A DNA stretch of 64,000 bases from Verrucomicrobiia bacterium. GTDB lineage: Bacteria > Verrucomicrobiota > Verrucomicrobiia > Palsa-1439. A program made the translations under genes and the position numbers. This document shows, piece after piece, positions 1 to 64,000 of this stretch; positions within the stretch are counted from its first letter, which is position 1, and every line of letters begins with the position of its first letter. The stretch lies in contig JBEKBH010000006.1 in the NCBI GenBank assembly GCA_050015495.1, forward strand, positions 67,661 through 131,660, in the 5' to 3' direction. The notes under the pieces are model-generated. The model worked only from the letters and a program-made list of their open reading frames with translations, ran no database searches and was not told the DNA's origin.

Positions 1-263
1 TGCTGCCGAAAGAAGTTTTGAAGCGAAAGAAGGCGGGATTTCCGGTGCCGTACGGGATGTGGCTGCGCAACGGGCTCAAAGACCGGGTCGGAGACATCCT
101 GCTGTCGGATCGTGCGGCATCCCGAGGCTATTTTCAGAAAGGCGAGATCCAGCGCCTGTTGCAGGCGGATTCGCGGTCCGGCCGGTTCGGCAAAGCGATT
201 TTTTCGCTGTTGGTGGTCGAGTTGTGGCATCGGGCGTTTGTGGACGGTGGCCGTGCCATCTGA
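1..263 (+). CDS. Asparagine synthetase (glutamine-hydrolysing) family amidotransferase, C-terminal fragment (gene starts upstream of the window). Resembles the exosortase-system-associated AsnB-like amidotransferase.
   Basis: ORF open to the window edge. The C-terminal ...FSLLVVELWHRAFVDGG motif is typical of AsnB C-termini. Confidence 0.65.
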   Translation, partial: LPKEVLKRKKAGFPVPYGMWLRNGLKDRVGDILLSDRAASRGYFQKGEIQRLLQADSRSGRFGKAIFSLLVVELWHRAFVDGGRAI

Positions 264-291
264 TGTCATTGGGGAAGAACCGGGTCGCCAG

Positions 292-1488
292 ATGAATCGC
301 GGAAGCAAACCAGTGCGGGTCCTGTACAGTTTCCCGCTCAAACTCGGCGCAAGCCGGATCTGCACCACCGCGTGGTACCAGGTGGATGGACTGGCAGCCG
401 CTGGCGCCGACGTCACGGCGTTCCCCGCGTCCATTATTCGCTCGCTGCCGGCCAACGTGAAGATCAGGCCGACGCTGGCCCGGGGCAAACTTCGGGTGCC
501 GCACAAATTACTGGGCCGGATGGCCTATGCCCGTCTGCACGACGGGATCGTGGCGCGACGAATCGAAGGAATGGCCGGCCAGATCGACATCATTCACGCC
601 TGGCCGTTAGGGTCGGTGGAAACGCTCCGAACCGCCGCGCGCCTGGGAATCCCGACGGTGCTGGAGCGGTGCAATGCGCACACCCGGTTCGCGTACGAGG
701 TTGTCGCGCAGGAATGCGATCGCCTCGGCGTGCCCCTACCGGCCGACCACGAGCACGCCTACAACGCCGAGTTCCTGGCCAGGGAAGAGGAGGAGTACCG
801 ACTCGCGTTCCGGCTTTTGTGCCCGTCGGATTTCGTCGTAAAAACATTCCTCGACCAGGGGTTCTCCCGCGAGAAACTGGTACGGCATATTTACGGATTC
901 GATGAGACCGTGTTTCATCCCGATACCAGCCCACGCGAGCCGAAGCGCGGGCTGACAATGTTGTCGGTGGGCGTCTGCGCGGTCCGCAAGGGGCTCCATT
1001 ACGCGTTGGAAGCGTGGCTCCAATCCCCCGCGTCCCGTGAAGGCAAGTTTCTGATCGCCGGCGAATTCCTGCCGGCCTACCAGCAAAAGCTCTCGGCCAT
1101 GCTGGCCCATCCAAGCGTCAAGGTGCTTGGCCATCGTCGTGACGTGCCTGATTTGATGCGTCACAGCGACATCCTTGTCCTCCCCACCATCGAGGAAGGG
1201 TCCCCGTTGGTGTGCATGGAGGCCATGGGGAGTGGGTGTGTCCCGGTTGTTTCGGATGTATGCTCCGGCATCTGTCGCCATATGGAAAACGCGTTGGTGC
1301 ATCCCGTGGGCGATGTGGCGACGTTGAGCGAGCACATCACGATGTTGCACAACGACCGCGGGCTTCACGAGAAGCTGCGGTGTACCGGGCTCCGCGGTGC
1401 GCCGGGGATCACATGGGCTGCAGCCGGGGTTCGATTGCTTCAGGTTTACGAGGAAGTCGTGCAACAGAATCAACCGTCTCGCAATTAA
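292..1488 (+). CDS. Glycosyltransferase family 1 (GT4-like)
   Basis: EX7E-type motif EEGSPLVCMEAMGSGCVPVVSD. ATG at 292 inside the longer 112.. ORF. Confidence 0.85.
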   Translation: MNRGSKPVRVLYSFPLKLGASRICTTAWYQVDGLAAAGADVTAFPASIIRSLPANVKIRPTLARGKLRVPHKLLGRMAYARLHDGIVARRIEGMAGQIDIIHAWPLGSVETLRTAARLGIPTVLERCNAHTRFAYEVVAQECDRLGVPLPADHEHAYNAEFLAREEEEYRLAFRLLCPSDFVVKTFLDQGFSREKLVRHIYGFDETVFHPDTSPREPKRGLTMLSVGVCAVRKGLHYALEAWLQSPASREGKFLIAGEFLPAYQQKLSAMLAHPSVKVLGHRRDVPDLMRHSDILVLPTIEEGSPLVCMEAMGSGCVPVVSDVCSGICRHMENALVHPVGDVATLSEHITMLHNDRGLHEKLRCTGLRGAPGITWAAAGVRLLQVYEEVVQQNQPSRN

Positions 1489-1497
1489 GGAAGTCGA

Positions 1498-2265
1498 ATG
1501 TTGCGGGCATTGCGCAAGATCCACCACTACCATTCGGTTCTCGGCCTCTCGGGGGTTGTGGCCTTCCTGTTCGCAAAGCTGTCAGGTATCCGGCCGCTGC
1601 TCTCCAAGAAGCTGGTCGGAATCCGATACCCCGTGTATGTCCGGGTTGGTACCACCGACATCTCGGTGCTGAAGCAGGTGTTTATCGAACGGCAGTATAG
1701 CCTGACAATCCCCATCGAGCCGAAAGTCATCGTCGACGCAGGGGCCAACATTGGCCTTTCCGCTGTTTTCTTTGCCAACCAGTATCCCGGCGCGGCCATT
1801 TTCGCGATTGAGCCCGAACGATCCAACTACGAGATGTTGAGGAAGAATGCGGCGGCGTACCCCCAGATCCAACCCTTGCACGCGGCGTTGTGGAGTGAGA
1901 GCAAAATGATCTGTTTGGTCGATCCTGGGAATGGTCATCATGGGTTCCAAACTCTAGAAGGAGACGCGGAGAACCCTGACAATCGCGTCATGATTCCGGC
2001 GATGAGCTTGGATGCTCTGATCCAGCAGAAGGGATTGAAGCGGATCGATCTGCTCAAGATCGACATTGAAGGCGCGGAAAAAGAGGTGTTTGAAAACTCT
2101 TCGTCATGGATCGGTGACGTCGGAGTGATTATGGCGGAATTGCATGAGCATTTGAAAGCCGGATGCAGTCGGGCGTTTTCCGATGCAACCCGGGGGTTTT
2201 CCGAGGCGGCCTCAAAGGGGGAGACGGTTGTGCGCGTGAGCAAGAGCGCCTCGTCAGTCACCTGA
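1498..2265 (+). CDS. FkbM-family SAM-dependent methyltransferase
   Basis: VDAGANIGLSAVFFA...AIEPERSNYEMLRKN motif. RBS aaggaag 6 nt upstream of the ATG. Confidence 0.8.
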   Translation: MLRALRKIHHYHSVLGLSGVVAFLFAKLSGIRPLLSKKLVGIRYPVYVRVGTTDISVLKQVFIERQYSLTIPIEPKVIVDAGANIGLSAVFFANQYPGAAIFAIEPERSNYEMLRKNAAAYPQIQPLHAALWSESKMICLVDPGNGHHGFQTLEGDAENPDNRVMIPAMSLDALIQQKGLKRIDLLKIDIEGAEKEVFENSSSWIGDVGVIMAELHEHLKAGCSRAFSDATRGFSEAASKGETVVRVSKSASSVT

Positions 2266-2434
2266 GCATCCCCGTGGTTGAAGAAGCATTAAGATCATCG
2301 GCGACAACAATGAATGCGCAGGGATTACACCCAGTGCCAGTGTCGCCTGAACCGCCGCATTCTGGCAGAGGGGTGCGTCGGGACGTAGATGAACGACGGT
2401 ATGGCAGCGGCGGCGTGACCCGGACAATTCTCCC

Positions 2435-3757
2435 ATGAATGCGATCGGGGCATCTATTCTGACGGCGGTGGCTCTCGTCGTACTGTTTGGTTCACGACGC
2501 TGGGCGATCATAGCACTGATGGTGGGCGTGGTGTACGTCCCGCAGTCGCAACATATTGAGGTCATGAACTTCAATATGTTCTCGGTCCGGTTTCTGGAAC
2601 TCGCGGGATTCATTCGCGTCCTGTCTCGTGGAGAGTATTCATTTTCGAAGCTCAACAAGATCGATCGAGCGCTGCTGCTCCTGTATGCATTCACCGCCAT
2701 CGTGTTTTCGCTGCGCTCCAGCGAGGGCCAGGCGTTTGTGATCGGCACCGCCGTGGACGCCTGGCTGTGCTATTTCACGTTTCGAGGGCTGGTGGTCGAC
2801 ATGGAGGACTTTCGATGGTTCCTGCAGGCGTTCGTTTTCCTGCTGGCGCCGTACGCCGTGTTGCTCGTGATCGAGACTTTGACAAGGTACAACGTGTTTT
2901 CCCTGCTGGGGGGAGGCATGTACGAGTGGGAACGCGAAGGCAGATTTCGTTGCGTGGGCAGTTTTCGGAATCCGGATTTGTTGGGGACACTGGGGGCGAG
3001 CTTCCTTCCTCTGTACATCGGGCTGGCCTGTGGAAAGACGGGCCGGATTCGGGCGTGCATCGCCGCCGGAGTGTGTTTGGTGATCGTCTGGTCCTCCAAC
3101 TCTGGCGGGCCGGCCTGCGCCGCGGCTGTTGGCCTGGTGGGCTGGATGTGTTGGAAAATCCGAACGAATATGCGGTTGGTGCGCTGGGGAATTGTCGGCA
3201 CGATCCTGCTGGCGGCCCTGCTGATGAAGGCCCCGGTGTGGTATTTACTGGCGCGCATCAGCGATATTACCGGGGGTGACGGTTACCACCGGGCCTATCT
3301 CATAGACGTGTCGTTCCGGCATCTCGGCCAGTGGTGGTTTGACGGCATCCCCATGAGCGACACGATGGACTGGTTCCCCTACAGTCTGATGACCGGGGCG
3401 GATATTACCAATCAGTTCATTTCGTTCGGGCTCAATGCCGGTATCGGAGCTGTCGGGTTGCTGATTCTGTTGTTGGTTCTGGCATATAGCGCCTTGGGCC
3501 GGGCCCTGGAAAGCGTCCGCTCCCACTTTCCTGAGTCGAGCGACAGCGAATACCTGTTGTGGGGGTTGGGGGTCATGCTGGCCGTACACATTATCAATTG
3601 GTTTGGAATCACCTACTTCGACCAGTTCTACGTAATCTGGTTCATGCAACTGGCGATCATCTCCTGCGTCACAGAGAATGCCGGGGAAACAGGACCGGCG
3701 CTCGAAGTGGATGAAGCGGGAGCCTGGCCCGAACACGAAGAGGCTCTCCGAACTTGA
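2435..3757 (+). CDS. O-antigen ligase / Wzy_C-domain polytopic membrane protein. Polysaccharide polymerase or O-glycosylation ligase candidate.
   Basis: About 10 predicted TM helices. SNSGGPACAAAVG loop typical of the Wzy_C/WaaL family. Confidence 0.6.
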   Translation: MNAIGASILTAVALVVLFGSRRWAIIALMVGVVYVPQSQHIEVMNFNMFSVRFLELAGFIRVLSRGEYSFSKLNKIDRALLLLYAFTAIVFSLRSSEGQAFVIGTAVDAWLCYFTFRGLVVDMEDFRWFLQAFVFLLAPYAVLLVIETLTRYNVFSLLGGGMYEWEREGRFRCVGSFRNPDLLGTLGASFLPLYIGLACGKTGRIRACIAAGVCLVIVWSSNSGGPACAAAVGLVGWMCWKIRTNMRLVRWGIVGTILLAALLMKAPVWYLLARISDITGGDGYHRAYLIDVSFRHLGQWWFDGIPMSDTMDWFPYSLMTGADITNQFISFGLNAGIGAVGLLILLLVLAYSALGRALESVRSHFPESSDSEYLLWGLGVMLAVHIINWFGITYFDQFYVIWFMQLAIISCVTENAGETGPALEVDEAGAWPEHEEALRT

Positions 3758-3828
3758 CACGGGGCCGGTGACTCGAAGTGTGGGCCGCAACGGCCCCCCG
3801 AGACATTCGCTACGTTGACTCCTGCAAC

Positions 3829-4740
3829 ATGTTGGTTAGCGCAATAATTCCGACCTACAACCGTGCTCGGACCATCGAGCGCGCGGTGAACAGCGTGCTA
3901 GGCCAGTCCTGGCAACCAATCGAAGTCATTGTTGTTGATGATGGTTCGACAGATCAGACGACGGACATCCTGGCACGATACGGCGACCGGATCCGGCTGA
4001 TTCGCCAGAAAAACCAAGGGCCAAGTGCCGCTAGAAATGCCGGTATCAAGGCTGCCCGGGGGGAGATCGTCACCTTTCTGGACTCGGACGATTCGTGGTT
4101 GCCCGACAAGGTCGAACGACAAGCGAAACTGCTCCAAGCCACCGAATCGCAGGGAGTCGCCTGCTGCGTGTGCAACGCGCGGATGGAGTTCCTGTCCGGG
4201 ACGAGGTATTCGTTCGCGGCGGCATCGCTCCATCCCCGGCACAAGGAAGGGATCTGGAGCAACCCGGCGGAGATACTCGTCACCCGGTTTTTATTTTTCA
4301 ATCAAGTGGCCGCCATCTGGCGCACCGCGTTGGAGGAGACGGGCTATTTCCGTCCGGGAATCATGGAAGATTATGACCTGGCGTTGCGACTATCCTTGGT
4401 CGGGCCCTGGGCGTTCATCGCCGATCCGTTGGTGGTGTGGTATGAGCAGAAGGGGGATAATCTTTCTCGCACCCATAGTCCGCGTGAGATCACGGAACGG
4501 GCCTTGAAGATTCTCCTCGACATACGCAGTTCATCCCGTTGGGGCACGCTCCTGCCTGACCGCTTGCTGCGGCGGCGAATTCGGGAACTGCAACGACAGG
4601 TTTTTGCCCAGCGCCTGTCTGTGGAGCATGGTTGGGCAGCCAAGGGGTTGGCGAAATGTCTAGTCGCGTATTTACGAATTCAGCGGCGTGTCCAATTGGA
4701 TTTGCGAGTGTATCCGTCAATGGTCACGCAAAAGCCGTAA
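3829..4740 (+). CDS. Glycosyltransferase family 2
   Basis: VSAIIPTYNRARTIERAVNSV...VIVVDDGSTD...LDSDD (DXD) motifs. Alternative upstream start at 3778. Confidence 0.85.
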   Translation: MLVSAIIPTYNRARTIERAVNSVLGQSWQPIEVIVVDDGSTDQTTDILARYGDRIRLIRQKNQGPSAARNAGIKAARGEIVTFLDSDDSWLPDKVERQAKLLQATESQGVACCVCNARMEFLSGTRYSFAAASLHPRHKEGIWSNPAEILVTRFLFFNQVAAIWRTALEETGYFRPGIMEDYDLALRLSLVGPWAFIADPLVVWYEQKGDNLSRTHSPREITERALKILLDIRSSSRWGTLLPDRLLRRRIRELQRQVFAQRLSVEHGWAAKGLAKCLVAYLRIQRRVQLDLRVYPSMVTQKP

Positions 4741-4904
4741 GCTGTGTCTGGTGTCAACCGGAAGAACCAATGGTTGCAGGCGACGAGACAATCGCAGGGT
4801 CGGTTCATAAATCTGCGATGACCATGGCCGAATGGCCGACAAACTTGAGAGGAACGACGAACAGTGCTGCGACACAACATTCGTATGTGTCTGGAAATGG
4901 GCGG

Positions 4905-4920
4905 TGGCACCGATACTGCT
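4905..4920 (+). promoter_or_regulatory. Candidate sigma-54 (-24/-12) promoter TGGCAC-N5-CTGCT for the downstream beta-helix/PKD protein gene
   Basis: Exact GG-N10-GC spacing (GG 4906-4907, GC 4918-4919). ATG at 4936 lies about 16 nt downstream of the -12 element. PrsR (sigma-54 activator) is encoded in the same locus. Confidence 0.5.
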
Positions 4921-4935
4921 GTCTTGGGCAGCCAC

Positions 4936-7900
4936 ATGAGTATAGTTGTACCGACACTGGAAAGCGTGTCGCTCCGGGATCGCTCTCCTTTCATCCGCCA
5001 TCCGGTCACTGTCTGCCTCGCTGTTCTCCTCATGGCATGTGTGAATGCCTTCGGAACCAGTTACTATGTGGACTATTCAAGCGGTGCCGACGGCAACTCC
5101 GGCACAAGCACGTCGTCGCCCTGGCAGCATTGTCCCGGCGATCCGGCGGCGACGGGCGCGGCGCTGGCGCACGTGCCGCAACCGGGCGACATTTTCAATT
5201 TCAGGGCCGGAACGACGTACACGCTGACGGGCGACGGCAGTACGCTGTACCAGACCGGCATCGGCCTGAACTGGTCGGGATCGAGCGCCGCGCCGATCAC
5301 CTATGCGTGCAGCGCGAACTGGAGCAACGGCAGCAACACCAACCGGGTGATTTTCACGGACGGTTATACCTCCAAGTACATCGCGGCGTTCTACGCGCCC
5401 GGCGCCGTGGCGAACATCGTGATCAGCAACCTGGAGATCGGGCCGATCGGTGGCAGCGCGACCTTGCCGGCGGATCCGGGCACCGGCGTCCCCTCCAAGA
5501 ACGGGTACGGCGTGTTTTGCGGCGGGACATTCCAGAATATCACCGTGGCGAGTTGTTACTTCCACAATCTCGGGTACGCGTTCAACACCATCCCGATGGA
5601 CGGGAACTCGCTGGGCCAGAGCGACGGGCGGCTCTCGAGCGCGGGCATCGAGCTCTACGGCAGCGGCAGCGGCGTGACCATCACCAACTGCGCGTTCACC
5701 CACATGCACACCGCGATTGACCTCGCGTGGCAGGCCGACACGTCGGACATCACGATCACGGCGAGCCGCTTCTACGATTTCATCGTCTGGGGCATCGACG
5801 TGGCCGGCATCGCTGGAAACCTGGACTACTTGACGATCAGCGGGAACAATTTTAGCGGCATGGGCTGGGCGTACTCGCCGCCGAACTGGACCGGCTACAA
5901 CAACATCCCGGCGACGTGTTCGACGTGTTGGGCGGGCAGTCCGCACCAGGACCCGATCTTCTTTCGGACCAGCGACCTGAGCGTCACCTGCGGCCTGCAC
6001 AACAACATTTACGGGAACGAGTTTCACACCACGCATCCGAACGAAGTGTTCACGGCGGACCTGTATCTGGAATATGCCCCGAGCGTGAACATCTACAACA
6101 ACCTGTTCGACAATCCGAATGCGGGCGTCTCGACGACGGGTCAGAATATTTACACCAACTCGACGGGCATCATCACCACGAACAGTTGGAGCGGCGGCGG
6201 CGCGCCGGCCGTGGAGATCTCCTACGAACTCAACCAGGGCGGCACAATCCGCATTCTCAACAACACCGCGATCGTCAACCTCCCCGGCTCGGCCCAGAGC
6301 GCGGCGCTATTGTGGGGCGCGTGCGGCTGTCTCACCCCGCCTCTGACATGGCCGAACAACGCCTACCTGCAGGTCGAGAACAACTTGGGTTACTCGTGGG
6401 CGACAACGGGCCAGCAAGGTTCGCTGCTCATACTCGGCGTGGTAACGAATCAATACCCCGTTGCGCAATGGACAGTGGATTACAACGACTGGCATTCGCC
6501 CCACGCCAGCGACCCCTACTTCTGGTGGAACAACCAGCCCGGGTTCAACCTCGACGGCGGCCTGGCCGTCGAGCAGAGCGTCGGCTTCGACGCCCACGGC
6601 ATCACCAACGACCCCGCCTTCGTGAGCTTGGCGTACGGCGCGACCACCAACAGCCCGGGGAATAGTTACCAATTGCAGTCCAGCTCGCCCGCGATTGGGG
6701 CGGGAGTCAATCTGAGCAGTCTTGGCTTGCCGGGCCTGAACACCGACAAAGACGGCAATCCCCGTCCGGCTTCGGGTCCGTGGGATATTGGAACTTACGA
6801 GTACAACACGAACAGCGTGGCGCCGTCCCCGCCTGTGGCCTCGTTCAGCGCGACGCCGACCAGCGGAACGGCACCCCTGACAGTGACGTTTGCCGATACA
6901 TCCAGCGGTACTATCACCGATCGCTTCTGGCAGTTTGGGGACGGTAATGTGACCAACACGATGGCGACGACGGTGATCTACCAATATACCGGAGCCGGCA
7001 CCGACACAGTCCAATTGATCGTGAGCGGCCCGGGCGGCTCCAGTACGAACGTGCAGGCCAATCTGATTACGGTCGGTTCAACTGGCAACACGAACAGCGT
7101 TCCGCCACCGGTGGCCGCGTTCACTGTCGCGCCGACCAATGGCACGGCTCCGTTGACGGTAACGTTCACGGACACATCGACCGGCTCGATCACGAACCGT
7201 CTGTGGCATTTTGGGGACGGGACTTTGACCAACACATTGGAAACCACAATGGTGCACCAGTATACGGCAGCGGGCACCAATACCGTGTATTTGCGTGTGT
7301 ATGGCTCTGGCGGTGAGAGCCTCGATCTAAAGCCCAATCTCGTTACGGTCAGTTCAGCCGGCAACACGAACAGCGTTCCGCCACCGGTGGCCGTGTTCAG
7401 TGCCGCGCCGACCAGCGGTACGGCTCCGTTGACGGTGACGTTCACCGATACATCCACCGGTGCCATCACCGATCGCTACTGGCAATTTGGCGACGGTAAT
7501 GTACTGGACACGACAGCGACAACGGTGATCTACCAATACACCGGGCCCGGTACGGACACGGTTCAGTTGGTGGTAAGCGGCCCGGGCGGATCCAGTACGA
7601 ACGTGCAGGCCAATCTGATTACGGTCGGTTCAGCTGGCAACACGAACAGCGTTCCGCCGCCGGTGGCCGCGTTCACCGCCGCGCCGACCCGTGGTACGGT
7701 CCCATTGATGGTGACGTTCACGGACACGTCGACCGGCTCGATCACGAACCGTCTGTGGCTTTTTGGGGATGGGACATCGGCCAATACGTTGAGCACCACG
7801 ACGGTACACCAATACACGACGCCGGGTACCGATACCGTGCAACTGGTTGTTACCGGTCCGGGAGGCGCGGGTGTCAGCACGCAGGGCAACCTGATCATCG

Positions 7901-7989
7901 TCAGCCCAAGTTCACAATCAGGCGGCGGTACCAACGGCGTCCCGCAGGTTGGCGGTCATTACCACTGGCGGTTCCTGACCGCTCATTAG
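4936..7989 (+). CDS. Large secreted protein. N-terminal signal peptide, right-handed beta-helix (pectate-lyase-like) region, and four C-terminal PKD-like domains.
   Basis: Signal peptide HPVTVCLAVLLMACVNAFG. NxT/GxT-rich beta-helix-like region. Four ~90-aa units with APLTVTFTDTSTG...FGDG... PKD signature. Maximal ORF begins at 4864. The 4936 start was chosen because of the sigma-54 promoter. Confidence 0.75.
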   Translation: MSIVVPTLESVSLRDRSPFIRHPVTVCLAVLLMACVNAFGTSYYVDYSSGADGNSGTSTSSPWQHCPGDPAATGAALAHVPQPGDIFNFRAGTTYTLTGDGSTLYQTGIGLNWSGSSAAPITYACSANWSNGSNTNRVIFTDGYTSKYIAAFYAPGAVANIVISNLEIGPIGGSATLPADPGTGVPSKNGYGVFCGGTFQNITVASCYFHNLGYAFNTIPMDGNSLGQSDGRLSSAGIELYGSGSGVTITNCAFTHMHTAIDLAWQADTSDITITASRFYDFIVWGIDVAGIAGNLDYLTISGNNFSGMGWAYSPPNWTGYNNIPATCSTCWAGSPHQDPIFFRTSDLSVTCGLHNNIYGNEFHTTHPNEVFTADLYLEYAPSVNIYNNLFDNPNAGVSTTGQNIYTNSTGIITTNSWSGGGAPAVEISYELNQGGTIRILNNTAIVNLPGSAQSAALLWGACGCLTPPLTWPNNAYLQVENNLGYSWATTGQQGSLLILGVVTNQYPVAQWTVDYNDWHSPHASDPYFWWNNQPGFNLDGGLAVEQSVGFDAHGITNDPAFVSLAYGATTNSPGNSYQLQSSSPAIGAGVNLSSLGLPGLNTDKDGNPRPASGPWDIGTYEYNTNSVAPSPPVASFSATPTSGTAPLTVTFADTSSGTITDRFWQFGDGNVTNTMATTVIYQYTGAGTDTVQLIVSGPGGSSTNVQANLITVGSTGNTNSVPPPVAAFTVAPTNGTAPLTVTFTDTSTGSITNRLWHFGDGTLTNTLETTMVHQYTAAGTNTVYLRVYGSGGESLDLKPNLVTVSSAGNTNSVPPPVAVFSAAPTSGTAPLTVTFTDTSTGAITDRYWQFGDGNVLDTTATTVIYQYTGPGTDTVQLVVSGPGGSSTNVQANLITVGSAGNTNSVPPPVAAFTAAPTRGTVPLMVTFTDTSTGSITNRLWLFGDGTSANTLSTTTVHQYTTPGTDTVQLVVTGPGGAGVSTQGNLIIVSPSSQSGGGTNGVPQVGGHYHWRFLTAH
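6806..7905. repeat. Tandem intragenic repeats: four PKD-domain units (~270-280 bp each) in ABAB order. The A/A' and B/B' copies are near-identical at DNA level.
   Basis: Motif ggcaacacgaacagcgttccgcc[ag]ccggtggccg recurs at 7086, 7366 and 7636. Protein units alternate between type A (..IYQYTG.GTDTVQL.VSGPGGSSTNVQANLITVGS) and type B (..VHQYT..GT.TV.L.V.G.GG). Confidence 0.7.
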
Positions 7990-8258
7990 CGCCCCTGACA
8001 GAACGCCGGGATCGTGGAAGGCCCGCTCCCGCATGGTCGAGAATATCCGGGGAATATCACGGTGGCGCAGAAACGCTACCCACCCAGAGAAGCCTTCGTA
8101 GGCGCGCGTAGTCTGTTCCAGAAACGGTCTCGGCAAGCAAATAATCTACATCGGTCTCGCCCACGGTGTTATCACAGCACCGCGCGGCGGCGGTGGGAGG
8201 GTGATTTGGAGATTCCCGTTGACAACGACGCGATGCTGAACCGGTTGATGAGGTAGCA

Positions 8259-8864
8259 ATGGGTATCGGAACGATAGAATGGCTTGACCACGCCCGGTCG
8301 CGGGTTGTGACGAGATTGTACACGCTGCTGTTCGCGAGCCAATTCAAGGAATTCGGCGCGGGATCCAGGATTGCGCCGCCGTTTCGCTATTACGGCTTGA
8401 ACCAGATCAGTGTGGGGGAAAAGGTAATCATCAACCGCGACTGTTGGATTCAGGTATTGGGTGGCCGTCAGGACGACACATCCGCGAAGATTGTCATCCG
8501 CGCGCACGCCGGGATTGGAATGGGCGCCAGCATTTCCGCCGCACAGCAGATTACCATTGGCGAGTACGTCCTCTTGGCCCGCAACGTGTACATCTCCGAC
8601 CACGCCCACGCGTACGAGAATCTGGACGTGCCGATCATGCGTCAGGGGATTGACGGTATCGCCCCCGTTTCCATCGGCCGCAATACGTGGCTGGGGGAGA
8701 ATGCGGTCGTCCTGCCCGGTGTCACCATCGGCGAGCATTGCGTCATTGGTGCCAACGCGGTGGTAAATACGTCCATCCCGGATTTTTCCGTCGCGGTCGG
8801 CGCGCCGGCGCGCGTGGTGAAGCAGTTCAATAAGAACAGCGGACGATGGGAACGCGTCGGTTGA
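8259..8864 (+). CDS. Hexapeptide-repeat (LbH) sugar O-acetyltransferase
   Basis: Left-handed beta-helix repeats IGENAVVLPGVTIGEHCVIGANAVV. Confidence 0.75.
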   Translation: MGIGTIEWLDHARSRVVTRLYTLLFASQFKEFGAGSRIAPPFRYYGLNQISVGEKVIINRDCWIQVLGGRQDDTSAKIVIRAHAGIGMGASISAAQQITIGEYVLLARNVYISDHAHAYENLDVPIMRQGIDGIAPVSIGRNTWLGENAVVLPGVTIGEHCVIGANAVVNTSIPDFSVAVGAPARVVKQFNKNSGRWERVG

Positions 8865-8938
8865 CAGCTCGGGGAGCGCCCCGAAATCGAGTGTGCGATC
8901 CGGATGTCTCCTGACAGGCACGACAGGGCGGAAGGCCA

Positions 8939-10390
8939 TTGAGCAAGACACTGAAATCGAGAGCGCTCGGCGCTGTGATGTGGAGCGCGGCCGAGCAATT
9001 CAGTTCGCAGGGCGTGCGGTTTGTCATTGGGATTTTTCTGGCCCGGCTTCTCCTTCCGGAACAGTTTGGTTTGCTGGGAATGATCGCCGTCTTCCTGGGA
9101 GTCGCCCAGGTGTTTGCGAGTTGCGGTTTTGGGCAGGCCCTGATCCAACGACAGGACGCCACCCAATTGGATGAAAGTTCCATCTTCTACGTAAACGTAT
9201 TCCTGGGATTGATCGCCGCACTCGGTCTGTTTCTGGCCGCGCCATGGGTCGCCGCGCTCTACAAGCAGCCTCCGCTGCTATCGCTGACCCGGATCATGGC
9301 GGCGGACGTCTTGATCAACGCGTTCGGGGTTGTGCAAACGGCGCTGCTCACGAAGAAAATGGACTTCAAAACCCAGCTCAAGATCAGCATAACGGCAAAT
9401 TCGGTGTCGGGAGTCGCGGCGGTGTTCCTGGCGATGCGCGGGATGGGTGTGATGAGCCTCGCGGCACAAATCTTAATTGCCGACACGTTGCGGACGGTGA
9501 TGTTGTGGACGTCGCATGTATGGCGGCCGTCGCCGGTGTTCAGCCTCGCTTCGGTTCGCCGGTTGTTTTCCTTCGGATCGCGCATGTTCGCCTCGGGCAT
9601 GCTGTACGTGGTGTTTCAAAATCTCTATCCCTTTACCATCGGCAAGCTGTTTGCTGCGGCGTCCCTCGGTTACTACACTCGGGCCAGTTCGACACAGGAA
9701 ATGGTGTCGTCCAACCTGGTCAACGTGGTGGGGCGGGTTTCGTTTCCGTTGTTTTCGGCGCTGCAACACGACGTGGCAAGCATGAAACGGGCGGTACGGA
9801 AGGCGTTGATGTCCATCGCGTTTGTCAGTTTTCCCGCCCTCATGGGTCTGGGGTGTACCGCGGTGCCGCTGGTGCGGGTGCTGATCACCGACAGGTGGCT
9901 GCCGTCGGCAGGGCTGATTCCCATCTTTTGCGTGGCGGGTGCGGTGACCGTGCTGGATTCCATCCATTTGAACGCGTTGATGGCCTTGGGAAGGTCTGAC
10001 CTGTTTTTCCGTTTGGAGATGATCAAGAAGGGCCTGATCATCTTGGCAATTATCACGACGTATCACTACGGCATTCTCGGACTGGTCTGGGGGCAGGCTT
10101 GCGTGGCTGTGCTCTGCTATTTCATCAACGCGTTCTACTCCGTCCGGCTGTTGTCATACTCGTGGCGAGAGCAATTCGTGGACCTGCTTCCCTATCTGAG
10201 CATCTCCGGGTTGATGGGACTGATCGTGGTGGCGACCAACGTGCTGCTCGGCATAAAGAGTCCCGCGGTATTGTTGTGCGTCCAAATTGCGCTGGGTGGC
10301 GTCGCGTACGCCACCGGGTCCGTCTTGTTGCGTGTCTCGGCGCTGGTCGACACGTGGAAGTTGGTCCAGGAGCGAATGGTTCTTTCGTGA
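8939..10390 (+). CDS. wzx: Wzx-type polysaccharide flippase (MOP superfamily)
   Basis: 12-14 TM helices. N-terminal ...LGAVMWSAAEQFSSQGVRFVIGIFLARLL typical of polysaccharide biosynthesis flippases. Apparent TTG start at 8939 with ggaagg RBS. First ATG is at 8978. Confidence 0.75.
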   Translation: MSKTLKSRALGAVMWSAAEQFSSQGVRFVIGIFLARLLLPEQFGLLGMIAVFLGVAQVFASCGFGQALIQRQDATQLDESSIFYVNVFLGLIAALGLFLAAPWVAALYKQPPLLSLTRIMAADVLINAFGVVQTALLTKKMDFKTQLKISITANSVSGVAAVFLAMRGMGVMSLAAQILIADTLRTVMLWTSHVWRPSPVFSLASVRRLFSFGSRMFASGMLYVVFQNLYPFTIGKLFAAASLGYYTRASSTQEMVSSNLVNVVGRVSFPLFSALQHDVASMKRAVRKALMSIAFVSFPALMGLGCTAVPLVRVLITDRWLPSAGLIPIFCVAGAVTVLDSIHLNALMALGRSDLFFRLEMIKKGLIILAIITTYHYGILGLVWGQACVAVLCYFINAFYSVRLLSYSWREQFVDLLPYLSISGLMGLIVVATNVLLGIKSPAVLLCVQIALGGVAYATGSVLLRVSALVDTWKLVQERMVLS

Positions 10391-10443
10391 CCGCATAACG
10401 CGGTGGGGCGTAACGCGACAAATCGATTGCTTTGGCAGGACAA

Positions 10444-11286
10444 ATGAACGTGGTGGGTCGTCTGGTGAAACTTTCGGTAAGTATCGTGGTCGCGGCGGGT
10501 GACATGGTGATCAGGGGATTGCGCGTTGGCCGGGTGCCAGGGTATTGCGTGGTCATTAACTATCATTCGGTCTCCGACAAGTCCGCACCGTTGTTGCGCA
10601 AGCAATTGGACGCACTATCGCAAATGGCGCGGCCCCTGCGGGCGGCCGTCCCGTCGACTCTGGAAATCGGGGCGCGTTACGTGGCCATAACGGCTGACGA
10701 TGCGTTCTGCAGTTTCACGGAGAACGCCTTACCAGAGCTTTGCACGCGCGGGATACCGGTGACAGTGTTCGTTCCGACGGGGTATGTGGGACGTAAATCA
10801 GCCTGGGACGATTATGGCGGCGAAAACCGCGTCGGGGAATGGGTGGCCACCGCGGAGGACCTCCGTCGTCTGGCCAGTTGGGAAACCGTGGATTTCGGTT
10901 CGCATTGTGCGTCGCACCCGGACCTGCCACGGCTATCGGAGGTGGAAGCCGCCCGAGAACTGCGGGAATCGAAGGCCGCGCTGGAAGCGATGGTGGGACG
11001 CAAAGTTGTCGCCGTGAGCTTCCCCTATGGAAACTATGGTTCGCGGGAATTGAAGCTCGCGGCCGAAGCGGGATACGAATTCTTTTTTGATTCCACGCCG
11101 CAGAGCGTGTCGTCGGCAATGCGGGGAGGTCTCATGGGACGGGTGTCCGTGCAGCCAACCGACTGGGGTATCGAATTCCGGCTCAAGTTGTTGGGCGCAT
11201 ATCGGTGGGTGAGATGGGGCTCGGCCGTCAAGCGGCGCGTGTTGACGTCGCTCGGTCGCCAGCCGATACCGGTGGTGAGAAACTAG
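10444..11286 (+). CDS. Polysaccharide deacetylase (CE4/NodB-homology domain)
   Basis: ...AITADDAF..., HCASHPDL, FPYGNYG motifs. First ATG at 10444 (ORF track start 10432 is TTG). Confidence 0.75.
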   Translation: MNVVGRLVKLSVSIVVAAGDMVIRGLRVGRVPGYCVVINYHSVSDKSAPLLRKQLDALSQMARPLRAAVPSTLEIGARYVAITADDAFCSFTENALPELCTRGIPVTVFVPTGYVGRKSAWDDYGGENRVGEWVATAEDLRRLASWETVDFGSHCASHPDLPRLSEVEAARELRESKAALEAMVGRKVVAVSFPYGNYGSRELKLAAEAGYEFFFDSTPQSVSSAMRGGLMGRVSVQPTDWGIEFRLKLLGAYRWVRWGSAVKRRVLTSLGRQPIPVVRN

Positions 11287-11293
11287 GGGTTCC

Positions 11294-12400
11294 ATGCGCA
11301 GTCAGGTGGAAATTGATCGGGTGACGGCGGCGGAATGGGCCGAACTGTTGGAATTGTTTGTCGACGCCAATGTGTACCAGACCTGGAGTTTCGCCGCGAT
11401 TCGCTGGGGTGAGGGCAATCTGAGCCATGTCGTGCTCAAGCAGGGCGGCGATGTGGTCGGGATTGCGCAGGTCCGGATCGCTTGTGTGCCGGTGGTGGGC
11501 TGTGGAATCGCCTATCTCCGCTGGGGGCCGTTGTGCCACCGGCGGGGACGGGAACTTGATCCCGAAGTTCTGCGAGACATGGGACAGGCGCTCCAGACGG
11601 AATACGTCGAGCGTCGGAGGTTGTTTCTGCGGGTTCTGCCGAATGCATTCATCGGATCGCCCCGTGCCGAATTGTTCCAGACCGAATTCTCCCAGTTCAA
11701 GGCAGAACCCGCCAACAAGGTCAACACGTACCACACCATCGTCGTCGACCTGTCGGGCACGCTCGACGAGTTGCGCAAGCGGCTCGATCAGAAGTGGAGA
11801 AACCAATTGAACCGGGCCGAGAAAAACGGCCTGCAGATCGCCGAGGGGACCGGTATCGAGGAATACCGGGTATTCGCGGCAGTCTACAAGGAAATGTGGG
11901 AACGCAAACGGTTTGATACGTCGGTGGACGTGGACGAGTTTGGCTGCATTCAGGAAGGACTGCCCGAAAGCCAGCGGATGAGGGTGTTGATCTGTCGTCA
12001 GGGCGACACCCCTGTCGCCGGGATTGTTTGTTCCGCCATGGGCGACACCGGAATCTACTTGCTCGGGGCGACCAGCGATGACGGCTTGCAGTCCAAAGGC
12101 GCTTACCTTCTTCAATGGACCATGATCCGCTGGCTCAAAGAACACGGATTTCGCTATTACGATCTGGGGGGAATCGATTCCGCGTCCAATCCAGGTGTCT
12201 ACCATTTCAAGAGCGGCCTTTCGGGAAGCGACGTTCGCCACATGGCCCCATTTGCGGCGTGCAACAGCCTCCTGGGATCCGCGTTCGTGAAGGCGGTCGA
12301 CCTCGTGCGCCAGCGGCGGGGCGGAGATCGTCATGTGGCCCAAAGTCGACCCCAACGCCCGAAGTCGGAACCCCTGCCCGGAACAGAACCTGTCCGCTAG
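11294..12400 (+). CDS. FemAB-related protein (Acetyltransf_6/FemAB fold). Resembles the PEP-CTERM-system-associated FemAB family.
   Basis: C-terminal GIYLLGATSDD...YLLQWTMIRWLKEHGFRYYDLGGI pattern of the FemAB/GNAT-like family. Position right after the deacetylase in the EPS locus. Confidence 0.65.
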   Translation: MRSQVEIDRVTAAEWAELLELFVDANVYQTWSFAAIRWGEGNLSHVVLKQGGDVVGIAQVRIACVPVVGCGIAYLRWGPLCHRRGRELDPEVLRDMGQALQTEYVERRRLFLRVLPNAFIGSPRAELFQTEFSQFKAEPANKVNTYHTIVVDLSGTLDELRKRLDQKWRNQLNRAEKNGLQIAEGTGIEEYRVFAAVYKEMWERKRFDTSVDVDEFGCIQEGLPESQRMRVLICRQGDTPVAGIVCSAMGDTGIYLLGATSDDGLQSKGAYLLQWTMIRWLKEHGFRYYDLGGIDSASNPGVYHFKSGLSGSDVRHMAPFAACNSLLGSAFVKAVDLVRQRRGGDRHVAQSRPQRPKSEPLPGTEPVR

Positions 12401-12443
12401 GCCGGCGAGAAGAATTGAACCTCGGAGTTTCGTCATAGCTGTC

Positions 12444-13409
12444 ATGGATGTATCGGTCATCATTGTGAATTGGAACGCCCGGCGGTATTTGGAGGAATGC
12501 CTGGCCAGCGTGTACGAATCGAGTGCGCCGTCGGTGCCGGAAGTGATTGTCGTGGACAACGCCTCGACGGATGGGTCGCCGGAAATGGTGGAAGAGCGCT
12601 TCCCGGACGTGAAGCTGGTGCGATGTCGAGAGAACCTCGGGTTTGCCAGGGCCAACAATATCGGGATCAAAGAGAGCCAGGGGCGCCATATCGCGTTGGT
12701 CAACTCGGATGTGAAGCTGTTGGGACGGTGTTTGGACACGCTGGCGACGTTTCTGGATCAGAATCCAAAGATCGGGCTGGTGGGTCCGCGGATTCTCAAC
12801 GCGGATTTGACGTTGCAGAGCAGTTGCCGACAATTTCCCAACCCGTGGAACACCTTGTGTTCGGCAACCGGCCTAGCGCGGTTGACGAGCCGCCACAAAG
12901 TTCTCAGCGGCGAACACATGCTGTATTTCCGACATGATCGGGTTCGCCCCGTGGACGTGCTGGTGGGCTGCTTCTGGATGATGCGCCGCGAAGCGTGGGG
13001 GACGGTGGGGGTGCTCGACGAGCAATTCTTCATCTTCGCGGAAGATGTGGACTGGTGCCGACGCTGTTGGAACGCCGGATGGGAGATTGTTTTCTGCCCC
13101 GACGCGCAGGCGATCCATCACCGCGGAGGCAGTTCGGTGAACGACCCCGTCCGGTTCGCGGTGGAACAACAGCGCGCCGTGCTGCGTTACTGGCGGAAAC
13201 ATCACGGGATTCTGGGCCGCCTGTACATGGTGGCCCTCTTGGGTTTCGGACAGCTCCTGCGATATCTCTCGGCGTTCGTCTCGACACTCGTGCGACGGTC
13301 GGCACCGTCAGACGGTCGGCTGCGCATGCGCAAAGCCAGCGCGTGCTTGCGGGCTTCTTTTGGCAGGGATTGCTCCCGGGCGTCGGGGGGCGTGGGAGCA
13401 TCCGGGTGA
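12444..13409 (+). CDS. Glycosyltransferase family 2 (rhamnosyltransferase-like)
   Basis: MDVSVIIVNWNARRYLEECL...VIVVDNASTDGS...VNSDV motifs. ATG 12444 inside the longer 12333 ORF. Confidence 0.8.
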   Translation: MDVSVIIVNWNARRYLEECLASVYESSAPSVPEVIVVDNASTDGSPEMVEERFPDVKLVRCRENLGFARANNIGIKESQGRHIALVNSDVKLLGRCLDTLATFLDQNPKIGLVGPRILNADLTLQSSCRQFPNPWNTLCSATGLARLTSRHKVLSGEHMLYFRHDRVRPVDVLVGCFWMMRREAWGTVGVLDEQFFIFAEDVDWCRRCWNAGWEIVFCPDAQAIHHRGGSSVNDPVRFAVEQQRAVLRYWRKHHGILGRLYMVALLGFGQLLRYLSAFVSTLVRRSAPSDGRLRMRKASACLRASFGRDCSRASGGVGASG

Positions 13410-13420
13410 GCGTGGCTCGA

Positions 13421-14119
13421 ATGAGATTTCAGGATCCGATGAATCGCGCTCTCTCGTATTGGCAGCGACATGGCGTCGCGGCGACCCTCCGCCGCGCGTG
13501 GCTGGGGCTGGGCCGGGTGGTCTGCGGCAATGGGCTCATTCTATTCTCCTGTGATTTGGCGGTGTTGCCGGCGCGGAAGAATGGCCCGATGGATGATCTC
13601 AAATTCGAGCGCAAAACCCGGGAGGCGGACCTGGACGCGCGTGACCGGGAACAGATCGTCAATTTCTGGAACCCGGACGCCACCGGGCGACAGATCACGG
13701 AACGGTTTGCAAAGGGGGCGTCTCTCTGGCTGGTCCGGGCCGAGGGCCAGTTGGCCGGATACGGCTGGACGCTCGTCGCCGACACGATGGAACCCCACTA
13801 CGTTTCGCTGGGACCGGAGGACGTGCATCTTTTCGATTTCCTCGTGTTCCCAGATTTCCGCGGGCGGGGAATCAACCCCGCTCTCGTCGTCCATGTCTTG
13901 GAAACGGTTGCCGGCGAGGGAAAACGCCGGGCGTTGATCGAAGCCGCCGAGTGGAACACCGCGCAATTGTCATCCCTGCGCCGGACACCATTTCAGAAGT
14001 TGGGTGTGGTACGGAAGCGCGGTTTGTTTGGCAAACCGTCGGTGGTGTGGAGTAGCCAGGACCTGCCTCGGCGCGCGGTTGATGATGCGGCGATGAACAA
14101 CGGGAAGGGCCGATCATGA
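13421..14119 (+). CDS. GNAT-family N-acetyltransferase
   Basis: Acetyl-CoA-binding-type segment FDFLVFPDFRGRGINPALVVHVLE. ATG 13421 chosen because the longer 12995 ORF overlaps the upstream GT2. Confidence 0.55.
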   Translation: MRFQDPMNRALSYWQRHGVAATLRRAWLGLGRVVCGNGLILFSCDLAVLPARKNGPMDDLKFERKTREADLDARDREQIVNFWNPDATGRQITERFAKGASLWLVRAEGQLAGYGWTLVADTMEPHYVSLGPEDVHLFDFLVFPDFRGRGINPALVVHVLETVAGEGKRRALIEAAEWNTAQLSSLRRTPFQKLGVVRKRGLFGKPSVVWSSQDLPRRAVDDAAMNNGKGRS

Positions 14120-15039
14120 CGAAACCCCGATTCAGTGTGGTGGTTCCCGTGTACAACCGCGAGCGGCTCGTCGGTCCAACCATTGATTCGGTGCTGGCGC
14201 AGACGTTCACGGATTACGAACTGATCGTGGTTGACGACGGATCGACCGACGGCACGCCTGAGGTGCTGCGATCGTATGGAACGAAGATCAAAGCCGTTCG
14301 TCAGGCGAACCAGGGACCGGAAGTCGCCCGCGGCCGGGGCATCGCCCTGGCGACCGGAGAGTACGTGGCGTTGCTGGACAGCGACGACCTTCTCTGGCCC
14401 CACGCGTTGGAGATCTACGATCGAATCATTCGCGCCTGCCAGTCACCGGGGTTGATCCTGGGCGCCACGACGTACTTCGAAGATGGACAGATCCCGCATC
14501 CCGACGGAGACGGAGCCGGCGACATCGAGGTCTTCCAGTACCGCGACTACATGGCAAAGGACGTGCCGGTCGGCCTGTACGGCAGCAGCGTGGTGACGAA
14601 GAAGTCGGTCTTCGACCAGGCGGGCGGACTGCGCCAGAGTACGCCCACAACATTTCACATGGACATGCTGGATACCATGCTGCGCATCGGGGTTTACGGG
14701 CCGTGCGTGGTGGTGAAGCGGCCCGCGACCATCGCGTATCGGGTGCACAAGACGAATTCCATCCGCGATATCCAGGGAGTGGCCAACGGCGTTTTCCCGA
14801 TTATTGACGCCGAGCGGCGCGGACAGTACCCGGGCGGTCCGTCTCGGCGATTCGAGCGGTACGCGTGCATTGGCGGCGTAGCGTGGTGTTGGTTCAAGTA
14901 CGCGCTGGCGGATCGCCAGATCCGCATTGTTGGCAAATACATGATCCATTGCAGCCCGATGATCGCGGCGGGTGCCCTCAAGAAACTTTGGGGACGCGTA
15001 CGCGGGGCGAGTCGCCCTGTGTGCGTGCCTCGTGGCTAG
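14116..15039 (+). CDS. Glycosyltransferase family 2 (paralog A)
   Basis: FSVVVPVYNRERLVGPTIDSVLAQTFTDYELIVVDDGSTDGT...LDSDD. ATGA start/stop overlap with the upstream GNAT gene. Confidence 0.85.
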   Translation: MTKPRFSVVVPVYNRERLVGPTIDSVLAQTFTDYELIVVDDGSTDGTPEVLRSYGTKIKAVRQANQGPEVARGRGIALATGEYVALLDSDDLLWPHALEIYDRIIRACQSPGLILGATTYFEDGQIPHPDGDGAGDIEVFQYRDYMAKDVPVGLYGSSVVTKKSVFDQAGGLRQSTPTTFHMDMLDTMLRIGVYGPCVVVKRPATIAYRVHKTNSIRDIQGVANGVFPIIDAERRGQYPGGPSRRFERYACIGGVAWCWFKYALADRQIRIVGKYMIHCSPMIAAGALKKLWGRVRGASRPVCVPRG

Positions 15040-15160
15040 AAGACGCAACACAGGGAAACCGGGGTCAGCGAAGTTATGAGCAGCTCATCAGGAAAATTGC
15101 GTCCCGGCGATGTTGTCGAAGTGCGACCGTGGCCGGAGATTCGCGCGACGCTGCATCAGG
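14735..15160. repeat. Copy 1 of a diverged (~85-90% identity) ~425-bp segmental duplication. Covers the GT2-A 3' end, the intergenic region and the start of the downstream gene.
   Basis: Direct alignment by eye with 17478..17910 (e.g. ttcgagcggtacgcgtgcattggcggcgtagcgtggtgttggttcaagtacgcgctgg versus tttgagcgctacgcgtgcattggtggagttgcttggtgttggttcaagtacgcgctgg). Confidence 0.7.
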
Positions 15161-15222
15161 GCCAGGGACAACATAGGGACATAAACACCGGCAATTCCGA
15201 TGCAAAAAGTGAGCCCAGGTAG
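15076..15222 (+). pseudogene. 48-codon remnant of the 5' end of a paralog of the 17825..19183 gene
   Basis: MSSSSGKLRPGDVVEVRPWPEIRATL is near-identical to the N-terminus of the 17825 protein (MSSSLEKLRPGDVVEVRPWPEIRATL). It then diverges and stops. Confidence 0.5.
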
Positions 15223-15231
15223 GACAAGGCA

Positions 15232-16230
15232 ATGAAACCACGGTTCAGTGTGGTGATCCCGGCCTACAACCGGCAGAAGCTCGTCGGTGCAACGATTGAT
15301 TCCGTGCTGGCGCAGACGTTCACGGATTACGAGTTGATCGTGGTGGACGACGGATCGACGGACGGCACGACCGAAGTGCTTCGATCCTACGGGGCGAGAA
15401 TCAGCGTCATCCAGCAAGCAAATCAGGGGCCGGAAGTCGCCCGCAACACGGGAGCCTCCGCGGCGAATGGCGAATACCTCGCGTTTCTGGACAGCGACGA
15501 CCTTCTGCTTCCCTGCGCTTTGGCGACCTACGAGCGCGTCATCCAGGAGTTAGGTTCGCCAGCATTGGTGATTGGAACCGTGACCCATTTCGAGGATGGG
15601 CAGGCCGTGCATGCGGACGCCAGCGCTACCAAGGCCATCGAGTTACTGCGATTTCGTGACTACTTGGCCAAAGATGTGGCCATCAGTCTGTACGGCAGCA
15701 ACGTAGTGATAAAGAGGTCCATTCTCGACCAAGCAGGCGGATTGCGAACAAGCACGCCCACGACGTTTTATTTGGATATCTGGGATATGATGCTCCGCTT
15801 GGGAACCTACGGACCTTGCGTGTTGGTGAGACGGCCGGCGACGGTGGCTTATCGGTTTCACAACACGAACGCCGTTCGCAACGTGGAAGCGATGGTCAAA
15901 GGCATGTCGCGTTTGATCGAGGCCGAGCGGAGAGGACAATACCCGGGCGGGCGATCCCGCAGGTTTGTCCGATATGCCTGCCTTGGTGGCATGTCTTGGA
16001 GTTTGTTCAGCTATGCGCTGAAAAGCCGTCGTCCCAGATTGGGGTTTGGAGCCCTTCTCCGGAACAGTCCGGTGATCTTGGCCGGCGTGATGAAGAAATT
16101 ATGGTGTCGACTTCGCCGAACCAGCTCGGTGTTGCGGCTGCCGGAAGCCTGCGAAACAGAGAGAACGATGAAGAGTGAGAACCCTCCCGGGGGCGGCTTT
16201 GATTCCGTGAAAGTTGCGGACGGGCGCTGA
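15232..16230 (+). CDS. Glycosyltransferase family 2 (paralog B of the 14116 gene)
   Basis: MKPRFSVVIPAYNRQKLVGATIDSVLAQTFTDYELIVVDDGSTDGT. Same architecture and about 65% identity to GT2-A. Confidence 0.85.
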   Translation: MKPRFSVVIPAYNRQKLVGATIDSVLAQTFTDYELIVVDDGSTDGTTEVLRSYGARISVIQQANQGPEVARNTGASAANGEYLAFLDSDDLLLPCALATYERVIQELGSPALVIGTVTHFEDGQAVHADASATKAIELLRFRDYLAKDVAISLYGSNVVIKRSILDQAGGLRTSTPTTFYLDIWDMMLRLGTYGPCVLVRRPATVAYRFHNTNAVRNVEAMVKGMSRLIEAERRGQYPGGRSRRFVRYACLGGMSWSLFSYALKSRRPRLGFGALLRNSPVILAGVMKKLWCRLRRTSSVLRLPEACETERTMKSENPPGGGFDSVKVADGR

Positions 16231-16285
16231 TGATGGGCCGGAAACCGCGTTTTGGCTGCTGCCAATGACAACATCCTGCGCAAAC

Positions 16286-17437
16286 ATGACTGTCTCGGGC
16301 GTGGAATTGATCCAATCGAACCTGAAGAGTCGGTATGTGTTAGTGTGCTCTCGGAAGATTGATGGACGTGTGGCGGCCGGTTGGATGTCGCGTGAACTGG
16401 AAGACTCCGTCTGGGACAACTTTCTTCAGGGGACTCCACTGGGGCATTTTGAGCAGTCGAGCTGGTGGGCACGAGCCAAGCGCATCGAAGGCTGGCGGCC
16501 AATTCGGATGATACTCACGGTGGATGACCAAATCGCCGGGGGCTTCCAAATACTGGCGCGGGACACTCGCTTTGGCGGTGTTGGGCACATTTATAAGGGG
16601 CCTGTGGTTGCGCCCGAAGAACCCGCTTTGCTTGATTTTCTGATCGAACTTGTTGCCTCGGCCTCCAAAGCCAACCATCTGCGGGCGCTGGTAGTCCAAC
16701 CTGCGGACGGGAGCACGATTGAAGGGGCGCGGTTGGCGTACCATCGGTTTTTGCCCAACTATCTTGCCACTGTCATTTCCGCCACGCTGGTTGTGGATCT
16801 CTCTGGTGGGCTGGACGAGATCAAAGGGCGAATGCGTCGAGCCACTTGGTCGCAGATCAGACAAGCCGAGGAGAGAGGGATCACGATACGTGAGGGCGGT
16901 GAACAGGATATCGGGACATTCTTCTCGTTGATGGCAGCGACGTGCCAGCGGCAGCGGACCAGGCCCGCTCCGGCGACAGAATCGGCCATACTGGAGATTT
17001 GGAAGGCGTTTCACCCCCATGATTGTATTCGGCTTTCTTTCGCTCAGTTCGAAGGAAAGTCTATTGCCGGTGCGCTCTGTCTCTGCTTTGGTCAGAGGGT
17101 TGTCGCTTGGAAAAGAGGATGGTCAGGAGAGCATCGCGAGCGGCGTCCCAACCAACTATTGATGTTTGAAGCGATTGAGTGGTCCCATCGTCATGGCTAC
17201 AAGGTATTCGATTTTGGCGGACTAAGCCGTGAGATCGCCGTGACACTGTCGCATGGTGAACCTCTTTCAGAAAGCCAAAAGAATAGCGGTGACTTCTTTC
17301 ATCTTGGTTACGGGGGCAGGCCGGTGTTGTTCTCGAAATCACAGGTCTACATCGACAATTCCTTCGCCCGATTCGCCTATAAGACTGCAGGTACTAACGC
17401 ATGGCTTCGGGCGCTGGTGGGGAACGCGTTGAAATGA
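16286..17437 (+). CDS. FemAB/Acetyltransf_6-like (GNAT-fold) protein
   Basis: C-terminal ...IAGALCLCFGQRVVAWKRGWS...NQLLMFEAIEWSHRHGYKVFDFGGL matches the FemAB/BioF2-like acetyltransferase pattern. Alternative starts at 16265 and 16214. Confidence 0.6.
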   Translation: MTVSGVELIQSNLKSRYVLVCSRKIDGRVAAGWMSRELEDSVWDNFLQGTPLGHFEQSSWWARAKRIEGWRPIRMILTVDDQIAGGFQILARDTRFGGVGHIYKGPVVAPEEPALLDFLIELVASASKANHLRALVVQPADGSTIEGARLAYHRFLPNYLATVISATLVVDLSGGLDEIKGRMRRATWSQIRQAEERGITIREGGEQDIGTFFSLMAATCQRQRTRPAPATESAILEIWKAFHPHDCIRLSFAQFEGKSIAGALCLCFGQRVVAWKRGWSGEHRERRPNQLLMFEAIEWSHRHGYKVFDFGGLSREIAVTLSHGEPLSESQKNSGDFFHLGYGGRPVLFSKSQVYIDNSFARFAYKTAGTNAWLRALVGNALK

Positions 17438-17461
17438 AGACATTCACAGGGATCCAGAGTC

Positions 17462-17797
17462 GTGGCAAAACGGGAGGCCTTTGCCTATCGGGTGCACCAG
17501 ACCAATTTGATCTGTGACATCTCGGGAGTGGCCAACGGTGTGTTCCCGATTATTCGTGCGAAACGGCAAGGGCAATACCCGGGTGGTTCATCACGGCGAT
17601 TTGAGCGCTACGCGTGCATTGGTGGAGTTGCTTGGTGTTGGTTCAAGTACGCGCTGGGAGTGCGCCAGATGCGCGTTATTGGCAAGTACATACTCCATTG
17701 TGGACCAATGATTGTGGCGGGTGCACTGAAGAAAATGTGGGGGCGCATACGCGGGGCCAGTCGCCCCGTGTGCGTGCCTCGTGATTGGGAAACATAA
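17462..17797 (+). pseudogene. C-terminal fragment (last ~105 aa) of a GT2 paralog. Gene remnant.
   Basis: Aligns to residues ~205-307 of GT2-A (GVANGVFPII.A.R.GQYPGG.SRRFERYACIGGVAWCWFKYAL). There is no N-terminal catalytic domain. Confidence 0.55.
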
Positions 17798-17910
17798 CAC
17801 AGGGAAACTGGGGTCAGCGAAGTTATGAGCAGCTCATTAGAAAAATTGCGTCCCGGCGATGTGGTCGAAGTGCGACCGTGGCCGGAGATTCGTGCGACGC
17901 TGGACGAGAA
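17478..17910. repeat. Copy 2 of the ~425-bp segmental duplication (see 14735..15160)
   Basis: See copy 1. Confidence 0.7.
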
Positions 17911-19183
17911 CGGCCTGTCCGAGGGCCTCACGTTCATGCCGGAAATGTTGAAGCATTGCGGTCAACGATTCGTGGTCAGTAAACGAATCACCGGCGCGTA
18001 CGAGAGCGCATTCGGCGGCTCACAAGCCATTCGGGATGTGGTTCTCCTGCGCAACGCGCGATGCGACGGATCCGGCCACAACGCATGTGCGAAAGCATGC
18101 ATCCTGTGCTGGAAACAATCCTGGTTGAAACGGGTGGACAGAAGCGCCGTGGAACAGGCGATTGCCCCGCTGCTCGATCAATCGCCGACAGCGTTTCCTT
18201 ATCAGCTTGCGGACGGACGTTATCGCTGCCAATACGAATTCCCGGCAGCGCTGGGGAGCAGTGTTGTTCAACCCAAAGCGCGCGCGGAAGGGACGGGCCG
18301 GCTCTATCGAATGTCGGTGGATGAGTATGCGGGTTTGCAGCAGGCGGTCGGCGAAACACTCGTCTGCGTGGATGGGCACTGGTGGCGGCGGGTGCGGGCG
18401 TGTTTCTATCGGCCCTTGCTGCCATTTCAAGAATTCCCAGCCAGCTCACGAGCGATTCCGTGGGCGGCCTGGTGGGGAGTCGCGCAGCATGCCGTGCCGT
18501 GCGGCCAACAAGCCAACTCGACGATGAGTTTTCTGATGTTCATCGATGGCGCGGATTATTCCATCGACGCGCTTCGAAAGAAGCCGCGCCAACAGGTGCG
18601 CTGGGCCGAAAGAAAGTTTGTCGTCCACGATCTCGCCGACCGTGACGAATTCAAACGGCAAGCCTTTCCAGTGTACACGGAATTCTATGCCCGGACTCAA
18701 TACTATTACCTGGCGGGACGGTCGAAACGGGAGAATTTCGACCGCTGGGCCGACGCAATTTACGACTACAAGTCTTCGCTCATTCTTGGAGCGTATCGAG
18801 GGCCGCAACTTTGCGCGGTCAGCATTGCGCAGGCGGTTGAGAACACCTTGATTTACTCGACCATCTTTGCCACCGCCGAGGGGTTGCGGGATCACGTATC
18901 GAGTCTTTTATTGCACACCGTAAGAGGCAGGGCGAGGGATGATGGAGGTATCACCCAGGTGTACGCGGGAATGCCCAAGACATCCGAGGCGCACGGGATC
19001 GATGAATTTTCGATGCGGCGCGGGTGCCAGTTGGTGACCAAGCCCGCGTTCATGTGGTTAAATCCCGCCAGCAAGCTGCTGTTGCGCAGCCTGTTTTGGG
19101 GCCAATACGCGCGTTTGCGTGGCGACCAGAACGGGTCGGAGCCGGACTCGGTGAGCTCCGGCGAATCGTCATTAGCGGAATAG
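17825..19183 (+). CDS. Two-domain hypothetical protein. Cys-rich N-terminal domain of unknown function plus a C-terminal Acetyltransf_6/FemAB-like domain.
   Basis: N-terminal KLRPGDVVEVRPWPEI...CDGSGHNACAKACILCW has no family I recognise. C-terminal half has a GNAT/FemAB-like profile (..YYLAGRSKREN..LILGAY...DDGGI..). Confidence 0.5.
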   Translation: MSSSLEKLRPGDVVEVRPWPEIRATLDENGLSEGLTFMPEMLKHCGQRFVVSKRITGAYESAFGGSQAIRDVVLLRNARCDGSGHNACAKACILCWKQSWLKRVDRSAVEQAIAPLLDQSPTAFPYQLADGRYRCQYEFPAALGSSVVQPKARAEGTGRLYRMSVDEYAGLQQAVGETLVCVDGHWWRRVRACFYRPLLPFQEFPASSRAIPWAAWWGVAQHAVPCGQQANSTMSFLMFIDGADYSIDALRKKPRQQVRWAERKFVVHDLADRDEFKRQAFPVYTEFYARTQYYYLAGRSKRENFDRWADAIYDYKSSLILGAYRGPQLCAVSIAQAVENTLIYSTIFATAEGLRDHVSSLLLHTVRGRARDDGGITQVYAGMPKTSEAHGIDEFSMRRGCQLVTKPAFMWLNPASKLLLRSLFWGQYARLRGDQNGSEPDSVSSGESSLAE

Positions 19184-19278
19184 CTTCATCGTAGGCCATC
19201 ACAGAAGAACTACGGGCAATTCCCGAGATCACACCGAATTGTTAGCGCACCCGCTCAAGTAACGAGCAACAAACCTTC

Positions 19279-20289
19279 ATGATACTGCTACTGGGAGCCA
19301 GCGGTTATATCGGGCAGGCGTTTGCTGCGGAGCTGCGGCGGCGGCGCTATCCGTTCGTCCCGCTCACGCGGATGGCGATTGATTACACCCAGTTCGACAT
19401 CCTGTTCGATTACGTGCGCAAGATGAGGCCGAGCTTCATCATCAACGCGGCGGGATACACCGGCAAACCGAATGTCGACGGGTGCGAATCCGCCCGAGCC
19501 GAGACGCTGGCGGCCAACGCGCTGCTTCCCCAAACCATTGCGCGTGTCTGCCTGGTGACGAACACGCCGTGGGGACACGTGTCCTCGGGATCGATTTACA
19601 ATGGGGCGAAGGTGCTCGATAACGGGGGCACCCGAATCGAAAGCGACCTGAGCCGGCCGGAGACTCGCTGGCTGTTCGAACAGCACCCCGAGAGGTTCTC
19701 CGGGTTTACGGAGTTGGACGAGCCGAACTGTTCGTTCTTAAGGCCGCCCTGCAGTTTCTACAGCGGCACCATTGCCTTGGCGGAAGAAGCGTTGCGGACG
19801 GTCAGGGAATGCTATGTCTGGCGCTGCCGCATCCCGTTCAACGAAGACGATCAGCCGCGGAACTTTCTATCGAAAATCCAGTATTATCCCAAAGTCCACG
19901 ACAGCGTGAACTCGCTTTCCCACCTGGACGATTTCGCGCAAACCTGTCTGAATCTCTGGGAGCGGGGAGCGCCGTTTGGCATCTACAACGTGACCAACCC
20001 CGGCGCGGTCACGACGCGCCAGGTGGTCTCTTTGATTGAGCGGATCTTGAAACCCGGCCGAACGTTCTCGTTTTGGAAGGATGACGACGAATTCTACCGC
20101 GACGGTGCCACGGCGCCTCGCTCCAATTGCATCCTGGATGTCTCGAAAGTCCAGGCCACCGGGGTGCGGATGCGCTCCGTGCACGAGGCTCTTGAAGAAT
20201 CGCTGCGGAGGTGGCACGTCAGCAGCCCCATGACGTGGCCGGTCCGCCGTCCGTTGCAACCTGTTCGCCATCAACCTGTTCACCGCTAA
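19279..20289 (+). CDS. NAD(P)-dependent sugar-nucleotide epimerase/reductase (RmlD-like substrate-binding domain)
   Basis: Rossmann N-terminus MILLLGASGYIGQAF. The YxxxK-type catalytic region could not be fully confirmed. Family-level call only. Confidence 0.7.
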   Translation: MILLLGASGYIGQAFAAELRRRRYPFVPLTRMAIDYTQFDILFDYVRKMRPSFIINAAGYTGKPNVDGCESARAETLAANALLPQTIARVCLVTNTPWGHVSSGSIYNGAKVLDNGGTRIESDLSRPETRWLFEQHPERFSGFTELDEPNCSFLRPPCSFYSGTIALAEEALRTVRECYVWRCRIPFNEDDQPRNFLSKIQYYPKVHDSVNSLSHLDDFAQTCLNLWERGAPFGIYNVTNPGAVTTRQVVSLIERILKPGRTFSFWKDDDEFYRDGATAPRSNCILDVSKVQATGVRMRSVHEALEESLRRWHVSSPMTWPVRRPLQPVRHQPVHR

Positions 20290-20337
20290 AATAAAGTGAT
20301 AGAATCAATGACTGGAATACGATCGGAACGGATTATC

Positions 20338-21615
20338 ATGGTTGGCAAAAGATGGATTCTAAGCGGGTGGTTCGGGGGAGCGTTGTTTTGCCAGTTGACC
20401 CTCGTTGGCGGCACACAAGGGCAAGAGGTACTGACCCCGCGCCCGGTGATCTCAACGACACCACCGGCGGTCGAGGACGTCCAGACCAACAGCGCGGGGT
20501 TCATCGACTTCGGAAATGCGGTTCCCGCCGCCGCTCTTCAACAACAACCGTTTCAAGTGGGTCCGTTGGATCTGCACCCGCATTTTTTTTATCAGTTTCT
20601 GTACGCGACCGGGATCCAGTCCGCGCCGGGTTCGCCTCACGATTCGGTCATTCAGGACGTTTCCCCGGGCTTGCTGGTGGATCTCGGAGAACACTGGACC
20701 TTGGATTACACGCCGACGTGGACATTCTATTCCAACAGCCAGTCTCATAACACCAACCTGTTTCAGAACACCCTCGACCACGCGGTCACATTGAACGGCG
20801 GGCTTGCGTACGGCGACTGGCTGCTCGGATTCAACCAAACGTACACTCGATCGGACACGCCCTTGATTGCGACCGGCGCGCAGACCCTGCAAGAGACGTT
20901 CGGCACCGCCTTGACGGGGTCGTATCGGTTCAACACCGTCATATCCATGGATTTGAGCGCCAACCAAAACTTCACGTACACCGACAAGCTGACCAACTCG
21001 CGCGAGTGGTCGTCGCTCGATTGGTTGAATTACCAGTTCTGGCCCCGGCTGGATGGGAGCCTGGGCTTGGGTGGCGGCTATGACGCCGTGAGCGCGGGCG
21101 TCGACTCGGTCTTCGAACAGTACCAGGCACGGGTGAACTGGCGGGCGACGGACGTTACCAGTTTCCTGGTCCATGGCGGTCTGGAAGACCGGCAATTCGT
21201 CGATACCAGCGTGGGCGATCTGATCAATCCCATCTTCGATGCGCAGGTCAAATACGCGCCGTTCGCGGTTACGGCGATCGTGTTGGATGCCGATCGCGTC
21301 GTGTCTACGTCGCCATTTGAGAATCAAATCGTCGAAAGCACTGATGTCACGGCGACTCTGAGTCAGCGGCTCTTAAAGAAGCTCTTTTTGAGCGCCGGCG
21401 GCGGGTACCATTGGGACACGTATGTGTCCACGTCAAGCACCCTGAACACGAGTCGCCGTGACCAGAATTATTCGATCAATGCCAGTCTAACCTGCGTATT
21501 TCTCAAACACGGCACGGCGGCGGCAACGTACCAGCACAGCGAGAACTGGTCGACGCAGTCCGTCTTCGGATACAGCAGCAATCAATACGGGTTCCAGCTT
21601 GGATTCCAATATTAA
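20338..21615 (+). CDS. Predicted outer-membrane beta-barrel protein (EPS-locus associated)
   Basis: Signal peptide MVGKRWILSGWFGGALFCQLTLVGG. Alternating amphipathic strands. C-terminal aromatic residue (..QLGFQY). ORF could start at GTG 20296. Confidence 0.5.
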   Translation: MVGKRWILSGWFGGALFCQLTLVGGTQGQEVLTPRPVISTTPPAVEDVQTNSAGFIDFGNAVPAAALQQQPFQVGPLDLHPHFFYQFLYATGIQSAPGSPHDSVIQDVSPGLLVDLGEHWTLDYTPTWTFYSNSQSHNTNLFQNTLDHAVTLNGGLAYGDWLLGFNQTYTRSDTPLIATGAQTLQETFGTALTGSYRFNTVISMDLSANQNFTYTDKLTNSREWSSLDWLNYQFWPRLDGSLGLGGGYDAVSAGVDSVFEQYQARVNWRATDVTSFLVHGGLEDRQFVDTSVGDLINPIFDAQVKYAPFAVTAIVLDADRVVSTSPFENQIVESTDVTATLSQRLLKKLFLSAGGGYHWDTYVSTSSTLNTSRRDQNYSINASLTCVFLKHGTAAATYQHSENWSTQSVFGYSSNQYGFQLGFQY

Positions 21616-22558
21616 AACGGTTCCCTCATTGGAGGCGACGTCGGCGGCGGAGCAACACCCGGTGTCACTCGACCGCCCGGGATGGCCGAAGAATCTTGTC
21701 TGGGCGACGATCGTTCTCGTGGCCTGTTTCAGCGTGCCGTTGTTCCGTCTGGTGTGGTTCGCGGCAACCAGTGAGTTGTATTCCCAGTGCTTGTTGGTGC
21801 CGTTCGTGAGCGCGTACCTGGCGTGGTTGAACCGGGGCAACGTGTGGGGCTCTTCCGGGCCGAACCGGCGATTCGCCGTGTTCGCATGGTCCGCCGGGTC
21901 AGTTTTGCTGGCCGGATACTGGCTGGCCATTTGGTCCCGTTGGCCCATCACCAATCAGGATGGCCTGGCATGGACAATCTCGGCCTTCGTCTGCCTCTTT
22001 TTCGGCATGTGCGGCTGGTTCGCCGGCCGGGAAAGACTCCGCACCATGCGGTTTCCCTTGTGTTTCCTGGTGTTCATGGTGCCGTTTCCGATGGTGGTAC
22101 ACAATTGGCTGGAAGGCTTTCTCCAGCGAGGATCGGCGCTGACGGCCTATGGGTTCTTTCAGTTATTCGGGACGCCGGTCTTTTACAGCAACTTGAATTT
22201 CCAATTGCCGGGCTTTGCGTTGCAGGTGGCGCCGGAATGCAGCGGCATCCATTCCAGCCTGGTGTTGTTCCTGACCAGTCTGGTCGCGGGCCACCTTTTC
22301 TTGCGATCGCCATGGAAGGGGGGAATCCTGGCGCTGGCCGTGCTTCCACTCGGACTGTTGCGAAACGGGTTTCGCATTTTCGTGATCGGCCAACTATGCA
22401 TGCATATCGGGCCCCAGATGATCCATTCCGTGTTTCACCGGGACGGCGGCCCCGTCTTTTTTGCGCTGTCCCTGGTGCCGTTCTTTCTTCTCTTGCTTCT
22501 CCTGCGGCGATCCGAACAGGCGCCGGCGGGATCGACAGACCAACAACGGAGTTCTTGA
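21599..22558 (+). CDS. Exosortase (EpsH/Xrt family transmembrane transpeptidase)
   Basis: Multi-pass membrane protein with the conserved exosortase motifs QVAPECSGIHSSLVL and LRNGFRIFVIGQ. Start uncertain (TTG 21599 or GTG 21662). Confidence 0.85.
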   Translation: MDSNIKTVPSLEATSAAEQHPVSLDRPGWPKNLVWATIVLVACFSVPLFRLVWFAATSELYSQCLLVPFVSAYLAWLNRGNVWGSSGPNRRFAVFAWSAGSVLLAGYWLAIWSRWPITNQDGLAWTISAFVCLFFGMCGWFAGRERLRTMRFPLCFLVFMVPFPMVVHNWLEGFLQRGSALTAYGFFQLFGTPVFYSNLNFQLPGFALQVAPECSGIHSSLVLFLTSLVAGHLFLRSPWKGGILALAVLPLGLLRNGFRIFVIGQLCMHIGPQMIHSVFHRDGGPVFFALSLVPFFLLLLLLRRSEQAPAGSTDQQRSS

Positions 22559-22571
22559 CCCACACCCGTCC

Positions 22572-24173
22572 ATGACCACGACACACCCGAACACGCTTTG
22601 CTCCGGTTTCTTGCAGTCGGTCGAGAGGGTTCCGGACCGCCCGGCCCTGGAGGTCTCCGGCCAGTGCCTCACCTACGCGCAACTGTTCGACAACGCCGCG
22701 TCGCTGTCGGCCACGCTGGCCGCGCTCGACACGGCCAACGACCCGCCGTTGACCGCCGTCTTCGCGTATCGCTCGGTGACGGCATTCGCCGGTGTGTTGG
22801 GCGCGTTACTCCGGGGCCATGGATACGTGCCTCTCAATCGCACCTTTCCCCCGGACCGCACCCGAACCATGCTGCAACGCTCCGGTTGCCAGGCCGTGAT
22901 CGTCGATGCCCAATCGGAGAGCCAGTTGACCCAGGTGTTGGAGGGAGTTGACCAGACCCTGGTCATCGTGCTGCCGGAACGGGACGACGTGCGCGCGCTG
23001 GCCGCGCGCTGGCCAAACCATCGATTCATTGGCGCCCGTCAGCTGGCGTCAAGTGATCAGTGGCGCCCGGTGGAGACGTCCCCGAATTCCATTGCGTATC
23101 TTCTGTTCACTTCGGGCAGCACGGGTGTGCCCAAAGGAGTCATGGTCGCGCACCGCAACGCGAACCATTATGTGGAGTTCATCGCCAATCGTTTTTCGAT
23201 CACCCACGAGGACCGGTTTTCGCAGACGTTCGACATGACGTTCGACCTGTCGGTGGCGGACATGTTCGTGGCCTGGGAACGGGGAGCCTGTGTGTGCTGC
23301 CCGTCGGAGAAGACGCTCATCAACCCCGGGCGGTTCATCAACGACTCGCGCCTGACCATTTGGTTTTCCGTTCCATCCACGGCCGTGTTCATGAAACGGC
23401 TGGGGACCCTGAAACCGGGCCTGTATCCGCGGTTGCGGGCCAGCCTGTTTTGCGGCGAGGCGCTCCCGGCCGAGGTGGCGAGGGCCTGGTCGGAAGCCAC
23501 TCCCCATTCGATCGTGGAAAATCTGTATGGCCCGACGGAACTGGCCATCGCCTGTATGTTTTACCGGTGGGACCCGGCGCGGTCGGCCGCCGAGGCGGAA
23601 AACGGGATTGTCCCTATCGGCGAACCGTTCCCCGGCATGATCGCGCTGGTGGCCGATGAGACCTTTCGCGAAGTCGCGCCGGGCGAGGACGGCGAATTGC
23701 TCATGACGGGTCCACAGATGTCGCTCGGATACTGGCGCGATCCGGAAAAGACCGCGGCCAGCTTTGTCACGCCGCCGGGCCGGAGCGAGGTGTATTACCG
23801 CACCGGTGATCGCGTTCGCCGACCCGTGGACGGCCAACCGATGGTGTACTTGGGGCGAGTGGACAACCAGATCAAGGTCTTGGGCCACCGCGTCGAGCTG
23901 GGCGAGGTGGAGGCCGCGCTGCGCGAGCTGTCGGGCATCGATGGCGTGGCGGCATTTGGATGGCCGCTGGTGTCGGGTGGGGCCAGCGGAATTGAAGCGT
24001 TTATGCAGACCGAGAGCGTGGAAGCGGACGAACTCCTGAAAAAGGTCAGCTTGCGGCTTCCGCTATACATGGTGCCGCGGAAGATCCATTGCCTGCCGGT
24101 GTTCCCGTTGAACCCGAACGGAAAGATCGACCGGAAGGCTCTCCGGAAAGTGTTGGAGACTACCAATGACTGA
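22572..24173 (+). CDS. AMP-dependent synthetase/ligase (acyl-CoA/acyl-ACP ligase). Resembles the exosortase-system-associated acyl ligase.
   Basis: AMP-binding motif LLFTSGSTGVPKGVMVAHRN. YRTGD and GR..DNQIKVLGHRVELGEVE motifs. Confidence 0.85.
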   Translation: MTTTHPNTLCSGFLQSVERVPDRPALEVSGQCLTYAQLFDNAASLSATLAALDTANDPPLTAVFAYRSVTAFAGVLGALLRGHGYVPLNRTFPPDRTRTMLQRSGCQAVIVDAQSESQLTQVLEGVDQTLVIVLPERDDVRALAARWPNHRFIGARQLASSDQWRPVETSPNSIAYLLFTSGSTGVPKGVMVAHRNANHYVEFIANRFSITHEDRFSQTFDMTFDLSVADMFVAWERGACVCCPSEKTLINPGRFINDSRLTIWFSVPSTAVFMKRLGTLKPGLYPRLRASLFCGEALPAEVARAWSEATPHSIVENLYGPTELAIACMFYRWDPARSAAEAENGIVPIGEPFPGMIALVADETFREVAPGEDGELLMTGPQMSLGYWRDPEKTAASFVTPPGRSEVYYRTGDRVRRPVDGQPMVYLGRVDNQIKVLGHRVELGEVEAALRELSGIDGVAAFGWPLVSGGASGIEAFMQTESVEADELLKKVSLRLPLYMVPRKIHCLPVFPLNPNGKIDRKALRKVLETTND

Positions 24174-24483
24174 GATCCGTTCCGAACACGTGCGCGCGTT
24201 TCTGGTGGCGCAATATGCCGACCAGATCCAGGGAAAAGGGTTTGACCCCGACGTCTTGCCGGACGATTTCGATTTCTTGCTGAAGGGGGTCATCGATTCG
24301 CTGGGCGTGCTCCAGATGGTCGGCGAATTGGAAAAGAAGTTTCAAATTGAGCTGGATATGAGCAGCCTGGACCCGGAGCAATTGACCGTGCTCGGCCCGC
24401 TCAGCCGGTATGTTGCCGAGGCGGCCGGCCGCGACGGCAAAGGCGGTGCGCGCCCGGGCAACCAACACACGGGAGCGTCCTGA
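24166..24483 (+). CDS. Acyl carrier protein (phosphopantetheine attachment site)
   Basis: GVIDSLGVLQMVGELEKKF, the DSL motif of ACPs. ATGA overlap with the ligase stop. Confidence 0.7.
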   Translation: MTEIRSEHVRAFLVAQYADQIQGKGFDPDVLPDDFDFLLKGVIDSLGVLQMVGELEKKFQIELDMSSLDPEQLTVLGPLSRYVAEAAGRDGKGGARPGNQHTGAS

Positions 24484-24517
24484 AGGCGGCTTTCCCGTCC
24501 GTCCAAGGTATCGCACA

Positions 24518-25480
24518 ATGATTGTCCGTTATCCAACTCCCGGTGTGTTCCTCTGGGGACTGACCCAGAAGCTCGGGTCCGTCCGTCGGGATTTGTCCGA
24601 GTTGAAGGCGTCCGATCTGATCGGCAACCCGGTCGAAGAGCTGGCGAAAAACGGCTACCAGTTCAACCGCGGGGCCGGCAAGACCGAGGACCTGCTGTCC
24701 CTGGCGGCGGGGCCATTCGGGTTTCTGTTGAAGTGCTGTACGAACCCGAGCGCGGTTGTCGTTCACCACTCGTATGGGGAGAACGCGTCGCTCCCCAGGG
24801 AATCGGAAGACCGGGATTTGATGTCTCGGGCGACGTATTTCCCCGCGCTCCTGCTCCGGCAATTTGATGTGGATGACGTCCCGTACTTCGGTTCGTTTGC
24901 CAGCGGCTGCACCGGTTTTTTGTCGCTGGTGACGATGGGGGCCGGATTGCTGGGATCGGCCGAAGACCCGCCGGTCATCTGTCTCACCGCCGACGTGCGG
25001 CCCAAGGGAATGTGGTTTGACGCGGGGCGGGAGAAGATCCTGACATCGGATGCGGCGTCGGGTTTCCTCATGGGCCGTGAGCGAAGAGGTTTCCAGGTTC
25101 TCGGGGTCAATCACTATTCGACGGGTCGACGGCTGGTCCCGCTGGTGGAAATCGTCAAGCGCACCGTGCACATGACCCGGGAGTTGGCGGACCGAGTGGG
25201 GGTAGGCGGGCGGCTCGGCGAAGCCGTGGTTCATTACCCGAATATTTTCCCGCAGGCCTGGGACATGGTCAGCGGCTACCTCAAGGTCAGCCCCGAGCGA
25301 CATATTCTCGACCAGTTGGCCGAGCGGGCCCACTGCCTGAGTTCGGATTCGGTCATCTCGTTGGGAAAACTTCACTCCGGCAACGAGGGTCGGCTTCACG
25401 TGGTGGTGAATTTCGGCAGCGGGGTGCATCTGGGAATCTGCATTTTGAGCGAGGTCAAGGCACATGCACGCGCCGATTGA
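24518..25480 (+). CDS. FabH-like 3-oxoacyl-ACP synthase III family condensing enzyme
   Basis: Active-site Cys context FASGCTGF. Downstream HYPN and VNFGSG (His/Asn triad positions). About 320 aa. Confidence 0.65.
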   Translation: MIVRYPTPGVFLWGLTQKLGSVRRDLSELKASDLIGNPVEELAKNGYQFNRGAGKTEDLLSLAAGPFGFLLKCCTNPSAVVVHHSYGENASLPRESEDRDLMSRATYFPALLLRQFDVDDVPYFGSFASGCTGFLSLVTMGAGLLGSAEDPPVICLTADVRPKGMWFDAGREKILTSDAASGFLMGRERRGFQVLGVNHYSTGRRLVPLVEIVKRTVHMTRELADRVGVGGRLGEAVVHYPNIFPQAWDMVSGYLKVSPERHILDQLAERAHCLSSDSVISLGKLHSGNEGRLHVVVNFGSGVHLGICILSEVKAHARAD

Positions 25481-27311
25481 CGCCATGCTCCTGCGGGTGC
25501 CGGAGTCGGCCCGTCCCGCGGTGTCGGAAGCGCTGGGGGAGACGCCGACGTGGGTGAAACTGCGCCGGGCGAATGCCGCGCTGGAGAGGACCGAAGCCGG
25601 GCTTCGGGGACCCGAGGTGGCGGTCAATCTTCTGGCCAGCTTCAACCTGGAACCGATCGAGCCCGCGTTGCGTTTGGGATTGCAGTGTATTCCCTGCCGG
25701 CCACAATTGCGGATTGCGCCGCTGAACACCATCGAGCAAACCTTGCTCGACAAGGGGTCGCCAGTCTATCAGGAGAGCAGTTTGGCCACGGTGATCCTGT
25801 GGCGGATCGAGGAACTGCTGCCAGAGGTATTGCTTCCGTTCTCGTCCGGTGGCGCCGACGTCTTGAAGGGTCAGGTCGAACTCCTGTGGTCGAGAATCGA
25901 ACGAGTGTGCCGCGCCCATCGGGAGACGGGGAAATCACTCCTGTTTGTGTCGACGTTTCCGTCGCCACGCGTGGTCTCCGGGCTGGTGTTGAACTCCCCG
26001 TCGGTTCCGGGACCCACGAGCGCGGTCGCGGAACTCAATCGTAAACTGTATGAACTGGCCGCATCGGCACCGGGGATTCACGTATTGGATCTGAACTGGT
26101 GGGCCGGGCAGGAAGGGGCCAGCGCCTTCGACCCGTTGATGGAGCACATGGCCCGGCAACCGCTGAGCCTGCGGGGAGCGTTGTCGTTGGGGTTGTTCGT
26201 GGCGCGTCATCTGCGGCCGTTGCTGGTGCCCCGGCGAAAGGTGCTGGCGTTGGACCTGGACAATACCTTGTGGGGCGGGATCCTCGGCGAGGACGGCATT
26301 CATCATCTCAAACTAGGGCACGATTTTCCCGGGAACATTTTCCTGCGCATCCAGCGCGAAGCCCGCGAACTCAAGAGCCAGGGTGTGCTCCTGGCCTTGC
26401 TATCCAAAAATGACGAGACTGAGGTGCGGCAGGCATTCCGGGAATTGCCGGACATGGAGCTAAAGTGGGAGGACTTCGTTAGCCGACGGGTCAATTTCAA
26501 CCACAAACACGAGAGCCTCCGCGAGATGGCGGAGGAATTGGGGTTGGGGATCGACAGTTTCGCGGTGTTGGACGATTCCGACTACGAACGGGAACAGATC
26601 CGCATGTTTCATCCGGAAGTGCTCGTCATCAACCAACGGAGCGACCCGCTCCACATGCTTCAGGCGCTGCAATCCACCGACGCCTTCGACGCCTACGCGG
26701 TGACCGCGGAAGACCGGGGACGACATCGGGAATATGAGTTGCGGGAAATGCGCCGCACGCAGGGACGCGAAACGAACCTGGAAGAGTTTCTCCGGTCCCT
26801 GCATCTCCAGGCGACAATCGAATCCATCCACGACGGGAATGTGGACCGCGTGGTCCAGATGCTGTCGAAGACGAACCAGTTCAATCTGACCACGCGAAGA
26901 CATCGACTGGAAGAGTTGAAAGCGCTGGTGGCGATACCCGGCAGCGTCAGCCTGACACTGCGGTTGTCCGACAAATTCGGCGACCAGGGGATCGTCGGCG
27001 TGTTACTGGCGGTTCCCGCCGATGATGGACGGCGGCTGCGAATCGACAGCTATCTGGTCAGTTGCCGGGCGTTGGGCCGCGGGGTGGAGGAGTTTCTCTG
27101 GGCCGAACTGGCGAGACAGGCGCTGGACCACAAGATTCACGGGATCCTGGGCGAGTACATTCCCACGCCAAAAAACGGTCTGGCGAAGGGATTCTATGAC
27201 AAGCTGGGGTTCACGCGGGTCGAGGAAAACGCGTCGATGACCCGATACCTCATAGAACCGCTGACACCGGTCGAGCCACCGGTCTGGTTGGCCAGCAACG
27301 GAGGACAATGA
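25464..27311 (+). CDS. FkbH-like protein (HAD-superfamily IIIC phosphatase domain plus C-terminal acyltransferase-like domain). Glyceryl-ACP-forming enzyme family.
   Basis: HAD motif I LALDLDNTLWGG. Motif ...LLSKNDE.... FkbH-like C-terminal region NQFNLTTRR...DKFGDQGIVGVL. Confidence 0.7.
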   Translation: MHAPIDAMLLRVPESARPAVSEALGETPTWVKLRRANAALERTEAGLRGPEVAVNLLASFNLEPIEPALRLGLQCIPCRPQLRIAPLNTIEQTLLDKGSPVYQESSLATVILWRIEELLPEVLLPFSSGGADVLKGQVELLWSRIERVCRAHRETGKSLLFVSTFPSPRVVSGLVLNSPSVPGPTSAVAELNRKLYELAASAPGIHVLDLNWWAGQEGASAFDPLMEHMARQPLSLRGALSLGLFVARHLRPLLVPRRKVLALDLDNTLWGGILGEDGIHHLKLGHDFPGNIFLRIQREARELKSQGVLLALLSKNDETEVRQAFRELPDMELKWEDFVSRRVNFNHKHESLREMAEELGLGIDSFAVLDDSDYEREQIRMFHPEVLVINQRSDPLHMLQALQSTDAFDAYAVTAEDRGRHREYELREMRRTQGRETNLEEFLRSLHLQATIESIHDGNVDRVVQMLSKTNQFNLTTRRHRLEELKALVAIPGSVSLTLRLSDKFGDQGIVGVLLAVPADDGRRLRIDSYLVSCRALGRGVEEFLWAELARQALDHKIHGILGEYIPTPKNGLAKGFYDKLGFTRVEENASMTRYLIEPLTPVEPPVWLASNGGQ

Positions 27312-27556
27312 ACGCGGAGACGGATCGATTGCGGGACCTGTTGATTGAATTTTTTGAGCTTCCCCCGGATACGATGGCGTCGGACATCGTGCAGGAGCGG
27401 ATTGCGAAATGGGACTCGCTGGCCATGGTACAATTGATCGCGGAGCTACAAACGGTATTCGGCGTGGAATTTGACGTGGACGAAATCGACCGGCTTACGA
27501 GCTGCTCGCAGATCGGTGAGGCGCTCGGCCGCAAAGGGGTGAAGGTCTCACGATGA
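27308..27556 (+). CDS. Acyl carrier protein (second ACP)
   Basis: KWDSLAMVQLIAELQTVFGVEF, the DSL phosphopantetheinylation motif. 82 aa. ATGA overlap with the FkbH-like stop. Confidence 0.7.
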   Translation: MNAETDRLRDLLIEFFELPPDTMASDIVQERIAKWDSLAMVQLIAELQTVFGVEFDVDEIDRLTSCSQIGEALGRKGVKVSR

Positions 27557-28026
27557 GAATTGTTCTGCTATCGGGATTGAAGAATCGAATCCTGCAAATC
27601 CTCGCGAGAGTATCGCCGGGGGCCAGCAGTATTCGCGTCTGGCTGCATCGGTGGCGCGGCGTGAAAATGGGCAAACGCGTGTGGATCGGCTACGATGCGA
27701 TCATCGAAACTGAACATCCGTATCTGGTGGAGATCCGTGACGACGCCGTGGTCGGGATTCGGGCAACCATTATCGCCCATTTTCGAGAATCAAAAGGGGT
27801 CGTTATTGAGGAGGGCGCGGTGCTCGGGCCGGGAGTGATTGTGTTGCAGGGAGTCACCGTCGGCAAGGGCGCGGTGGTGGCCGCCGGCAGCGTGGTGACC
27901 CGGTCGGTGCCGCCGATGACGATGGTGCAGGGCAATCCCGCCAAGCCCATCGCCAAGCTCGGGCAGATGTTGACCCGGACCACAACCCTCAAGGCATTCT
28001 CCACGAGTCTTCGGCCACTGTCGTAA
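27553..28026 (+). CDS. Hexapeptide-repeat (LbH) acetyltransferase (WcaF/MAT-like)
   Basis: GAVLGPGVIVLQGVTVGKGAVVAAGSVV hexapeptide repeats. RBS gaagg. Confidence 0.75.
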   Translation: MRIVLLSGLKNRILQILARVSPGASSIRVWLHRWRGVKMGKRVWIGYDAIIETEHPYLVEIRDDAVVGIRATIIAHFRESKGVVIEEGAVLGPGVIVLQGVTVGKGAVVAAGSVVTRSVPPMTMVQGNPAKPIAKLGQMLTRTTTLKAFSTSLRPLS

Positions 28027-28043
28027 CCCGCCTGGCTATTCCC

Positions 28044-29843
28044 ATGGAAGGATTTACCAAAGAGCCCCGTCTCGTTGTGCTTTCGTCCGAACCCTCGGCC
28101 GTTTCGGACCGGGCACTGGCCAAGTTTGCCGGGTTTTTGGGTGTGACAGCGCCGCTGGTACCGGTCCACGCTGAACTTGCCGGGCCTCCACCGGAAGCTC
28201 TGATGGCGCCCGCGACCGAACGCTGCCTGGCGCTGAGTCTGGCCACTTTCCGAATTCTCAAATCACAGTCGTGGTTTCCGAGCCTGTTGCCGCAAGCGAA
28301 GGCCATCCTCATCTATGGATTTGGCGTGACGGAAACGGAATGCGGCGACTTGAAAGAACTGACGCGGGGGGCACTGGCTTCTGTGGTCGCAGTCGACGCG
28401 AAAACATTCGAGTATCACATTCATGGGGACGGCAAACACAAGGCGTTTCCAATTTCCGGCAGGTCGTACACGGTCGAGTTACCTGCAGTTCCTCTGGCAT
28501 TTGGTTCCCCGTCTGTTCGGGATGGCGTTGACACCCTGATCTCGGTGAACCACCAGCCCTGCTTCGTATCGGTGCCGAGCGGCCGGGGCACACTCTATCT
28601 GTTGTCCAGCCCCACGTTGGTGGACATTGACGTTCCCCTCCCATCGAATTGCCCGTCGCGGCAATGGTATGCCGAACTGCTGGGCTTATCCATTTTCCTT
28701 CGCTCGGTGTTCGGCCGGTGGTGCTGGACCGCTCCGGCCCGAACGGCGACGATCGTGATTGATGATCCCTATCTCAAAAAGCGATACGGTTTCCTGCGTT
28801 ACGAATCGCTGGCCCGTGAACTCCAGCAAACGGGTTGTTCCCTGACGGTGGGATTCATTCCGTACAATTATTGGCGCAGCGACCGGCGCGTTACGAACAT
28901 GTTGCGCGGCCAGCGGGATCGTTTTTCCATCGCGGTCCACGGTTGCGACCACACGACTGCCGAATTCGCCAGTCGGGACGAAATGTGGCTGAATCAAAAG
29001 GCCCGGTGGGCCTTGGAACGCATGGACACCCACACCAAACTGACCCAGATGCCGTATGACGAGGTCATGGTGTTTCCACAAGGGCGATTCTCCACAAAAG
29101 CCATTCAGGCCTTGAAGGAGTGCCGGTATCTGGCGGCCGTGAACACGACCGTGTGGCCCGTGGATGCCGCGGAGAACCCGCTGACGCTCCGGGACATTCT
29201 GGATGTCGCGGTCACAAAGTACGACAACTTCCCGATCTTTGGTCGGAGGTATCCGCAGGATGTTTTCGACTTCGCGGTTGACGCCTTGTTTCAGAAGCCG
29301 TTGTTGATCGGGGAACACCATGCGTTTTTCAAGTCCGGGTTCGAGCCGCTACGGCGGGTCGCGCGCGAACTGGCGACGCTCGATACGCCGCCGGTGTGGA
29401 TGCCGCTTCAGGGAGCGCTGACATCGACCTTTGTCGTCAAGCGCGCGGGGTCCGGTCATTACGATGCCAGGTTCTTCACGTCCCTGTTGAGATTGCGGAA
29501 TGCCACGGGTGAGCCATGTCTCTACTCGCTGACGAAGCCCGAGGCACCCGGGCTGGTGGAAGCGGTGACGGTGGGGGGCAAGAGCGTGCCGTTTGAATGT
29601 CGGTCGGGCTTCTTAAAGTGCGACGTTCAGCTTGGTCCGGAGGACGAGCGTGACGTGAAGGTGTTGTACCGTGCCGCGGAACACAGGAGCAATCACTACC
29701 GGCGCTCTTGGAACTTTCGCTCGCGGGTTTTTGCCAGAAGGATGTTGTCCGACATGAGGGACAATTATTTGTCAAAAAGCGACCGGCTGTTGGCCGCCGC
29801 GGAGAAGGTAAAGGATCGCTTGTTCAAAGACGGCATCGTCTAG
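28044..29843 (+). CDS. Hypothetical 599-aa protein. Possible divergent CE4-like (polysaccharide-deacetylase-like) core.
   Basis: No signal peptide. Motifs IVIDDPYL and SIAVHGCDHT are reminiscent of NodB motifs 1 and 2. Otherwise no family I can name. Confidence 0.45.
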   Translation: MEGFTKEPRLVVLSSEPSAVSDRALAKFAGFLGVTAPLVPVHAELAGPPPEALMAPATERCLALSLATFRILKSQSWFPSLLPQAKAILIYGFGVTETECGDLKELTRGALASVVAVDAKTFEYHIHGDGKHKAFPISGRSYTVELPAVPLAFGSPSVRDGVDTLISVNHQPCFVSVPSGRGTLYLLSSPTLVDIDVPLPSNCPSRQWYAELLGLSIFLRSVFGRWCWTAPARTATIVIDDPYLKKRYGFLRYESLARELQQTGCSLTVGFIPYNYWRSDRRVTNMLRGQRDRFSIAVHGCDHTTAEFASRDEMWLNQKARWALERMDTHTKLTQMPYDEVMVFPQGRFSTKAIQALKECRYLAAVNTTVWPVDAAENPLTLRDILDVAVTKYDNFPIFGRRYPQDVFDFAVDALFQKPLLIGEHHAFFKSGFEPLRRVARELATLDTPPVWMPLQGALTSTFVVKRAGSGHYDARFFTSLLRLRNATGEPCLYSLTKPEAPGLVEAVTVGGKSVPFECRSGFLKCDVQLGPEDERDVKVLYRAAEHRSNHYRRSWNFRSRVFARRMLSDMRDNYLSKSDRLLAAAEKVKDRLFKDGIV

Positions 29844-30004
29844 ATGCATCCGCGATTGCGCCACGATTCGAGCGGACGCGGATGGGTTGACGCGTCTGAC
29901 ATGGACATGGCACAATGCACGATGTGATTCCCCGCTTATCGAGGACGCGCATACATTCCGTTGAGCCGGGGGAATCCGGTACCACAAACCGATGAGGGCA
30001 TTTC

Positions 30005-33000
30005 ATGCGACAGTTTCTGTTTAGAATTCTTGCGTTGGCGGCGTTGTTTCTAACCGTCATAGCCGGAAGCGGTTGCACACAAGCAGCCAGACGAGCCCGG
30101 CACTTGGCCCGTGCCAATCAGTACTTCGATTCCGGCGAGCTGGACAAGGCCGAGATCGAGTACTTGATCGTCCTCAAAACGGATCGGACGAATCCCCGGG
30201 CCATCGGTCGACTCGGCATCATTTATTACGAACAGGGGCGATATGGGCGCGCGATTCCGTTCCTGATCAAGGGGAAGGAGCTCGCGCCGGAAGACCTGGA
30301 CCTGCGACGGAGGCTGGCCGCCGTCTATTTGTCAGCGGGCAAGACAAAGGATGCAAGGGATGAGGCCATCTTCGTTCTCGATCGAAATCCGCGCGACGAT
30401 GAGGCGCCGCTGTTATTGGCCGAGGCATCGGCAGCCACAAACGCCGTGGCCGAGGCACAGGCGAGATTGAAGGCGGCGGTGCAGAAGGCGGGTGAGACCG
30501 CGGCATTGGATGTGGCCCTGGCGCATCTGGAACAGAACCGCGGAGATTTTCAGGCAGCAGCAGCCGATCTGGAACGGGCCAAGGCTCTCGACCCAAAATC
30601 GAGTTCGGTGTTTTGGGCGTACGGGAACCTGTATTTCGCGCAAAACGACCAGAAGCAAGCCGGGGAGGCATTCCAGACGGCGGCCAAACTGTCTCCTCCC
30701 CGATCTCCGAGGCGATTGCGATATGCCGAGTACAAAATCCGGGCCGGGGATCTGGCAGACGGCAAACAGCTCTTGCAGGACATCACCCGGAAGACTCCGG
30801 ACTATTTGCCCGCATGGAGGTGGCTGGCGGAGATTGCCCTGGCCGAAACGAACTATGACCAGAGCGCGGACCTTGTCGGCAAAATGCTCGCGCGGGATTC
30901 GCTCAACTACGACGCGCTGCTGTTGAATGGCCGGATCTATCTGGCGAAAGGGAACGTGGACAGGGCGATCGGAGAGTTCAAGAAGGCGGTGACGGCATAT
31001 CCACAGGCGCCCGAGACGCATTATCAACTTGCCGTCAGCTATCTGGTGAAAAATGAAGTCGGTCAGGCGGTGATCAGCTTGAATCAGGCGTTGAGCGTGG
31101 CGCCGAATTTTGCGGAGGCCACGGTATTGCTGGCGGGAATCAAAATGAGAACCGGCGAAGTGGGTGCGGCCATCGCTTCGCTGAAGCCGCTGGTGGAGAA
31201 GCGACCGCACTTTGTTCAGGCCCAGCTTCTTCTGGCCGACGGGTATCGCGCCCAGGGCGATTTCGAGTCCGCGATCGAGATCTACCGCGCCATGGAGAAG
31301 TTGGCTCCAAAGAATCCCGATGCGCCGCTCCTCATGGGGATGACATTTCTCCAGGAGGAAAAACGGGATGAAGCCCGCGCGGCATTCGGCAAGGCCGTGG
31401 AATTATCTCCCGATTACCTGGCCGGGGTGGAGCAGTTGGTGGACATGGATATCGCGGACAAACAGTATGAAACGGCCCTGCAGCGGGTCCAGCCGCTCCT
31501 CGATCGAAACCCCAAGTCGGCAGAAGCGCGGCTGGTCCAGGCGAAGATTTTCCTGGCGCAACAAGACGCGAAAGGGGCGGAAGCCGCGCTGGTGAAGGCC
31601 ATCGAGTTGAAGCCGGAATCCCGGGCCGCCCATCTCATGCTCGCGCGGTTGTACGTCGACACTCACCAGCAACAGAAGGCGTTGGATGATCTCCGGCCGT
31701 TCGTCGAGAAAAATCCAAAGGACGCCGGGGCGTGGCTGTTCATCGGCATGATCCAGGAACAGCAGAAGGATTACGATGCCGTCCGCGACACCTACGAGAA
31801 ATTGCTGGCCGCCAATCCGCAGTACACGCCGGCCATGAACAATCTGGCGTGGTTGTATGCGGAAGATCTTGGACAGACGGACAAGGCATATGAGATCGCC
31901 AGCAAGGCTAGGGAATTGCAGCCATACGACCCGTTTGCCGCCGATACGCTGGGTTGGATCCTCTATCGGATGAAGCAGTATCCGAAGGCCCTGAGTTTGT
32001 TGCAAGAAAGCGCCGGCAAGATCGGCAAGCAGGCCGACGTCCAGGTTCATTTGGGGCTGACGTATTACATGTTGGACGAGGAAGAACCGGCCCGAACGGC
32101 GCTGCAACGCGCCAAGGAATTAAAGAAGGATGTTACCGGCCACGAGGAAGCTGATCAATGCCTGGCCATTCTAGCCATCGATCCCGCGTCGGCAGGGCCC
32201 GAAGCACGAACCATGTTGGACAAACGACTGGCGGCGACAGCGGATGACCCGGTGGCCCGAGCGCGGCTGGCGGCCATTGACGAACGCGAAGGGAAATTTG
32301 ACAAGGCGACCGAGGGGTATCAGACGATACTGACCTCCAATCCTGACGACGTCAGGGCGTTGGTCAGTCTCGCCCGGCTCTACTCATCGCATGGGAATGA
32401 CCCGCACAAGGCCATCGAATTTGCCAAGAACGCGTACAAACTTGCGCCGAACGATCCTGCCATCCCCCTGATCCTTGGTCGGCTGGCGTTTCAAACCGGT
32501 GATTACAAATGGGCGGCGAGCCTGCTCCAACAGGCGTCGAGCCAACAACCGCAGAATCCCGAGGTGCTCTTTGATTTTGCGCTGGCCTCCTACAGCGTTG
32601 GCCAGGTGTCTGATGCCGCAGCCAATGCGAAAAACGCCTTGCAAGCCGGGGCTGGGTTCTCGCGCGCGGATGCCGCGACGCGGTTTCTCGACATGATCGC
32701 ACTGGCGGGTGACCCGGAGCGGGCGGTGACGTCGTCGTCACGCGTTCAGGAGATATTGAAATCGCAACCAGATTATGTGCCCGCGCTCATGGCGATGGGA
32801 GCGATTGAAGACCAAAAAGCGGATCTTCGCGCGGCGGAGCAGGTCTATGAAAAAGCGCTGTCGCTGTATCCTGACTTTGGACCAGCGAAGAGGCGACTGG
32901 CCATCCTGTACGCGGCGGACCAACCCGCTGACAATCAGCGGGCGCTACAACTCGCCATGCAGGCCCGAGAGGCATATCCAGTCGATCCAGAAGTTGCGAA

Positions 33001-33235
33001 AGCTTTTGGCATCGAGGCGTATCGGCAAGGGGACTACGCGAGGGCAGCCGGACTCTTGAAGGAGAGCGCCAACAGTCTGACGGCGGATGCGACTTTGATG
33101 TACTACCTGGGGATGGCGCAATATCGGAATAACGACCCGGCAGCCTGCAAGCTCTCGCTACGACGAGCTCTCGAATTGAATCTGAACGGTGAATTGAGTT
33201 CGGCGGCGAAACAAACGCTGGTGGGATTGAAGTGA
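30005..33235 (+). CDS. prsT: PEP-CTERM system TPR-repeat lipoprotein PrsT
   Basis: Lipoprotein signal LFLTVIAGSGC. About 1070 aa of TPR repeats throughout. Immediately upstream of prsK/prsR. Confidence 0.8.
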   Translation: MRQFLFRILALAALFLTVIAGSGCTQAARRARHLARANQYFDSGELDKAEIEYLIVLKTDRTNPRAIGRLGIIYYEQGRYGRAIPFLIKGKELAPEDLDLRRRLAAVYLSAGKTKDARDEAIFVLDRNPRDDEAPLLLAEASAATNAVAEAQARLKAAVQKAGETAALDVALAHLEQNRGDFQAAAADLERAKALDPKSSSVFWAYGNLYFAQNDQKQAGEAFQTAAKLSPPRSPRRLRYAEYKIRAGDLADGKQLLQDITRKTPDYLPAWRWLAEIALAETNYDQSADLVGKMLARDSLNYDALLLNGRIYLAKGNVDRAIGEFKKAVTAYPQAPETHYQLAVSYLVKNEVGQAVISLNQALSVAPNFAEATVLLAGIKMRTGEVGAAIASLKPLVEKRPHFVQAQLLLADGYRAQGDFESAIEIYRAMEKLAPKNPDAPLLMGMTFLQEEKRDEARAAFGKAVELSPDYLAGVEQLVDMDIADKQYETALQRVQPLLDRNPKSAEARLVQAKIFLAQQDAKGAEAALVKAIELKPESRAAHLMLARLYVDTHQQQKALDDLRPFVEKNPKDAGAWLFIGMIQEQQKDYDAVRDTYEKLLAANPQYTPAMNNLAWLYAEDLGQTDKAYEIASKARELQPYDPFAADTLGWILYRMKQYPKALSLLQESAGKIGKQADVQVHLGLTYYMLDEEEPARTALQRAKELKKDVTGHEEADQCLAILAIDPASAGPEARTMLDKRLAATADDPVARARLAAIDEREGKFDKATEGYQTILTSNPDDVRALVSLARLYSSHGNDPHKAIEFAKNAYKLAPNDPAIPLILGRLAFQTGDYKWAASLLQQASSQQPQNPEVLFDFALASYSVGQVSDAAANAKNALQAGAGFSRADAATRFLDMIALAGDPERAVTSSSRVQEILKSQPDYVPALMAMGAIEDQKADLRAAEQVYEKALSLYPDFGPAKRRLAILYAADQPADNQRALQLAMQAREAYPVDPEVAKAFGIEAYRQGDYARAAGLLKESANSLTADATLMYYLGMAQYRNNDPAACKLSLRRALELNLNGELSSAAKQTLVGLK

Positions 33236-33479
33236 CGAGCAAAACAACTGGGCTTTGCGAGTGGGACAGATCGCAAGTTGCGGGTCAAACGTGACCCGGT
33301 TGTGATATCTGGAATATGGCCGCAATTCAGTTTCGGGAGACTCCGGCGGGCCAGTGCTTGCCGCACCGTCATTCCCCCTGCAAGGGAGAGTGTAGTAAGC
33401 TATCTGCGGCCCGACTGACCGTGAACCGAACAGAAAGGCGCGGCGGGACACGATTCCGACCGTGAACCAGCGATAGACC

Positions 33480-35594
33480 ATGGGCTTGGCCATCACACTG
33501 GCCCTCACCAGCGCAATTCTTGCGTTTGGGATGGGAGTGACTGTTGCCGTCCGGGAGCGAATCTCCCTGGCATCCTGGACGTTCTTCGTCGGGATGACCG
33601 TATTGGCCGCCGAAGGCTTGCTGGCCGGACTGGCCGCGCAGGCGACCGTGCCGGACGAAATGGTCTACTGGGAGCAATGGAAACTTGTCGCAACATCCGT
33701 TCTTCCAGGCATCTGGCTGTTGTTCAGTGTGAGCTACTCGCGGGGTGATGTTCGAGAGACCCTGGTGAAATGGTGGTGGCTGATCGTCGGAGCGTTTGTC
33801 CTGCCGATCGGCCTTGCGGTGTTGTTTCGCGGGAACCTGATTACGGTCGCACGTCAGGCGTCCCCGCCGGACCATTGGATGCTCCATCTGGGCTGGCCGG
33901 GCGTGGCGTTGAACCTTCTGTTCTTGCTGGGCTGCATCCTGGTCCTGGCGAACATCGAGCGCACCCTCCGCGCGTCCGTGGGAACGATGCGGTGGCGCAT
34001 CAAGTTCATGATCGTCGGCTTGGGGATCCTGTTCGCCGTTCGGGCGTACACGAGCAGCCAGAATCTGTTGTTTGGGATGGTGGATCTTTCCTGGGGAAGC
34101 GTGGACTCGGGAGCGCTCCTGCTGGCGGCTCTGCTGATCTTGCGTTCGCTGTTGCGGGCCGGACATTTCGACGTCAGCGTCTATCCGTCACAGTCGGTCG
34201 TGTACAATTCACTGACCGTGCTGTTGGCGGGGATCTACCTGTTTCTGGTCGGGGTGTTCGCCAGGGTGGTCACGTTTCTTGGCGGCGACGCGACGTTTAC
34301 CGTCAAGGCGTTCGTGATCCTGCTCGCGCTGGTCTTGCTGACGGTCCTGTTGTTGTCCGAGCGGGTGCGGCTGCTTACCAAGCAGTTTGTCAGCCGTCAC
34401 CTTCAACGGCCGTTGCATGACTATCGTCTGGTCTGGCGAAAGTTCACCGAGGGCACCGCCTCGCGCGTCGACCAGACGGAACTGTGCCGGGCGACGGTCA
34501 AACTCATCGCGGAAATCTTCCAGGCGCTCTCCGTGACCATCTGGCTCGTCGACGACACCAAAGAGCGCCTGACGTTTGCGGCCTCCACGTCGTTGTCGGA
34601 TACCGCGGGCACGAATCTCAGCCCGCACGGCGCGGAGGTGGTGGAAGTCGTTCGTGGCTTGCTCGAGCAGACGATGCCGGTGGACATCGACACATCGAAG
34701 GAACGGTGGGCCGCGCTGCTGAGGCAGTGGCATCCAGACGAATTTCGCAAGGGAGGGAACCGCATTGCCGTGCCGATGATCACCAACGGAGAACTGCTCG
34801 GGCTGATCACGCTGGGTGATCGCGTTGGCGGGGTTCCCTTCTCGCAACAGGATTTTGATTTGCTCAAGTGCATGGGCGACCAGGCAGCCGCCAGCCTGCG
34901 CAATGTCGAGTTGTCACAGAAGCTTCTCCAGGCAAGGGAACTCGAAGCGTTCCAGACCATGTCGGTATTTTTCATCCACGACCTGAAGAACACCGCCTCG
35001 ACGCTCAACCTGATGCTGCGCAACCTGCCCGTCCACTTTGACAAGCCCGCCTTTCGTGAAGACACGTTGCGCGGGATTTCCAAGAGCGTGGATCACATCA
35101 ATCAACTGATCGAGCGGTTGAGCCTGTTGCGTCACGAATTGGAAATGCAGCCGACGGAAACGGACCTGAACGAGGTGGTCTCCCAGGCCGTCGGCGGCTG
35201 GGCCAAAACCGGCGACGTTGATCTGGTACAAGACCTGCATCCGCTGCCAAGGTTGTCTCTGGATCGGGAGCAAATACTCAAAGTGGTGACAAATCTGGTA
35301 CTGAACGCGACGCAAGCGGTTTCCGGCAAGGGCCGGGTGGGCATCGAGACGACCCACCGAAACGGCTGGGTTGTGCTCGCGGTGACGGATAACGGCTGTG
35401 GCATGAGCGCGGAGTTCCGGAATCGATCACTGTTTCGCCCGTTCCAGACCACCAAGAAACAGGGCTTGGGCATCGGCGTGTTCCAGAGCAAGATGATCGT
35501 GGAGGCGCACGGAGGAAGGATCGAGGTGGAAAGTGAACTGGGCAAGGGTACGACGTTTCGTGTATTGTTGCCCGTCCGAAGGCCAGGTGAATGA
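33480..35594 (+). CDS. prsK: PEP-CTERM system sensor histidine kinase PrsK
   Basis: About 8 N-terminal TM helices, GAF-like region, HisKA (FIHDLKNTAST) and HATPase_c (DNGCGM...GLGIGVF) motifs. Confidence 0.85.
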   Translation: MGLAITLALTSAILAFGMGVTVAVRERISLASWTFFVGMTVLAAEGLLAGLAAQATVPDEMVYWEQWKLVATSVLPGIWLLFSVSYSRGDVRETLVKWWWLIVGAFVLPIGLAVLFRGNLITVARQASPPDHWMLHLGWPGVALNLLFLLGCILVLANIERTLRASVGTMRWRIKFMIVGLGILFAVRAYTSSQNLLFGMVDLSWGSVDSGALLLAALLILRSLLRAGHFDVSVYPSQSVVYNSLTVLLAGIYLFLVGVFARVVTFLGGDATFTVKAFVILLALVLLTVLLLSERVRLLTKQFVSRHLQRPLHDYRLVWRKFTEGTASRVDQTELCRATVKLIAEIFQALSVTIWLVDDTKERLTFAASTSLSDTAGTNLSPHGAEVVEVVRGLLEQTMPVDIDTSKERWAALLRQWHPDEFRKGGNRIAVPMITNGELLGLITLGDRVGGVPFSQQDFDLLKCMGDQAAASLRNVELSQKLLQARELEAFQTMSVFFIHDLKNTASTLNLMLRNLPVHFDKPAFREDTLRGISKSVDHINQLIERLSLLRHELEMQPTETDLNEVVSQAVGGWAKTGDVDLVQDLHPLPRLSLDREQILKVVTNLVLNATQAVSGKGRVGIETTHRNGWVVLAVTDNGCGMSAEFRNRSLFRPFQTTKKQGLGIGVFQSKMIVEAHGGRIEVESELGKGTTFRVLLPVRRPGE

Positions 35595-36958
35595 ATCCAA
35601 AACTACTGATTGTTGACGACGACGAAGAAATCCGCACCCAGATGAAGTGGGCGCTGGCGCAGGATTACGAGGTGTTGCTGGCGGAGGACCGGGCCAGCGC
35701 GGTCGAATGTTTCAAGTTCGATCGACCATCGGTGGTGTTGATGGATCTGGGCCTGCCGCCCCAACCGAACAGTCCTGACGAGGGGTTGGCGGCGATGGCG
35801 GAGTTGGTCGCGCTGGATCGGTTGGTCAAGGTCGTGGTCATCACCGGACAGGAAGAGAAAGAGGTGGCGCTGAATGCGGTGGGGGCCGGGGCCTACGATT
35901 TTCTCTGCAAGCCGGTGGACGCGGAGGAACTGAAGCTTCTGCTGAAGCGTTGTTTCCACGTCGCGCGGCTGGAGCGGGAGTACCGCGAGATGCAGCAACA
36001 ACTTCAGGGGGATGCTTTCGAGAGCATGCTGGGCACGAGCCCCTCGATGCAGACCGCGTTCGCCTCGATTCGCAAGGTGGCCGTGACGGAAGCCCCTGTC
36101 CTGATTCTGGGGGAAAGCGGAACGGGAAAAGAAATGGCCGCGATGGCGATCCACCGGCGGAGCGCGCGAAGGGACGGTCCCTTTATCGCGATCAATTGCA
36201 GCGCGATCCCGGAAACGCTCCTGGAGAGCGAACTATTCGGGCATGAAAAGGGCGCGTTTACCGGCGCGCACATGCAACGGAAGGGGCGGATCGAAAGCGC
36301 CAGCGGCGGCACGCTGTTTTTGGACGAGATTGGAGAGATCCCATTGCCGTTGCAGGTGAAGTTGCTTCGATTTTTGCAGGAACAACGCATTGAACGGGTC
36401 GGTGGCCGGCAGGAGATCCGGGTGGATGCGCGCATTACGGCCGCGACCAACTCCGATCTCAAGAAGGGGATGGCCAACGGCAGCTTTCGGGAAGACCTGT
36501 ACTATCGGTTGGCCGTGGTGCAGATGACGTTGCCGCCGCTTCGTGACCGGGAAGGGGATATTCGCCTGCTGGCGCAGGCGTTCCTGCAGCGATTTATGCG
36601 GGAGATCGGAAAACAGGGCCTGGCCTTCGATCGCGAAGCGGTGTCGGCGATGCGTGGTCACATGTGGCCGGGCAACGTGCGGGAATTGGAAAACCGCGTC
36701 AAACGAGCGGTGATTATGGCCGAGGGCAAGTGGTTGACAGTACAAGACCTCGAGCTGGCCGAATCCAAGGATTCCACACGCGCCACCACATTAAAGGAAG
36801 CCCGGGAGAACCTGGAGCGAGAGATGATTCTTCAGGGCTTGCGGAAACATTCCTGGAAGATCGCCGCGGCGGCCGCCGAACTCGATGTGAGCCGCCCCAC
36901 GTTGTACGAGCTGATGGAGAAGCTGAAGATCCAACGGCCCGCGCAGGAGCCGCAGTAA
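35591..36958 (+). CDS. prsR: PEP-CTERM system sigma-54-dependent response regulator PrsR (NtrC family)
   Basis: Receiver domain (LIVDDDEEIR..D), AAA+ sigma-54 activation domain (GESGTGKE, GAFTGA, ESELFGHEKGAFTGA) and C-terminal HTH. ATGA overlap with prsK. Confidence 0.9.
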   Translation: MNPKLLIVDDDEEIRTQMKWALAQDYEVLLAEDRASAVECFKFDRPSVVLMDLGLPPQPNSPDEGLAAMAELVALDRLVKVVVITGQEEKEVALNAVGAGAYDFLCKPVDAEELKLLLKRCFHVARLEREYREMQQQLQGDAFESMLGTSPSMQTAFASIRKVAVTEAPVLILGESGTGKEMAAMAIHRRSARRDGPFIAINCSAIPETLLESELFGHEKGAFTGAHMQRKGRIESASGGTLFLDEIGEIPLPLQVKLLRFLQEQRIERVGGRQEIRVDARITAATNSDLKKGMANGSFREDLYYRLAVVQMTLPPLRDREGDIRLLAQAFLQRFMREIGKQGLAFDREAVSAMRGHMWPGNVRELENRVKRAVIMAEGKWLTVQDLELAESKDSTRATTLKEARENLEREMILQGLRKHSWKIAAAAAELDVSRPTLYELMEKLKIQRPAQEPQ

Positions 36959-36961
36959 TAC

Positions 36962-37046
36962 CGCCCGCAGTGTCCCCCCACCCGTCATCACGGCCGGCAA
37001 CCGCCGCCGTGAGACATCGGAAGCATCCCGCCTCCGGCCGCCGCTC
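36962..37046. repeat. Copy 1 of an ~80-bp near-identical direct repeat containing a 7-bp-stem hairpin (TCACGGC-N11-GCCGTGA)
   Basis: ccgcagtgtccc..cccgtcatcacggccggcaaccgccgccgtgagacatcggaagcatcccgcctccggccgccgct is found again at 39707..39787. Confidence 0.7.
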
Positions 37047-37205
37047 GTCTTGTGGAACCGTAACATCCCCGAACTCGGTCTGCGTGACTCATCGATCTTG
37101 AACCAACCCCGGAACCCCTGAATTGGTTGGACAGGAGGATCGGCTTGGTGATATTTTTCCAATGGTGAGGGGCATGTAGTCAGGACGCTCGTCTGCCCAG
37201 TCTCG

Positions 37206-37238
37206 GGTTCGAGTCGGTGCGAGAATGGATTCGAACCA
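37206..37238 (-). other. tRNA 3'-end-like fragment (canonical T-arm GGTTCGAATCC plus acceptor-like 3' strand) with no matching 5' half. Possible remnant att site.
   Basis: The minus strand reads ..catGGTTCGAATCCattctcgcacc. No complementary acceptor 5' strand was found within 90 nt. Confidence 0.3.
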
Positions 37239-37263
37239 TGGTTCCGTCATCACGGGCGTGTTC

Positions 37264-37277
37264 GGTACCGAACGCGT
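37264..37277. promoter_or_regulatory. 14-bp perfect palindrome GTTCGGTACCGAAC about 115 bp upstream of the LRR gene start. Candidate dimeric regulator binding site.
   Basis: Exact reverse-complement symmetry seen in the sequence. Confidence 0.3.
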
Positions 37278-37389
37278 CCCGAAGTTCTGTAACCTTTTAG
37301 TGAAGGCGAACGTGCGCCGCCAGCGCTCGCTACCCAGTTATCCATCCACGAAGTCCAACAGCCTGCCTCGCTGCGCGGAGAACACCATC

Positions 37390-39666
37390 ATGAAAACATG
37401 GACCCCGAACACGATGGCCGGGCATTTCAGAACTGCCTACACGGCGAAGCTGCTGCCACTGCTGCTGCTCCTCTTGCTTCCACCGGCCGCCGTACAAGCC
37501 CAATACTCTTACAAAACCAACAATAACACGATCACCATTGTACAACCCTCCTGTGGCACCGGTGCTCTGACCATCCCAAGCACAATTAATGACCTGCCGG
37601 TCACCAGCATCGGGGAGGATGCGTTGTACGGCTGCACCGTCTTGACCAGCGTCACGATTCCAGCCAGCGTTACCAGCATCGGGGACGGGGCGTTTTCCGG
37701 CTGCTTCAGGCTGACTGCGATCATGGTGGACACAAACAATCTCATCTATAGCAGCGTGGATGGGGTGTTGTTCGACCAGAGCCAGACCACACTTATTCAA
37801 TACCCGGGAGGCCAAGCTGGCAGCTACTCGATTCCCTCCAGCGTCACCAGGATCGAGGACGATGCGTTCTATGGCTGCGCCAGCCTGACCAATGTCACGA
37901 TTGGGACCAGCGTCACCAACATTGGGAACTATGCGTTCGCGGACTGCACCAGCCTGACTGGCGTGACGATCCCCAACGGCGTCACTAGCATCGGGGACGA
38001 TGCGTTCTTCAACTGCGCCAGCCTGGCGAACGTTACGATTCCCGCCAGCGTCGTTTACATTGGGTACAATGCGTTCGCGAACTGCACCAACCTGACAGCA
38101 GTGTATTTCCAAGGGAACGCCCCCGACCTTGATGGTTGTTGTGTGTTCTCAACTGACACCGGCACGTATGTGGGCTTTGACCCGGCGATGGTCTATTACC
38201 TGCCGGGGACCACGGGCTGGGGCACAACGTTTGGCGGTCTACCGACTGTTGACATGGCCTTCACTTACACGACCGCTAACGGTACGGCCACCATTACCGG
38301 GTACTTATGTCCCACCAACGGCACTGCGTTGACCATCCCCAGCGTGCTCGGTGGCTTGCCGGTCACCAGCATCGGGGACGATGCGTTCTATGGGTGCGCC
38401 AGCCTGACCAACGTCACGATCCCCGCCAGCGTCACCAACATTGGGGACAATGCGTTCGCGAACTGCACCGACCTGACAGCAATCGATTTCCAAGGGAACG
38501 CCCCCAGCATCGGGACGAATTCGACGGTGTTCTCCGGTGACACCAATGCGATGGTCTATTACATGCCGAGGACCACGGGCTGGGGCACAACGTTTGGCGG
38601 GCTGCCGACTGTTGATGTCGCCTTCACCTACACGACCACTAACGGTACGATCACCATCACCGGCTACACCGGTCCCGGTGGGGCGTTGACCATCCCCAGC
38701 GCGCTCGGCGGTTTGCCGGTCACCAGCATTGGGAGCGATGCGTTCTACTATACTGGCCTGACGGGCGTCACGATTCCCGCCAGCGTTACCAGCATCGCGA
38801 GCAATGCGTTCGCGGATTGCAGAAGCCTGATCAGCGTCACCATCCCCAACAGCGTCACCAGCATTGGGGACGGTGCGTTCGCGGATTGCGGAAGCCTGAT
38901 CAGCATCTTGTTCCTGGGGAACGCTCCAAGCGTTGGTTCGGATGTCTTCGGTGGTGACAGTGCGACCGCCGTTTACTTGCCGGAGGCCACAGGTTTTGGC
39001 GCAATGTTTGGCGGTTTGCCGACGGCCGCAGAGTGGTCGTCGCCGCAGGATGAGGTGAAACTCACGGAGGCTTGCCAGGATAAACTCTTTTGCGATGACC
39101 TAGGCAATGTTGACGTTGATCCGACCGGCTCGTTCACCGTCCACGCCGTTTTGTTCACCAGTGCCGGACTTAACGCCACCAACCTCAATCCGAACACAGT
39201 GGTCGGAATCATTATCGGCGATTGGGCGTACCACGGTACATTGGGTGACAATCCCAAGTACAAGGACATGGCCACTAAGGCGACGTTGCGGCTGACTTAC
39301 CAATATTATCCTTCTTCACTTAGCGATGATCCCATGACGAAGTCCGCCGGTGCCGTGACCCTCGGTTTTGGCAAGACGAACACGACGTTGGCGATCACTT
39401 CCAGGGCCGGTGACGCCATTAACAGGGACGGAGAGGATAACACCATTCAGAACTTCATTGCTGCCGATACTCTGACTGGCCAAGCCGCGCCCGGCAAATC
39501 AGTAGTCGTCAGCAATACGATCAGTGCGATCATTATCATTGACGACAACGCGGAGATGTTTACCAACATTGTCATAACCGGCACCGTTGCCGAGAAACTC
39601 TCGAAACGTACACGCGGTGGCCAGTGGTTCTTGGACACGGTGAAGATCAACGGCACGTCGCCGTAG
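37390..39666 (+). CDS. Cell-surface leucine-rich-repeat protein (BspA-type LRR_5 repeats) with signal peptide
   Basis: Signal peptide KLLPLLLLLLLPPAAVQA. Many repeats of the pattern ..IP.SVTSIGD.AF..C..LT.VTIP.. . Confidence 0.75.
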   Translation: MKTWTPNTMAGHFRTAYTAKLLPLLLLLLLPPAAVQAQYSYKTNNNTITIVQPSCGTGALTIPSTINDLPVTSIGEDALYGCTVLTSVTIPASVTSIGDGAFSGCFRLTAIMVDTNNLIYSSVDGVLFDQSQTTLIQYPGGQAGSYSIPSSVTRIEDDAFYGCASLTNVTIGTSVTNIGNYAFADCTSLTGVTIPNGVTSIGDDAFFNCASLANVTIPASVVYIGYNAFANCTNLTAVYFQGNAPDLDGCCVFSTDTGTYVGFDPAMVYYLPGTTGWGTTFGGLPTVDMAFTYTTANGTATITGYLCPTNGTALTIPSVLGGLPVTSIGDDAFYGCASLTNVTIPASVTNIGDNAFANCTDLTAIDFQGNAPSIGTNSTVFSGDTNAMVYYMPRTTGWGTTFGGLPTVDVAFTYTTTNGTITITGYTGPGGALTIPSALGGLPVTSIGSDAFYYTGLTGVTIPASVTSIASNAFADCRSLISVTIPNSVTSIGDGAFADCGSLISILFLGNAPSVGSDVFGGDSATAVYLPEATGFGAMFGGLPTAAEWSSPQDEVKLTEACQDKLFCDDLGNVDVDPTGSFTVHAVLFTSAGLNATNLNPNTVVGIIIGDWAYHGTLGDNPKYKDMATKATLRLTYQYYPSSLSDDPMTKSAGAVTLGFGKTNTTLAITSRAGDAINRDGEDNTIQNFIAADTLTGQAAPGKSVVVSNTISAIIIIDDNAEMFTNIVITGTVAEKLSKRTRGGQWFLDTVKINGTSP

Positions 39667-39706
39667 CGAGAATCCAGGCGTACTCCGTCAGCCAAATACA
39701 TACGAT

Positions 39707-39787
39707 CCGCAGTGTCCCACCCGTCATCACGGCCGGCAACCGCCGCCGTGAGACATCGGAAGCATCCCGCCTCCGGCCGCCGCTAGA
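39707..39787. repeat. Copy 2 of the ~80-bp direct repeat (see 36962..37046). It overlaps the stop codon of the minus-strand export gene.
   Basis: See copy 1. Confidence 0.7.
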
Positions 39788-40460
39788 ACCAGGAGAATTT
39801 CTCCGGCACGTACACGATGTCCGAGGGCTTCAGGTAGAAGGGCGTGCTCTGCTTGGCCTCGAGGGCCTCTTTCAGGTTCAGCGTGTAGTTCTTCGTCCCG
39901 TCCTTCTCGTTGCGGACCACTCGGACATGACCGAGGTTGGCTTTCGTGTAGTCGAAGCCGCCCGCTTCCATGATGGCTTCCAGCGCGGTGATCGGGTGGT
40001 CGGACATGATCTTGCCCGGCCGGATCACAGCCCCGGTCACGAAAACGGGAAACGAGGAAGACGTCACGGTCACCGTGACTTCCTTGGTGACCAACTGGGA
40101 CGAGTAGAGTTTGAGAATCTCTTTCTCCAAATCGGCCGGCGTCAGCCCGGCGGCGACGACTTCCCCGACCATGGACAAGACAATCTTGCCGTCTCTTCGG
40201 ATCTGCTGCGAGTCATTGAGATTCGGGGCGCCGGGAAAGGTGATCTTCAACACGTCGCCCTCGCGCAGGATGATCGCATTCGACTGTTCGGCGGCGGTAT
40301 CGACGGGAGCGTTTGTCTGGGTGGTCTGACAGCCGGCCATGGCGGTCAGGATTGCGACCACCAGGGTCGCGAGCATCGTTCGCGAACGGCCGCCAACGAA
40401 CACGCCTCTGTTGTTTGGCAAGCGGTCGAGATCAGTTCGAATCGTTGAACCCTTGGTCAT
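39783..40460 (-). CDS. Polysaccharide export protein (Wza/GumB-like periplasmic lipoprotein). Resembles the PEP-CTERM-system-associated export protein.
   Basis: Lipobox LTAMAGCQ. Poly_export-type region ILREGDVLKITF...RRDGKIVLSMVGEVVAAGLTPADLEKEI and SLBB-like C-terminus. Alternative start M29 at 40376. Confidence 0.8.
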   Translation of the reverse strand: MTKGSTIRTDLDRLPNNRGVFVGGRSRTMLATLVVAILTAMAGCQTTQTNAPVDTAAEQSNAIILREGDVLKITFPGAPNLNDSQQIRRDGKIVLSMVGEVVAAGLTPADLEKEILKLYSSQLVTKEVTVTVTSSSFPVFVTGAVIRPGKIMSDHPITALEAIMEAGGFDYTKANLGHVRVVRNEKDGTKNYTLNLKEALEAKQSTPFYLKPSDIVYVPEKFSWF

Positions 40461-40503
40461 TCGTCAGTCTCCTTCGGATGTTATACGCGGCTCGCACGGG
40501 AAT

Positions 40504-40520
40504 GTGTGGCAAGTCCCGTG
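40504..40520 (+). promoter_or_regulatory. Weak candidate sigma-54 promoter (TGGCAA-N5-GTGCC, GG-N10-GC) about 350 bp upstream of the PEP-CTERM protein gene
   Basis: GG-N10-GC spacing is present. The -12 element and the distance to the start codon are imperfect. Confidence 0.25.
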
Positions 40521-40875
40521 CCTCTCATGCGCGGGTCATTCTATTCGTGTGCGGTCACGGCGACAACATTAAAGCCGAGCTTCCGGGCACGCATCGTAGT
40601 ACAGCGAGAGGCTGTACAGCGGGTCAACCCAAGCGTAATCCAACGGTCAGCATTGTGTAAATTGGCGTCGGAATACCTTACACTTATTGGCAAACTCTCG
40701 GAATCTCACGAACGAGAGTGTGATTTATAATAGCGTTATTACCAAGCACTTGGCGTGGTAACCCAGCCTGAATTTTGTCCTCGCGGCATGGGTAGTGCTA
40801 GGTAAGTGATTGATTCTGCAACGGGTGCCGTCGTTTGGTTCGACGGCAAGCAGAAGGGGAAGAAAGGGTATAGGG

Positions 40876-41640
40876 ATGAAAGGGAAAATGTTGTTCTCGC
40901 CCCGGGTGGGGCTCTGTTTGGCGGCCATCGGGCTGGCCATTATCACCACGTCAGCCAGTGCTGTTCAATACACGTTTGAGGGTGAAACTGGCGGCGGGCT
41001 GGTGATGCGGATTCAGACGTCCGAAGGGGATATGAATGCTTTGGTGGGTCAATTGATCATGACCACTTCGGCACCCGGCTGGCAATCTCCATTGTTGACG
41101 TATTGCACCGATGTCGATGCGACCCTCGCCTCGACGTTCAACTACAGCCCGTACGCGTTTACGGCTCCACAAGCGACCGGGGTGGATCCGAAGTGGGTTT
41201 CGAACGGTATTCAGGATGCCGCCGCGATCTGGTACGCCTTCAGCGCGACCGCGGGAATGGACGCGACCGGCGTGAAGGAGGCGGGGCTCCAACTCGCGAT
41301 CTGGGAAGCGTTGTATAACAACCAAGCCACCTACACGAGTAGCAGCTTCTTCAATTCGTCAAACGGCGGTTTTTACATTACGTCATATGATTCAGGGGAC
41401 ATCGCCTTGGCGGCGAATGACGCCGCGGCCTGGCTGAACAGCCTGGACAGTCTCCCTGCGGCCCCGGATGGCGATTGGCTGGCTCCGGTTGACTCCGACG
41501 ACGTGATTTGCGGATCTCAGGGGCTGCTTTATCCAATTGCGGCACCCTGTGAAGTGCCCGAAGGAACATCGACGCTGATGTTACTCGGCGCGGCCCTCAC
41601 GACGCTGAGCTTGGCAGGCCGTAAACTCCACTCGAAGTAA
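40876..41640 (+). CDS. PEP-CTERM-anchored secreted protein (exosortase substrate)
   Basis: N-terminal signal peptide MLFSPRVGLCLAAIGLAIITTSASA. C-terminal sorting signal ..CEVPEGTSTLMLLGAALTTLSLAGRKLHSK (PEP-like VPEG, TM helix, basic tail). Confidence 0.75.
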   Translation: MKGKMLFSPRVGLCLAAIGLAIITTSASAVQYTFEGETGGGLVMRIQTSEGDMNALVGQLIMTTSAPGWQSPLLTYCTDVDATLASTFNYSPYAFTAPQATGVDPKWVSNGIQDAAAIWYAFSATAGMDATGVKEAGLQLAIWEALYNNQATYTSSSFFNSSNGGFYITSYDSGDIALAANDAAAWLNSLDSLPAAPDGDWLAPVDSDDVICGSQGLLYPIAAPCEVPEGTSTLMLLGAALTTLSLAGRKLHSK

Positions 41641-41670
41641 GCGGGGATTCAGCCGAGCGCTACGCGCGGG

Positions 41671-41705
41671 GCGGTTCTGACTGGACATCGTCCAATCGGA
41701 ACCGC
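41671..41705. terminator. Possible bidirectional hairpin between convergent genes (GCGGTTC-N21-GAACCGC)
   Basis: 7-bp perfect stem. The loop is long and there is no U-tract. Confidence 0.2.
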
Positions 41706-41785
41706 CTTGAAGCATGGGGAACGACTGCGGGCGGTCGAGCGAGCGGACAGGGCCCGGAAGCTTCTCTCGGGGTGTTTGCCGGGGA

Positions 41786-42469
41786 TTAGCTGAGCTGGCC
41801 GGTGAAGGTCAGATGGCCCGTGGGAACCAGCACCGTGTTCGTTTGACCATTCGAGATCACGTCGAGCACACCCATGAAATGCGCTTGTCCGGAGCGCTGG
41901 GTAATGCCTTTGTGGTTCCCCGGAGTCAGCTTGACGATGTCCTCGTCCCCCATCGCCTTGTCGAGAGGATCGCGATCCTGGGCCGCCAACACAGCCGTGG
42001 CGCAGCCATTGGTGTCCAGATGCAGACGACCGGCAACCGTCAAATAACCTCCTGCGAGATTCCCGACCGGTTGAACATCAAAAATGGCCACAAACCGCTC
42101 CAGATTCGTCATTCCAGTCGTGAGGTCTGCTTCCTGCACGGTGTCGAAGCTCGTGGTCTGCGCAATCGTCGTTATATTCGAGTTGACCGTGTCGTAGACG
42201 ACCAAGAGACCCACCGAGCTGTCGCAATTGATCGCGAGGGCCAGTACCTGGTTGTTCGTGGGTTGCGCGCCCGACGCGAGTGCGACGATGTCTGGTCCCC
42301 ACCAGGACTGAATGTCATACCGGGGAATACCCCCGTCACTTGTCTGCGAAACCGCGATTGTGTAGGCCGCCGAGCCAACCGAAAGGAAGCCCGATGATCC
42401 GCCCCACACAGAGGCTACAGCCGCAACGAGCGATCCCACTCCCAGAACAGTCCACTTCTTCACATTCAC
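41786..42469 (-). CDS. Secreted hypothetical protein (signal peptide, Thr/Gly-rich, beta-rich). No PEP-CTERM tail.
   Basis: Signal peptide MNVKKWTVLGVGSLVAAVASVWG. No recognisable family. Confidence 0.45.
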   Translation of the reverse strand: MNVKKWTVLGVGSLVAAVASVWGGSSGFLSVGSAAYTIAVSQTSDGGIPRYDIQSWWGPDIVALASGAQPTNNQVLALAINCDSSVGLLVVYDTVNSNITTIAQTTSFDTVQEADLTTGMTNLERFVAIFDVQPVGNLAGGYLTVAGRLHLDTNGCATAVLAAQDRDPLDKAMGDEDIVKLTPGNHKGITQRSGQAHFMGVLDVISNGQTNTVLVPTGHLTFTGQLS

Positions 42470-43053
42470 TGCGCAACTCCTTTCACTACGTTACTTTCGC
42501 CCGAATGAATCATCGACTGGCGAGATTCAACTACATCATGATAGGCGAGCGTCTCGGCGCATCCGGTGCCAACCTGCTGGCGCGTTCGGTCTCAGGCACC
42601 ACAATCCGGAATGGGGTGGGAGAGTGGTGGGATTGAGACTTATGAGCAACCGAGAGAACAACATAATTCAACATCGAGAATGGGTTTGAGCAGCTAACGT
42701 ACCAGTAGCGGTCCGGCGGCTTTTCTGGCAGCTTTACATGGAAAATCCGACCCGATGGTTCTCAAGCGAGGGCAATCTTTCGTAGGATAGATACCCGTTT
42801 CTCTTTGCTGAGTGGGCTGATTCTCTCTGGTGCGGACAGCTGGGTCGCCGACTGTTCCGGCGGCAAGAAAACGCACGTCGCGAGGTTTAATGGCGCAACT
42901 CTGGCTTCCCTATGGACTTACCGCTATTCGAGGGGTTGAACGCAAGGCGGGCACGGCATGGCTATTATCTTGATAAGGAGGATGTTGAGATTGGGCCGTG
43001 ACAAACGGGAAAAATCACTACCGTGTGCTTGTGACCGCTGCATCGGGAGCGGG

Positions 43054-44001
43054 TCAGACCCGGGGAAGGGCTGGTGGCATCGGCGCGTTGACTGACCACG
43101 CGTCGAGGGGGTTTACTTGCCCGCAATCGACACATCGGGTGACATCGAACCGTGCCCCGCAGTGGGGACATGCGGCATGCGTCACGAACGTGTCGAATAC
43201 AGTCCCGCACTGGCCGCACTTCCAGAGCGCGCCCTGTGGCGGAGCCGCGTGGCAGGACGGGCAGGCAAACCCTTCATGACGGGGCGCCGCCGCCAGCCGG
43301 GCGAGCACACGGGCCTGTTGCAGGCCGCGCCAACAATTCATGAGGATGAACGCCGCCATAATGCCGAACCAGATCGATTGAGCCCGCAACGCCAGCACCA
43401 CCAATCCTGCTACGCCGACGAAGCCGATGATCACCGCTGCCATCAAACTGCGCGCCCGGCCCATGACAAACCATAGCAACGCGCGCAGAATCTGCCCGCC
43501 ATCGAGCGGATATACCGGCAATACATTGAAGATCAAGAGCACGAGATTGATGACCCAGACGGCGTACAGCAGTCCATACACGTCGGGCGCGGAATTCGGC
43601 CAGCCCCAGGAGGTCGCCGCCACACGCGCGATCGTAAGCACTGGGAACAGCACAACGTTGACCAGCGGCCCGGCGGCGATGCTCCACAGAACGGCGCCGG
43701 GACGGGGCGGAGGATCCACGTACGCCACGCCTCCGAGGGGCCAGAGCACGATTTGATTGGCGCGCCCGCCAACGCTACGGCAGGCCAGCGCGTGGCCGAA
43801 CTCGTGCACCGTGACGATCACGAACAGCGCCAGATATTCCAGGCCGTTCCACAGCAGCGAGGAGTAGTCATGCCCGCGGTTGCTGATTTCGTATGCGGCC
43901 ACGATGAACCACGACCAGTGCAGGAACACGGTGATGCCCGCCACTTGGAAGAGGCGGATGGAACCCTGCCGGGTCGGCATCATTTGTTCTGATCCCCGCA
44001 C
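43054..44001 (-). CDS. Site-2-protease-type M50 family zinc metallopeptidase with a C-terminal double zinc-ribbon
   Basis: HEFGHAL (HExxH) within a TM helix. Later ..LDGG motif. C-terminal CPSCH...CGQCG...CPHCG...CVDCG. Confidence 0.75.
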   Translation of the reverse strand: MRGSEQMMPTRQGSIRLFQVAGITVFLHWSWFIVAAYEISNRGHDYSSLLWNGLEYLALFVIVTVHEFGHALACRSVGGRANQIVLWPLGGVAYVDPPPRPGAVLWSIAAGPLVNVVLFPVLTIARVAATSWGWPNSAPDVYGLLYAVWVINLVLLIFNVLPVYPLDGGQILRALLWFVMGRARSLMAAVIIGFVGVAGLVVLALRAQSIWFGIMAAFILMNCWRGLQQARVLARLAAAPRHEGFACPSCHAAPPQGALWKCGQCGTVFDTFVTHAACPHCGARFDVTRCVDCGQVNPLDAWSVNAPMPPALPRV

Positions 44002-44168
44002 AAGGGCCCGTCCGTCATCGAAGCAAAATTCACGGCGCGGTTATAACATAGTCGTGGCCCACCACAAGCGTATTGCGGTCGCGTGTCTTCCATCAAAGGT
44101 GCTCCTGTCCGTTGAAACAATTGGCGTTGGAGCTTGTGGCTTCGCTGGAACGCAATGCGATGAATGAA

Positions 44169-45326
44169 TCAGATGGCGGCGGGTTTTCCACCCGGCGCGC
44201 AGACGCGGCGATACAACGCTTCGTAGCGGGGCACGATGGCCTCCGCGGAAAATAGCTCGCGGGCGCGGTGTTGCGCCGCGCGCCCGAGCGTGGACCGGCG
44301 GACCGGGTCGTTGATCAGACTCTCGACCGCACGGGCAAGGACATCGGCATCGCCCGAGGCTACCAGCAGTCCAGACACGCCGTCTTCGACCACCTCCGGA
44401 ATGCCGCCGGCGCGCCGGGCGACACTGGGACAGGCAAAACACATCGCCTCGAGAATGCTCAGACAAAAGCTTTCCGATTCAGAAGTGAACAATCCGAGGT
44501 CAGCCGCCTGCAGATAATCTTCGATGTCATTGACCCGTTCGCGTACGACCACCCGATCCTCAATGCCCAGCCGGCGCACGTCGGCGGCGAATGGCGCGAA
44601 ATCCCCGCCGGCGAGAATAACGAGTTTGAACGCGGCGCGGGGACGGATGCGCGCGACGGTTTCGAGCAGTAGATCGATGCGTTTCAGCGGACGAAGATTC
44701 GAGGAATGCAGCACAACCACTTCATCGCGCACACCCAGGTCGCGCCGCACCTCTTCCCGCGTGCGCCGAGTCGGGCGAGGCGCAAAGAAACTGTGAATCA
44801 CTTCGATGGGACGATCCACCGCGAGCAACTGTTGGGTCTCCTGTTGCAGAAATGCGGACACAGTCGTAATGGCATCCGAGCGGGCGAGAGCGTGGCGGAT
44901 CGCCGGCCCATAGCCCGGATCACGGCCCAGCAACGTGGTGTCCGTGCCGTGCAGCGTCGTGACGACCCGCGGCTGTTGCTCTGGTGGAAGCATCGCCCGC
45001 GCAAGGATGGCCGCGGTCGCGTGGGGCACGGCGTAGTGAACATGCAGCACATCGAGCCGGTGGTCGCGGCTTACCTCCGCCATCTTGACGGAAAGCGGCA
45101 GCGTGTAGTCGGGGTATTTGAACAAATCGTAATCGTTGATGATCACCGGGTGGAAATGAATCCGTGGCGCGTCCACCGGCAGACGGAACGGACGTTCGTA
45201 GCTGATGAAATGCACCTCGTGGCCGCGACGCGCCAACTCCTCGCCCAATGCGGTGGCGAGGATGCCGCTCCCTCCCACCGAGGGATAACAGGTGATGCCG
45301 ATCTTCAGTGGGCGCCCGGTCGTCAT
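44169..45326 (-). CDS. bshA: N-acetyl-alpha-D-glucosaminyl L-malate synthase BshA (GT4)
   Basis: N-terminal LKIGITCYPSVGGSGILATALGEELARRGHEVHFIS closely matches the BshA signature. C-terminal GT1 EX7E region. Confidence 0.7.
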   Translation of the reverse strand: MTTGRPLKIGITCYPSVGGSGILATALGEELARRGHEVHFISYERPFRLPVDAPRIHFHPVIINDYDLFKYPDYTLPLSVKMAEVSRDHRLDVLHVHYAVPHATAAILARAMLPPEQQPRVVTTLHGTDTTLLGRDPGYGPAIRHALARSDAITTVSAFLQQETQQLLAVDRPIEVIHSFFAPRPTRRTREEVRRDLGVRDEVVVLHSSNLRPLKRIDLLLETVARIRPRAAFKLVILAGGDFAPFAADVRRLGIEDRVVVRERVNDIEDYLQAADLGLFTSESESFCLSILEAMCFACPSVARRAGGIPEVVEDGVSGLLVASGDADVLARAVESLINDPVRRSTLGRAAQHRARELFSAEAIVPRYEALYRRVCAPGGKPAAI

Positions 45327-45332
45327 GGCAGC

Positions 45333-46082
45333 TCAAAAATGACGCGCACCCCGGCTCGCTTGTGCGAGCGAATCGAGAACGAGCGGATCGTTTGGGAACA
45401 GGGCCATGGCATGACCAATGCCGGCGCGCAGTCCCCACAACCGCGCGCGCGTGAGTTGCAACTCGACGTAGTTGCGGGTACGAGATTGCGACGCATGCGT
45501 TTCCATCGCGGCGGTCCACGCGGCGACGATTTCCGGCGCGGAGATGTCGATGAGCACCGGCGTGGCACCGGACGGTTCCGCTTCGGGTGTTATCGCGTAG
45601 AAAAAGAGTTGGTCGATCCCATGTGGAGGCAAGGCGCGCAATTCCTTCAAGCCGCCGTAACGAGCCAGCCGCGCCGCGTCCCGCACCAAATGTCCGAGCC
45701 GCGCATGGTCGGGGTGCTGATTTCCCACCAGGCTCGGTGCGAGCACAATGCCCGGCCGCACGCGTCGGAGAATGCCGGCCAGGTGAATGGCGTGAGCCGC
45801 GCGGACCTCCAGGCGGGCATCACCGCCGAGTTCGATAAACTCCACTGACGCGCCGAGGAGCGCGGCGGATTTTTTCGCCTCGGCGATCCGTTGCGCGGGC
45901 GAGCCGTGCGTGGCCGCCTCGCCGCGGGAGCAGACAACAAAGTGCGCCTCCCGGCCGGCGCGGACCTCACGCGCAACAACGCCACCGCACCCGAACTCAA
46001 TGTCATCGGGATGCGCGCCAAAGGCGAGCAGCGGCGGGAGTTTACGAAGCGATTTCGGTGTAGGCTTCATCGGAACGGTCAA
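45333..46082 (-). CDS. bshB: PIG-L/LmbE-family deacetylase, BshB-like
   Basis: LAFGAHPDDIEFGCGG signature. Adjacent to bshA. Confidence 0.65.
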   Translation of the reverse strand: MTVPMKPTPKSLRKLPPLLAFGAHPDDIEFGCGGVVAREVRAGREAHFVVCSRGEAATHGSPAQRIAEAKKSAALLGASVEFIELGGDARLEVRAAHAIHLAGILRRVRPGIVLAPSLVGNQHPDHARLGHLVRDAARLARYGGLKELRALPPHGIDQLFFYAITPEAEPSGATPVLIDISAPEIVAAWTAAMETHASQSRTRNYVELQLTRARLWGLRAGIGHAMALFPNDPLVLDSLAQASRGARHF

Positions 46083-46818
46083 TTATATCACGATTCACGC
46101 AGGTAATCTCCGGTGCTTGTTCCTTGTGCAGGTATGCCTGTTCGCCGGCGCCAGCGACGTAATGGGTACAATGCACGACGGACTGCATCCATCGCAGCCG
46201 CGTGTCGCGCGTCGGACTGATTTGCTCTTTGGTAAAGGTCTTTCCCGTCAGAGTCACGAAGCGGTCTCCACCCTCGTGCAGTGTTAGAACGTCGTTGTTG
46301 TGGCGGGCCCGCACAATTTCGCCCTCATGCGGGACATCGACGAAGAAGTCCTCGACATCGCAAGCCGCGCGGCGGAACGAAGGGTCGCTGGAGCGCGCCA
46401 CGGAGATTCCGTCGAGCAGGCCCATGTGGCGATACATCTCCAGGCAAAAGTTGGCCACAGTACCGGCGGAAGTTTTCTGGAAGACATCGAGGCAACGGCG
46501 CTCGACATAGTTGGGCAATTGGAGAGCAGTCCGGGCGTGCCAATCAGCGGGAATGCGTTTGAGGTAGAGCGGGCAGAATTTTCGTTGGAGCCTGTTCTCG
46601 AACGTAAAGTTGAGCGCCGCCGATTCGCCGGTCTTGCGATGGCGGAGGATGGTCTTCGTTTCGCGCGGGTCATGATCGCTGTCATGATAGAAGAACACAA
46701 TCTCGCCGCCGATCTCAGATTGCAGGCGGCGGGCTGTCCGGATCTTGGCGACAAGGAATCGTTTCGGGAAGAACCCGCACGGTTGCTGGCCGAAACAGAT
46801 GACAGGCGCGCCGGTCAT
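46042..46818 (-). CDS. Conserved hypothetical protein (possibly bacillithiol-pathway related)
   Basis: ATGA coupling to the symporter stop. No recognisable family. GQQP.G motif only weakly reminiscent of the BshC N-terminus. Confidence 0.4.
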   Translation of the reverse strand: MTGAPVICFGQQPCGFFPKRFLVAKIRTARRLQSEIGGEIVFFYHDSDHDPRETKTILRHRKTGESAALNFTFENRLQRKFCPLYLKRIPADWHARTALQLPNYVERRCLDVFQKTSAGTVANFCLEMYRHMGLLDGISVARSSDPSFRRAACDVEDFFVDVPHEGEIVRARHNNDVLTLHEGGDRFVTLTGKTFTKEQISPTRDTRLRWMQSVVHCTHYVAGAGEQAYLHKEQAPEITCVNRDIIDRSDEAYTEIAS

Positions 46819-48530
46819 GGAGTGGTCAAGGCCCTGGCGGGCTTGACGGTGGGGCCGAGAGCGGCCTGGATGAGCAGACTGAACAACACGCAGGCGGCGC
46901 ACCCGATGAAGTTGTACCAGAGATAGCTGATGTTAAGTGAAAAATAGAGGATGAAAACGAGCGCTTGGGCTGCCAGCGCTGCCCAGAAAACAGAGGTGCC
47001 GCCCACCCGTCGGATAAAGAACGCCACCAGAAACAGTGCCAGCACCACGCCGTAAAAAACAGACCCCACGATATTGACGGCCTGGATCAGGTTCTCTACC
47101 AGGTTCGCGAACAGAGCAAAAGCGAGCGCCACCAGACCCCAAAGAAACGTGAACCACTTCGACGCGGTCACGTAGTGCGCGTCGGTCGCTTCCCGTTTGA
47201 GCACGTGCCGGTAGAAATCGATGGTGGTCGTCGACCCAAGCGCGTTGAGTTCGGCGGCTTTCGATGACAGCGCCGCAGCGAAGAACGCGGCGACCAACAG
47301 CCCGATCAACCCATGCGGCAGATGATCCAGCACGAAAGTAATGAACACGTAATCGGCGTCGTTGGCCTTCGCCACCGGGTCCGCAGCCAGCAGTGCCGTC
47401 CTGGCCTCGGCGCGCACGGCCTCGCTGCGGTTAAGTGCCGCCTGCGCTTGGGCGTGGGCCTCGGCCTCAGCCGTGTGGTTGCCTGCGTGTTTGGCATCGA
47501 TCCATGTGTGAATCAATTGTTCCTTTTGTTCGTGGATCGCGGTGAATTTCTGCTCGATGGAATGGAGTTGTCCGCCCGGGTCGTGTTGGGCCGCCAGGTT
47601 CCAAGCGGCCCTGTTGAAGAATACCGGTGGCCGTTCGAACTGATAGAATACAAAGACCAGCACACCGAGCAGGAGAATAAAGAACTGCATGGGGATCTTG
47701 AACACGGCATTGAACATAAGACCGAGCCGGCTCTCGCGCAACGAGGCCCCGGAAATATAGCGTTGCACCTGGGATTGATCCGTGCCGAAGTATGACAGCG
47801 ACAGGAAGAGGCCGCCGAGCAAACCCGACCAGAGAGTATAACGCCGCTTGACATCGAGCGAAAAATCCACCGCCTGAAGTTTTTGGAAGCCGCCCGCCAC
47901 GGTGAGGGCGTCGGTCAACGAGAAATTCGCCGGCAACCTCATCAACAGAACGACGAACGCGGTCACCATTCCACCGAAGATGACAGCCAACTGGTATTTC
48001 TGGGTGAGGGTCACCGCCTCGCTGCCGCCGGCTACGGTGTAAATGATGACCAGCAGCCCGCTGAGGATGATGGTGAGATCCAATCGCCAGCCGAGCATGG
48101 TGGAGAGGATGATGGCGGGCGCGTAAATGGTAATTCCGGCGGCGAGCCCGCGCTGGAGGAGGAACAGTGCCGCCCCGAGCAGGCGGGTCTTGTTATCAAA
48201 CCGGTGACCCAAGAACTCATAGGCGGTGTAGACATTCAGCCGGCGGTACATTGGCAGGAACACCGCCGCGATGATGATCAGCGCCAGCGGCATCCCGAAG
48301 TAATTTTGCACGAACCCCAGCCCGTCCTGATAGCCCTGGCCGGGAGTGGAAATGAACGTGATGGCGCTCGCCTGGGTTGCCATGACCGAAATACCGATGG
48401 CGGCCCATCTCACGTTCGGGTCGCCCTTGAGATAGGCGTTGAGGTCCCGTTGGCCGCGCGTGCGCCACATGCCGTAGACGGCAATTCCGACCATGCTGCC
48501 GATCAAGACTACGAAATCGAGCGGGCTCAT
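46815..48530 (-). CDS. Sodium:solute symporter family (SSF) transporter
   Basis: 13-14 TM helices. SSF-like N-terminus ...WAAIGISVMATQASAITFISTPGQGY. Start chosen at M28 (48530), coupled to the upstream small ORF. Confidence 0.8.
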   Translation of the reverse strand: MSPLDFVVLIGSMVGIAVYGMWRTRGQRDLNAYLKGDPNVRWAAIGISVMATQASAITFISTPGQGYQDGLGFVQNYFGMPLALIIIAAVFLPMYRRLNVYTAYEFLGHRFDNKTRLLGAALFLLQRGLAAGITIYAPAIILSTMLGWRLDLTIILSGLLVIIYTVAGGSEAVTLTQKYQLAVIFGGMVTAFVVLLMRLPANFSLTDALTVAGGFQKLQAVDFSLDVKRRYTLWSGLLGGLFLSLSYFGTDQSQVQRYISGASLRESRLGLMFNAVFKIPMQFFILLLGVLVFVFYQFERPPVFFNRAAWNLAAQHDPGGQLHSIEQKFTAIHEQKEQLIHTWIDAKHAGNHTAEAEAHAQAQAALNRSEAVRAEARTALLAADPVAKANDADYVFITFVLDHLPHGLIGLLVAAFFAAALSSKAAELNALGSTTTIDFYRHVLKREATDAHYVTASKWFTFLWGLVALAFALFANLVENLIQAVNIVGSVFYGVVLALFLVAFFIRRVGGTSVFWAALAAQALVFILYFSLNISYLWYNFIGCAACVLFSLLIQAALGPTVKPARALTTP

Positions 48531-48709
48531 GAAAACATAACCGTCAGTGCGGCAAGCAACCCGACCCAAATGACAAAGGAAATGAATACGAAGACGTAGA
48601 CACCGCGCCACGTGGCAAGGCCCGGCAATCCGGTCGTTTGGTCGCTGTCGGCACCCGCCGGCCCGGGCGGCCCGGCGTGGGAATTGGCGGTGTCGTTCTG
48701 CGGCTTCAT
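48527..48709 (-). CDS. Small membrane protein (putative SSF small subunit, DUF4212-like)
   Basis: 60 aa with one C-terminal TM helix (VYVFVFISFVIWVGLLAALTVMF). Start and stop overlaps with both neighbours. Confidence 0.4.
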   Translation of the reverse strand: MKPQNDTANSHAGPPGPAGADSDQTTGLPGLATWRGVYVFVFISFVIWVGLLAALTVMFS

Positions 48710-51234
48710 TTTCCCAGCGAAATCAGGTTGGCAAACAGCCGGTAGGCGCCGGGCACGCCCTCGGGCAACTCACGGAACCATGATAGCCCGGTATAAACGA
48801 AATACCCGCGACCGTAGCGGGCCACCAAGAGGCTCCCCGTTTTGGGTGACTCGCCGGGGTCGTTGCACGCCAGTAGCGGCGTGAAATGGTCGTCCCATTC
48901 GCTGGCAAAATACAGTCCGCGCTCCTGCACCCAGCCATCGAAATCGGCGGGAACAATGCGGTTGGGTGTTGTAAAGGCCGGATGGTCCGGCGCGAGCAGT
49001 GTCATCGGCGCGGTTGCGTCCGTGACGCGGTCGTGCGAGAGCTTCAAATCGTAGGGGGCGAGACGCGTGTTCTGCAATCCATCGGATGTGTTGTACTGGA
49101 CGATGACGGTGCCGCCGGCTACGACGTATGCGAAAAGCCCCGGCAAATTTTGGGTGAGGTCCGTGCGGGTATTGAAGGCCCGAATGCCGATCACCACCGC
49201 GTCAAGGCCGCGCAGGTGTTCCGCTGTCAGGTCGGTGTCGGTCAGGAACGTGACCGCATAACCCATCCGTTGGAGGCACTCGGCGACCGAGTCGCCGGCG
49301 CCCGGCAGATAACCGATCTGATGACCGCGAATCGCCAGGTCGACACTCAGGGCCTTCAGACGCGCGGGCGGCTGTAACAAGATCGTGGGGATATGGTCGT
49401 GGTGGATTTCGACGTGTCGATTGTGGTAGCTCTTGCCGTCGATCTCGGCGGTAGCCAGGATGTTTGCGGTCGTTGTGTTCGTCGGGGCCGTGACGGTGAA
49501 GGTGAACCGCGCAAGTTCATTGTAGTTGGTCATGGCGAAAGCGTACGTCGCGGGCGTCACCTTCCACTCGGCGGGCGCGTCCAGATGCAGTGTACCGGTC
49601 GCTCCGGCGCGAGCTGAAGTAACCTCGACCGCTATGGGACGGGACGAACCCGGAGCGAACAGCTCCAGGTTTTCGGGAAAATTGAGGGAAACCGGCGGGG
49701 TCACATCCAGACGCCGACGAATCTCGCCTTTCACGCGGTCGCCGATGACTTGCACGGGTTCGTCCGGGATGACCAACGTTTGGCCGCCGACCTCGAAAAC
49801 AAACTCAACCGGAAAAGCAGGCGGATTCTCGGGACGACCGATGAGTGATGGATCGTCCACCCGGAACATTCCGATCGTGCCCTCTTCGCGCAACCAATAC
49901 GGTTGGGTGAACGGCGTGGTGGCGGGGAGAATCCGGGGCGATTCGTGAGTCACACTTTGGTTTGGCTTCAGGTCGGTGTTGATACCAAGTTCGTCTCCGC
50001 CTGCCGGGTAGCGCACGGCAGTCCAGCGCACCGGGACATCGGCCCGCACGATGGCGACATGATGCATTTTGAGCGTTTCGCCCGGCACGGCTTCGGCCAG
50101 CGGTATGGTCGTCTCGACAAACAACCCGAGACAGCCCTGCAAAATGTGGTCGAGCTGTCGGCGTTTGTCTGCGATCACGCTGTCTGCGGGCAGGGCGGCG
50201 AGGCGGCTCCGCAATGCGAGCAATGCCGGCACACTGGCGGCCGGATTCTGCGGATTGAATTGCGCAATGACGTCATCGGCCAACCGCCCGATCTCGGCGC
50301 CGCCGGGGACGCGGCCCCAGGTTGTATCAACGCCGTCGAGAATGTCCTTGGTGGCGGGCTCGCCACCGAGGAGTTGAAAGGTCTCGTTGGCCGTCCCGCG
50401 CGTACCGACGCTGCCAAAGCCCTGCGTCTTGTGCATGCTTCGGCTGAGCGCGGCGATTTCACCGTAGGACTGGCCAAGGACCGGGTTGTAACCGCCGACA
50501 TCGATCTGCAGGCTTGGCGCGTTCGTCTCGCTGTCCGGACCGCGTCCGAATCCTCTCGGGAAACCATTCCAGAGGACGCGTTTTGGTTGCCACGGCTTCA
50601 ACTCGCTGAGTTGCTCGGGAAAAGCGTTGGTGTCCCCGGCGAGCTTGAAGGCTTCGACCGCGAGGATGGCGGACGCCGTGTGGTGACCGTGAGTCCCGCC
50701 GGGCACGGTGGAAAAGCGCGTGATGAGCACATCCGGTCGGAACTCGCGGATGACACGCACAACATCGGCCAGCACCTGATCGCGGTCCCAGATACGAAAC
50801 GTTTCACGGTAATCCTTGGAGAATCCGAAGTCGGTGGCCCGCGTGAAAAACTGCTGGCCGCCGTCAACCCGCCGGGCGGCCAGTAACTCCTGGGTGCGGA
50901 CCACACCCAGTTCTGAGCCCAGCTCGGGACCGATCAAGTTTTGGCCGCCATCGCCACGGGTCAGCGAAAGATAGCCGGTGCGGTAGCCCCGACCGCGGGA
51001 CAGATAGGCAATGAGACGGGTGTTTTCGTCGTCGGGATGTGCGGCGATGTACAGCACGCTGCCCATTTCGCGGAAACCACGGAGTTCCTGCAAGATCGCC
51101 GATGTTGATTGAGGTTCGGCGGCGTAGATGTCGATGGGGAATAGGGTCAGCGCACAGCCGGCGGCGGCGAGGAAGCTGAGGAGCCAGCGGATGTGGCGGG
51201 AGGCAGACCTCTTAAATCGAATTCTGGCATGCAT
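48706..51234 (-). CDS. Multidomain PIG-L/LmbE-family deacetylase (842 aa) with signal peptide and C-terminal GATase1/ThuA-like domain
   Basis: YIAAHPDDENTRLIAYL...HGHHTAS PIG-L motifs. C-terminal ..LDAVVIGIRAFNTR...YVVAGGTVIVQYN. Confidence 0.7.
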   Translation of the reverse strand: MHARIRFKRSASRHIRWLLSFLAAAGCALTLFPIDIYAAEPQSTSAILQELRGFREMGSVLYIAAHPDDENTRLIAYLSRGRGYRTGYLSLTRGDGGQNLIGPELGSELGVVRTQELLAARRVDGGQQFFTRATDFGFSKDYRETFRIWDRDQVLADVVRVIREFRPDVLITRFSTVPGGTHGHHTASAILAVEAFKLAGDTNAFPEQLSELKPWQPKRVLWNGFPRGFGRGPDSETNAPSLQIDVGGYNPVLGQSYGEIAALSRSMHKTQGFGSVGTRGTANETFQLLGGEPATKDILDGVDTTWGRVPGGAEIGRLADDVIAQFNPQNPAASVPALLALRSRLAALPADSVIADKRRQLDHILQGCLGLFVETTIPLAEAVPGETLKMHHVAIVRADVPVRWTAVRYPAGGDELGINTDLKPNQSVTHESPRILPATTPFTQPYWLREEGTIGMFRVDDPSLIGRPENPPAFPVEFVFEVGGQTLVIPDEPVQVIGDRVKGEIRRRLDVTPPVSLNFPENLELFAPGSSRPIAVEVTSARAGATGTLHLDAPAEWKVTPATYAFAMTNYNELARFTFTVTAPTNTTTANILATAEIDGKSYHNRHVEIHHDHIPTILLQPPARLKALSVDLAIRGHQIGYLPGAGDSVAECLQRMGYAVTFLTDTDLTAEHLRGLDAVVIGIRAFNTRTDLTQNLPGLFAYVVAGGTVIVQYNTSDGLQNTRLAPYDLKLSHDRVTDATAPMTLLAPDHPAFTTPNRIVPADFDGWVQERGLYFASEWDDHFTPLLACNDPGESPKTGSLLVARYGRGYFVYTGLSWFRELPEGVPGAYRLFANLISLGK

Positions 51235-51333
51235 GCGCGATACTCATTTGTCTGAGAACTTCACAAGAGCGACCCGAACAACAACCCACGAAGACGACCG
51301 CATTTTGCGCTGAGGAACGACCTGTGCCGCCGG

Positions 51334-51903
51334 CTATTTCTTGACCGTGAACGGCACGGAGAACTGTGTGCTTTCCCACATCATTTTCAGCACACCGCCT
51401 CCGGCCGGGTTCTTTTCGACGGCAATCGTGAACTGATCCACCGGCTTGTCCAACGCGTCCTTCTTCAAATCAATCCGCGCCACATCCAGAGCCTCGTCGT
51501 ACACCTGCTTCGAGTCACGCGGGCTAACACCCCATTGACCGATCTGTTTGTTGACGATCAGTTTGGCCGTGCCACCTTCATTGGGCAGGGTCCACAAGGT
51601 GAAAGCGCCCGCCGGGATCGTTGTCTCGCCAAAGGCGATGGGTTTCTGCGTGATGAGGAGTGTGGCTTCGTCGGCCCCGGTGCGCCAGACCTTGCCGTAG
51701 GGCACGAGGCCACCCCAGATTTTTCGTTCCTCACCCGTCCGGGGATCCTTGGTATATGGACGCCCGTATACAATCGTGACTCGATTGCCGTCGATGACCG
51801 TGCTGATCGTCTCGTGCGGGCTGAAACGCTTTTGCTGGGCCATGAGCGGCGATGCGCTGAGGATGACTGCGGCAACAACGAGCATGGATTTGAACTGGTT
51901 CAT
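51334..51903 (-). CDS. DUF2911-family secreted protein
   Basis: Signal peptide. GGLVPYGKVWRTGADEAT signature of DUF2911. Confidence 0.65.
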   Translation of the reverse strand: MNQFKSMLVVAAVILSASPLMAQQKRFSPHETISTVIDGNRVTIVYGRPYTKDPRTGEERKIWGGLVPYGKVWRTGADEATLLITQKPIAFGETTIPAGAFTLWTLPNEGGTAKLIVNKQIGQWGVSPRDSKQVYDEALDVARIDLKKDALDKPVDQFTIAVEKNPAGGGVLKMMWESTQFSVPFTVKK

Positions 51904-51969
51904 GCTATCTCCCGTGCGTTGGGGTTATTCTGGACTGAAATCCCATTTCCTCGAAATCCATCGCCACCA

Positions 51970-52848
51970 TCAATGGAGGCTGGAGATCAAATCCTGATTC
52001 ATCTTCACGAATGAGCTGTTGGGGCCTTCCGCCTGGACCGCCAACTCGCTGGACTGTTTGGCGGCGGCAATCGCGCCGTCTTTGTCTCCCTGTTTCGCCA
52101 GAATCCTGGCCTTCAGGTTCAGCAGTTCGTACGCGATCCTGGGCTTGTCAGCGAGCCCGGTATCCAGCCAGGCGAGGGCCTTTTTCAGATCCAGATCGTG
52201 GTTGAAATAGAACGTCGCCGCCTGAAAGTAAAACTGCGGCTGCTTCTTGTCGGGCGACGCCAGGGCGGCCTCGATCTGCGGCACCACCTTGCTGACGACG
52301 TCAAGTTCGAGTTTGATGGGGACGACCGTCTTGTCCCAAGACAGGTTGATGATGGCCGATTCGTCGCGGATATGATTGAACTCGATCACGAATGTTTCGA
52401 TGGACGTGTCCGCAAGTTGTACAGGCGTGACCTTGAAGCGCACCAGATCGTTCTCCTGCTTGTAACCGAAGGCCCCAAACGAGTTCGTGTCCTTGGAGAT
52501 GATCACGGTCCATTCTTTTTCACCCGGTATCGTGTAGAGCGCATATTTGCCCGCGGGAACCTCGTTGCCGTTGAGCTTCACGGCGGTCGAAAAGGAAATC
52601 TTCGTGGATGCGTTCGCGCCGGTGCGCCAGACCACATCGTAGGGAACGATACCGCCAAAGATTGTCCGCCCTTTGACACTAGGTCGTGAATATACGATTT
52701 CAATGTCCGTAAGACCGACGTGCTGCTTCAGGGTCGCGGTGGGGCTGGCCGCGGGGAAATCGACTTTGGGTGCTTGCGCGAGGAGCCCCGTGGTGAAGAC
52801 CGACCCGAGAGCAAACACAATAGAAAACCAACGTGCCGTTGTGTTCAT
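51970..52848 (-). CDS. DUF2911 domain protein with C-terminal TPR-like helical domain, secreted
   Basis: GGIVPYDVVWRTGANASTKISF. C-terminal helical repeats. Start at M85 of the longer ORF, giving signal peptide MNTTARWFSIVFALGSV. Confidence 0.6.
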   Translation of the reverse strand: MNTTARWFSIVFALGSVFTTGLLAQAPKVDFPAASPTATLKQHVGLTDIEIVYSRPSVKGRTIFGGIVPYDVVWRTGANASTKISFSTAVKLNGNEVPAGKYALYTIPGEKEWTVIISKDTNSFGAFGYKQENDLVRFKVTPVQLADTSIETFVIEFNHIRDESAIINLSWDKTVVPIKLELDVVSKVVPQIEAALASPDKKQPQFYFQAATFYFNHDLDLKKALAWLDTGLADKPRIAYELLNLKARILAKQGDKDGAIAAAKQSSELAVQAEGPNSSFVKMNQDLISSLH

Positions 52849-53124
52849 GATCGGAAAAACTAGCACAATCGAGGCGAAAGGAAAGCGGGAAGTGGTGGGT
52901 ATGAGACGGCAACGCAAGTGGGACATTGGCGCCATTTCCGATACGCACTGGCTGCGGCGTCCCGAAGGCGTCGATGCTCTCCAATCCGTCGCCAGCCACG
53001 AGGCCACGATAGACGCCGGGAAGTTGCTTCGGGATGCGCGGCGAATTGTCTTCCTTTGATGCCGGGGAGAACCTGTATGCTCAAACAACTCGTCACCCAT
53101 TCCAAAAGCACATTCCCAGCGCCC

Positions 53125-54459
53125 TCAAGCCCACACGCCGGCAATCCTGGTCTGGCAGTACTTGCACTTCCCGTCGGCGATGTCCAGTCGCGTAACGGCG
53201 AAGATGTCGCGCTCGACAATGGCCCGATGACAATTCGGGCAGAACGTTGTCTCGGCATCCGGCAACCCGCGGACGTTCCCCACATAGGCATAACGCAGAC
53301 CCGCCCGGCGCGCGATGTCGCGGGCGGCCACCAGCGTGTCCACCGGCGTTGGCGGCAAATGCTCCAGCTTATGCGCCGGGTGAAAACGCGAGAAATGCAG
53401 CGGGTGATCCGGTCCGATGTTGCTGACCAGCCACTCGCACATGCGTTTGATTGTGTCCAGATCGTCCGTGTACGTCGGCACCACCAGGTTGATGACCTCG
53501 AACCACACATCCATCTCCTGTAACGTGACCAGCGTGTCGAGAATCGGCTGCAGATGGCCCGAGTTGAGCCTCTTGTAAACTTCGTCATCGAACCCTTTCA
53601 AATCCACGTGCGCGGCGTCAAGGTGCGTGGCCAGATCCCGTAGCGGCGTCTCATTGATGAAACCGCAGGTGACGAAGATATTCTTCAGATTGTGCGCGTG
53701 GGCGAGCCGAGCCGTGTCCGTTACGTACTCGTAGTAGTCCGTCGGCTCGGAATAGGTGTAGGCAATCGACGGGCACCCCAACGCCTCGGTCACGGCCACG
53801 ACGTCTTCGGGCAACATTGTCAGCCGCTGCGTGTCGTCCAGCGTGAGTGATTCCGGCAACGGCGGGCGCAGTCGCCGTGAGGGGCCGGTCGGGTCCTTGG
53901 TTTCTTCCGGTTGTTTCTGCGAGATTTCCCAGTTCTGACAATTCAAGCAGCGGAAACCGCAGCCGGAAGTGGCCAGCGAAAAACTCGTCGTGCCCGGATG
54001 AAAATGGAACAGCGGCTTCTTCTCGACGGGATCGACGTGAAAAGTGCACGGATCGGCATAGGCCATCGTATAGAGCGTGCCGCCCCGATTGACTTTGTTA
54101 CGGCAATGGCTGCGGTCGCCGGGCGCGAGCAGGCAGTTGTTCGGGCAGATTTTGCACTGGACGTTGTCGCCGAGTTTGAGATAGTGCGCCGCTTCCTTCA
54201 CCCATCCACGCTGTTGCCAGAGCGCCCACACCTTGTCACTCGGTCCACCGCCCCGGAACGCGCCGGTGAGCGCGATCTCCTCGCGGGCCTGCCGGAACAG
54301 ATACCACGCCAGCCCGCTGACACCAGCGGCACACGCCAGCCCGCTGACACCATAACGGATCGCTTCCCGCCGCGTTATGGGTCGCTGCGGAGCGCCCAGC
54401 AGTGCAGCATCGAGTCCATCCTCTCTCTCCGGTCCCGTCGGTTTCACCACCGGATCCAT
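53125..54459 (-). CDS. AmmeMemoRadiSam-system radical SAM enzyme (PFL-activase-like), with N-terminal Tat-like RR motif
   Basis: CGFRCLNCQNWEIS (CxxxCxxC) cluster. Genomic pairing with the Memo-AMMECR1 protein. N-terminal ITRREAIRYGVSGLACAAGVSGLA. Confidence 0.8.
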   Translation of the reverse strand: MDPVVKPTGPEREDGLDAALLGAPQRPITRREAIRYGVSGLACAAGVSGLAWYLFRQAREEIALTGAFRGGGPSDKVWALWQQRGWVKEAAHYLKLGDNVQCKICPNNCLLAPGDRSHCRNKVNRGGTLYTMAYADPCTFHVDPVEKKPLFHFHPGTTSFSLATSGCGFRCLNCQNWEISQKQPEETKDPTGPSRRLRPPLPESLTLDDTQRLTMLPEDVVAVTEALGCPSIAYTYSEPTDYYEYVTDTARLAHAHNLKNIFVTCGFINETPLRDLATHLDAAHVDLKGFDDEVYKRLNSGHLQPILDTLVTLQEMDVWFEVINLVVPTYTDDLDTIKRMCEWLVSNIGPDHPLHFSRFHPAHKLEHLPPTPVDTLVAARDIARRAGLRYAYVGNVRGLPDAETTFCPNCHRAIVERDIFAVTRLDIADGKCKYCQTRIAGVWA

Positions 54460-54713
54460 CGCTTCCTTCGCATCGCGAGGTAAATGCCACCCAGCGCGTG
54501 CAGCCCAAACATTACCAGCAGCGGCACGTGCAGCAGGCGGTGAATGGCGAGCGCCATCCTCGGGTTGGCCCGACCGCCGAGCGTGAACTGGCCGCTCATC
54601 ACATACCCCGTTGTGATATAGGTTAGCACCAACGCCAGCAAAAACCAACTCGTAAACCGCAGCGTGCGGATGACTATGTAGCCCGTCCGAATTCGCCGGC
54701 GCGGCTGGTTCAT
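54444..54713 (-). CDS. Small 2-TM membrane protein (89 aa), translationally coupled
   Basis: Two hydrophobic helices (FTSWFLLALVLTYITTGYV and LLHVPLLVMFGLHALGGIYLA). ATGA overlap with the upstream gene stop. Confidence 0.35.
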   Translation of the reverse strand: MNQPRRRIRTGYIVIRTLRFTSWFLLALVLTYITTGYVMSGQFTLGGRANPRMALAIHRLLHVPLLVMFGLHALGGIYLAMRRKRWIRW

Positions 54714-56830
54714 CGAGTTCCTCCCGCCAACAGCCACACCGCGCTCGCGGCATTCAAACCCCCCGCCAACAGGCACGTTACCGTCACCCCCAGAAGTGGA
54801 ATGAGAAGTGTGCTGGCCAGCAGTGCGCCGAGGCACGCGCCGGTGAAGTCCGCAGTGTACAATCTCGACGCCGTTCCGGTCACATCGCGGAAGCTCGTCC
54901 GCGTCGCCAGGGGAAACTCCATGCCGACCATGGACGCCAACGCGAGCGTGAGCAGGGCGATCACCGCGTGGATGATCGGTAAGGGAGCGTGCTCGAGCGA
55001 TTTCAATCCAGCCGGGAGTATCGCCGCGAGAAGCGCGATCCCCAACGCGAGTCCCGCCAACGGAATACGGTTGCCGATGGGGCGATACCGCGTCGCCGCG
55101 GACGCCCCCACCGCCAAGCCAGCCATGAACATCGTGACGATCACACCAACTTGACGATACACGGAGCCGCACAGAATTTGGAAGCCCAGGAGCAGTACAA
55201 CCTCCAACGCCGAGGCCGCAAACCCGGAAGCGAAAATCGCAAACGGTACGGCCTGCATCCGCGCAAGGTACGCCGCGAAGCCGGAGACCAACACGATCGC
55301 CCACAGGCCGTAGCGCTCACGGAACTGGCTCATCCAATGCAGGAGGTGATAGTAGTATAGCACCGGGTTGAAGTCGGTGTTCACTGTCGCCCGCGCCGCA
55401 GTGGCTCGCTGCATGTCCGCCAGCCGGTCGGGCGTCAACACCGCGCTGAGATAATGCCGGTTCACCAGGTGAGTTGACACGCCCGACTGCTCGATGCGCG
55501 TGGAGATGTCTGCGTAGAGTTCGCCGTCCGAGGCCAGGAAGAATACCCGCCCGCCGGGAATCACGAGTTGGTGGCGAAACGTCCGCTGCAAGGTCGCGGA
55601 TGCCGAGGCCAGGACGCGCGCCAGTTCGGGACTGACGAAGTTTTCATAGTGGCCCAGCGAGAAGGCGAACACACCCCCCGGCGCGAGCACCCGCTTCGCC
55701 TCGTCAAAGAACTCGGAAGTGAAGAACCGGTTGATCTGCGACGTGGATGGCGGCGGCACATCCACAATCACCACGTCAAATGTCTCCCGCGTGCGCTTCA
55801 CGAACAACCGGCCGTCGGTGTTCAACACCCGGATCCGCGGGTCGGCGAGGCTATCCGGAAGGAAGCGACGGCCCACTGTGATGATCAGGGGGTCGAGTTC
55901 CACGTACGTCACCTCCGCGACGCCGTACTTGAGAATCTCACGCGCCGTGCCAGACACGCCGCCGGCAATCAGCAAGACACGCTGGGCGCGGGGTCGTTGC
56001 GACATCGCGTAATGCACGGTCTCCTCGACCTCCTCGACGTTGTGCGTCGCAATCACCGGGACGCCGTTCTCGATAAAGTTCAACTGGCCGGCGGATTCGG
56101 TCACGACCAGTTTACCGTAGGGCGAGTTGCCGCGAAACACGACGCGCTGGCTGGAAAACAGCCGCGCGGTGGAGGCACCGTCCACGTCCATCGCGACCAA
56201 CGCCGGCACCAATCCCGCGGCCATGATACCCGCCACCGCCGCAACCCAGTATTGCCGTTCATGCCAGGCGAGCCACCCGGCAACCAGCAGACAGACAAGC
56301 GCCGGTAGGCTCAGGAGCGCGAAATGGTCGAACCGCCGCACCAGGACATAGGTAAATAACGCTCCACCGAGGACGCTGCCAACACTGTCAGTAACGTACA
56401 CGGTGCCGATGGCGCCGCTGCCTTGGGGCGTCGCGAGCGCGCCGCAGGCCAGCGTCAGCATATAGCCGGACACAATGCAGAACGGTGCCAGCCACAACAG
56501 ACTCGCGATCACGGTTTCCGACAGGCCAATCGCTGCGCCCCGGACAAAGACCACGTTGCGCAGTTCGCGCAGCATGAACACTTGGGCCAACGGCAGGAGA
56601 GCGACGAACACGAGCAGGAGCGCCAGTGTGCGTTGCGGGTGACGCACGCGACCGGCCGTCCGTCCGAGCCAGGAGCCAAGTCCCGTCAACAACAACCAGT
56701 TGCCGAGGATCACGCCAAGAGCCAGTTCATTGCCGCTGAACACGCACAGCATCTCGCGCATGAGCGCCAGTTGCGTCATCGCCGCCATGACGCCCAGCGC
56801 GCAGACTGCGAGCCCCACGCGGCGGTTCAC
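54710..56830 (-). CDS. Fused polytopic-membrane / spermidine-synthase-like (polyamine aminopropyltransferase fold) protein
   Basis: Spermidine synthase motifs VLLIAGGVSGTAREILKYG..EVTYVELD and FDVVIVDVPPP between N- and C-terminal multi-TM blocks. GTG start at 56830 overlaps the upstream TGA. Confidence 0.7.
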   Translation of the reverse strand: MNRRVGLAVCALGVMAAMTQLALMREMLCVFSGNELALGVILGNWLLLTGLGSWLGRTAGRVRHPQRTLALLLVFVALLPLAQVFMLRELRNVVFVRGAAIGLSETVIASLLWLAPFCIVSGYMLTLACGALATPQGSGAIGTVYVTDSVGSVLGGALFTYVLVRRFDHFALLSLPALVCLLVAGWLAWHERQYWVAAVAGIMAAGLVPALVAMDVDGASTARLFSSQRVVFRGNSPYGKLVVTESAGQLNFIENGVPVIATHNVEEVEETVHYAMSQRPRAQRVLLIAGGVSGTAREILKYGVAEVTYVELDPLIITVGRRFLPDSLADPRIRVLNTDGRLFVKRTRETFDVVIVDVPPPSTSQINRFFTSEFFDEAKRVLAPGGVFAFSLGHYENFVSPELARVLASASATLQRTFRHQLVIPGGRVFFLASDGELYADISTRIEQSGVSTHLVNRHYLSAVLTPDRLADMQRATAARATVNTDFNPVLYYYHLLHWMSQFRERYGLWAIVLVSGFAAYLARMQAVPFAIFASGFAASALEVVLLLGFQILCGSVYRQVGVIVTMFMAGLAVGASAATRYRPIGNRIPLAGLALGIALLAAILPAGLKSLEHAPLPIIHAVIALLTLALASMVGMEFPLATRTSFRDVTGTASRLYTADFTGACLGALLASTLLIPLLGVTVTCLLAGGLNAASAVWLLAGGTR

Positions 56831-58464
56831 TTCTCCGATTCCTTGAAGGATTCTACGCGGTAGATGAACACCTGCGTGCCCGGTGCGCGCCAGTCGTCCG
56901 CGGCTGCGCCCGCCTTTTCCGCGAGCGTGTCCAGAAACCGCGTCTTGTCTGGTATCTGCTCCCAAACCTGCGGCAGGTACGTCGCCGTTCTACCGTCCAT
57001 CCGCAGGACGACGCCATCGCGATATGGCTGCAATTTGGCCAGCAGGTCTTCCGGCGAACTGAACGCCAGTGGCTCCGGCACCGTGAGCACGCTGATTTCG
57101 ATCTCGACCTTGTCGAGTTCGTCCGGCCGGACGGGCTGGAATCGGGGGTCACGCGTTGCGGCGTTCAGGGAGTTGTCCATCACCGCCTTGTAGAGCGGCT
57201 CCTGGGGTTGGATGTGGCCGATGCACCCGCGCAGGCGACCCTGTTCGGTGAGCGTGACGAAGCATCCTTTTACATCCGCGAACTTCCGCGGAAAAGCGTT
57301 GGTCTTCACTTCCGGCAGTTTGTCGTTGGTGACAACCTCCGTGAGGCTCTGTCGGGCCAGTCGCAGCAGTTGTTCCCGCTCTTCATGGCTGAACGCCTGC
57401 AGCGATGGGGAGCAAAAGGCGATGGCGGCGTAACCGACAACGCTGTCCTTCCGTCCGGCTGTGTCGCCGCTGTTACGAGCATCGAGCAATGTGGCTTTCC
57501 AGCCTTTTGCTCGTGCCAATGAAAGCAACGTCAGCACGCCGGTCTTGCCGCAGGCCTCCTCAGCCTTCATCCGGTCAACATCAAGATCGCAGATGGCGGA
57601 CACGCAACGCGCATCCTTCTCGCGCGCGATGTCATATGGATAGTAGTGACTCAGGTCCGTGCTGACCACCAGTAGCGTGTTGTTGTCGAGACGGTCCGCC
57701 AACGCCTGCGCAAGCTTCGCGGGGTCAACCTCGCCGGTAATGATCGAGACGAGCGAGAAATTCGTCAGCGTCTTCTGCAGGAATGGCACCTCCACTTCCG
57801 CCGAATGCTCCCACGTCTCCGGAGTATCCTCACCGAATTCCGGCTCCGGATGCGAGGCCTGCTTCGACCACGGAGGACGCTGCACCAGACACTTCGGTTC
57901 GGGCACGAAGGGCCCGGCTTCCGCCCATTGCCTGGCCTTGGGCGATACGGACACAAGCCCAAGCGGTGTCCGATACGCGTCCGCGGCGATCACTGACGCG
58001 CCTCGAAACAACGCGTAGTGACTCGGCGCTAGGATGACGACGGTATCGTACACGCGCCCCGCCAGCAGCCGGTAGGCTTCGGCAGCGACCGGGCCGGAAA
58101 ACTCGTAACCGGCGTGCGGACACAAGATGGCGCGCAACTCGCCTTCAATCACCCGCGGTTTCGCGCCCGCCAGAAGGGCGTCAATTGTCTGCGACAGTTG
58201 TGCCGCATCCCGGGGATAGAACAACCCGGCTACGGCCGGTTCTCTCACGACCAGCGGCGCCTTGAGATTCTCAGACGATCCGGTCGTGCTGCCACCGGAT
58301 TGCGCAGTACGTTGAATGTTGGTCGCGACCGCGCTGGCGCTCAGACCGACCGCTTCCACCGGAGACGCGACCGCGATGACCGTCAGGATCGAGGCCACAA
58401 AGAGGACGGTACGGCAGAAGGATCCAGGCGAAGTGTAGTGCTTACGGCCGCGCGGCATTTTCAT
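56827..58464 (-). CDS. Memo-family / AMMECR1 fusion protein (AmmeMemoRadiSam system proteins B and A fused) with N-terminal signal peptide
   Basis: Memo region ..RAILCPHAGYEFSGPVAAEAY... C-terminal AMMECR1 region ..GCFVTLTEQGRLRGCIGHI... N-terminal hydrophobic TVLFVASILTVIAVASPVEA. Confidence 0.75.
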   Translation of the reverse strand: MKMPRGRKHYTSPGSFCRTVLFVASILTVIAVASPVEAVGLSASAVATNIQRTAQSGGSTTGSSENLKAPLVVREPAVAGLFYPRDAAQLSQTIDALLAGAKPRVIEGELRAILCPHAGYEFSGPVAAEAYRLLAGRVYDTVVILAPSHYALFRGASVIAADAYRTPLGLVSVSPKARQWAEAGPFVPEPKCLVQRPPWSKQASHPEPEFGEDTPETWEHSAEVEVPFLQKTLTNFSLVSIITGEVDPAKLAQALADRLDNNTLLVVSTDLSHYYPYDIAREKDARCVSAICDLDVDRMKAEEACGKTGVLTLLSLARAKGWKATLLDARNSGDTAGRKDSVVGYAAIAFCSPSLQAFSHEEREQLLRLARQSLTEVVTNDKLPEVKTNAFPRKFADVKGCFVTLTEQGRLRGCIGHIQPQEPLYKAVMDNSLNAATRDPRFQPVRPDELDKVEIEISVLTVPEPLAFSSPEDLLAKLQPYRDGVVLRMDGRTATYLPQVWEQIPDKTRFLDTLAEKAGAAADDWRAPGTQVFIYRVESFKESEK

Positions 58465-58579
58465 TTCCGATCAACTCCCACGCGACCCGAAGGCGTTTGC
58501 GCCGACCGCACACGCCCACCGACTTGGCAGAATTTTCGCCCCGTGCCCGACCCTTGGTCAAGTCGGAAATCCGCCTCAG

Positions 58580-59866
58580 TCAGGGCGGTAGAGGTTTGCC
58601 CTTGGTCTCGGGAGCGAACGGCAAGATCAGAAGGCCGACCAGATAGACCACCGCCACCGCGCTGGCGGCGCGGCCAAAGCTACCCAGCGCTGTGACGAGA
58701 CAGCCGGTCAGAAACGGGCCGGTCGACGCCAGCGCCCGCCCGACGTTGAAACAAAAGCCCGCGCCGGTCGCGCGAAGCCCCGTTGGGTACAATTCCGGCA
58801 GGTAAATCGGAAAACCGCTGAAGATCCCGTTGTTGAAAAAACCCAGCAACGGCAGCAACAGCAGCACGTGAACGTAGGATCGCGGCGTCAGAAACGTGAT
58901 CGGGAGCATCACCAGGCTACCCACGCACATCGACGCGAATACCGGGCGTCTACCCAAACGGTCGGCCAACGGACCGAAGCTCAGATAACCGAATACTGCT
59001 CCCACGTTGAGCACCATCGTCGCGTAGCTGACCCGGCCTGTGAGCTCCGAGGGACTCAAATCTCGGAGATCGGGCAATGCGCGGATGAGTGTCGGCGTCC
59101 AATTTGTCGCCCCCCACAGGCCAAACACGGCGACAAACGCCAGTCCGGACCCGACCATGGTGGAGCGCACCAACCCCGGCGCGAACAATTCCGCCAGTCT
59201 TTGTCGGCCCCGAGTGCGAGACTGTCGTTCCTCGGCGCGGGCGTTGATCCATCGCTCCGGCTCCTTGACCCACAGGCGCACGAGGAGTGCCACGGCGGCC
59301 GGCACGATGCCGACCACAAACACCGGCCGCCACCCATGGTGGCGCAGGAGCAGGGCGATAATTGCTGCCACCAGGAATCCCGCAGCCCAGGCTGACTGCA
59401 GCAGACCCGCAGCTTGGGCCCGCTTTTCTTCGGGAAATACTTCGGCCACGAGTGACGCGCCGGCCGCCCACTCCCCACCGATGCCCAGCGCCGTCAGGAA
59501 CCGAAACAGCGCCAGCTGCCACCAGGTCCTCGATAGAGCTGCCATGCCCGTGAACACCGCATAAATGAGGATCGTGAGAACCAGTACCTTGGTCCGTCCG
59601 AAATTGTCCGCAACGACGCCGAAGAAGACGCCCCCGATGGCCCAACCGATCAGGAAAACCGAAAAGATGATACCGCCGTACCAGCCGATGACGTCAGCAT
59701 TGACGGGCCCGACTCCCGGCGCGCGCAACAGGTCGTGAAGTGCCGGCTGCATGACCAGCGCGTAGATCGTCGCGTCCATCGAGTCGAACACCCAGCCGAG
59801 CCACGCCACGAACAGCACCAGCCATTGGTAGCGTGTGACGCCGTCGCGCCACGAAGTGGGTCTCAC
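58580..59866 (-). CDS. MFS transporter
   Basis: 12 TM helices. MFS motif ...GRTKVLVL. Confidence 0.8.
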   Translation of the reverse strand: MRPTSWRDGVTRYQWLVLFVAWLGWVFDSMDATIYALVMQPALHDLLRAPGVGPVNADVIGWYGGIIFSVFLIGWAIGGVFFGVVADNFGRTKVLVLTILIYAVFTGMAALSRTWWQLALFRFLTALGIGGEWAAGASLVAEVFPEEKRAQAAGLLQSAWAAGFLVAAIIALLLRHHGWRPVFVVGIVPAAVALLVRLWVKEPERWINARAEERQSRTRGRQRLAELFAPGLVRSTMVGSGLAFVAVFGLWGATNWTPTLIRALPDLRDLSPSELTGRVSYATMVLNVGAVFGYLSFGPLADRLGRRPVFASMCVGSLVMLPITFLTPRSYVHVLLLLPLLGFFNNGIFSGFPIYLPELYPTGLRATGAGFCFNVGRALASTGPFLTGCLVTALGSFGRAASAVAVVYLVGLLILPFAPETKGKPLPP

Positions 59867-59966
59867 AAGGTTGGAATCTAGCTTCCGCGACGGGAAGCTT
59901 CAACATCGATTCCTCGTGTCGGCCGGTGCCAAACCCGGCCAGCACCATCCCGTGCGGAACCGGCAT

Positions 59967-60767
59967 CTATGGTTTCGCGGTCTCGTCGCCGGCCTTCTTC
60001 ATGAACGGCGTGAACAGGTCCATCGGGATCGGGATAAACGTCGTCGTGTTGTGCTCGCTGGCGATTTCCGACATCGTTTGCAGGTAGCGCAACTGCAGCG
60101 CGATGGGCTGGGCTGAAATCATGCCCGCCGCCTGGACGAGTTTTTCGGCCGCCTGAAATTCGCCTTCCGCATTGATGATCTTCGCGCGGCGCTCCCGCTC
60201 GCTTTCCGCTTGTTTGGCCATCGCGCGCTTCATCGAGTCCGGCAGGACCACGTCGCGAACTTCGACGGAGGTGACCTTGACACCCCACGGCTCGGTGTGA
60301 CGGTCGATGATTTCCTGGAGCTGCTGGTTGATCTTGTCGCGCTGGGCCAGCAACTCGTCGAGTTGCGACTGGCCAAGCACACTGCGGAGTGTCGTCTGGG
60401 CGATCAGCGAACTGGCTTTGAGGAAATTCTCTACCTTGACCACCGCTGCCTGGGGATCAACGACGCGGAAGTAAACGACAGCGTCCACCGTCGCGGGCAC
60501 GTTGTCGCGCGTCATGACCTCCTGCTTGGGAACGTCGATGGTGATAACGCGAAGGTCCATCTTCACCATGCGGTCCACAACCGGGATGAGCAGGATCAGC
60601 CCGGGCCCTTTTGCGCCGAGCAGTTTGCCCAATCGAAAAATCACCCCGCGCTCGTACTCGCGGAGGATGCGGATCATCTGGGGTAGCACGACCGCGCCCA
60701 ACACGAACAACACCACAATCCAAGGGATCAGACCAAACGATTTTTCCGCGGCGTCCATGATACGCAC
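59967..60767 (-). CDS. SPFH/Band-7 (stomatin-like) protein
   Basis: N-terminal TM anchor plus PHB domain (YERGVIFRLGK...DLRVITIDVPKQEVMTRDNV). Confidence 0.85.
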   Translation of the reverse strand: MRIMDAAEKSFGLIPWIVVLFVLGAVVLPQMIRILREYERGVIFRLGKLLGAKGPGLILLIPVVDRMVKMDLRVITIDVPKQEVMTRDNVPATVDAVVYFRVVDPQAAVVKVENFLKASSLIAQTTLRSVLGQSQLDELLAQRDKINQQLQEIIDRHTEPWGVKVTSVEVRDVVLPDSMKRAMAKQAESERERRAKIINAEGEFQAAEKLVQAAGMISAQPIALQLRYLQTMSEIASEHNTTTFIPIPMDLFTPFMKKAGDETAKP

Positions 60768-60771
60768 TCCT

Positions 60772-62070
60772 TTAGATGAGTTTGGGTTTCACTTTCAACG
60801 TCAGTCCCTGCATCTCGACAATCTCAACGCGCTGGCCTTGCGCCACGGGCACGTCACTGACCGCCTGCCAGTATTCTCCTTCGACAAACACTTTGCCGCC
60901 CCGCCCGTCAATGTCTGTCAACGCCGTCACCACCGTGCCGCGCATCGTCTCCGCCCCGGCCTTGACGGGCATCCGTTGCGCCCGCAAGCCGCTGCCGACC
61001 ACGAAAATGAAAAACAATGCCGTCACCACCGTGGCCGGTACCACCCAGGTCAGCGACAGCCTCAAGTACGGATCGGAACGGTCAAACAGCATGAGCGCGC
61101 CGAGGAAAAACGCCACGATACCGCCGGCCGTCAACACCCCGTGCGTCGGGGCAAACGCATCGATGAGAAACAGCGCGATCGCCACGCCGAACAACACCAG
61201 TCCGGCGACGTTCATCGGCAGCGCCGTCGCCAGATACAGCAACAACACCAGCGCGATCACGCCTGCCACACCGGGCAGAATCGCGCCGGGGCTGGTCAGT
61301 TCCCCAATGATCCCGTACATCACGATCAACGTCAGCACCAGCATCATCTGCGGATGCGCGATGGCCTGAAAAACCCTTTCGCGCAGGGACAGCGGAATCT
61401 CCACCACCGTCGCCGTAGCCGTCTTCAGCTTCTTGCCATTCCCCTCGCGTCCGTCAAGTTGCCTCAACAGGTCGTCGCGGTCCTTCGCGATGAAATCGAT
61501 GACTTTCATCTGCAGTGCCTTTTCCGCGCTGGTCGCCGCGCTCTCGCGCACCGACGACCGCGCCCACTCCGCGTTCCGTTTTCGTTTGACGGCGATGCCC
61601 TCGATGTAACTGCTGTAAAAATTCTCCAGCTTCTCCTTCATCGTTTTGTCGATCTCGTCGCCGCCCATCTCGACGGGGTGCGCCGCGCCGATGGCGGTTG
61701 CCGGCGCCATCGCGGCTACATCAGCCGCCAGCGTGATGAAACAGCCGGCGCTGCCGGCCTGCGCCCCTTGTGGCGCGACGTAGACGACCGTCGGCACCGT
61801 CGAGGCAAGGAACTTCTGCACGATCTCCTTGGTTGGATCGAGCAGTCCGCCGGGGGTGTCGAGTTGGATGAGCAAACATTGCGCGCCTCGCGACGCCGCC
61901 TCATCGACGGCGCGGGAAATATAGCTGGCCGTTGCCGGTCCGATCACGCCGTTAACTGTAATAAAGCACACGATCTCTGCGTGCCCGGTCCCCTGACCAG
62001 TCCCACGAAGGGTTGGGATTGCCGCGAGAAGAACGATGCAGGCGGCTACAATTGCCCCCCGGCGTTTCAT
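60772..62070 (-). CDS. NfeD-family membrane-bound ClpP-class serine protease (stomatin operon partner)
   Basis: ClpP-like N-terminal domain (TPGGLLD, GAAHPV). Central TM helices. C-terminal OB-fold. Confidence 0.8.
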   Translation of the reverse strand: MKRRGAIVAACIVLLAAIPTLRGTGQGTGHAEIVCFITVNGVIGPATASYISRAVDEAASRGAQCLLIQLDTPGGLLDPTKEIVQKFLASTVPTVVYVAPQGAQAGSAGCFITLAADVAAMAPATAIGAAHPVEMGGDEIDKTMKEKLENFYSSYIEGIAVKRKRNAEWARSSVRESAATSAEKALQMKVIDFIAKDRDDLLRQLDGREGNGKKLKTATATVVEIPLSLRERVFQAIAHPQMMLVLTLIVMYGIIGELTSPGAILPGVAGVIALVLLLYLATALPMNVAGLVLFGVAIALFLIDAFAPTHGVLTAGGIVAFFLGALMLFDRSDPYLRLSLTWVVPATVVTALFFIFVVGSGLRAQRMPVKAGAETMRGTVVTALTDIDGRGGKVFVEGEYWQAVSDVPVAQGQRVEIVEMQGLTLKVKPKLI

Positions 62071-62180
62071 GGCTGCCTCAACCTATCACATCCCCCGCCT
62101 TGGGCAACGCAGAAAGTGCACCGCTGAGAGAGATTGTGAATTCGGTGCGATCACAACAACAGGCTCAAGCCGATCGGTGG

Positions 62181-62642
62181 CTACCGGCCGTGCGCCGCGG
62201 GTGGCGTCCACTCCTCCTTGTGGCCGAAGCTGATTCGATTGTCGATCAACCGGATCCATGTCGTGTCGATTCGCCACATCGCGGTGTTCGCCAACTCTCG
62301 CGTCAGGATTGCGCTGGGCTGTTGCAGGAAGGGGAACCGGGCGCTGTAAATCTCCCACGCCCGCGTCCGCTCCGTGCTTTCGAGTTGGCGACAGATGCCG
62401 CGGAACTGGATGCCCTGAATCTCGTGCCAATGTTGACGGTCGAGTTGGATTGTGCCCGCAACGGACGGATTTGCCAGCATCGCCTTCCCGTGGCGTGTTG
62501 TCGGATCCGTCACCACATGGAAACGCAATTCGTCGTCGACGGCATAGAACAGCGCAGCCGCGTAAGGGGTACCGTCCTCTTCGGTGACCGCCAGCGTCAG
62601 CACCTGATGTTCGTGCAGGAACTTCAGCAATCGTTCGCGCAC
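62181..62642 (-). CDS. Pyridoxamine 5'-phosphate oxidase-like FMN-binding split-barrel protein
   Basis: ..HQVLTLAVTEEDGTPYAAALFYA pattern. Confidence 0.6.
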   Translation of the reverse strand: MRERLLKFLHEHQVLTLAVTEEDGTPYAAALFYAVDDELRFHVVTDPTTRHGKAMLANPSVAGTIQLDRQHWHEIQGIQFRGICRQLESTERTRAWEIYSARFPFLQQPSAILTRELANTAMWRIDTTWIRLIDNRISFGHKEEWTPPAAHGR

Positions 62643-62678
62643 CTCAACCTCAGTAGTTCGCTGAGTCGTGCCCTGCTA

Positions 62679-63104
62679 TCAGGACAAATTCTTCACGGTG
62701 CGAATGGCTTTCTCGGCATCCTCAACCGTGTCCAGCGCCAGATAGCAAACGAACTTCTTGCCGATGGCGGCGGCTGAAAGTCCCCTCAGGTTGATTCCCG
62801 CATCGGCCAGTGCCTTGGCCATCATCATGCCCAGCCCCGGCCGGTCGGGTCCCTCGATGCGAACCGAGTGCAGGCTGTCAGCCGGCAGGAAGCCGGCATC
62901 CGTGGCGCCCTTGACCTGCTCGGTGCCCGCCAACGGAGCGACGAATACCACTCCCTTGCCTGGCTGCTCGGGCGCCCGGCGGGCGATGACGAATTCTAGG
63001 TTGGCCCCGGCCGCGGACAACGGCGCCAGCTTATGCACCAAGCCGCCGACGTGATCCTCGATGGTTGCGGCCCACACCTCCACCTTGTTCACCTTGAGTC
63101 CCAT
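62679..63104 (-). CDS. Small ACT-like / regulatory domain protein
   Basis: Two ~65-aa halves with a beta-alpha-beta-beta-alpha-beta-like pattern. Weak call. Confidence 0.4.
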   Translation of the reverse strand: MGLKVNKVEVWAATIEDHVGGLVHKLAPLSAAGANLEFVIARRAPEQPGKGVVFVAPLAGTEQVKGATDAGFLPADSLHSVRIEGPDRPGLGMMMAKALADAGINLRGLSAAAIGKKFVCYLALDTVEDAEKAIRTVKNLS

Positions 63105-63143
63105 GATGACCTCCTCGTGGTTGGTTTCGTGTCTTTTGAACGA

Positions 63144-63605
63144 TCATGCTTCGTCTGTCGACGACTGCTGTGACAAATGCGATTGCGATTTCCACACCTT
63201 CCCCAGTATCTGCAGCGTTTCGAGTTGGAGCGCTTTCTCGATCAGGGGAAACACGGTCCGTTCCTCCTCGCTGAAGTGAGCGCGACAGGCGTTCAAGGCC
63301 GCCTTCAGTCGGGTGCGGGCTTTTTGAAGATCCTTGATCCCTTCCACTCTTTTCAGGAGCCCATCGATTTCCTCATGATCGTGGTGCAGACGGGTCAGGT
63401 GGTTCTGCTGATGCAGGATGTGATCCAAGGCGATATAGGCCAAATCCGTTTCCGCCCCGCCGTGGTCGCGAAGTGGCGCCTCTAGGAGGCGGCACATCAA
63501 CGCGATTTCGTCCACGGTCTTGACGCCGGGCAAAGCGCGTTCAACCTGGTCGAAAAGCGTCAGGAACACGCGGTGCTCAGCCACCAAGCCATCGATAATG
63601 GTCAT
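63144..63605 (-). CDS. Hemerythrin-like (HHE cation-binding) domain protein
   Basis: H..xxxE / HxxxE spacing (AEHRVFLTLF..., HHDHEEID...). Confidence 0.6.
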   Translation of the reverse strand: MTIIDGLVAEHRVFLTLFDQVERALPGVKTVDEIALMCRLLEAPLRDHGGAETDLAYIALDHILHQQNHLTRLHHDHEEIDGLLKRVEGIKDLQKARTRLKAALNACRAHFSEEERTVFPLIEKALQLETLQILGKVWKSQSHLSQQSSTDEA

Positions 63606-63658
63606 GGCAAGTGAATCCTAGTCCTCGCACGCGCCAAGTCAACTCCGACCTCTCGCTG

Positions 63659-63883
63659 CTATTTCTTCTGCGCCGCTTTCAGTGCCTTCCACCGCGCCCG
63701 CTGCGCTGCGGCGATCCGAGCCAGACCCGCCTTGGTAAATACCGGTTTGCGTCTGACTGCCGGCGCGGATGTTTCATCGAGTGACGCAAGGGCCTTTATC
63801 GCCAGATCCAGCTTTTCGAGTTCGCGCTGGGTAAGTTTACGCTGTGTTTCCAACTGATGGACGATGTTGCTGATCGTAGGCAT
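63659..63883 (-). CDS. Small basic hypothetical protein (74 aa)
   Basis: ORF with Lys/Arg-rich C-terminus. No family recognised. Confidence 0.3.
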   Translation of the reverse strand: MPTISNIVHQLETQRKLTQRELEKLDLAIKALASLDETSAPAVRRKPVFTKAGLARIAAAQRARWKALKAAQKK

Positions 63884-64000
63884 GGATCCTCCCGGATTGT
63901 TGAACGTTTAACACCTCTCGCCAATTGCCAACATGATAGCAGGGCGGTGGGTCTACTTCAACTGTTTCCCCTCGGGTCGCGAGAGCAACAATTGAGTGGA

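Follow-up and report, generated by a model that had tools for sequence, protein, structure and literature searches.

Results

A native spacer duplicated around a surface-protein gene

The gene for a BspA-type LRR secreted protein in the 64-kb stretch of Verrucomicrobiia DNA analyzed here (the window) lies on a lineage-specific insertion, and the direct repeats on either side of it are the host's native spacer between prsR and a wza-like gene, duplicated from stop codon to stop codon. This identification rests on the relatives, which hold one homologous spacer at the empty site; the repeat is neither a REP family nor a pair of element ends. The insertion is recent, as the two copies match over 78 nt except for an indel in a C-run while the orthologous spacers differ by 10–20% among relatives.

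The host belongs to a soil or peat Verrucomicrobia lineage (a Verrucomicrobiia MAG), and the insertion site lies inside a polysaccharide/exosortase (PEP-CTERM) locus with the following features:

21662–22558: Exosortase_EpsH, in the same 64-kb window
35591–36958, plus strand: prsR, PEP-CTERM-box sigma-54 response regulator, left flank of the insertion site
36958–37045, no strand: spacer copy 1 (left), strictly identical to copy 2 from 36965 and homologous to the single spacer of relatives
36988–37012, no strand: hairpin in copy 1, 7-bp stem TCACGGC/GCCGTGA and 11-nt loop with an inner 3-bp stem
37046–39699, plus strand: lineage-specific insert of ~2.66 kb (leader, LRR gene and 33–40 nt of 3′ flank), absent from relatives
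39700–39784, no strand: spacer copy 2 (right), strict identity from 39707, last 2 nt inside the wza stop codon
39727–39751, no strand: hairpin in copy 2, 3′ of both the LRR gene (plus strand) and the wza-like gene (minus strand)
39783–40460, minus strand: wza-like polysaccharide export gene, right flank, with Poly_export (PF02563) and SLBB (PF22461) domains
40509–40523, minus strand: sigma-54 −24/−12-like element AGGCACGGGACTTGC, 49–63 nt upstream of the wza-like start codon

PrsR matched TIGR02915 (E = 1e-179, 598 bits, cutoff 503) and carries the Pfam domains Response_reg, Sigma54_activat and HTH_8. The curated cutoffs for the PEP-CTERM/XrtA exosortase locus were also passed by PrsK (TIGR02916, 399 bits, cutoff 300) and PrsT (TIGR02917, 393 bits, cutoff 312), and the wza-like protein matched TIGR03027 under its cutoff. 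The element AGGCACGGGACTTGC differs by one mismatch from TGGCAC-N5-TTGC, and a sigma-54-like element is kept at −63 to −65 upstream of the wza-like gene in 7 of the 9 close relatives.

The ~80-bp repeat that the original prediction had placed around the LRR gene and its leader was borne out, with two near-identical copies bracketing the 2.66-kb segment. Their core is an exact 69-nt direct repeat (36977–37045 and 39716–39784) that matched twice in the window at ≤3 mismatches, versus 0 matches in 100 shuffles; when a 3-nt indel in the C-run is allowed, identity widens to 36965–37045 (81 nt) and 39707–39784 (78 nt). Because the spacers of relatives align to both 36960–37045 and 39700–39784, the duplicated unit is ~85–88 nt long, and its overlap with these spacers runs from the last nucleotide of the prsR stop (TAA, 36956–36958) to the second nucleotide of the wza-like stop codon (39783–39785). 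Copy 1 begins at the prsR stop. Copy 2 begins 34–41 nt past the LRR stop, and not directly after it as had been claimed, and ends within the stop codon of the minus-strand wza-like gene.

All the differences between the copies fall in the first 20 nt of copy 2 (three substitutions and the 3-nt indel), followed by 69 identical nucleotides; the 7 nt at the left edge read ATACGAT in copy 2 versus ATACCGC in copy 1. Such clustering, at the left-edge 7 nt and the C-run, fits two spacer alleles joined by a crossover or junction-associated errors. TA dinucleotides occur only at 36956, 36959 and 39784, which are both edges of the duplication, and none lies inside the spacer, while the spacers of several relatives have internal TA steps.

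The predicted 7-bp-stem hairpin was found in both copies, and its stem is retained in 7–8 of the 9 relatives with little covariation. No T-run follows it on either strand and a terminator scan of both copies came back empty, so the copies lack the make-up of an intrinsic (Rho-independent) terminator.

Empty sites in relatives

The close relatives used for comparison are nine species-level Verrucomicrobiia MAGs (L002–L009 and L063) whose PrsR is 85–95% identical. In all nine, prsR and the wza-like gene are convergent neighbors separated by a single 57–88-bp spacer with no LRR gene, and ~25 more distant loci show the same convergent arrangement. These empty sites (9/9 close relatives and many distant ones) bear out the proposal that the LRR gene and its leader were inserted between prsR and the wza-like gene. 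Synteny of the prsR–wza region showed that none of the relatives carries the LRR gene, and no trace of it was found within 10 kb of the locus in any of them. The single spacer of relatives aligns base by base with the window repeat, so the idea that the repeats are cassette-borne recombination sites has to be abandoned: they are host spacer, single-copy and orthologous in relatives.

The window clusters with L003, L006 and L063 (PrsK 90–91% identical) inside the empty-site clade, and this nested position means that the insertion arose in this lineage. No flanking repeats were seen at the prsR–wza inserts of other lineages (1–6 kb), and two segments that are present in relatives and missing from the window showed no repeats or scars.

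The spacer–insert–spacer structure is real. An assembly or binning artefact, in the form of a chimeric join at a short repeat, might be suspected because the source is a metagenome-assembled genome, but it is hardly credible here, as synteny resumes on both sides of the insert, typical reads are longer than the repeat, and the NCBI structure recurs with 100% identity in three other, independent assemblies (JGI 3300041415, ENA ERZ27249977 and Logan SRR33405628). The Logan contig, from a further run, stops exactly 30 nt into copy 2, where a real 78–81-bp repeat forces a k = 31 graph to branch.

The inserted segment

Six features were located in the insert:

37046–37389: leader, 344 nt
37128–37157, plus strand: weak sigma-70-like promoter match TGGACA-16/18-GATATT/TATTTT in the leader, not above shuffle expectation
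37218–37240, minus strand: 3′ fragment of a tRNA-Gln(UUG) gene, T-arm and 3′ acceptor-stem strand with a 1-nt deletion, att-type remnant
37260–37273, no strand: 14-bp perfect palindrome GTTCGGTACCGAAC in the leader
37390–39666, plus strand: BspA-type LRR secreted protein gene, 758 aa (NCBI MGD1018645.1), stop at 39664–39666
39022–39663, plus strand: C-terminal domain of the LRR protein, 214 aa, a rare uncharacterised family always at the extreme C-terminus

The LRR protein is the sole product encoded by the insert. No Pfam domain of an integrase, recombinase or transposase was detected in the 38 scanned ORFs (of 45 candidates) of the window, and the search for terminal inverted repeats at the insert ends gave a score of 7, versus 7.0 in shuffles. 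The GC content of the insert is 57.4% versus 60% for the window, with host-like GC3, and no other part of the window deviates as far in tetranucleotide profile, a measure inflated by the internal LRR repeats.

The leader is close to the ~340 bp first proposed. A motif in it, GTGATATTTTTCCAAT (37148–37163), overlaps the weak sigma-70-like match and is common to a ParD/ParE cassette at another locus (L058, see Discussion). No −24/−12 match to a sigma-54 promoter was found in the leader, and neither fold z-scores (−0.12 and −1.13) nor Rfam, which gave no relevant match, pointed to a structured RNA there. The reported 14-bp palindrome exists, at 37260–37273 rather than 37264–37277, but it is not significant, since the window holds five such perfect palindromes versus 5.6 expected. 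A candidate third, partial spacer copy in the leader (37244–37258, 14/15 nt) was discarded: it was equalled by 53 of 2000 shuffles and by 42 of 704 other windows.

Besides a signal peptide, the LRR protein has three LRR_5 modules and, at its C-terminus, an all-beta domain; it matched PF13306 (LRR_5) in four stretches (E = 2.1e-79, 264 bits versus a cutoff of 27.7). JGI and ENA start the gene at 37225, at an ATG that lies upstream in the same frame, and so list a protein of 813 aa. The exact protein was found in an NCBI MAG, the next-best homologue being 48–52% identical over ≤70% of the length. No homologue above ~52% identity was present in 5.8 billion clusters, and we found no relatives in viral contigs and no DNA matches in plasmids or phages. 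The donor of the LRR cassette is thus unsampled. A conserved cassette around the LRR homologues was considered and dismissed, as the loci L085 and L086 have neither flanking repeats nor leader similarity.

The family of the C-terminal domain had 37 matches in 1.84 billion representatives, with no Pfam match and no PDB fold match; one of five AF2 models reached a pLDDT of 87. Its tail, LDTVKI(K/N)GxS, is conserved among homologues. No NCBIfam match to a PEP-CTERM sorting signal was found on the LRR protein, whose end (...VKINGTSP) lies within the conserved globular domain. The final 37 nt of the LRR gene are similar to the prsR end (score 17 versus 10.3 ± 1.4, reached by 3 of 2000 codon shuffles). 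A duplication reaching into the prsR 3′ end was nevertheless rejected as the source of this resemblance, because the LRR tail is conserved to its last residues in homologues from unrelated loci.

A tRNA-Gln fragment inside the insert

The T-arm motif GGTTCGAATCC occurs once in the 64 kb, on the minus strand (37237→37227). From 37240 to 37218, the minus strand agrees at 23 of 24 positions with the 3′ end (T-arm and acceptor strand) of genuine tRNA-Gln(UUG) genes, and the T-arm of the tRNA-Gln in L062 matches the window fragment at 16/16. A search with the pattern CATGGTTCGAATCCATN{0,1}TCTCGCA returned six metagenome contigs, with all the matches (6/6) within tRNA-Gln(UUG) genes called by ARAGORN. 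The proposed T-arm remnant is therefore a genuine tRNA-Gln(UUG) 3′ fragment, but it does not mark the site of this insertion: it is single-copy and sits 171 nt inside the insert, off both junctions. Scanning for a tRNA around the remnant gave nothing, as ARAGORN found 0 tRNA genes in the window and Rfam likewise called none. A decayed full-length tRNA was tried and rejected, as the sequence upstream of the T-arm is not tRNA-like (2394 of 5000 shuffles equalled its local score); a T-arm-anchored alignment of the same region was borderline, with 51 of 5000 shuffles scoring as well.

A T-loop sublocation class of tRNA-gene-targeted islands and prophages was reportedly defined by Williams in 2002. 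The fragment, which extends from the T-arm to the 3′ end and stops short of the variable region, has the extent of such T-loop-type att cores. For instance, the 26-bp attP core of Ms6 runs from the T-loop as far as the tRNA-Ala 3′ end (PMC1762012). The presence of this 24-nt block inside the insert suggests that the insert comes from the border or attachment region of an integrative element or island that targets tRNA-Gln. The likeness to tRNA-targeted islands and prophages stops there: the block is single and internal, with no adjoining intact tRNA gene and no repeat at the other end, the insert has no integrase, and the flanking repeats are not tRNA-derived.

Discussion

The best explanation of this structure is probably an illegitimate, one-event insertion of foreign 2.66-kb DNA that duplicated the whole spacer in situ. 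The lineage would have gained a piece from elsewhere, made of the leader and the BspA-type LRR gene, and this piece would have entered the prsR–wza spacer in a single event that copied the spacer from the prsR stop to the wza stop. Duplicating the whole spacer in situ would give the order spacer–insert–spacer, with a very long (85–88 bp) target duplication. Most likely, the event was illegitimate, with no recombinase from the insert behind it. It may have involved staggered single-strand breaks at both edges of the GC-rich, hairpin-forming spacer followed by fill-in, our best guess being that the breaks were placed at the two stop-codon TA steps, or else replicative template switching out of the spacer and back in. 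Staggered nicks 85 nt apart are a conjecture, and we know of no bacterial mechanism that routinely makes 85-bp target duplications. Both edges lie within 2 nt of stop codons, which is improbable for random breaks, and the TA-step argument is post hoc, and internal TA steps are present in several relatives.

The main rival, which we regard as unlikely, is a homology-driven integration of a molecule that already carried the spacer beside the LRR cassette. If circular, it would have undergone one crossover inside the 85-bp spacer, as in Campbell-type insertion-duplication; if linear, it would have been anchored by its homology to the spacer and wza and joined illegitimately at the other end, as in homology-facilitated illegitimate recombination. 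Host segment–insert–host segment is exactly the product of a single crossover: the empty site has a single copy of the segment and the insert is bracketed by two, in direct orientation, and as with Campbell-type insertions, recombination between the repeats would restore the original site. The confinement of the differences to the first 20 nt of copy 2 is what would be expected of a donor/recipient hybrid from a crossover inside the spacer, and the copy 2 edge ATACGAT resembles the ATACGGT or ATACCGT of relatives. Homology-facilitated illegitimate recombination also has precedent, being documented in natural transformation and invoked for cassette displacement in other bacteria (PMC5361080; PMC3240628). 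However, for this to happen the cassette must already have lain next to the spacer of this very lineage in an earlier molecule, and the origin problem is thereby pushed one step back. Searches of the nine related species and of protein and contig collections turned up no such donor, and no circular donor with the spacer is known from the protein, viral, plasmid and phage searches. Moreover, 85 bp is short for a RecA-dependent crossover, and the exact coincidence of the carried homology with an intergenic spacer is left unaccounted for. Unlike the usual Campbell-type case, the duplicated part is only 85–88 bp and exactly an intergenic spacer, in a natural event in an uncultured Verrucomicrobiia.

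A miniature integrative element, moved by a tyrosine or serine integrase encoded elsewhere, with the spacer as attB and the repeats as attL/attR, is improbable. Islands that integrate at gene 3′ ends typically have direct repeats of 50–100 bp or more, the att-type tRNA-Gln core implies an integrase-linked past for the insert, and the L058 cassette, with ParDE between 100-bp, 96%-identical argG 3′-end repeats, is comparable. Yet no integrase is encoded in the insert or anywhere in the 64 kb, none of the nine relatives carries such an element, and the tRNA fragment lies within the insert and has nothing to do with its junctions. The spacer also diverges by 10–20% between close species while the window copies are identical, which means that the second copy was made from the host's own spacer and not imported. 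Still more doubtful is an ancestral LRR gene with both spacer copies, lost from the relatives by recombination between the repeats. Such recombination would recreate precisely the relatives' arrangement, but the window is nested among empty-site lineages and the outgroups are empty too, so several independent losses would be needed; old repeats should also have diverged like the orthologous spacers instead of being identical, and no relative shows a trace of the gene within 10 kb. There is next to no case for a dispersed REP-like or terminator-like family whose bracketing of the gene would be incidental. A GC-rich hairpin located downstream of genes would suit one, but the REP alternative put forward with the original prediction found no further copies: the window holds only the two, 1.28 Mb of related loci yielded only orthologous prsR–wza spacers, and the hairpin 25-mer had 0 exact matches in 185,579 species genomes and 241 million metagenome records. 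The repeat, moreover, spans exactly the whole spacer of relatives.

Illegitimate insertion with duplication of the spacer can be compared with systems that duplicate host sequence by staggered cleavage. Transposons duplicate 2–14 bp of target and casposons ~14–15 bp, and Cas1–Cas2 duplicates the whole CRISPR repeat at spacer acquisition. Like them, this insertion left a copy of the host sequence in situ on either side, and the unit duplicated from edge to edge is, like a CRISPR repeat, complete and able to form a hairpin. Here, however, the duplication of 85–88 bp goes far past that of transposons, a single event left no array, and transposase, casposase, Cas1 and terminal inverted repeats are all missing, so the usual marks of a transposon or insertion sequence are absent.

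A further counterpart is the L058 ParD/ParE cassette, also a small recombinase-less Verrucomicrobia insert between 100-bp host direct repeats at a gene 3′ end (argG); the motif GTGATATTTT(T)CCAAT, near the left end of the L058 cassette, is common to both. In contrast to the window repeats, which are identical and make up the whole intergenic spacer, those of L058 are 96% identical, lie within a coding 3′ end and look like an imported att-type copy. By analogy with Cas1–Cas2, an undescribed mechanism could be imagined that inserts DNA where two convergent genes are parted by a spacer with a hairpin, acting on the two spacer edges (here the stop-codon TA steps) and duplicating the whole spacer, an idea to which we give little credence. 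If such a mechanism existed, Verrucomicrobia would gain genes by this route repeatedly, and the recombinase-less L058 cassette, with its ~100-bp flanking repeats and shared motif, would be a hint of it.

This case is single and anecdotal, but it is a well-resolved natural example of a surface-protein gene entering a conserved polysaccharide/exosortase locus with both junctions readable to the base, and the bacterial transposable elements known so far make target duplications that are shorter by an order of magnitude. It shows that repeats beside an insert can be something other than element ends or REP sequences, and suggests that a tRNA att fragment can travel as a passenger within a captured piece of an island. 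For the organism, each of the three genes (prsR, wza and the newly arrived LRR gene) has the conserved hairpin on its 3′ side, whether kept or gained, and homologous recombination between the two identical copies could excise the insert and leave the exact ancestral site. If the pattern proved recurrent, it would point to an unrecognised route of insertion between convergent genes.

The prsR–wza spacer is duplicated around an LRR gene

The insertion site lies in a 64-kb exopolysaccharide/exosortase locus that includes prsT, prsK, EpsH, and many glycosyltransferases. The genes at the site are the following:

35591–36958, + strand: prsR, PEP-CTERM-box sigma-54 response regulator (TIGR02915, E=1e-179)
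37390–39666, + strand: gene of an LRR_5/BspA-type protein (PF13306, E=2e-79)
39783–40460, − strand: wza-like gene, Poly_export/SLBB (domain matches)

An exact direct repeat of 69 nt was found at 36977–37045 (copy 1) and 39716–39784 (copy 2), extending to 36965–37045 and 39707–39784 when a 3-nt indel in a C-run is allowed. Shuffled windows gave no match of this kind in any shuffle, and no third copy was found within the window. Both copies carry a hairpin with a 7-bp stem (TCACGGC/GCCGTGA), with no U-tract beside it on either strand. The window belongs to an NCBI Verrucomicrobiia MAG; one JGI and one ENA contig reproduce the repeat–insert–repeat structure with 100% identity, and a Logan contig from a further run ends exactly 30 nt into copy 2, where a true repeat forces a branch in a k=31 de Bruijn graph. 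The structure is therefore real, an assembly artefact being unlikely, and the observation in the original prediction that repeats bracket the LRR gene and its leader was confirmed.

A PrsR scan, using one genome per species, yielded 80 loci. In the nine closest species (L002–L009 and L063, PrsR 85–95% identical), prsR and wza are convergent and direct neighbors, with 57–88 bp and no LRR gene between them, and about 25 Verrucomicrobiota loci at greater distance share this adjacency. The repeat can be aligned base by base to the relatives' spacer (TAATACGGTCCGCAGTCCCACCCGTCATCACGGCCGGCAGCCGCCCCGTGAGACACAGGAAGTATCCCGCCTTAGCCTGCCGCTAG in L002, for example). In whole-locus BLAST comparisons each of these spacers matches both window copies, and the doubly matched stretch begins at the final base of the prsR stop codon and ends at the second base of the wza stop. 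Hence, the repeat is the native prsR–wza spacer, which is single in the relatives and double here, where it flanks 2.66 kb missing from the relatives.

With PrsK identities of 90–91%, the window clusters with L003, L006, and L063, within the lineages that have an empty site, so that the insertion is a gain in this lineage and not a loss elsewhere; ancestral presence followed by multiple losses is unlikely. The two copies are identical across 78 nt, apart from the C-run indel, whereas orthologous spacers differ by 10–20% between these species; the event is therefore recent, and it was the host's own spacer that gave rise to the second copy. The possibility of a REP family, also raised in the original prediction, is likewise unlikely, as 1.28 Mb of related DNA contained nothing similar except the orthologous spacers; the hairpin 25-mer had no exact match in the genome and metagenome collections.

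In other lineages, 1–6 kb of unrelated genes separate prsR from wza (L012, L015, L018, L019, L021, L022, L033, L037, L044, L055, L067, and L071), with no flanking repeats around these inserts downstream of prsR. The junction is thus a variable spot across the Verrucomicrobiota phylum.

A sigma-54 −24/−12-like element, AGGCACGGGACTTGC, lies on the minus strand at 40509–40523, 49–63 nt upstream of the wza-like start codon, and its distance to the start is conserved in seven of the nine close relatives. This conservation is in keeping with control of wza by PrsR, and it suggests this neighboring sigma-54 activator as the driver of the export gene. Neither such an element nor a PEP-CTERM signal was found for the LRR gene, which makes it a guest in the locus and not a member of the regulon.

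The leader carries a tRNA-Gln(UUG) fragment

The window has a single occurrence of GGTTCGAATCC, at 37237–37227 of the minus strand, where neither ARAGORN nor Rfam called a tRNA. The 16 nt around it are identical to the T-arm of the L062 tRNA-Gln(UUG) gene, L062 being a locus from a more distant Verrucomicrobiota MAG. A metagenome collection was scanned with CATGGTTCGAATCCATN{0,1}TCTCGCA, a pattern that allows one optional base in the window sequence, and all six matches fell inside tRNA-Gln(UUG) genes called by ARAGORN, ending in ...CATGGTTCGAATCCATGTCTCGCAGC(CA). Window 37240→37218 is therefore the last 24 nt, at the 3′ end, of a tRNA-Gln(UUG) gene: T-arm and 3′ acceptor strand with a single-base deletion. 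Similarity to tRNA upstream of the T-arm was not significant.

The att identity blocks of T-loop-targeting integrases have the same extent as this fragment. However, the fragment is present in one copy, 171 nt inside the insert and running opposite to the LRR gene, and is unrelated to either insert junction. The tRNA remnant originally proposed is therefore a genuine tRNA-Gln 3′ piece, and we regard it as a passenger: the inserted DNA would have come out of the boundary or attachment region of an element that targets tRNA-Gln, taking the neighboring LRR gene along as cargo. No integrase, transposase, or other recombinase domain was found among the 38 ORFs scanned, and an integrase acting in trans is unlikely.

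In L062 itself (11499–13653), the tRNA-Gln(UUG) gene is the next feature downstream of prsR, and beyond it are an AT-rich stretch and a pair of genes for an Eco29kI restriction endonuclease and a C5-methylase, an arrangement that looks like an island at a tRNA-Gln adjoining the same regulator gene.

The insert has no terminal inverted repeats, and its leader has no sigma-54 promoter and no significant RNA structure. The 14-bp palindrome singled out earlier (at 37260–37273) is unremarkable, as the window contains 5 such palindromes where 5.6 are expected. A 14/15-nt match between spacer and leader is likewise at chance level.

The LRR protein and the origin of the insert

Three tandem-like modules, 357–414 nt apart and with DNA identities of up to 87–91%, occupy window 37564–38930 of the LRR gene, which indicates a recent internal duplication. 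The C-terminal 214 amino acids (window 39022–39663) are predicted to form a rare uncharacterised all-beta domain, with one of five AlphaFold models confident and no Pfam or PDB fold match. Its family has 37 matches in 1.84 billion representatives, which are either secreted proteins that vary in their N-terminal parts or the domain by itself after a signal peptide; in every case the domain forms the very C-terminus, with a conserved tail, LDTVKI(K/N)GxS.

The final 37 nt of the LRR gene are similar to the end of prsR. A duplication reaching into prsR was rejected, as the C-terminal tail is conserved in homologs; the gene end is thus native, and the likeness is a coincidence or at most microhomology.

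The exact LRR protein was found in this population only; the next-best homolog is 48–52% identical over the LRR part, and the best relatives of the C-terminal domain are 57–59% identical. Homologs located elsewhere lack flanking repeats and show no leader resembling this one, and nothing matched in viral contigs, plasmids, or phages. The insert is slightly low in GC with a host-like GC3. The donor, which is unsampled, was probably another Verrucomicrobia-like genome.

Other variable segments and cassettes

Two segments present in L003 (6570–7770 and 14648–17333), and likewise in L002, L004, L006–L009, and L063, are missing from the window (at 33325–33359 and 43018/43019, respectively), with no flanking repeats or scars at either. 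One, of 1.2 kb, carries a 245-aa ORF between prsT and prsK; the other, of 2.7 kb, lies between a 227-aa ORF and an M50 peptidase gene and codes for a secreted repeat protein of 882 aa with a weak match to DUF3466. The locus therefore gains and loses secreted-protein genes at several points.

In the 1.28 Mb of related DNA, just one other cassette has long flanking repeats: L058:14282–15077, a ParD-like/ParE toxin–antitoxin pair (ParE_toxin E=4e-19) between 100-nt direct repeats that are 96% identical and consist of the 3′-terminal part of an argininosuccinate synthase gene. With both strands of these 1.28 Mb covered, an AT-rich motif, GTGATATTTT(T)CCAAT, had exact occurrences at window 37148–37163 and L058:14410–14424 and nowhere else. 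At each site it lies shortly past the left flanking repeat of a recombinase-less cassette, upstream of the first gene. In the window it overlaps a weak sigma-70-like match; it may represent a promoter, a coincidence, or something different.

The JGI contig (L001) differs from the window by 22 mismatches within its last 300 nt (L001:10675–10959 versus 44670–44954), inside a GT4 glycosyltransferase gene, and is otherwise identical, suggesting either variation between strains or a chimera at the end of the contig.

Mechanism of insertion

Two routes could lead to the spacer–insert–spacer product. We favor, with moderate confidence and counting its well-supported parts, a target duplication in situ. 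Staggered breaks at both spacer edges followed by fill-in would have doubled the spacer; template switching out of the spacer and back in would be an alternative form of the same event. This reading is preferred because the copies are identical and derive from a poorly conserved spacer that belongs to the host itself, because a recombinase is missing, and because the element is found in no relative. The only TA steps of the region, at 36956/36959 and 39784, are at the two edges of the duplication, with none inside the 74%-GC spacer; they provide a physical reason, if one argued post hoc, for the edges coinciding with the two stop codons.

Less probable, and the main rival, is the integration of a molecule already bearing one spacer copy, by a single crossover or by homology-facilitated illegitimate recombination. 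The main point in its favor is that all differences between the copies (edge ATACGAT versus ATACCGC, C-run CCC versus CCCCCC) are within the first 20 nt of copy 2, which would fit a donor/recipient hybrid, but this route presupposes an earlier molecule in which the cassette already adjoined this spacer. The insertion and the tRNA remnant of the original prediction stand, while its repeats are better described as a whole-spacer target duplication.

Insertions flanked by a duplicated target are known, and what is unusual in this single case is the length and exactness of the duplication. Following the insertion, the hairpin of copy 1 still lies after prsR, that of copy 2 is 61 nt past the LRR stop codon, and wza retains a hairpin on the other strand. 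Recombination between the two copies would regenerate the ancestral site exactly.

What the first reader, a model, noticed from the sequence alone, without database searches (positions are those of the whole stretch)
44169..51234. Six-gene translationally coupled operon linking bacillithiol-type genes to a Na+/solute symporter and a second, 842-aa PIG-L deacetylase
Every junction from 51234 down to 44169 shows stop/start overlap or ATGA coupling: PIG-L multidomain, 60-aa membrane protein, SSF symporter, hypothetical, BshB-like, BshA-like. BshA/BshB are cytoplasmic biosynthetic enzymes. Tight coupling to an importer and a periplasm-targeted PIG-L-plus-GATase1-like enzyme is unusual. It suggests salvage, meaning uptake and deacetylation of a GlcNAc-containing conjugate, rather than de novo thiol synthesis alone. 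It may also mean the BshA-like GT makes a different GlcNAc-acceptor conjugate.
Basis: partly seen in the sequence, partly recalled or inferred. Interest (0 to 1): 0.55.

Follow-up and report, generated by a model that had tools for sequence, protein, structure and literature searches.

The report
Hidden compact BshC completes bacillithiol operon
The "hypothetical" gene in this tightly packed Verrucomicrobial operon folds like BshC, the enzyme for the last step of bacillithiol synthesis, at half its size, so a phylum thought to have no redox-buffer thiol pathway probably carries a complete one beside a transporter and an exported deacetylase.

Summary
The six-gene minus-strand cluster at 51234..44169 is real. 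Three junctions are ATGA overlaps, one is a 29-nt overlap and one is a 6-nt spacer. The order is conserved across about 80 Verrucomicrobiota species.

BshA is a true BshA: TIGR03999 scores 402 bits against a cutoff of 273.7. The 245-aa PIG-L is BshB-type but falls below the curated cutoff.

The main result concerns the 258-aa "hypothetical" (46818..46042). It matches no Pfam, NCBIfam or PDB sequence. Its AlphaFold model (pLDDT 94.6) has one significant PDB match, B. subtilis BshC (4WBD, Foldseek E 1.5e-9, TM 0.64). A weak collinear profile alignment places the signature residues of both families on each other.

It lacks the BshC N-terminal region, inserts and coiled-coil domain. It is followed by BshB in 67 of 70 species and by BshB then BshA in 64. 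Distant relatives, one on an archaeal contig, also sit next to BshB-type deacetylases.

Published surveys found no complete BSH pathway in Verrucomicrobiota. I read the locus as a complete bacillithiol-type pathway with a compact BshC, joined to an envelope module. That module is an exported PIG-L hydrolase, a small membrane protein and a carboxylate-type symporter. Its salvage role remains speculative. The claimed GATase1-like domain was not verified.

The parts
48706..51234 (-). 842-aa exported multidomain PIG-L hydrolase. It has a signal or anchor at residues 18-36, a PIG-L domain at about 61-300, tandem beta-sandwich domains in the middle, and an unresolved C-terminal domain.
   Evidence: PF02585 scores 58.7 bits. 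The best curated family is Mca at 53.5 bits, below its cutoff. The AHPDD and HGHH motifs are visible in the sequence. The Foldseek top hit is MshB 1Q7T at E 7e-11, and the middle region resembles transglutaminase beta-barrels. The model has mean pLDDT 63.6, with the C-terminus below 50.
48527..48709 (-). 60-aa small membrane protein with one C-terminal transmembrane segment, translationally coupled on both sides by ATGA overlaps.
   Evidence: Hydropathy and junctions are. It is conserved at 40-74% identity at the same position in most related loci and is a 43-aa gene in L001. It has no Pfam or NCBIfam hit.
46815..48530 (-). 571-aa sodium:solute symporter (SSS family) with about 13 transmembrane segments and a hydrophilic insert of about 100 aa at residues 297-395.
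   Evidence: PF00474 scores 128.6 bits and TIGR00813 scores 209 bits, above its cutoff of 184. The nearest solved relatives are SiaT 5NV9 (E 2e-39), SMVT, SMCT1 and NIS.
46042..46818 (-). 258-aa compact BshC-like protein, called 'mini-BshC' here. It is annotated as hypothetical in public records (MGD1018652.1).
   Evidence: It has no Pfam, NCBIfam or PDB sequence hit. The AF2 model has pLDDT 94.6 and pTM 0.91. The only significant Foldseek PDB hit is 4WBD BshC at E 1.5e-9, prob 1.0 and TMq 0.64. A collinear hhalign alignment pairs residues 4-232 with BshC 83-359. The family has 6889 members at 90% clustering but only 242 clusters at 50%.
45333..46070 (-). 245-aa BshB-type PIG-L deacetylase whose start overlaps the mini-BshC gene by 29 nt.
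   Evidence: PF02585 scores 80.4 bits. TIGR04001 BshB1 scores 116 bits, below its cutoff of 182.5. The best solved relatives are BshB1 6P2T (E 4e-22, full length), 2IXD and 1UAN. The AHPDD and HPDH zinc motifs are present.
44169..45326 (-). 385-aa BshA (UDP-GlcNAc:L-malate GlcNAc-transferase), starting 6 nt after the BshB stop.
   Evidence: TIGR03999 equivalog scores 402 bits against a cutoff of 273.7. It aligns full length at E about 1e-89 with solved BshA structures 3MBO, 2JJM, 5D00, 6D9T and 6N1X, against MshA at 1e-14 to 1e-18.
51334..51903 (-). 189-aa exported DUF2911 protein, 99 nt upstream of PIG-L842. It is a conserved neighbour and possibly part of the same unit.
   Evidence: PF11138 scores 134 bits. 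The signal-like N-terminus is shown. It precedes PIG-L842 in most related loci.
51970..52848 (-). Second DUF2911 protein, about 292 aa from ATG 52848, with a signal-like N-terminus and a TPR-like tail. It is also a conserved neighbour.
   Evidence: PF11138 scores 184 bits. The start position was computed.

Best explanation
The locus is a complete biosynthetic operon for bacillithiol or a close derivative (Cys-GlcN-malate) in a Verrucomicrobiia bacterium.

**Proposed pathway**
1. BshA makes GlcNAc-malate from UDP-GlcNAc and malate.
2. The 245-aa BshB-type PIG-L enzyme removes the acetyl group.
3. The 258-aa 'hypothetical' adds cysteine to GlcN-malate.

**Nature of the 258-aa protein**
- It is a stripped-down relative of BshC that keeps the class-I-aaRS-like Rossmann core and the family's signature residues.
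- It lacks the first ~80 residues of BshC, the internal inserts and the C-terminal coiled-coil dimerisation domain.

**Upstream genes**
- They form an envelope module: an exported MshB/Mca-like PIG-L hydrolase, a one-helix membrane protein and a carboxylate-type Na+/solute symporter.
- Exported DUF2911 proteins precede them.
- The symporter gene is translationally coupled to the ligase gene.
- The module most plausibly trims an external GlcNAc- or GlcN-containing acid. Candidates are GlcNAc-malate, or bacillithiol, its disulfide or its conjugates.
- It would then import the product to feed the ligase.

**Shown here**
- Gene structure and coupling.
- BshA identity.
- BshB-type similarity.
- Structural similarity of the 258-aa protein to BshC.
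- Conserved synteny.

**Inferred**
- The cysteine-adding activity.
- The thiol product.
- Everything about the substrates of the envelope module.
For: **(1) BshC-like fold**
- The AF2 model has pLDDT 94.6.
- Foldseek against PDB gives one hit below E 1e-3. It is BshC 4WBD, at E 1.5e-9, prob 1.00 and TMq 0.64.
- The next hits are class I aaRS at E above 4e-3.

**(2) Profile-profile alignment**
- hhalign of 26 family members against 18 BshC gives a single collinear alignment, residues 4-232 against BshC 83-359.
- Its score is reached by 3 of 300 column shuffles.
- Columns conserved in both families coincide more than expected, 37 against 23.
- Of those 37, 18 are identical, against 25 of 185 elsewhere.
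- The identical positions include QQ.G, DHD..E, S(G/S)DP, R..MQ and T....G..E..Y.
- These residues are near-invariant in 88 loci.

**(3) Gene context**
- BshB follows the gene, usually with the same 29-nt overlap, in 67 of 70 species.
- BshA then follows in 64 of 70.
- Relatives at 40-43% identity lie next to BshB1/BshB2-type PIG-L genes. These are an archaeal contig (L083), L085 and L087/L088.

**(4) The other two enzymes**
- BshA passes its equivalog cutoff and matches solved BshA structures at E about 1e-89.
- The best solved relative of the BshB-like protein is BshB1.

**(5) Literature**
- A RefSeq survey found no Verrucomicrobiota with complete BshA/B/C. It required similar length and more than 80% coverage, so it would miss a half-length BshC (PMC12719100 methods and supplement).

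**(6) Envelope module**
- ATGA coupling was read from the sequence.
- The SSF gene is adjacent to the ligase gene in 54 of 65 species.
- The nearest solved transporters carry carboxylates: SiaT, SMVT and SMCT1.
Against: **Weak sequence support**
- The 258-aa protein does not match the BshC Pfam or NCBIfam models.
- A HMMER profile of the family does not find BshC.
- hhalign statistics are weak on their own, at probability 1.8% and E 0.027.
- The conserved-column test is biased, because the aligner prefers such pairings.
- Homology therefore rests mainly on a predicted structure.

**Missing regions**
- About half of BshC is absent, including the dimerisation domain.
- The two proteins may therefore differ in function.

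**Biochemistry**
- The reaction of canonical BshC has itself never been reconstituted (PMC5790435).
- 'Works like BshC' is therefore not a defined chemistry.

**Other gaps**
- The BshB-like protein is below the BshB1 cutoff, 116 against 182.5 bits.
- I could not scan a whole genome of this lineage for a canonical bshC. Only 1.48 Mb of window plus loci was checked.
- PIG-L842 and SSF are separated from the bsh genes, or absent nearby, in 11 of 65 species. The two modules may therefore be functionally independent.
- No thiol measurement exists for this lineage.
Confidence: 0.6

Rival explanations
1. Two independent units that merely sit together. DUF2911, PIG-L842, the small protein and SSF would form a nutrient-scavenging system for an external amino-sugar compound such as chitin- or peptidoglycan-derived GlcNAc glycosides. 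It would be unrelated to thiol metabolism. The 258-aa gene, BshB and BshA would form a separate thiol operon, with adjacency and coupling being a lineage habit.
For: The bsh triad occurs without a nearby PIG-L842 or SSF in L034 and L070. It is separated from them by inserted DNA in nine other loci. Solved relatives of the PIG-L domain include diacetylchitobiose deacetylases. Distant mini-BshC relatives pair with small PIG-L genes but not with a symporter.
Against: The SSF stop and the mini-BshC start share an ATGA in the window. The two genes are directly adjacent in 54 of 65 species across identities down to about 57%. The symporter's nearest solved relatives carry carboxylates rather than neutral sugars, which fits a malate-containing substrate.
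Confidence: 0.3
2. The 258-aa protein is a BshC-fold enzyme with a different job. It might attach another amino acid or acyl group to GlcN-malate, or act on another amine. The end product would then not be bacillithiol and possibly not a thiol.
For: Sequence identity to BshC is only 13-19%. Large parts of BshC are missing. The family has its own invariant residues (C8, C125, H219, near-invariant C217) that BshC lacks. One distant relative sits next to a GNAT acetyltransferase, which hints at pathway variants.
Against: Signature residues shared with BshC are retained. Coupling to a bona fide BshA and a BshB-type deacetylase is near universal. The lineage has no other predicted low-molecular-weight thiol route according to published surveys.
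Confidence: 0.2
3. One reading: the locus is mainly a salvage route. An external GlcNAc conjugate would be deacetylated in the periplasm and imported, with the unknown fourth gene playing no defined part. De novo thiol synthesis would depend on a bshC elsewhere or would not occur.
For: The PIG-L enzyme is exported and an importer is encoded in the same tightly coupled string. The BshB-like gene is missing from the cluster in a few relatives (L001, L007, L076, L078).
Against: The fourth gene is BshC-like, so all three de novo steps have candidates in the locus. BshA, which is needed only for de novo synthesis, is a conserved member. Surveys found no canonical BshC pathway in the phylum.
Confidence: 0.1

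Closest known systems
BshC (bacillithiol biosynthesis cysteine-adding enzyme; Pfam PF10079 plus PF24850; structure 4WBD, B. subtilis YllA)
   Same: It is the only significant structural match of the 258-aa protein. The Rossmann core is collinear and the signature residues are shared: GQQ.G, (E/S)DHD..E, S(G/S)DP, R..MQ and T....G..E..Y. It has the same genomic partners, BshA and BshB.
   Different: The window protein is 258 aa against about 540 aa. It lacks the first ~80 residues, the internal inserts and the whole coiled-coil domain PF24850. It is not detected by the Pfam or NCBIfam BshC models or by HMMER. It has its own invariant Cys and His residues. It occurs in Verrucomicrobiota and on at least one archaeal contig.
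Canonical bshA / bshB / bshC pathway of Bacillota, Bacteroidota, Chlorobiota and Deinococcota
   Same: The same first enzyme is present, passing the BshA equivalog. The deacetylase is of the same type.
   Different: Here all three candidate genes lie in one overlapping string, whereas B. subtilis bshC is separate from bshA and bshB1 (PMC5790435). The third enzyme is replaced by a compact remote relative. The genes are fused transcriptionally to a symporter and an exported PIG-L hydrolase.
MshC / CysRS (mycothiol cysteine ligase and class I cysteinyl-tRNA synthetase)
   Same: These are class I aaRS-type Rossmann enzymes that add cysteine to a glucosamine amine (MshC). aaRS folds are the second tier of Foldseek hits.
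   Different: No MshC or CysRS appears in the top 50 structural hits, where TyrRS, GluRS and GlnRS appear instead. No HIGH or KMSKS motifs are evident. The idea that the invariant Cys and His residues mimic the CysRS/MshC zinc site comes from memory and is untested.
MshB / Mca / diacetylchitobiose deacetylase (PIG-L, LmbE family), for the 842-aa protein
   Same: The PIG-L domain has AHPDD-type metal motifs. The best curated hit is Mca and the best structures are MshB and chitobiose deacetylases.
   Different: The 842-aa protein is exported, about three times longer, and carries beta-sandwich domains and an unresolved C-terminal domain. All curated equivalog cutoffs are failed.
SiaT, SMVT and SMCT-type sodium:solute symporters
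   Same: It belongs to the SSS family, and its nearest solved relatives carry organic carboxylates.
   Different: It has a hydrophilic insert of about 100 aa and a dedicated upstream one-helix protein. Its substrate is unknown.

Membership tests
BshC (PF10079 / PF24850) | Significant match to the family sequence models | tested here: not met
   There is no Pfam or NCBIfam hit for the window protein, or for any of 26 family members at E<=10. A HMMER family profile does not find 4WBD.
BshC (PF10079 / PF24850) | BshC-type Rossmann core fold | tested here: met
   The AF2 model has pLDDT 94.6. Foldseek gives 4WBD at E 1.5e-9, prob 1.0 and TMq 0.64, and the next hit is at E 4e-3. The basis is a predicted structure, not an experimental one.
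BshC (PF10079 / PF24850) | Family signature residues (GQQ.G, EDHD..E, SGDP, R.LMQE, T....G.GE..YW) | tested here: inconclusive
   A collinear hhalign alignment puts 18 identical residues on 37 doubly conserved columns. hhalign gives E 0.027 and probability 1.8%, and 3 of 300 shuffles reach the score. The enrichment test is biased by the aligner.
BshC (PF10079 / PF24850) | C-terminal coiled-coil dimerisation domain (PF24850) and a length of about 540 aa | tested here: not met
   The protein is 258 aa and the alignment ends at BshC residue 359. All canonical hits carry PF24850.
BshC (PF10079 / PF24850) | Genomic co-occurrence with bshA and bshB | tested here: met
   BshB is adjacent in 67 of 70 species and BshA follows in 64 of 70. 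Distant relatives lie next to BshB-type PIG-L genes.
BshC (PF10079 / PF24850) | Required for adding cysteine to GlcN-malate in vivo | not testable with these tools
   This needs genetics or thiol analysis.
BshA (TIGR03999) | Score above the curated equivalog cutoff, full length | tested here: met
   It scores 402 bits against a cutoff of 273.7, covering residues 7-375 of 385.
BshA (TIGR03999) | Closer to characterised BshA than to MshA or other GT4 enzymes | tested here: met
   Solved BshA structures match at E 3e-89 to 1e-83 over the full length. MshA matches at 7e-18 to 4e-14 over the C-terminal half only.
BshB1 (TIGR04001) | Score above the curated equivalog cutoff | tested here: not met
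   It scores 116.1 bits against a cutoff of 182.5.
BshB1 (TIGR04001) | PIG-L fold with zinc motifs, and nearest characterised relatives are BshB enzymes | tested here: met
   PF02585 scores 80.4 bits. AHPDD and HPDH are in the sequence. The best PDB matches are 6P2T BshB1 at E 4e-22, then 2IXD and 1UAN.
Mca / MshB (for the 842-aa protein) | Score above the curated equivalog cutoff | tested here: not met
   Mca scores 53.5 bits against 277. MshB scores 31.6 bits against 224. Only the generic PIG-L domain passes, at 58.7 against 28.2.
Sodium:solute symporter family | Score above the family cutoffs and a polytopic membrane topology | tested here: met
   TIGR00813 scores 209 bits against 184 and PF00474 scores 128.6 against 22.8. 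About 13 hydrophobic segments are present.
Translationally coupled operon | Same strand, overlapping or abutting stop and start codons, no internal terminator, conserved order | tested here: met
   There are three ATGA overlaps, one 29-nt overlap and one 6-nt spacer. The order is conserved. Co-transcription itself was not tested, and the terminator scan was uninformative.

The most novel reading that the evidence does not exclude
The 258-aa family would be the minimal catalytic core of the still-unsolved BshC reaction, and it would be the missing cysteine ligase of Verrucomicrobiota and some archaea. These lineages would then make bacillithiol-type thiols after all.

- Its family-specific invariant Cys8, Cys125, Cys217 and His219 would form a CysRS/MshC-like zinc site that recognises cysteine.
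- The coupled exported PIG-L amidase and carboxylate symporter would form an extracytoplasmic recovery loop for bacillithiol or GlcN-malate.
- That loop would be analogous to the gamma-glutamyl cycle for glutathione.
Probability: 0.2. Interest if true: 0.85.

Novelty: new variant of a known kind. Interest (0 to 1): 0.72.

Why it matters
- **A gap in thiol biology.** Low-molecular-weight thiols are the basic redox buffers of cells. Published surveys list Verrucomicrobiota, a major soil and freshwater phylum, as having none predicted (PMC6282198; PMC12719100 supplement). A disguised BshC in an operon with BshA and BshB would close that gap. It would extend bacillithiol-type chemistry to at least 567 GTDB species, and possibly to archaea.
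- **A lesson for surveys.** Homology surveys that demand full-length matches miss this family.
- **A route to the BshC reaction.** The reaction catalysed by BshC has never been reconstituted (PMC5790435). A half-size version without the coiled-coil domain is a simpler object for biochemistry and crystallography. It also marks which residues are essential.
- **A possible recycling system.** The conserved link to an exported hydrolase and a symporter points to an uptake or recycling system for bacillithiol-related compounds. I found no such system described.

Tried and rejected
**Sequence-level tests of the 258-aa protein that found nothing**
- Sequence searches gave no result: Pfam and NCBIfam, PDB by phmmer and by family profile, and a HMMER family profile against BshC.
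- An exhaustive phmmer search of 1.84 billion representatives found only 242 clusters. They were mostly fragments, and none was a long BshC-like protein.
- hhalign against a single BshC sequence aligned only the last motif.

**Tools and sources that were unavailable**
- The BshC structure paper (PMC4303302) is not held, so active-site residues of 4WBD could not be mapped.
- Model coordinates are not exposed, so the possible Cys/His metal site could not be checked.

**The 842-aa protein**
- The AF2 model was poor at the C-terminus, and Pfam on the isolated C-terminal 224 aa gave nothing. The 'GATase1-like' claim was therefore neither confirmed nor refuted.
- A viral-contig scan for relatives of the 842-aa protein gave one irrelevant hit.

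**Other dead ends**
- The promoter and terminator scan was uninformative.
- Apparent fusions of the 258-aa family with PIG-L, SSF or GT4 (P0193, P0248, P0245) look like read-through or fragment artefacts of overlapping genes. I did not use them as evidence.
- Several low-identity 'members' (P0130, P0134, P0172, P0215) are frameshifted junk and were dropped from the alignment.
- No canonical BshC lies in the window or the 88 loci, 1.48 Mb in total. This does not cover whole genomes.
- DUF2911 has no solved relative and almost no literature.

**Considered and rejected**
- The GT as MshA or a generic GT4.
- The 258-aa protein as a generic aaRS fragment, because the BshC hit is six orders of magnitude better.

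Full report
**What is in the sequence**

Six ORFs lie head to tail on the minus strand between 51234 and 44169:

| Gene | Coordinates | Length |
|---|---|---|
| PIG-L protein | 51234..48706 | 842 aa |
| Small ORF | 48709..48527 | 60 aa |
| Sodium:solute symporter (real start ATG 48530) | 48530..46815 | 571 aa |
| ORF with no family match (ATG 46818) | 46818..46042 | 258 aa |
| PIG-L protein (ATG 46070) | 46070..45333 | 245 aa |
| GT4 glycosyltransferase | 45326..44169 | 385 aa |

Reading the junctions gives three ATGA stop/start overlaps, one 29-nt overlap and one 6-nt spacer between the BshB-like stop and the BshA start.

The 842-aa protein starts with a basic then hydrophobic segment (residues 18-36) typical of an exported or anchored protein. 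The 60-aa protein has one membrane helix. The symporter has about 13 hydrophobic segments and a hydrophilic insert of about 100 residues.

Two DUF2911 genes with signal-like N-termini lie just upstream, with gaps of 99 and 66 nt.

**Identity of the annotated genes**

- **GT4.** It is BshA in the strict sense. It scores 402 bits on the NCBIfam equivalog TIGR03999 (cutoff 273.7). It aligns over its full length with five solved BshA structures at E about 1e-89. MshA matches only the C-terminal half at 1e-14 to 1e-18.
- **245-aa PIG-L.** It carries the AHPDD and HPDH metal motifs. Its nearest solved relatives are BshB enzymes: 6P2T at E 4e-22, then 2IXD and 1UAN. It falls below the BshB1 equivalog cutoff, 116 against 182.5 bits. 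I therefore call it BshB-type, not BshB1.
- **842-aa protein.** It has a PIG-L domain whose best curated hit is the amidase Mca (53.5 bits, far below cutoff). Its best structural matches are MshB and the archaeal diacetylchitobiose deacetylases, followed by beta-sandwich domains. Its C-terminal ~130 residues were modelled with pLDDT below 50 and have no Pfam match. The 'GATase1-like' label is therefore unverified.
- **Symporter.** It passes the SSS family models. It is closest to carriers of organic carboxylates: SiaT for sialic acid, SMVT and SMCT1.

**The 'hypothetical' gene is the key**

The 258-aa protein has no hit in Pfam, NCBIfam or PDB sequences. Public records call it hypothetical, and the window's own copy is MGD1018652.1 from a Verrucomicrobiia MAG.

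It belongs to a very well conserved but narrow family. There are 6889 clusters at 90% identity, most 70-95% identical to the query. An exhaustive search found only 242 clusters at 50% identity. About eight of these are full length and none is longer than about 290 aa.

An AlphaFold model from 26 members is very confident, with pLDDT 94.6 and pTM 0.91. Foldseek against the PDB gives exactly one match below E 1e-3. It is 4WBD, B. subtilis BshC, at E 1.5e-9, probability 1.00 and query TM-score 0.64. The next matches are class I aminoacyl-tRNA synthetases at E above 4e-3.

I recovered the 4WBD sequence and built an 18-member BshC alignment. Sequence-level support is weak but consistent:
- HMMER sees nothing.
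- hhalign gives one collinear alignment of residues 4-232 with BshC 83-359, at score 24.6, E 0.027 and probability 1.8%.
- Only 3 of 300 column-shuffled BshC alignments reach that score.
- Within the alignment, columns at least 90% conserved in both families coincide more than expected (37 against 23). Eighteen of these 37 carry the same residue, against 25 of 185 other columns.
- The shared positions are the hallmark motifs of BshC: QQ.G, DHD..E, S(G/S)DP, R..MQ and T....G..E..Y. They are near-invariant in 88 loci.
- This enrichment test favours the hypothesis, because the aligner seeks such pairings.

The compact protein lacks the first ~80 residues of BshC, its internal inserts and the coiled-coil domain PF24850 that every canonical BshC carries.

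**Gene context across genomes**

A scan of one genome per GTDB species found at least 567 species with the gene. The 80 best are nearly all Verrucomicrobiota MAGs. In those loci the order DUF2911 (one or two copies), PIG-L842, small ORF, SSF, 258-aa gene, BshB-like, BshA is almost universal.

| Measure | Count |
|---|---|
| BshB directly follows the 258-aa gene (median overlap equals the 29 nt seen here) | 67 of 70 |
| BshA then follows | 64 of 70 |
| SSF directly upstream | 54 of 65 |
| PIG-L842 before SSF | 50 of 65 |

A few loci lack the BshB gene (L001, L007, L076, L078). L001, L007 and L078 have BshA directly after the 258-aa gene. L076 has neither gene adjacent. Two loci lack the upstream module (L034, L070).

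Distant family members at 40-43% identity tell the same story independently:
- P0138 lies on an archaeal contig carrying PolD, Cdc6 and eIF-2beta. It is convergent with a PIG-L gene whose best family is BshB1.
- P0147 lies between a GNAT acetyltransferase and a BshB1-like PIG-L at 156 bits.
- P0142 lies two genes from a BshB2/Mca-like PIG-L.

**Fit with the literature**

BshC was originally found by co-occurrence with bshA, not by homology. Its reaction has never been reconstituted, and its activated cysteine donor is unknown (PMC5790435).

Hiras et al. stated that Verrucomicrobia have no documented or predicted low-molecular-weight thiol (PMC6282198). A 2025 RefSeq survey lists Verrucomicrobiota among phyla with no complete BshA/B/C pathway. 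It required similar query and subject length and more than 80% coverage (PMC12719100). A half-length remote relative would have been invisible to it.

I found no paper describing a short BshC-like family.

**Most likely mechanism**

1. BshA makes GlcNAc-malate. The enzyme identity is shown here.
2. The BshB-type enzyme deacetylates it. Enzyme type is shown and substrate is inferred.
3. The compact BshC-like protein adds cysteine. This is inferred from fold, shared signature residues, gene coupling and the absence of a canonical BshC pathway in the phylum.

I give about 0.85 that the protein is a true structural relative of BshC. I give about 0.6 that it performs the BshC step.

The upstream module is less clear. 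An exported MshB/Mca-like hydrolase and a carboxylate-type symporter are translationally coupled to the ligase gene. This fits trimming and uptake of an external GlcNAc- or GlcN-acid, such as GlcNAc-malate or bacillithiol-derived material, that would feed the ligase. Nothing tests it, however, and the modules are uncoupled in about one species in six. I put it at about 0.3.

**What I could not do**

- No whole genome of the lineage could be scanned for canonical bshC. Only 1.48 Mb of window plus loci was checked, with no hit.
- Two fold libraries were unavailable.
- Model coordinates are not exposed. The invariant residues C8, C125 and H219 and the near-invariant C217 are specific to this family and absent from BshC. 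Whether they form a metal or cysteine-recognition site could not be examined. The analogy to the zinc site of CysRS and MshC comes from memory only.

**Verdict**

The locus is a new variant of the bacillithiol pathway with a compact, previously unrecognised BshC-like enzyme. It occurs in a phylum thought to lack such a pathway, and it carries a conserved and unexplained link to an uptake module.

Noticed in passing
window 53125-58470 (minus strand): An AmmeMemoRadiSam-type gene set lies here. It has a radical SAM protein (53125-54753) and a fused Memo plus AMMECR1 protein of 547 aa (56827-58470). Between them is an overlapping polytopic membrane protein with a spermine/spermidine-synthase domain (54710-56989).
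   Followed up: no
window 46042-46818 (residues C8, C125, C217, H219, E226): The compact BshC-like family has invariant or near-invariant Cys and His residues that canonical BshC lacks at the aligned positions. C8 sits at the end of the first strand, where CysRS and MshC place a zinc-ligand Cys (from memory). A metal or cysteine-recognition site is possible. It could not be checked without model coordinates.
   Followed up: partly
L083:8001-9430: An archaeal contig carrying PolD DP1/DP2, Cdc6 and eIF-2beta holds a 43%-identical relative of the 258-aa protein. It is convergent with a BshB1-like PIG-L gene (119 bits). Published surveys found no complete BSH pathway in archaea.
   Followed up: partly
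L087:1590-3660 and L088: A 40%-identical relative sits between a GNAT acetyltransferase and a convergent BshB1-like PIG-L gene, flanked by gatA and gatB. The GNAT recalls MshD, which N-acetylates the cysteine of mycothiol. This may mark an N-acetylated variant thiol.
   Followed up: no
window 46815-48530 (protein residues ~297-395): The symporter carries a hydrophilic Ala/Glu/His-rich insert of about 100 residues between membrane segments. This is unusual for the family, and the Pfam SSF match is split around it.
   Followed up: no
L017, L022, L028, L033, L036, L052, L074 and other loci: Many public MAG records carry this same Verrucomicrobial operon at over 70% identity. Their titles nevertheless name implausible taxa such as Bifidobacteriaceae, Obscuribacterales, Akkermansia muciniphila, Baltobacteraceae and Acidoferrum. 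This suggests mislabelled or mis-binned assemblies.
   Followed up: no
window 43054-44001 (minus strand): Directly downstream of bshA, after a 167-nt gap, lies an M50-family intramembrane metalloprotease with a C-terminal double zinc-ribbon tail. It is not conserved next to the operon in relatives.
   Followed up: partly
L001, L007, L076, L078: In a minority of relatives the BshB-like gene is missing from the cluster. In L001, L007 and L078 bshA follows the 258-aa gene directly, while L076 has neither gene adjacent. The deacetylase must then be encoded elsewhere or supplied by another PIG-L enzyme.
   Followed up: no

Follow-up and report, generated by a model that had tools for sequence, protein, structure and literature searches.

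The minus strand of the window, a 64,000-nucleotide stretch of a Verrucomicrobiia genome, carries an operon of four translationally coupled genes, and all coordinates below refer to that strand (-). They encode a Memo–AMMECR1 fusion, which joins AmmeMemoRadiSam proteins B and A (56827..58464, 545 aa), an MFS–SpeE-like membrane protein (54710..56830, 706 aa), an 89-aa two-helix membrane protein (54444..54713) and the AmmeMemoRadiSam radical SAM enzyme (rSAM; 53125..54459, 444 aa). As a preliminary description of this DNA had it, the GTG start of the membrane protein at 56830 overlaps the stop of the fusion gene (GTGA) and the 89-aa gene is coupled in the same way, its ATG overlapping the membrane-protein stop (ATGA, 54713); the rSAM ATG at 54459 in turn overlaps the 3' end of the 89-aa gene. 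Locus L001 has the identical gene order, at 64% identity. Two longer reading frames were rejected: the mechanical rSAM ORF (53125..54753, 542 aa), given that 444-aa orthologues and a conserved MDP/MGMDQ start favour ATG 54459, and the longest membrane-protein ORF (TTG 56965, 751 aa), given that 14 close homologues are called at 705-707 aa. A sigma-70-like promoter match at 58532..58561 (9/12 consensus positions) lies in the 115-nt gap 5' of the fusion gene, but the number of such matches in the region does not exceed shuffle expectation, and the match marks a position only and is no functional evidence.

Predicted export signals on the soluble proteins

Both halves of the fusion score over the curated cut-offs within one ORF, with 218.6 bits for Memo (TIGR04336; PF01875, aa 75-348) and 198.6 bits for AMMECR1 (TIGR04335; PF01871, aa 367-540). 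In a comparison of 50 fusions, 49-50 keep the Memo residues H117, H149, H220, D270, H273 and C305, with H220 and C305 at 95% or more, and likewise the RGCxG and DxRF motifs of AMMECR1. The first 38 residues (58351..58464) form a predicted Sec-type signal peptide, in which a positively charged n-region precedes a hydrophobic segment at aa 19-36 (Kyte-Doolittle peak 2.12) and a putative cleavage site, ASPVEA|VG. A signal-like segment is found in 49/50 Memo-fusion orthologues and includes a lipobox-like Cys in 20, and the earlier claim of an A+B fusion with a signal-peptide-like N-terminus is thereby upheld.

The rSAM also exceeds its curated cut-off (TIGR04337, 328.2 bits) and has the CX3CX2C cluster motif CGFRCLNC at aa 167-174 (53938..53961). 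The Cys of this motif are invariant in a 13-sequence alignment, as are two further Cys sets at aa 102-119 and aa 407-435, and the three sets would fit an enzyme that is exported folded and cofactor-loaded. Its closest solved fold is the PFL-activating enzyme 3CB8 (E 6e-11, TMt 0.67). The N-terminus of the enzyme bears a twin-arginine-like signal or anchor at aa 26-55 (54295..54384), in which RPITRREAIRYG leads into the h-region; as first described, a hydrophobic stretch of 20 aa comes after ITRREAIRYG. Orthologues have [ST]RR[ED]F[LI]K at the homologous position, and [RK]R plus a hydrophobic region occurs in 55/57 of them, in canonical form in 49/57. PF10518 (TAT_signal) gives sub-threshold matches in 8/9 orthologues tested, several of which also weakly match the Rieske Tat-signal model PF10399; the window's own rSAM, with its degenerate motif (TRREAIR), has no match in the PF10518 scan. 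It also has no obvious AxA cleavage site, and its N-terminus may therefore be an uncleaved anchor. Mis-called start sites, raised earlier as a possible source of the hydrophobic N-termini, are not borne out by segments that recur in 49/50 Memo fusions and 55/57 rSAM orthologues. A Sec-type signal on Memo–AMMECR1 and a twin-arginine signal or anchor on the rSAM, both predicted from the orthologue comparison and kept in bacteria and archaea, are thus strongly supported.

An MFS transporter fold carrying a SpeE-like domain

The membrane protein exceeds the cut-off of NF037959 (77.7 vs 40) and has no Pfam MFS_1 match at E<=0.01. Its N-lobe (TM1-6, aa 1-190, 56261..56830; conserved Q20, R25, E26, G33-N34-E35, W45, Y145 and D148) and C-lobe (TM9-14, aa 527-706, 54713..55252; conserved Q551, Y558, Y658 and D661) form an internal repeat (hhalign probability 97.6%, E 2.6e-12), and the AF2 model is confident (pLDDT 88.7, pTM 0.87). 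There is strong support for a complete 12-helix MFS transporter fold, in whose central loop two extra helices carry a SpeE-fold Rossmann domain (aa 214-505, 55316..56191): TM7 (aa 194-213, 56192..56251; family mean hydropathy 1.89), leading outward, and TM8 (aa 508-523, 55262..55309; 2.53), leading back to the cytoplasmic side. Across 218 sequences the K+R total is 18.5 on even loops vs 2.7 on odd loops, and TM7 is preceded by a K+R-rich loop (2.3) and followed by a net acidic segment. Because of this charge bias across the family, the SpeE-like domain is predicted, with strong support from hydropathy, the positive-inside rule and the AF2 model, to face outward from the membrane. Among MFS structures, organic-amine antiporters come closest to the protein, and the conserved membrane-embedded acidic residues E26, E35, D148 and D661 would fit a cationic substrate.

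The preliminary description called the SpeE-like domain a bona fide aminopropyltransferase core. PF01564 does match the protein at 91 bits, and the best solved relatives of the domain are aminopropyltransferases (E 1e-21, 27% identity), but the aminopropyltransferase equivalog HMMs all fall far below cut-off (TIGR00417, 86 vs 249.55; PRK00811, 111 vs 260; PRK03612, 180 vs 472), the cofactor motif GGG[D/E]G is replaced by AGGVSGT (aa 289-295, 55946..55966) and the DSSDP-type motif by DVPPP, so that the designation is not confirmed. In the comparison of 218 family sequences, position 292 is V, I or L in 180 and never acidic, position 295 is mostly T, and the adenosine-binding residues E311 and D339 are invariant. 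The segment DVPPPSTSQINRFFTSEFF (aa 357-375, 55706..55762) is the counterpart, in the family alignment, of SpeE's DSSDP motif and gatekeeping loop. At its first Asp position (357), 115 members have D and 67 have N, and the window has D; at its second (360), 108 have D, 50 have E and 27 have P, and the window has P.

Positions 292 and 295 parallel the D103I and V106T changes, of which D103I abolishes spermidine synthase activity and confers methyltransferase activity and V106T improves the use of SAM (PMC3725402). With the equivalent D-to-I change, a plant enzyme loses its spermidine synthase activity and the kcat of a Thermotoga enzyme falls about 2000-fold (PMC3725402). Since the domain has lost the acidic side chain that keeps out the SAM carboxylate, it is predicted, with strong support, to be suited to SAM rather than decarboxylated SAM (dcSAM).

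Genetic linkage across bacteria and archaea

We examined 48 genome loci anchored on the SpeE-like gene, from bacteria and archaea and each flanked on either side by 3 kb or more. At least one system gene is present at 46/48, all three at 35 and the fused form at 38, and the linkage persists down to about 31% identity. The loci cover Verrucomicrobiota, Planctomycetota, Bacteroidota, Ignavibacteriota, Nitrospirota, Thermodesulfobacteriota, Spirochaetota, DPANN archaea, Methanosarcinales and Altiarchaeota, and at least 10 phyla show genetic linkage between the MFS–SpeE protein and AmmeMemoRadiSam. In an independent, rSAM-anchored metagenome sample, the SpeE-like gene is found in 14/20 Tat-type loci with good flanks and is absent nearby in the other 6, three of which have Tat-signal DUF362 proteins instead. 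A neighbour-joining tree places about 70 rSAM sequences, all Tat-type and SpeE-linked, in one block, and Pfam-confirmed tatC and tatA adjoin the module in 7 archaeal loci. At three SpeE-linked loci the rSAM is signal-less, which means that the SpeE protein must have a role beyond the supply of SAM to an exported rSAM. The neighbourhood survey returned no recurrent polyamine or AdoMetDC gene, speD not being among the explicit queries.

The 89-aa protein was found in 32/83 loci and has invariant W23, G41, H58 and H72, the two histidines lying 14 residues apart in the second helix. Among 16 members scanned, 13 give weak matches to Ni_hydr_CYTB and 6 to Sdh_cyt, all below cut-off. The two-histidine protein may be an electron carrier.

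Discussion

The locus is an AmmeMemoRadiSam system of unusual architecture, as first proposed: all three HMMs are over their curated cut-offs, and the system is fused, signal-bearing and SpeE-linked. The classical system was described by Balaji & Aravind 2007, who already noted a Memo+AMMECR1 fusion (PMC2034487). It shares with this locus all three families (TIGR04335 A, TIGR04336 B and TIGR04337 rSAM), RGCxG, DxRF and the Memo His/Asp/Cys site, whereas here every soluble component has a predicted export signal and the operon adds the MFS–SpeE and two-TM proteins. An extracytoplasmic location is difficult to square with an RNA-base target, as has been suggested for the classical system. That system is reportedly also described by Burroughs et al. 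2019.

Among the closest known families are the membrane-fused, aminopropyltransferase-like PRK03612 proteins and NF037959, 'fused MFS/spermidine synthase', the name under which public records list homologues of the membrane protein. Unlike the spermidine synthase that this name implies, the present family does not have the dcSAM-specific acid, uses a hairpin of two helices to mount its SpeE domain between the lobes of the MFS fold, and is tied to AmmeMemoRadiSam; a search of the accessible literature found no publication on an AmmeMemoRadiSam-linked MFS–SpeE family. Putrescine N-methyltransferase, a SpeE fold switched from dcSAM to SAM, has the same two motif changes (GGGIGGT vs GG[VIL][SA]GT), in which a hydrophobic residue replaces Asp and, three positions further on, Thr replaces Val, but it is a soluble plant enzyme roughly 60% identical to plant spermidine synthases, and there is no evidence for putrescine methylation by the present domain. 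DHA1-type organic-cation antiporters (VMAT2, VAChT, NorA and SotB) are 10-16% identical to the membrane protein, which differs from them by two more helices and a 290-residue outward-facing domain. The PFL activating enzyme, a glycyl-radical activase, is also the best secondary HMM match of the rSAM, and this partial-barrel architecture suits a macromolecular substrate; however, the rSAM scores far below activase HMM cut-offs and carries an export signal together with additional Cys clusters in its N- and C-terminal parts, and no glycyl-radical enzyme lies near its locus. Tat-exported Fe-S proteins such as Rieske, with its uncleaved Tat anchor, likewise combine a twin-arginine motif with a hydrophobic helix, and in these Fe-S folding must precede export. 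We know of no radical SAM enzyme demonstrated as a Tat substrate, and a full-text literature search on radical SAM, twin-arginine and periplasmic found none exported by Tat.

Our best explanation, to which we give a probability of roughly 0.5 with its mechanism included, is that the four-gene operon represents an extracytoplasmic subtype of AmmeMemoRadiSam. The location and the gene linkage are well supported; the chemistry that we infer would run as follows. The MFS part would export a small organic cation, most likely SAM, and the outward-facing SpeE-like domain would catch it and either pass it to the Tat-exported, cofactor-loaded rSAM or itself transfer a SAM-derived alkyl group. The PFL-activase-like rSAM, metal-binding Memo and Cys-containing AMMECR1 would then modify a cell-envelope substrate, perhaps a protein or an isoprenoid or other lipid, and not RNA. 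The 89-aa protein, as a dimer, might bind haem b and reduce the cluster of the rSAM with electrons carried across the membrane; quinol-level or b-haem donors would be poor reductants for a radical-SAM cluster. We are aware of no comparable SAM exporter and of no precedent for SAM beyond the cytoplasm.

It is also possible, and we hold this tentatively, that the MFS–SpeE protein is the enzyme itself: the MFS part would flip or present an envelope lipid (for example polyprenyl) or export an amine, the SpeE-like domain would methylate it or add a 3-amino-3-carboxypropyl group, and rSAM, Memo and AMMECR1 would act further on the same molecule. The very strong conservation of P359, P361, T363, Q365, N367, R368, T371, E373 and F374 after strand 4 exceeds the needs of cofactor holding, D or N at the catalytic-base position is typical of the amino-group methyltransferase motif IV, and the signal-less rSAMs point the same way, as do the Memo contexts that Burroughs et al. 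2019 are said to tie to isoprenoid modification. An enzyme of this kind would still require SAM on the outer face, leaving the supply problem in place; moreover, the substrate site varies at its second acidic residue (P360 in the window), and no lipid-biosynthesis gene recurs among 83 loci. Such a role is compatible with the extracytoplasmic subtype proposed above and does not exclude it.

The original suggestion, a genuine polyamine aminopropyltransferase in a membrane system for making, using or modifying polyamines or aminopropyl donors, now appears very unlikely. The PF01564 match, the solved relatives, D357 and the organic-amine antiporters among the MFS neighbours agree with it, but they are outweighed by the sub-cut-off equivalog scores, by a dcSAM-specific acid that is never acidic in 218 relatives and whose change to Ile kills activity (PMC3725402), by Pro in place of the putrescine-binding second Asp, and, indirectly, by neighbourhoods in which no polyamine or AdoMetDC gene recurs. 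We consider it very unlikely that the hydrophobic N-termini are mere tethers that hold all catalytic domains at the cytoplasmic side of the membrane, within reach of SAM and reductant. Extracytoplasmic SAM would then no longer be needed, and the rSAM signals of Verrucomicrobiota and Planctomycetota, the window included, have no clear cleavage site and are followed by charged residues. However, arginines N-terminal of the hydrophobic stretch predict N-in, C-out, many rSAM orthologues carry a cleavable Tat peptide of the classical type that ends in AxA, 20 Memo fusions have a lipobox Cys, 7 archaeal loci have tatC and tatA next to the module, and the strongly hydrophobic TM7 and TM8 would be purposeless were the SpeE-like domain inside. 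That the SpeE-like and 89-aa genes are unrelated passengers in this copy, as their absence from the classical three-gene system (TIGR04335-7) might suggest, is refuted by the neighbourhood survey, with linkage at 46/48 bacterial and archaeal loci, start/stop overlaps and a coherent clade of SpeE-linked rSAMs.

If, as in the extracytoplasmic subtype that we favour, the soluble parts all act outside the cytoplasmic membrane, this would place radical-SAM chemistry in an unexpected compartment.

Results

Operon organization

Between positions 58464 and 53125, the minus strand of the window carries a head-to-tail array of four genes: a Memo–AMMECR1 fusion gene (58464..56827; 545 aa, with PF01875 at aa 75-348 and PF01871 at aa 367-540), a gene for a polytopic membrane protein of 706 aa with a PF01564 (spermine/spermidine synthase) domain (GTG start at 56830), a gene for an 89-aa protein with two hydrophobic helices (ATG start at 54713) and the gene of a radical SAM enzyme (rSAM; ATG start at 54459). 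The junctions are those given in the preliminary description: the GTG at 56830 overlaps the TGA of the fusion gene (GTGA), the ATG at 54713 overlaps the TGA of the membrane-protein gene (ATGA), and the rSAM ATG sits 16 nt inside the 3' end of the 89-aa gene. Mechanically called ORFs were over-extended (751 aa from a TTG for the membrane protein and 542 aa for the rSAM), and the shorter starts are supported by 14 close membrane-protein homologues called at 705-707 aa and by close rSAM homologues at 444 aa. Throughout the operon and into the flanking DNA, base composition stays uniform.

At 54444-54459 the end of the 89-aa gene (...RRWGWIK-stop) and the rSAM start (MGMDQ...) overlap in different reading frames, as in related loci of Verrucomicrobiota and Planctomycetota in other genomes or metagenomes (L001, L007-L025 and similar). 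Since both overlapping peptide motifs are conserved, the sequences suggest that the overlap is constrained and serves translational coupling.

Directly downstream on the same strand are two tandem DUF2911 paralogues (51334-53100), of which the longer was checked against Pfam and the shorter, at least, has a signal-like N-terminus. The product of 48706-51234, a putatively secreted protein of 842 aa with an AHPDDE motif close to the N-terminus, resembles an LmbE/PIG-L-type deacetylase by eye. Upstream, also on the same strand, are an ordinary MFS_1/Sugar_tr transporter (58580-59866) and an SPFH/Band-7 and NfeD pair (59967-62070), none of which recurs among the related loci.

The fusion and the radical SAM enzyme

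The A (AMMECR1), B (Memo) and rSAM families of the AmmeMemoRadiSam system are co-encoded here in a single operon whose genes overlap at their start and stop codons. Both the triad and the Memo–AMMECR1 fusion have been described previously (PMC2034487). The AMMECR1 half of the fusion passes TIGR04335 (198.6 bits, cut-off 99), and its RGCIG (aa 412-416) and DPRF (aa 439-442) are of the RGChG and DxR[aromatic] types that define AMMECR1 (PMC2034487), while the Memo half passes TIGR04336 (218.6 bits, cut-off 26). Across 50 fusions, RGCxG and DxRF are invariant, H117, H149, D270 and H273 of Memo are kept in every sequence, H220 is kept in 49 and C305 in at least 95%. This conservation indicates that both domains are probably active.

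The rSAM passes TIGR04337 (328.2 bits, cut-off 220) and has the cluster motif CX3CX2C as CGFRCLNC at aa 167-174. Beside this motif there are invariant cysteine sets near both ends of the protein, an arrangement that would fit a multi-cluster rSAM needing to fold before export. A Pro/Arg-rich insertion of ~25 aa (aa 189-213; window 53821-53895) begins 14 residues past CX3CX2C and, in a 13-sequence alignment, is found only in the window and in L014, a locus from Opitutia. An AF2 model of moderate confidence (pLDDT 74.6, with a disordered cluster loop), used solely to find the fold neighbour, places pyruvate formate-lyase activating enzyme 3CB8 as the nearest solved fold (E 6e-11), in agreement with the secondary HMM hits of the rSAM; a PDB sequence search gave no match. 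Enzymes of the pyruvate formate-lyase-activating class work on protein substrates. However, the likeness to glycyl-radical activases is in fold only, with a TIGR02493 score of 45.6 bits against a cut-off of 231.75, and no glycyl-radical enzyme partner was found in the loci surveyed.

Export signals

We collected 80 loci from species-representative genomes with a 12-sequence alignment of the membrane protein, and used phmmer on six-frame ORFs to locate the partner genes. In 55 of 57 orthologues the conserved rSAM core is preceded by an [RK]R pair and then a hydrophobic stretch, and 49 of the 57 have the canonical twin-arginine form (for example ISRREFIK and ITRRDFLK; SKREFL in Bacteroidota). 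The N-terminus of the window rSAM, TRREAIRYG followed by 20 hydrophobic residues, conforms to the Tat pattern of the [ST]-R-R-x-F-L-K type plus h-region. In many orthologues the signal terminates in a classical AxA cleavage site, but in the Verrucomicrobiota/Planctomycetota group, including the window, it looks more like an uncleaved anchor. The PF10518 TAT_signal profile did not match the window rSAM, and eight of nine orthologue N-termini scored 8.8-21.5 bits, under the cut-off of 22.7; several orthologue N-termini weakly match the Rieske Tat-signal model. Pfam-confirmed tatC and tatA adjoin the module in seven DPANN and Altiarchaeota loci, which is indirect evidence of Tat-dependent export; neither gene is found within the 64-kb window.

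The fusion begins with MKMPRGRK..., followed by a hydrophobic core and a small-x-small site between VEA and VG, and so has n-, h- and c-regions. Among 50 Memo(-AMMECR1) orthologues whose N-terminus is intact, 49 have a signal-like hydrophobic segment, in 20 cases with a lipobox-like Cys. The hydrophobic N-termini of both enzymes, for which the preliminary description had named a mis-called start as the alternative, are thus real, given that their conservation across the rSAM and Memo orthologues excludes a start-site artefact. At five metagenome loci (L096, L099, L104, L129 and L139) the fusion carries a signal or lipobox and the adjacent rSAM begins at its core, signal-less; the membrane would there separate the two enzymes, unless a partner co-exports the rSAM.

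Linkage of the SpeE-like gene to AmmeMemoRadiSam

At least one AmmeMemoRadiSam gene lies within 8 kb in 46 of the 48 loci that have at least 3 kb on both sides of the SpeE-like gene, with all three families present in 35 and Memo and AMMECR1 fused in 38. Bacteria and archaea of at least ten phyla are represented among these loci, with the SpeE-like protein down to ~31% identity, and Verrucomicrobiae MAGs from bog and peat samples encode a membrane protein 91% identical to that of the window. A profile search for homologues of the membrane-protein family returned MAG and metagenome proteins only, and none from a cultured organism. At one related locus (L003:12169-13634) the fusion and the SpeE-like gene have no rSAM within 8 kb, and in its place, beyond an inserted acyltransferase gene, are ORFs of 103 and 385 aa with no Pfam match.

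An independent scan of metagenome contigs anchored on the rSAM found an RR/KR signal in 55 of 80 rSAMs. Where such loci had at least 4 kb on both flanks, the SpeE-like gene was nearby in 14 of 20 (counting a divergent copy in the metagenome locus L127); at three of the other six there is instead a DUF362 protein with a Tat signal. On the strength of these six Tat-type loci, we rejected the view that every exported system requires the SpeE-like protein. A signal-bearing Memo–AMMECR1 occurs with a signal-less rSAM in eight loci, three of which have the SpeE-like gene. In a rough neighbour-joining tree of 137 rSAM cores, one contiguous block of ~70 sequences, all Tat-type and SpeE-linked, includes the window, Planctomycetota, Bacteroidota and archaea. 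From the counts in both surveys, the coherent rSAM block and the SpeE-less exceptions, the linkage is strong and clade-specific, yet not absolute.

The DUF362 protein has its own twin-arginine signal and is encoded directly upstream of the rSAM at L115:5767-6768, L128:5791-6873 and L148:5751-6881, all without a SpeE-like gene, and may be an alternative accessory component at such loci.

Fold and topology of the membrane protein

An AF2 model of the membrane protein from a 29-sequence alignment (pLDDT 88.7, pTM 0.87) consists of seven helices, a mixed alpha/beta domain and another seven helices. In a profile-profile comparison, TM1-6 align with TM9-14 (probability 97.6%, E 2.6e-12), so these 12 helices make up two homologous lobes repeated in parallel, the 6+6 arrangement of the MFS fold. 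TM7 and TM8 therefore form a hairpin inserted in the central loop, carrying the SpeE-like domain (aa 214-505). An inverted repeat of two seven-helix halves, as in UraA/SLC26-like proteins, was rejected because hhalign pairs TM1-6 with TM9-14 in parallel. Neither MFS_1 nor any other Pfam MFS family matched at E<=0.01, and NF037959 scored 77.7 bits against a cut-off of 40; the name ‘fused MFS/spermidine synthase’ had already been given to this family by NCBI.

Over 218 family members, Lys+Arg totals are 18.5 on the N-terminal-side loops versus 2.7 on the opposite loops. The hydrophobicity of TM7 and TM8 is high throughout the family (mean hydropathy 1.89 and 2.53), and the segments preceding TM7 and following TM8 are basic. 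Applied to the loop charges, the positive-inside rule predicts that both termini are cytoplasmic and that the SpeE-like domain faces outward, on the side to which its partners are exported. Conserved intramembrane acidic residues (E26, E35, D148 and D661) would suit a cationic substrate.

The SpeE-like domain

The membrane protein has both the SpeE fold and PF01564, but the ‘bona fide aminopropyltransferase core’ of the preliminary description was not confirmed beyond the fold. Aminopropyltransferase equivalogs score far under their cut-offs (TIGR00417, 86 versus 249.55; PRK00811, 111 versus 260; PRK03612, 180 versus 472), and the acidic residue for decarboxylated SAM (dcSAM) is absent. Alignment to 1UIR pairs GGGEGAT with AGGVSGT and DLTDP with DVPPP. 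The acidic position of GGG[D/E]G is V292 in the window, is V, I or L in 180 of 218 relatives and is acidic in none; three residues further on, the relatives mostly have Thr. All 218 keep the Glu that binds ribose (E311) and the Asp that binds adenine (D339). The equivalent of D-S-S-D-P is D357-V-P-P360-P, and among the same relatives its first position is D in 115 and N in 67, and its second D in 108, E in 50 and P in 27.

The acidic residue of GGG[D/E]G is the one that binds dcSAM through its aminopropyl amine, and it is believed to repel the SAM carboxylate; its change to Ile abolishes spermidine synthase activity with a gain of weak putrescine N-methyltransferase activity, which a neighbouring Val-to-Thr change increases (PMC3725402). 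Together, the V/I/L replacement, the Thr three residues on and the invariant E311 and D339 identify the family pocket, as read from these residues, as SAM-type and not dcSAM-type. No recurrent polyamine gene was found in the neighbourhoods of the surveyed loci. Thousands of ‘spermidine synthase’ database entries in this family are probably misnamed.

The two-histidine protein and redox neighbours

The 89-aa protein was detected by jackhmmer in 32 of 83 loci, from Verrucomicrobiota, Planctomycetota, some Thermodesulfobacteriota-like lineages and archaea. W23, G41, H58 and H72 are invariant, and the two histidines are 14 residues apart in the second helix. The window protein scored 21.4 bits against prokaryotic cytochrome b561/Ni_hydr_CYTB, under the cut-off of 30.1, and of 16 family members 13 weakly matched a prokaryotic cytochrome b561 model and 6 a succinate dehydrogenase cytochrome b model, in every case under the cut-off; a PDB sequence search gave no meaningful match. 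The protein is reasonably regarded as a putative haem-binding electron carrier.

Redox proteins are also encoded near some related operons. In a Chloroflexota MAG (L067:3-1061), a single ORF directly upstream of the SpeE-like gene combines a DUF4405-like helix pair, which resembles the 89-aa protein, with an RR motif and a nitroreductase domain. In L004, the relative that is 91% identical to the window, a gene 2.2 kb ahead of the operon encodes a secreted protein of the nitroreductase family. Immediately upstream of the operon in a Verrucomicrobia MAG (L001:3535-6023) are divergently oriented genes for a 670-aa multihaem cytochrome c and for a member of the cytochrome b561 family that passes the cut-off with 31.8 bits.

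Discussion

AMMECR1 and Memo are conserved, disease-linked families, and we found no description of the function of the AmmeMemoRadiSam triad in the literature searched. The same literature contained no description of export signals on AmmeMemoRadiSam, of a Tat-targeted radical SAM enzyme, of a link between the MFS–SpeE protein and AmmeMemoRadiSam, or of the two-histidine protein; Burroughs et al. 2019 (JBC), reportedly a survey of Memo gene contexts, may hold some of these.

Radical SAM enzymes are regarded as cytoplasmic, and require SAM and a low-potential electron donor. What the sequences show is the gene content, a conserved module, export signals on its enzymes, folds of the MFS and SpeE types and a changed cofactor motif, and from these we infer that all soluble parts would act at the outer surface of the cytoplasmic membrane. 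The MFS core would export SAM, a sulfonium cation; the outward SpeE-derived domain would hold SAM for the Tat-exported rSAM, or perform an alkyl transfer of its own; the 89-aa protein would deliver electrons; and the rSAM, Memo and AMMECR1 would jointly modify an envelope molecule. The operon would then encode the first recognisable radical-SAM chemistry outside the cytoplasmic membrane with its own supply, in which a SAM-exporting MFS docks SAM on the SpeE-derived domain and a dimer of the two-histidine protein wires electrons across the membrane. We give this bolder reading a probability of roughly 0.3.

In the main rival reading, the MFS–SpeE protein would be a catalytic transferase or flippase in its own right and would act on the same substrate; this reading overlaps with the proposed mechanism and does not contradict it. 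Exported systems without a SpeE-like gene, and SpeE-linked systems with a signal-less rSAM, are both weak points of the proposed mechanism. We also know of no precedent for extracytoplasmic SAM, and b-haem is a poor potential match for a radical-SAM cluster.

A large rSAM clade across domains with canonical Tat signals challenges the cytoplasm-only view of radical SAM enzymes, and partners with Sec or lipoprotein signals, together with a dedicated MFS protein with a SAM pocket, are testable candidates for cofactor and electron delivery to the outer face. The findings are relevant to radical-SAM enzymology and to the AMMECR1/Memo problem, on which they place a constraint, given that the substrate in the extracytoplasmic subtype must be in the cell envelope. 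If the bolder reading is true, AMMECR1 and Memo would in this subtype target a cell-envelope molecule, not RNA.
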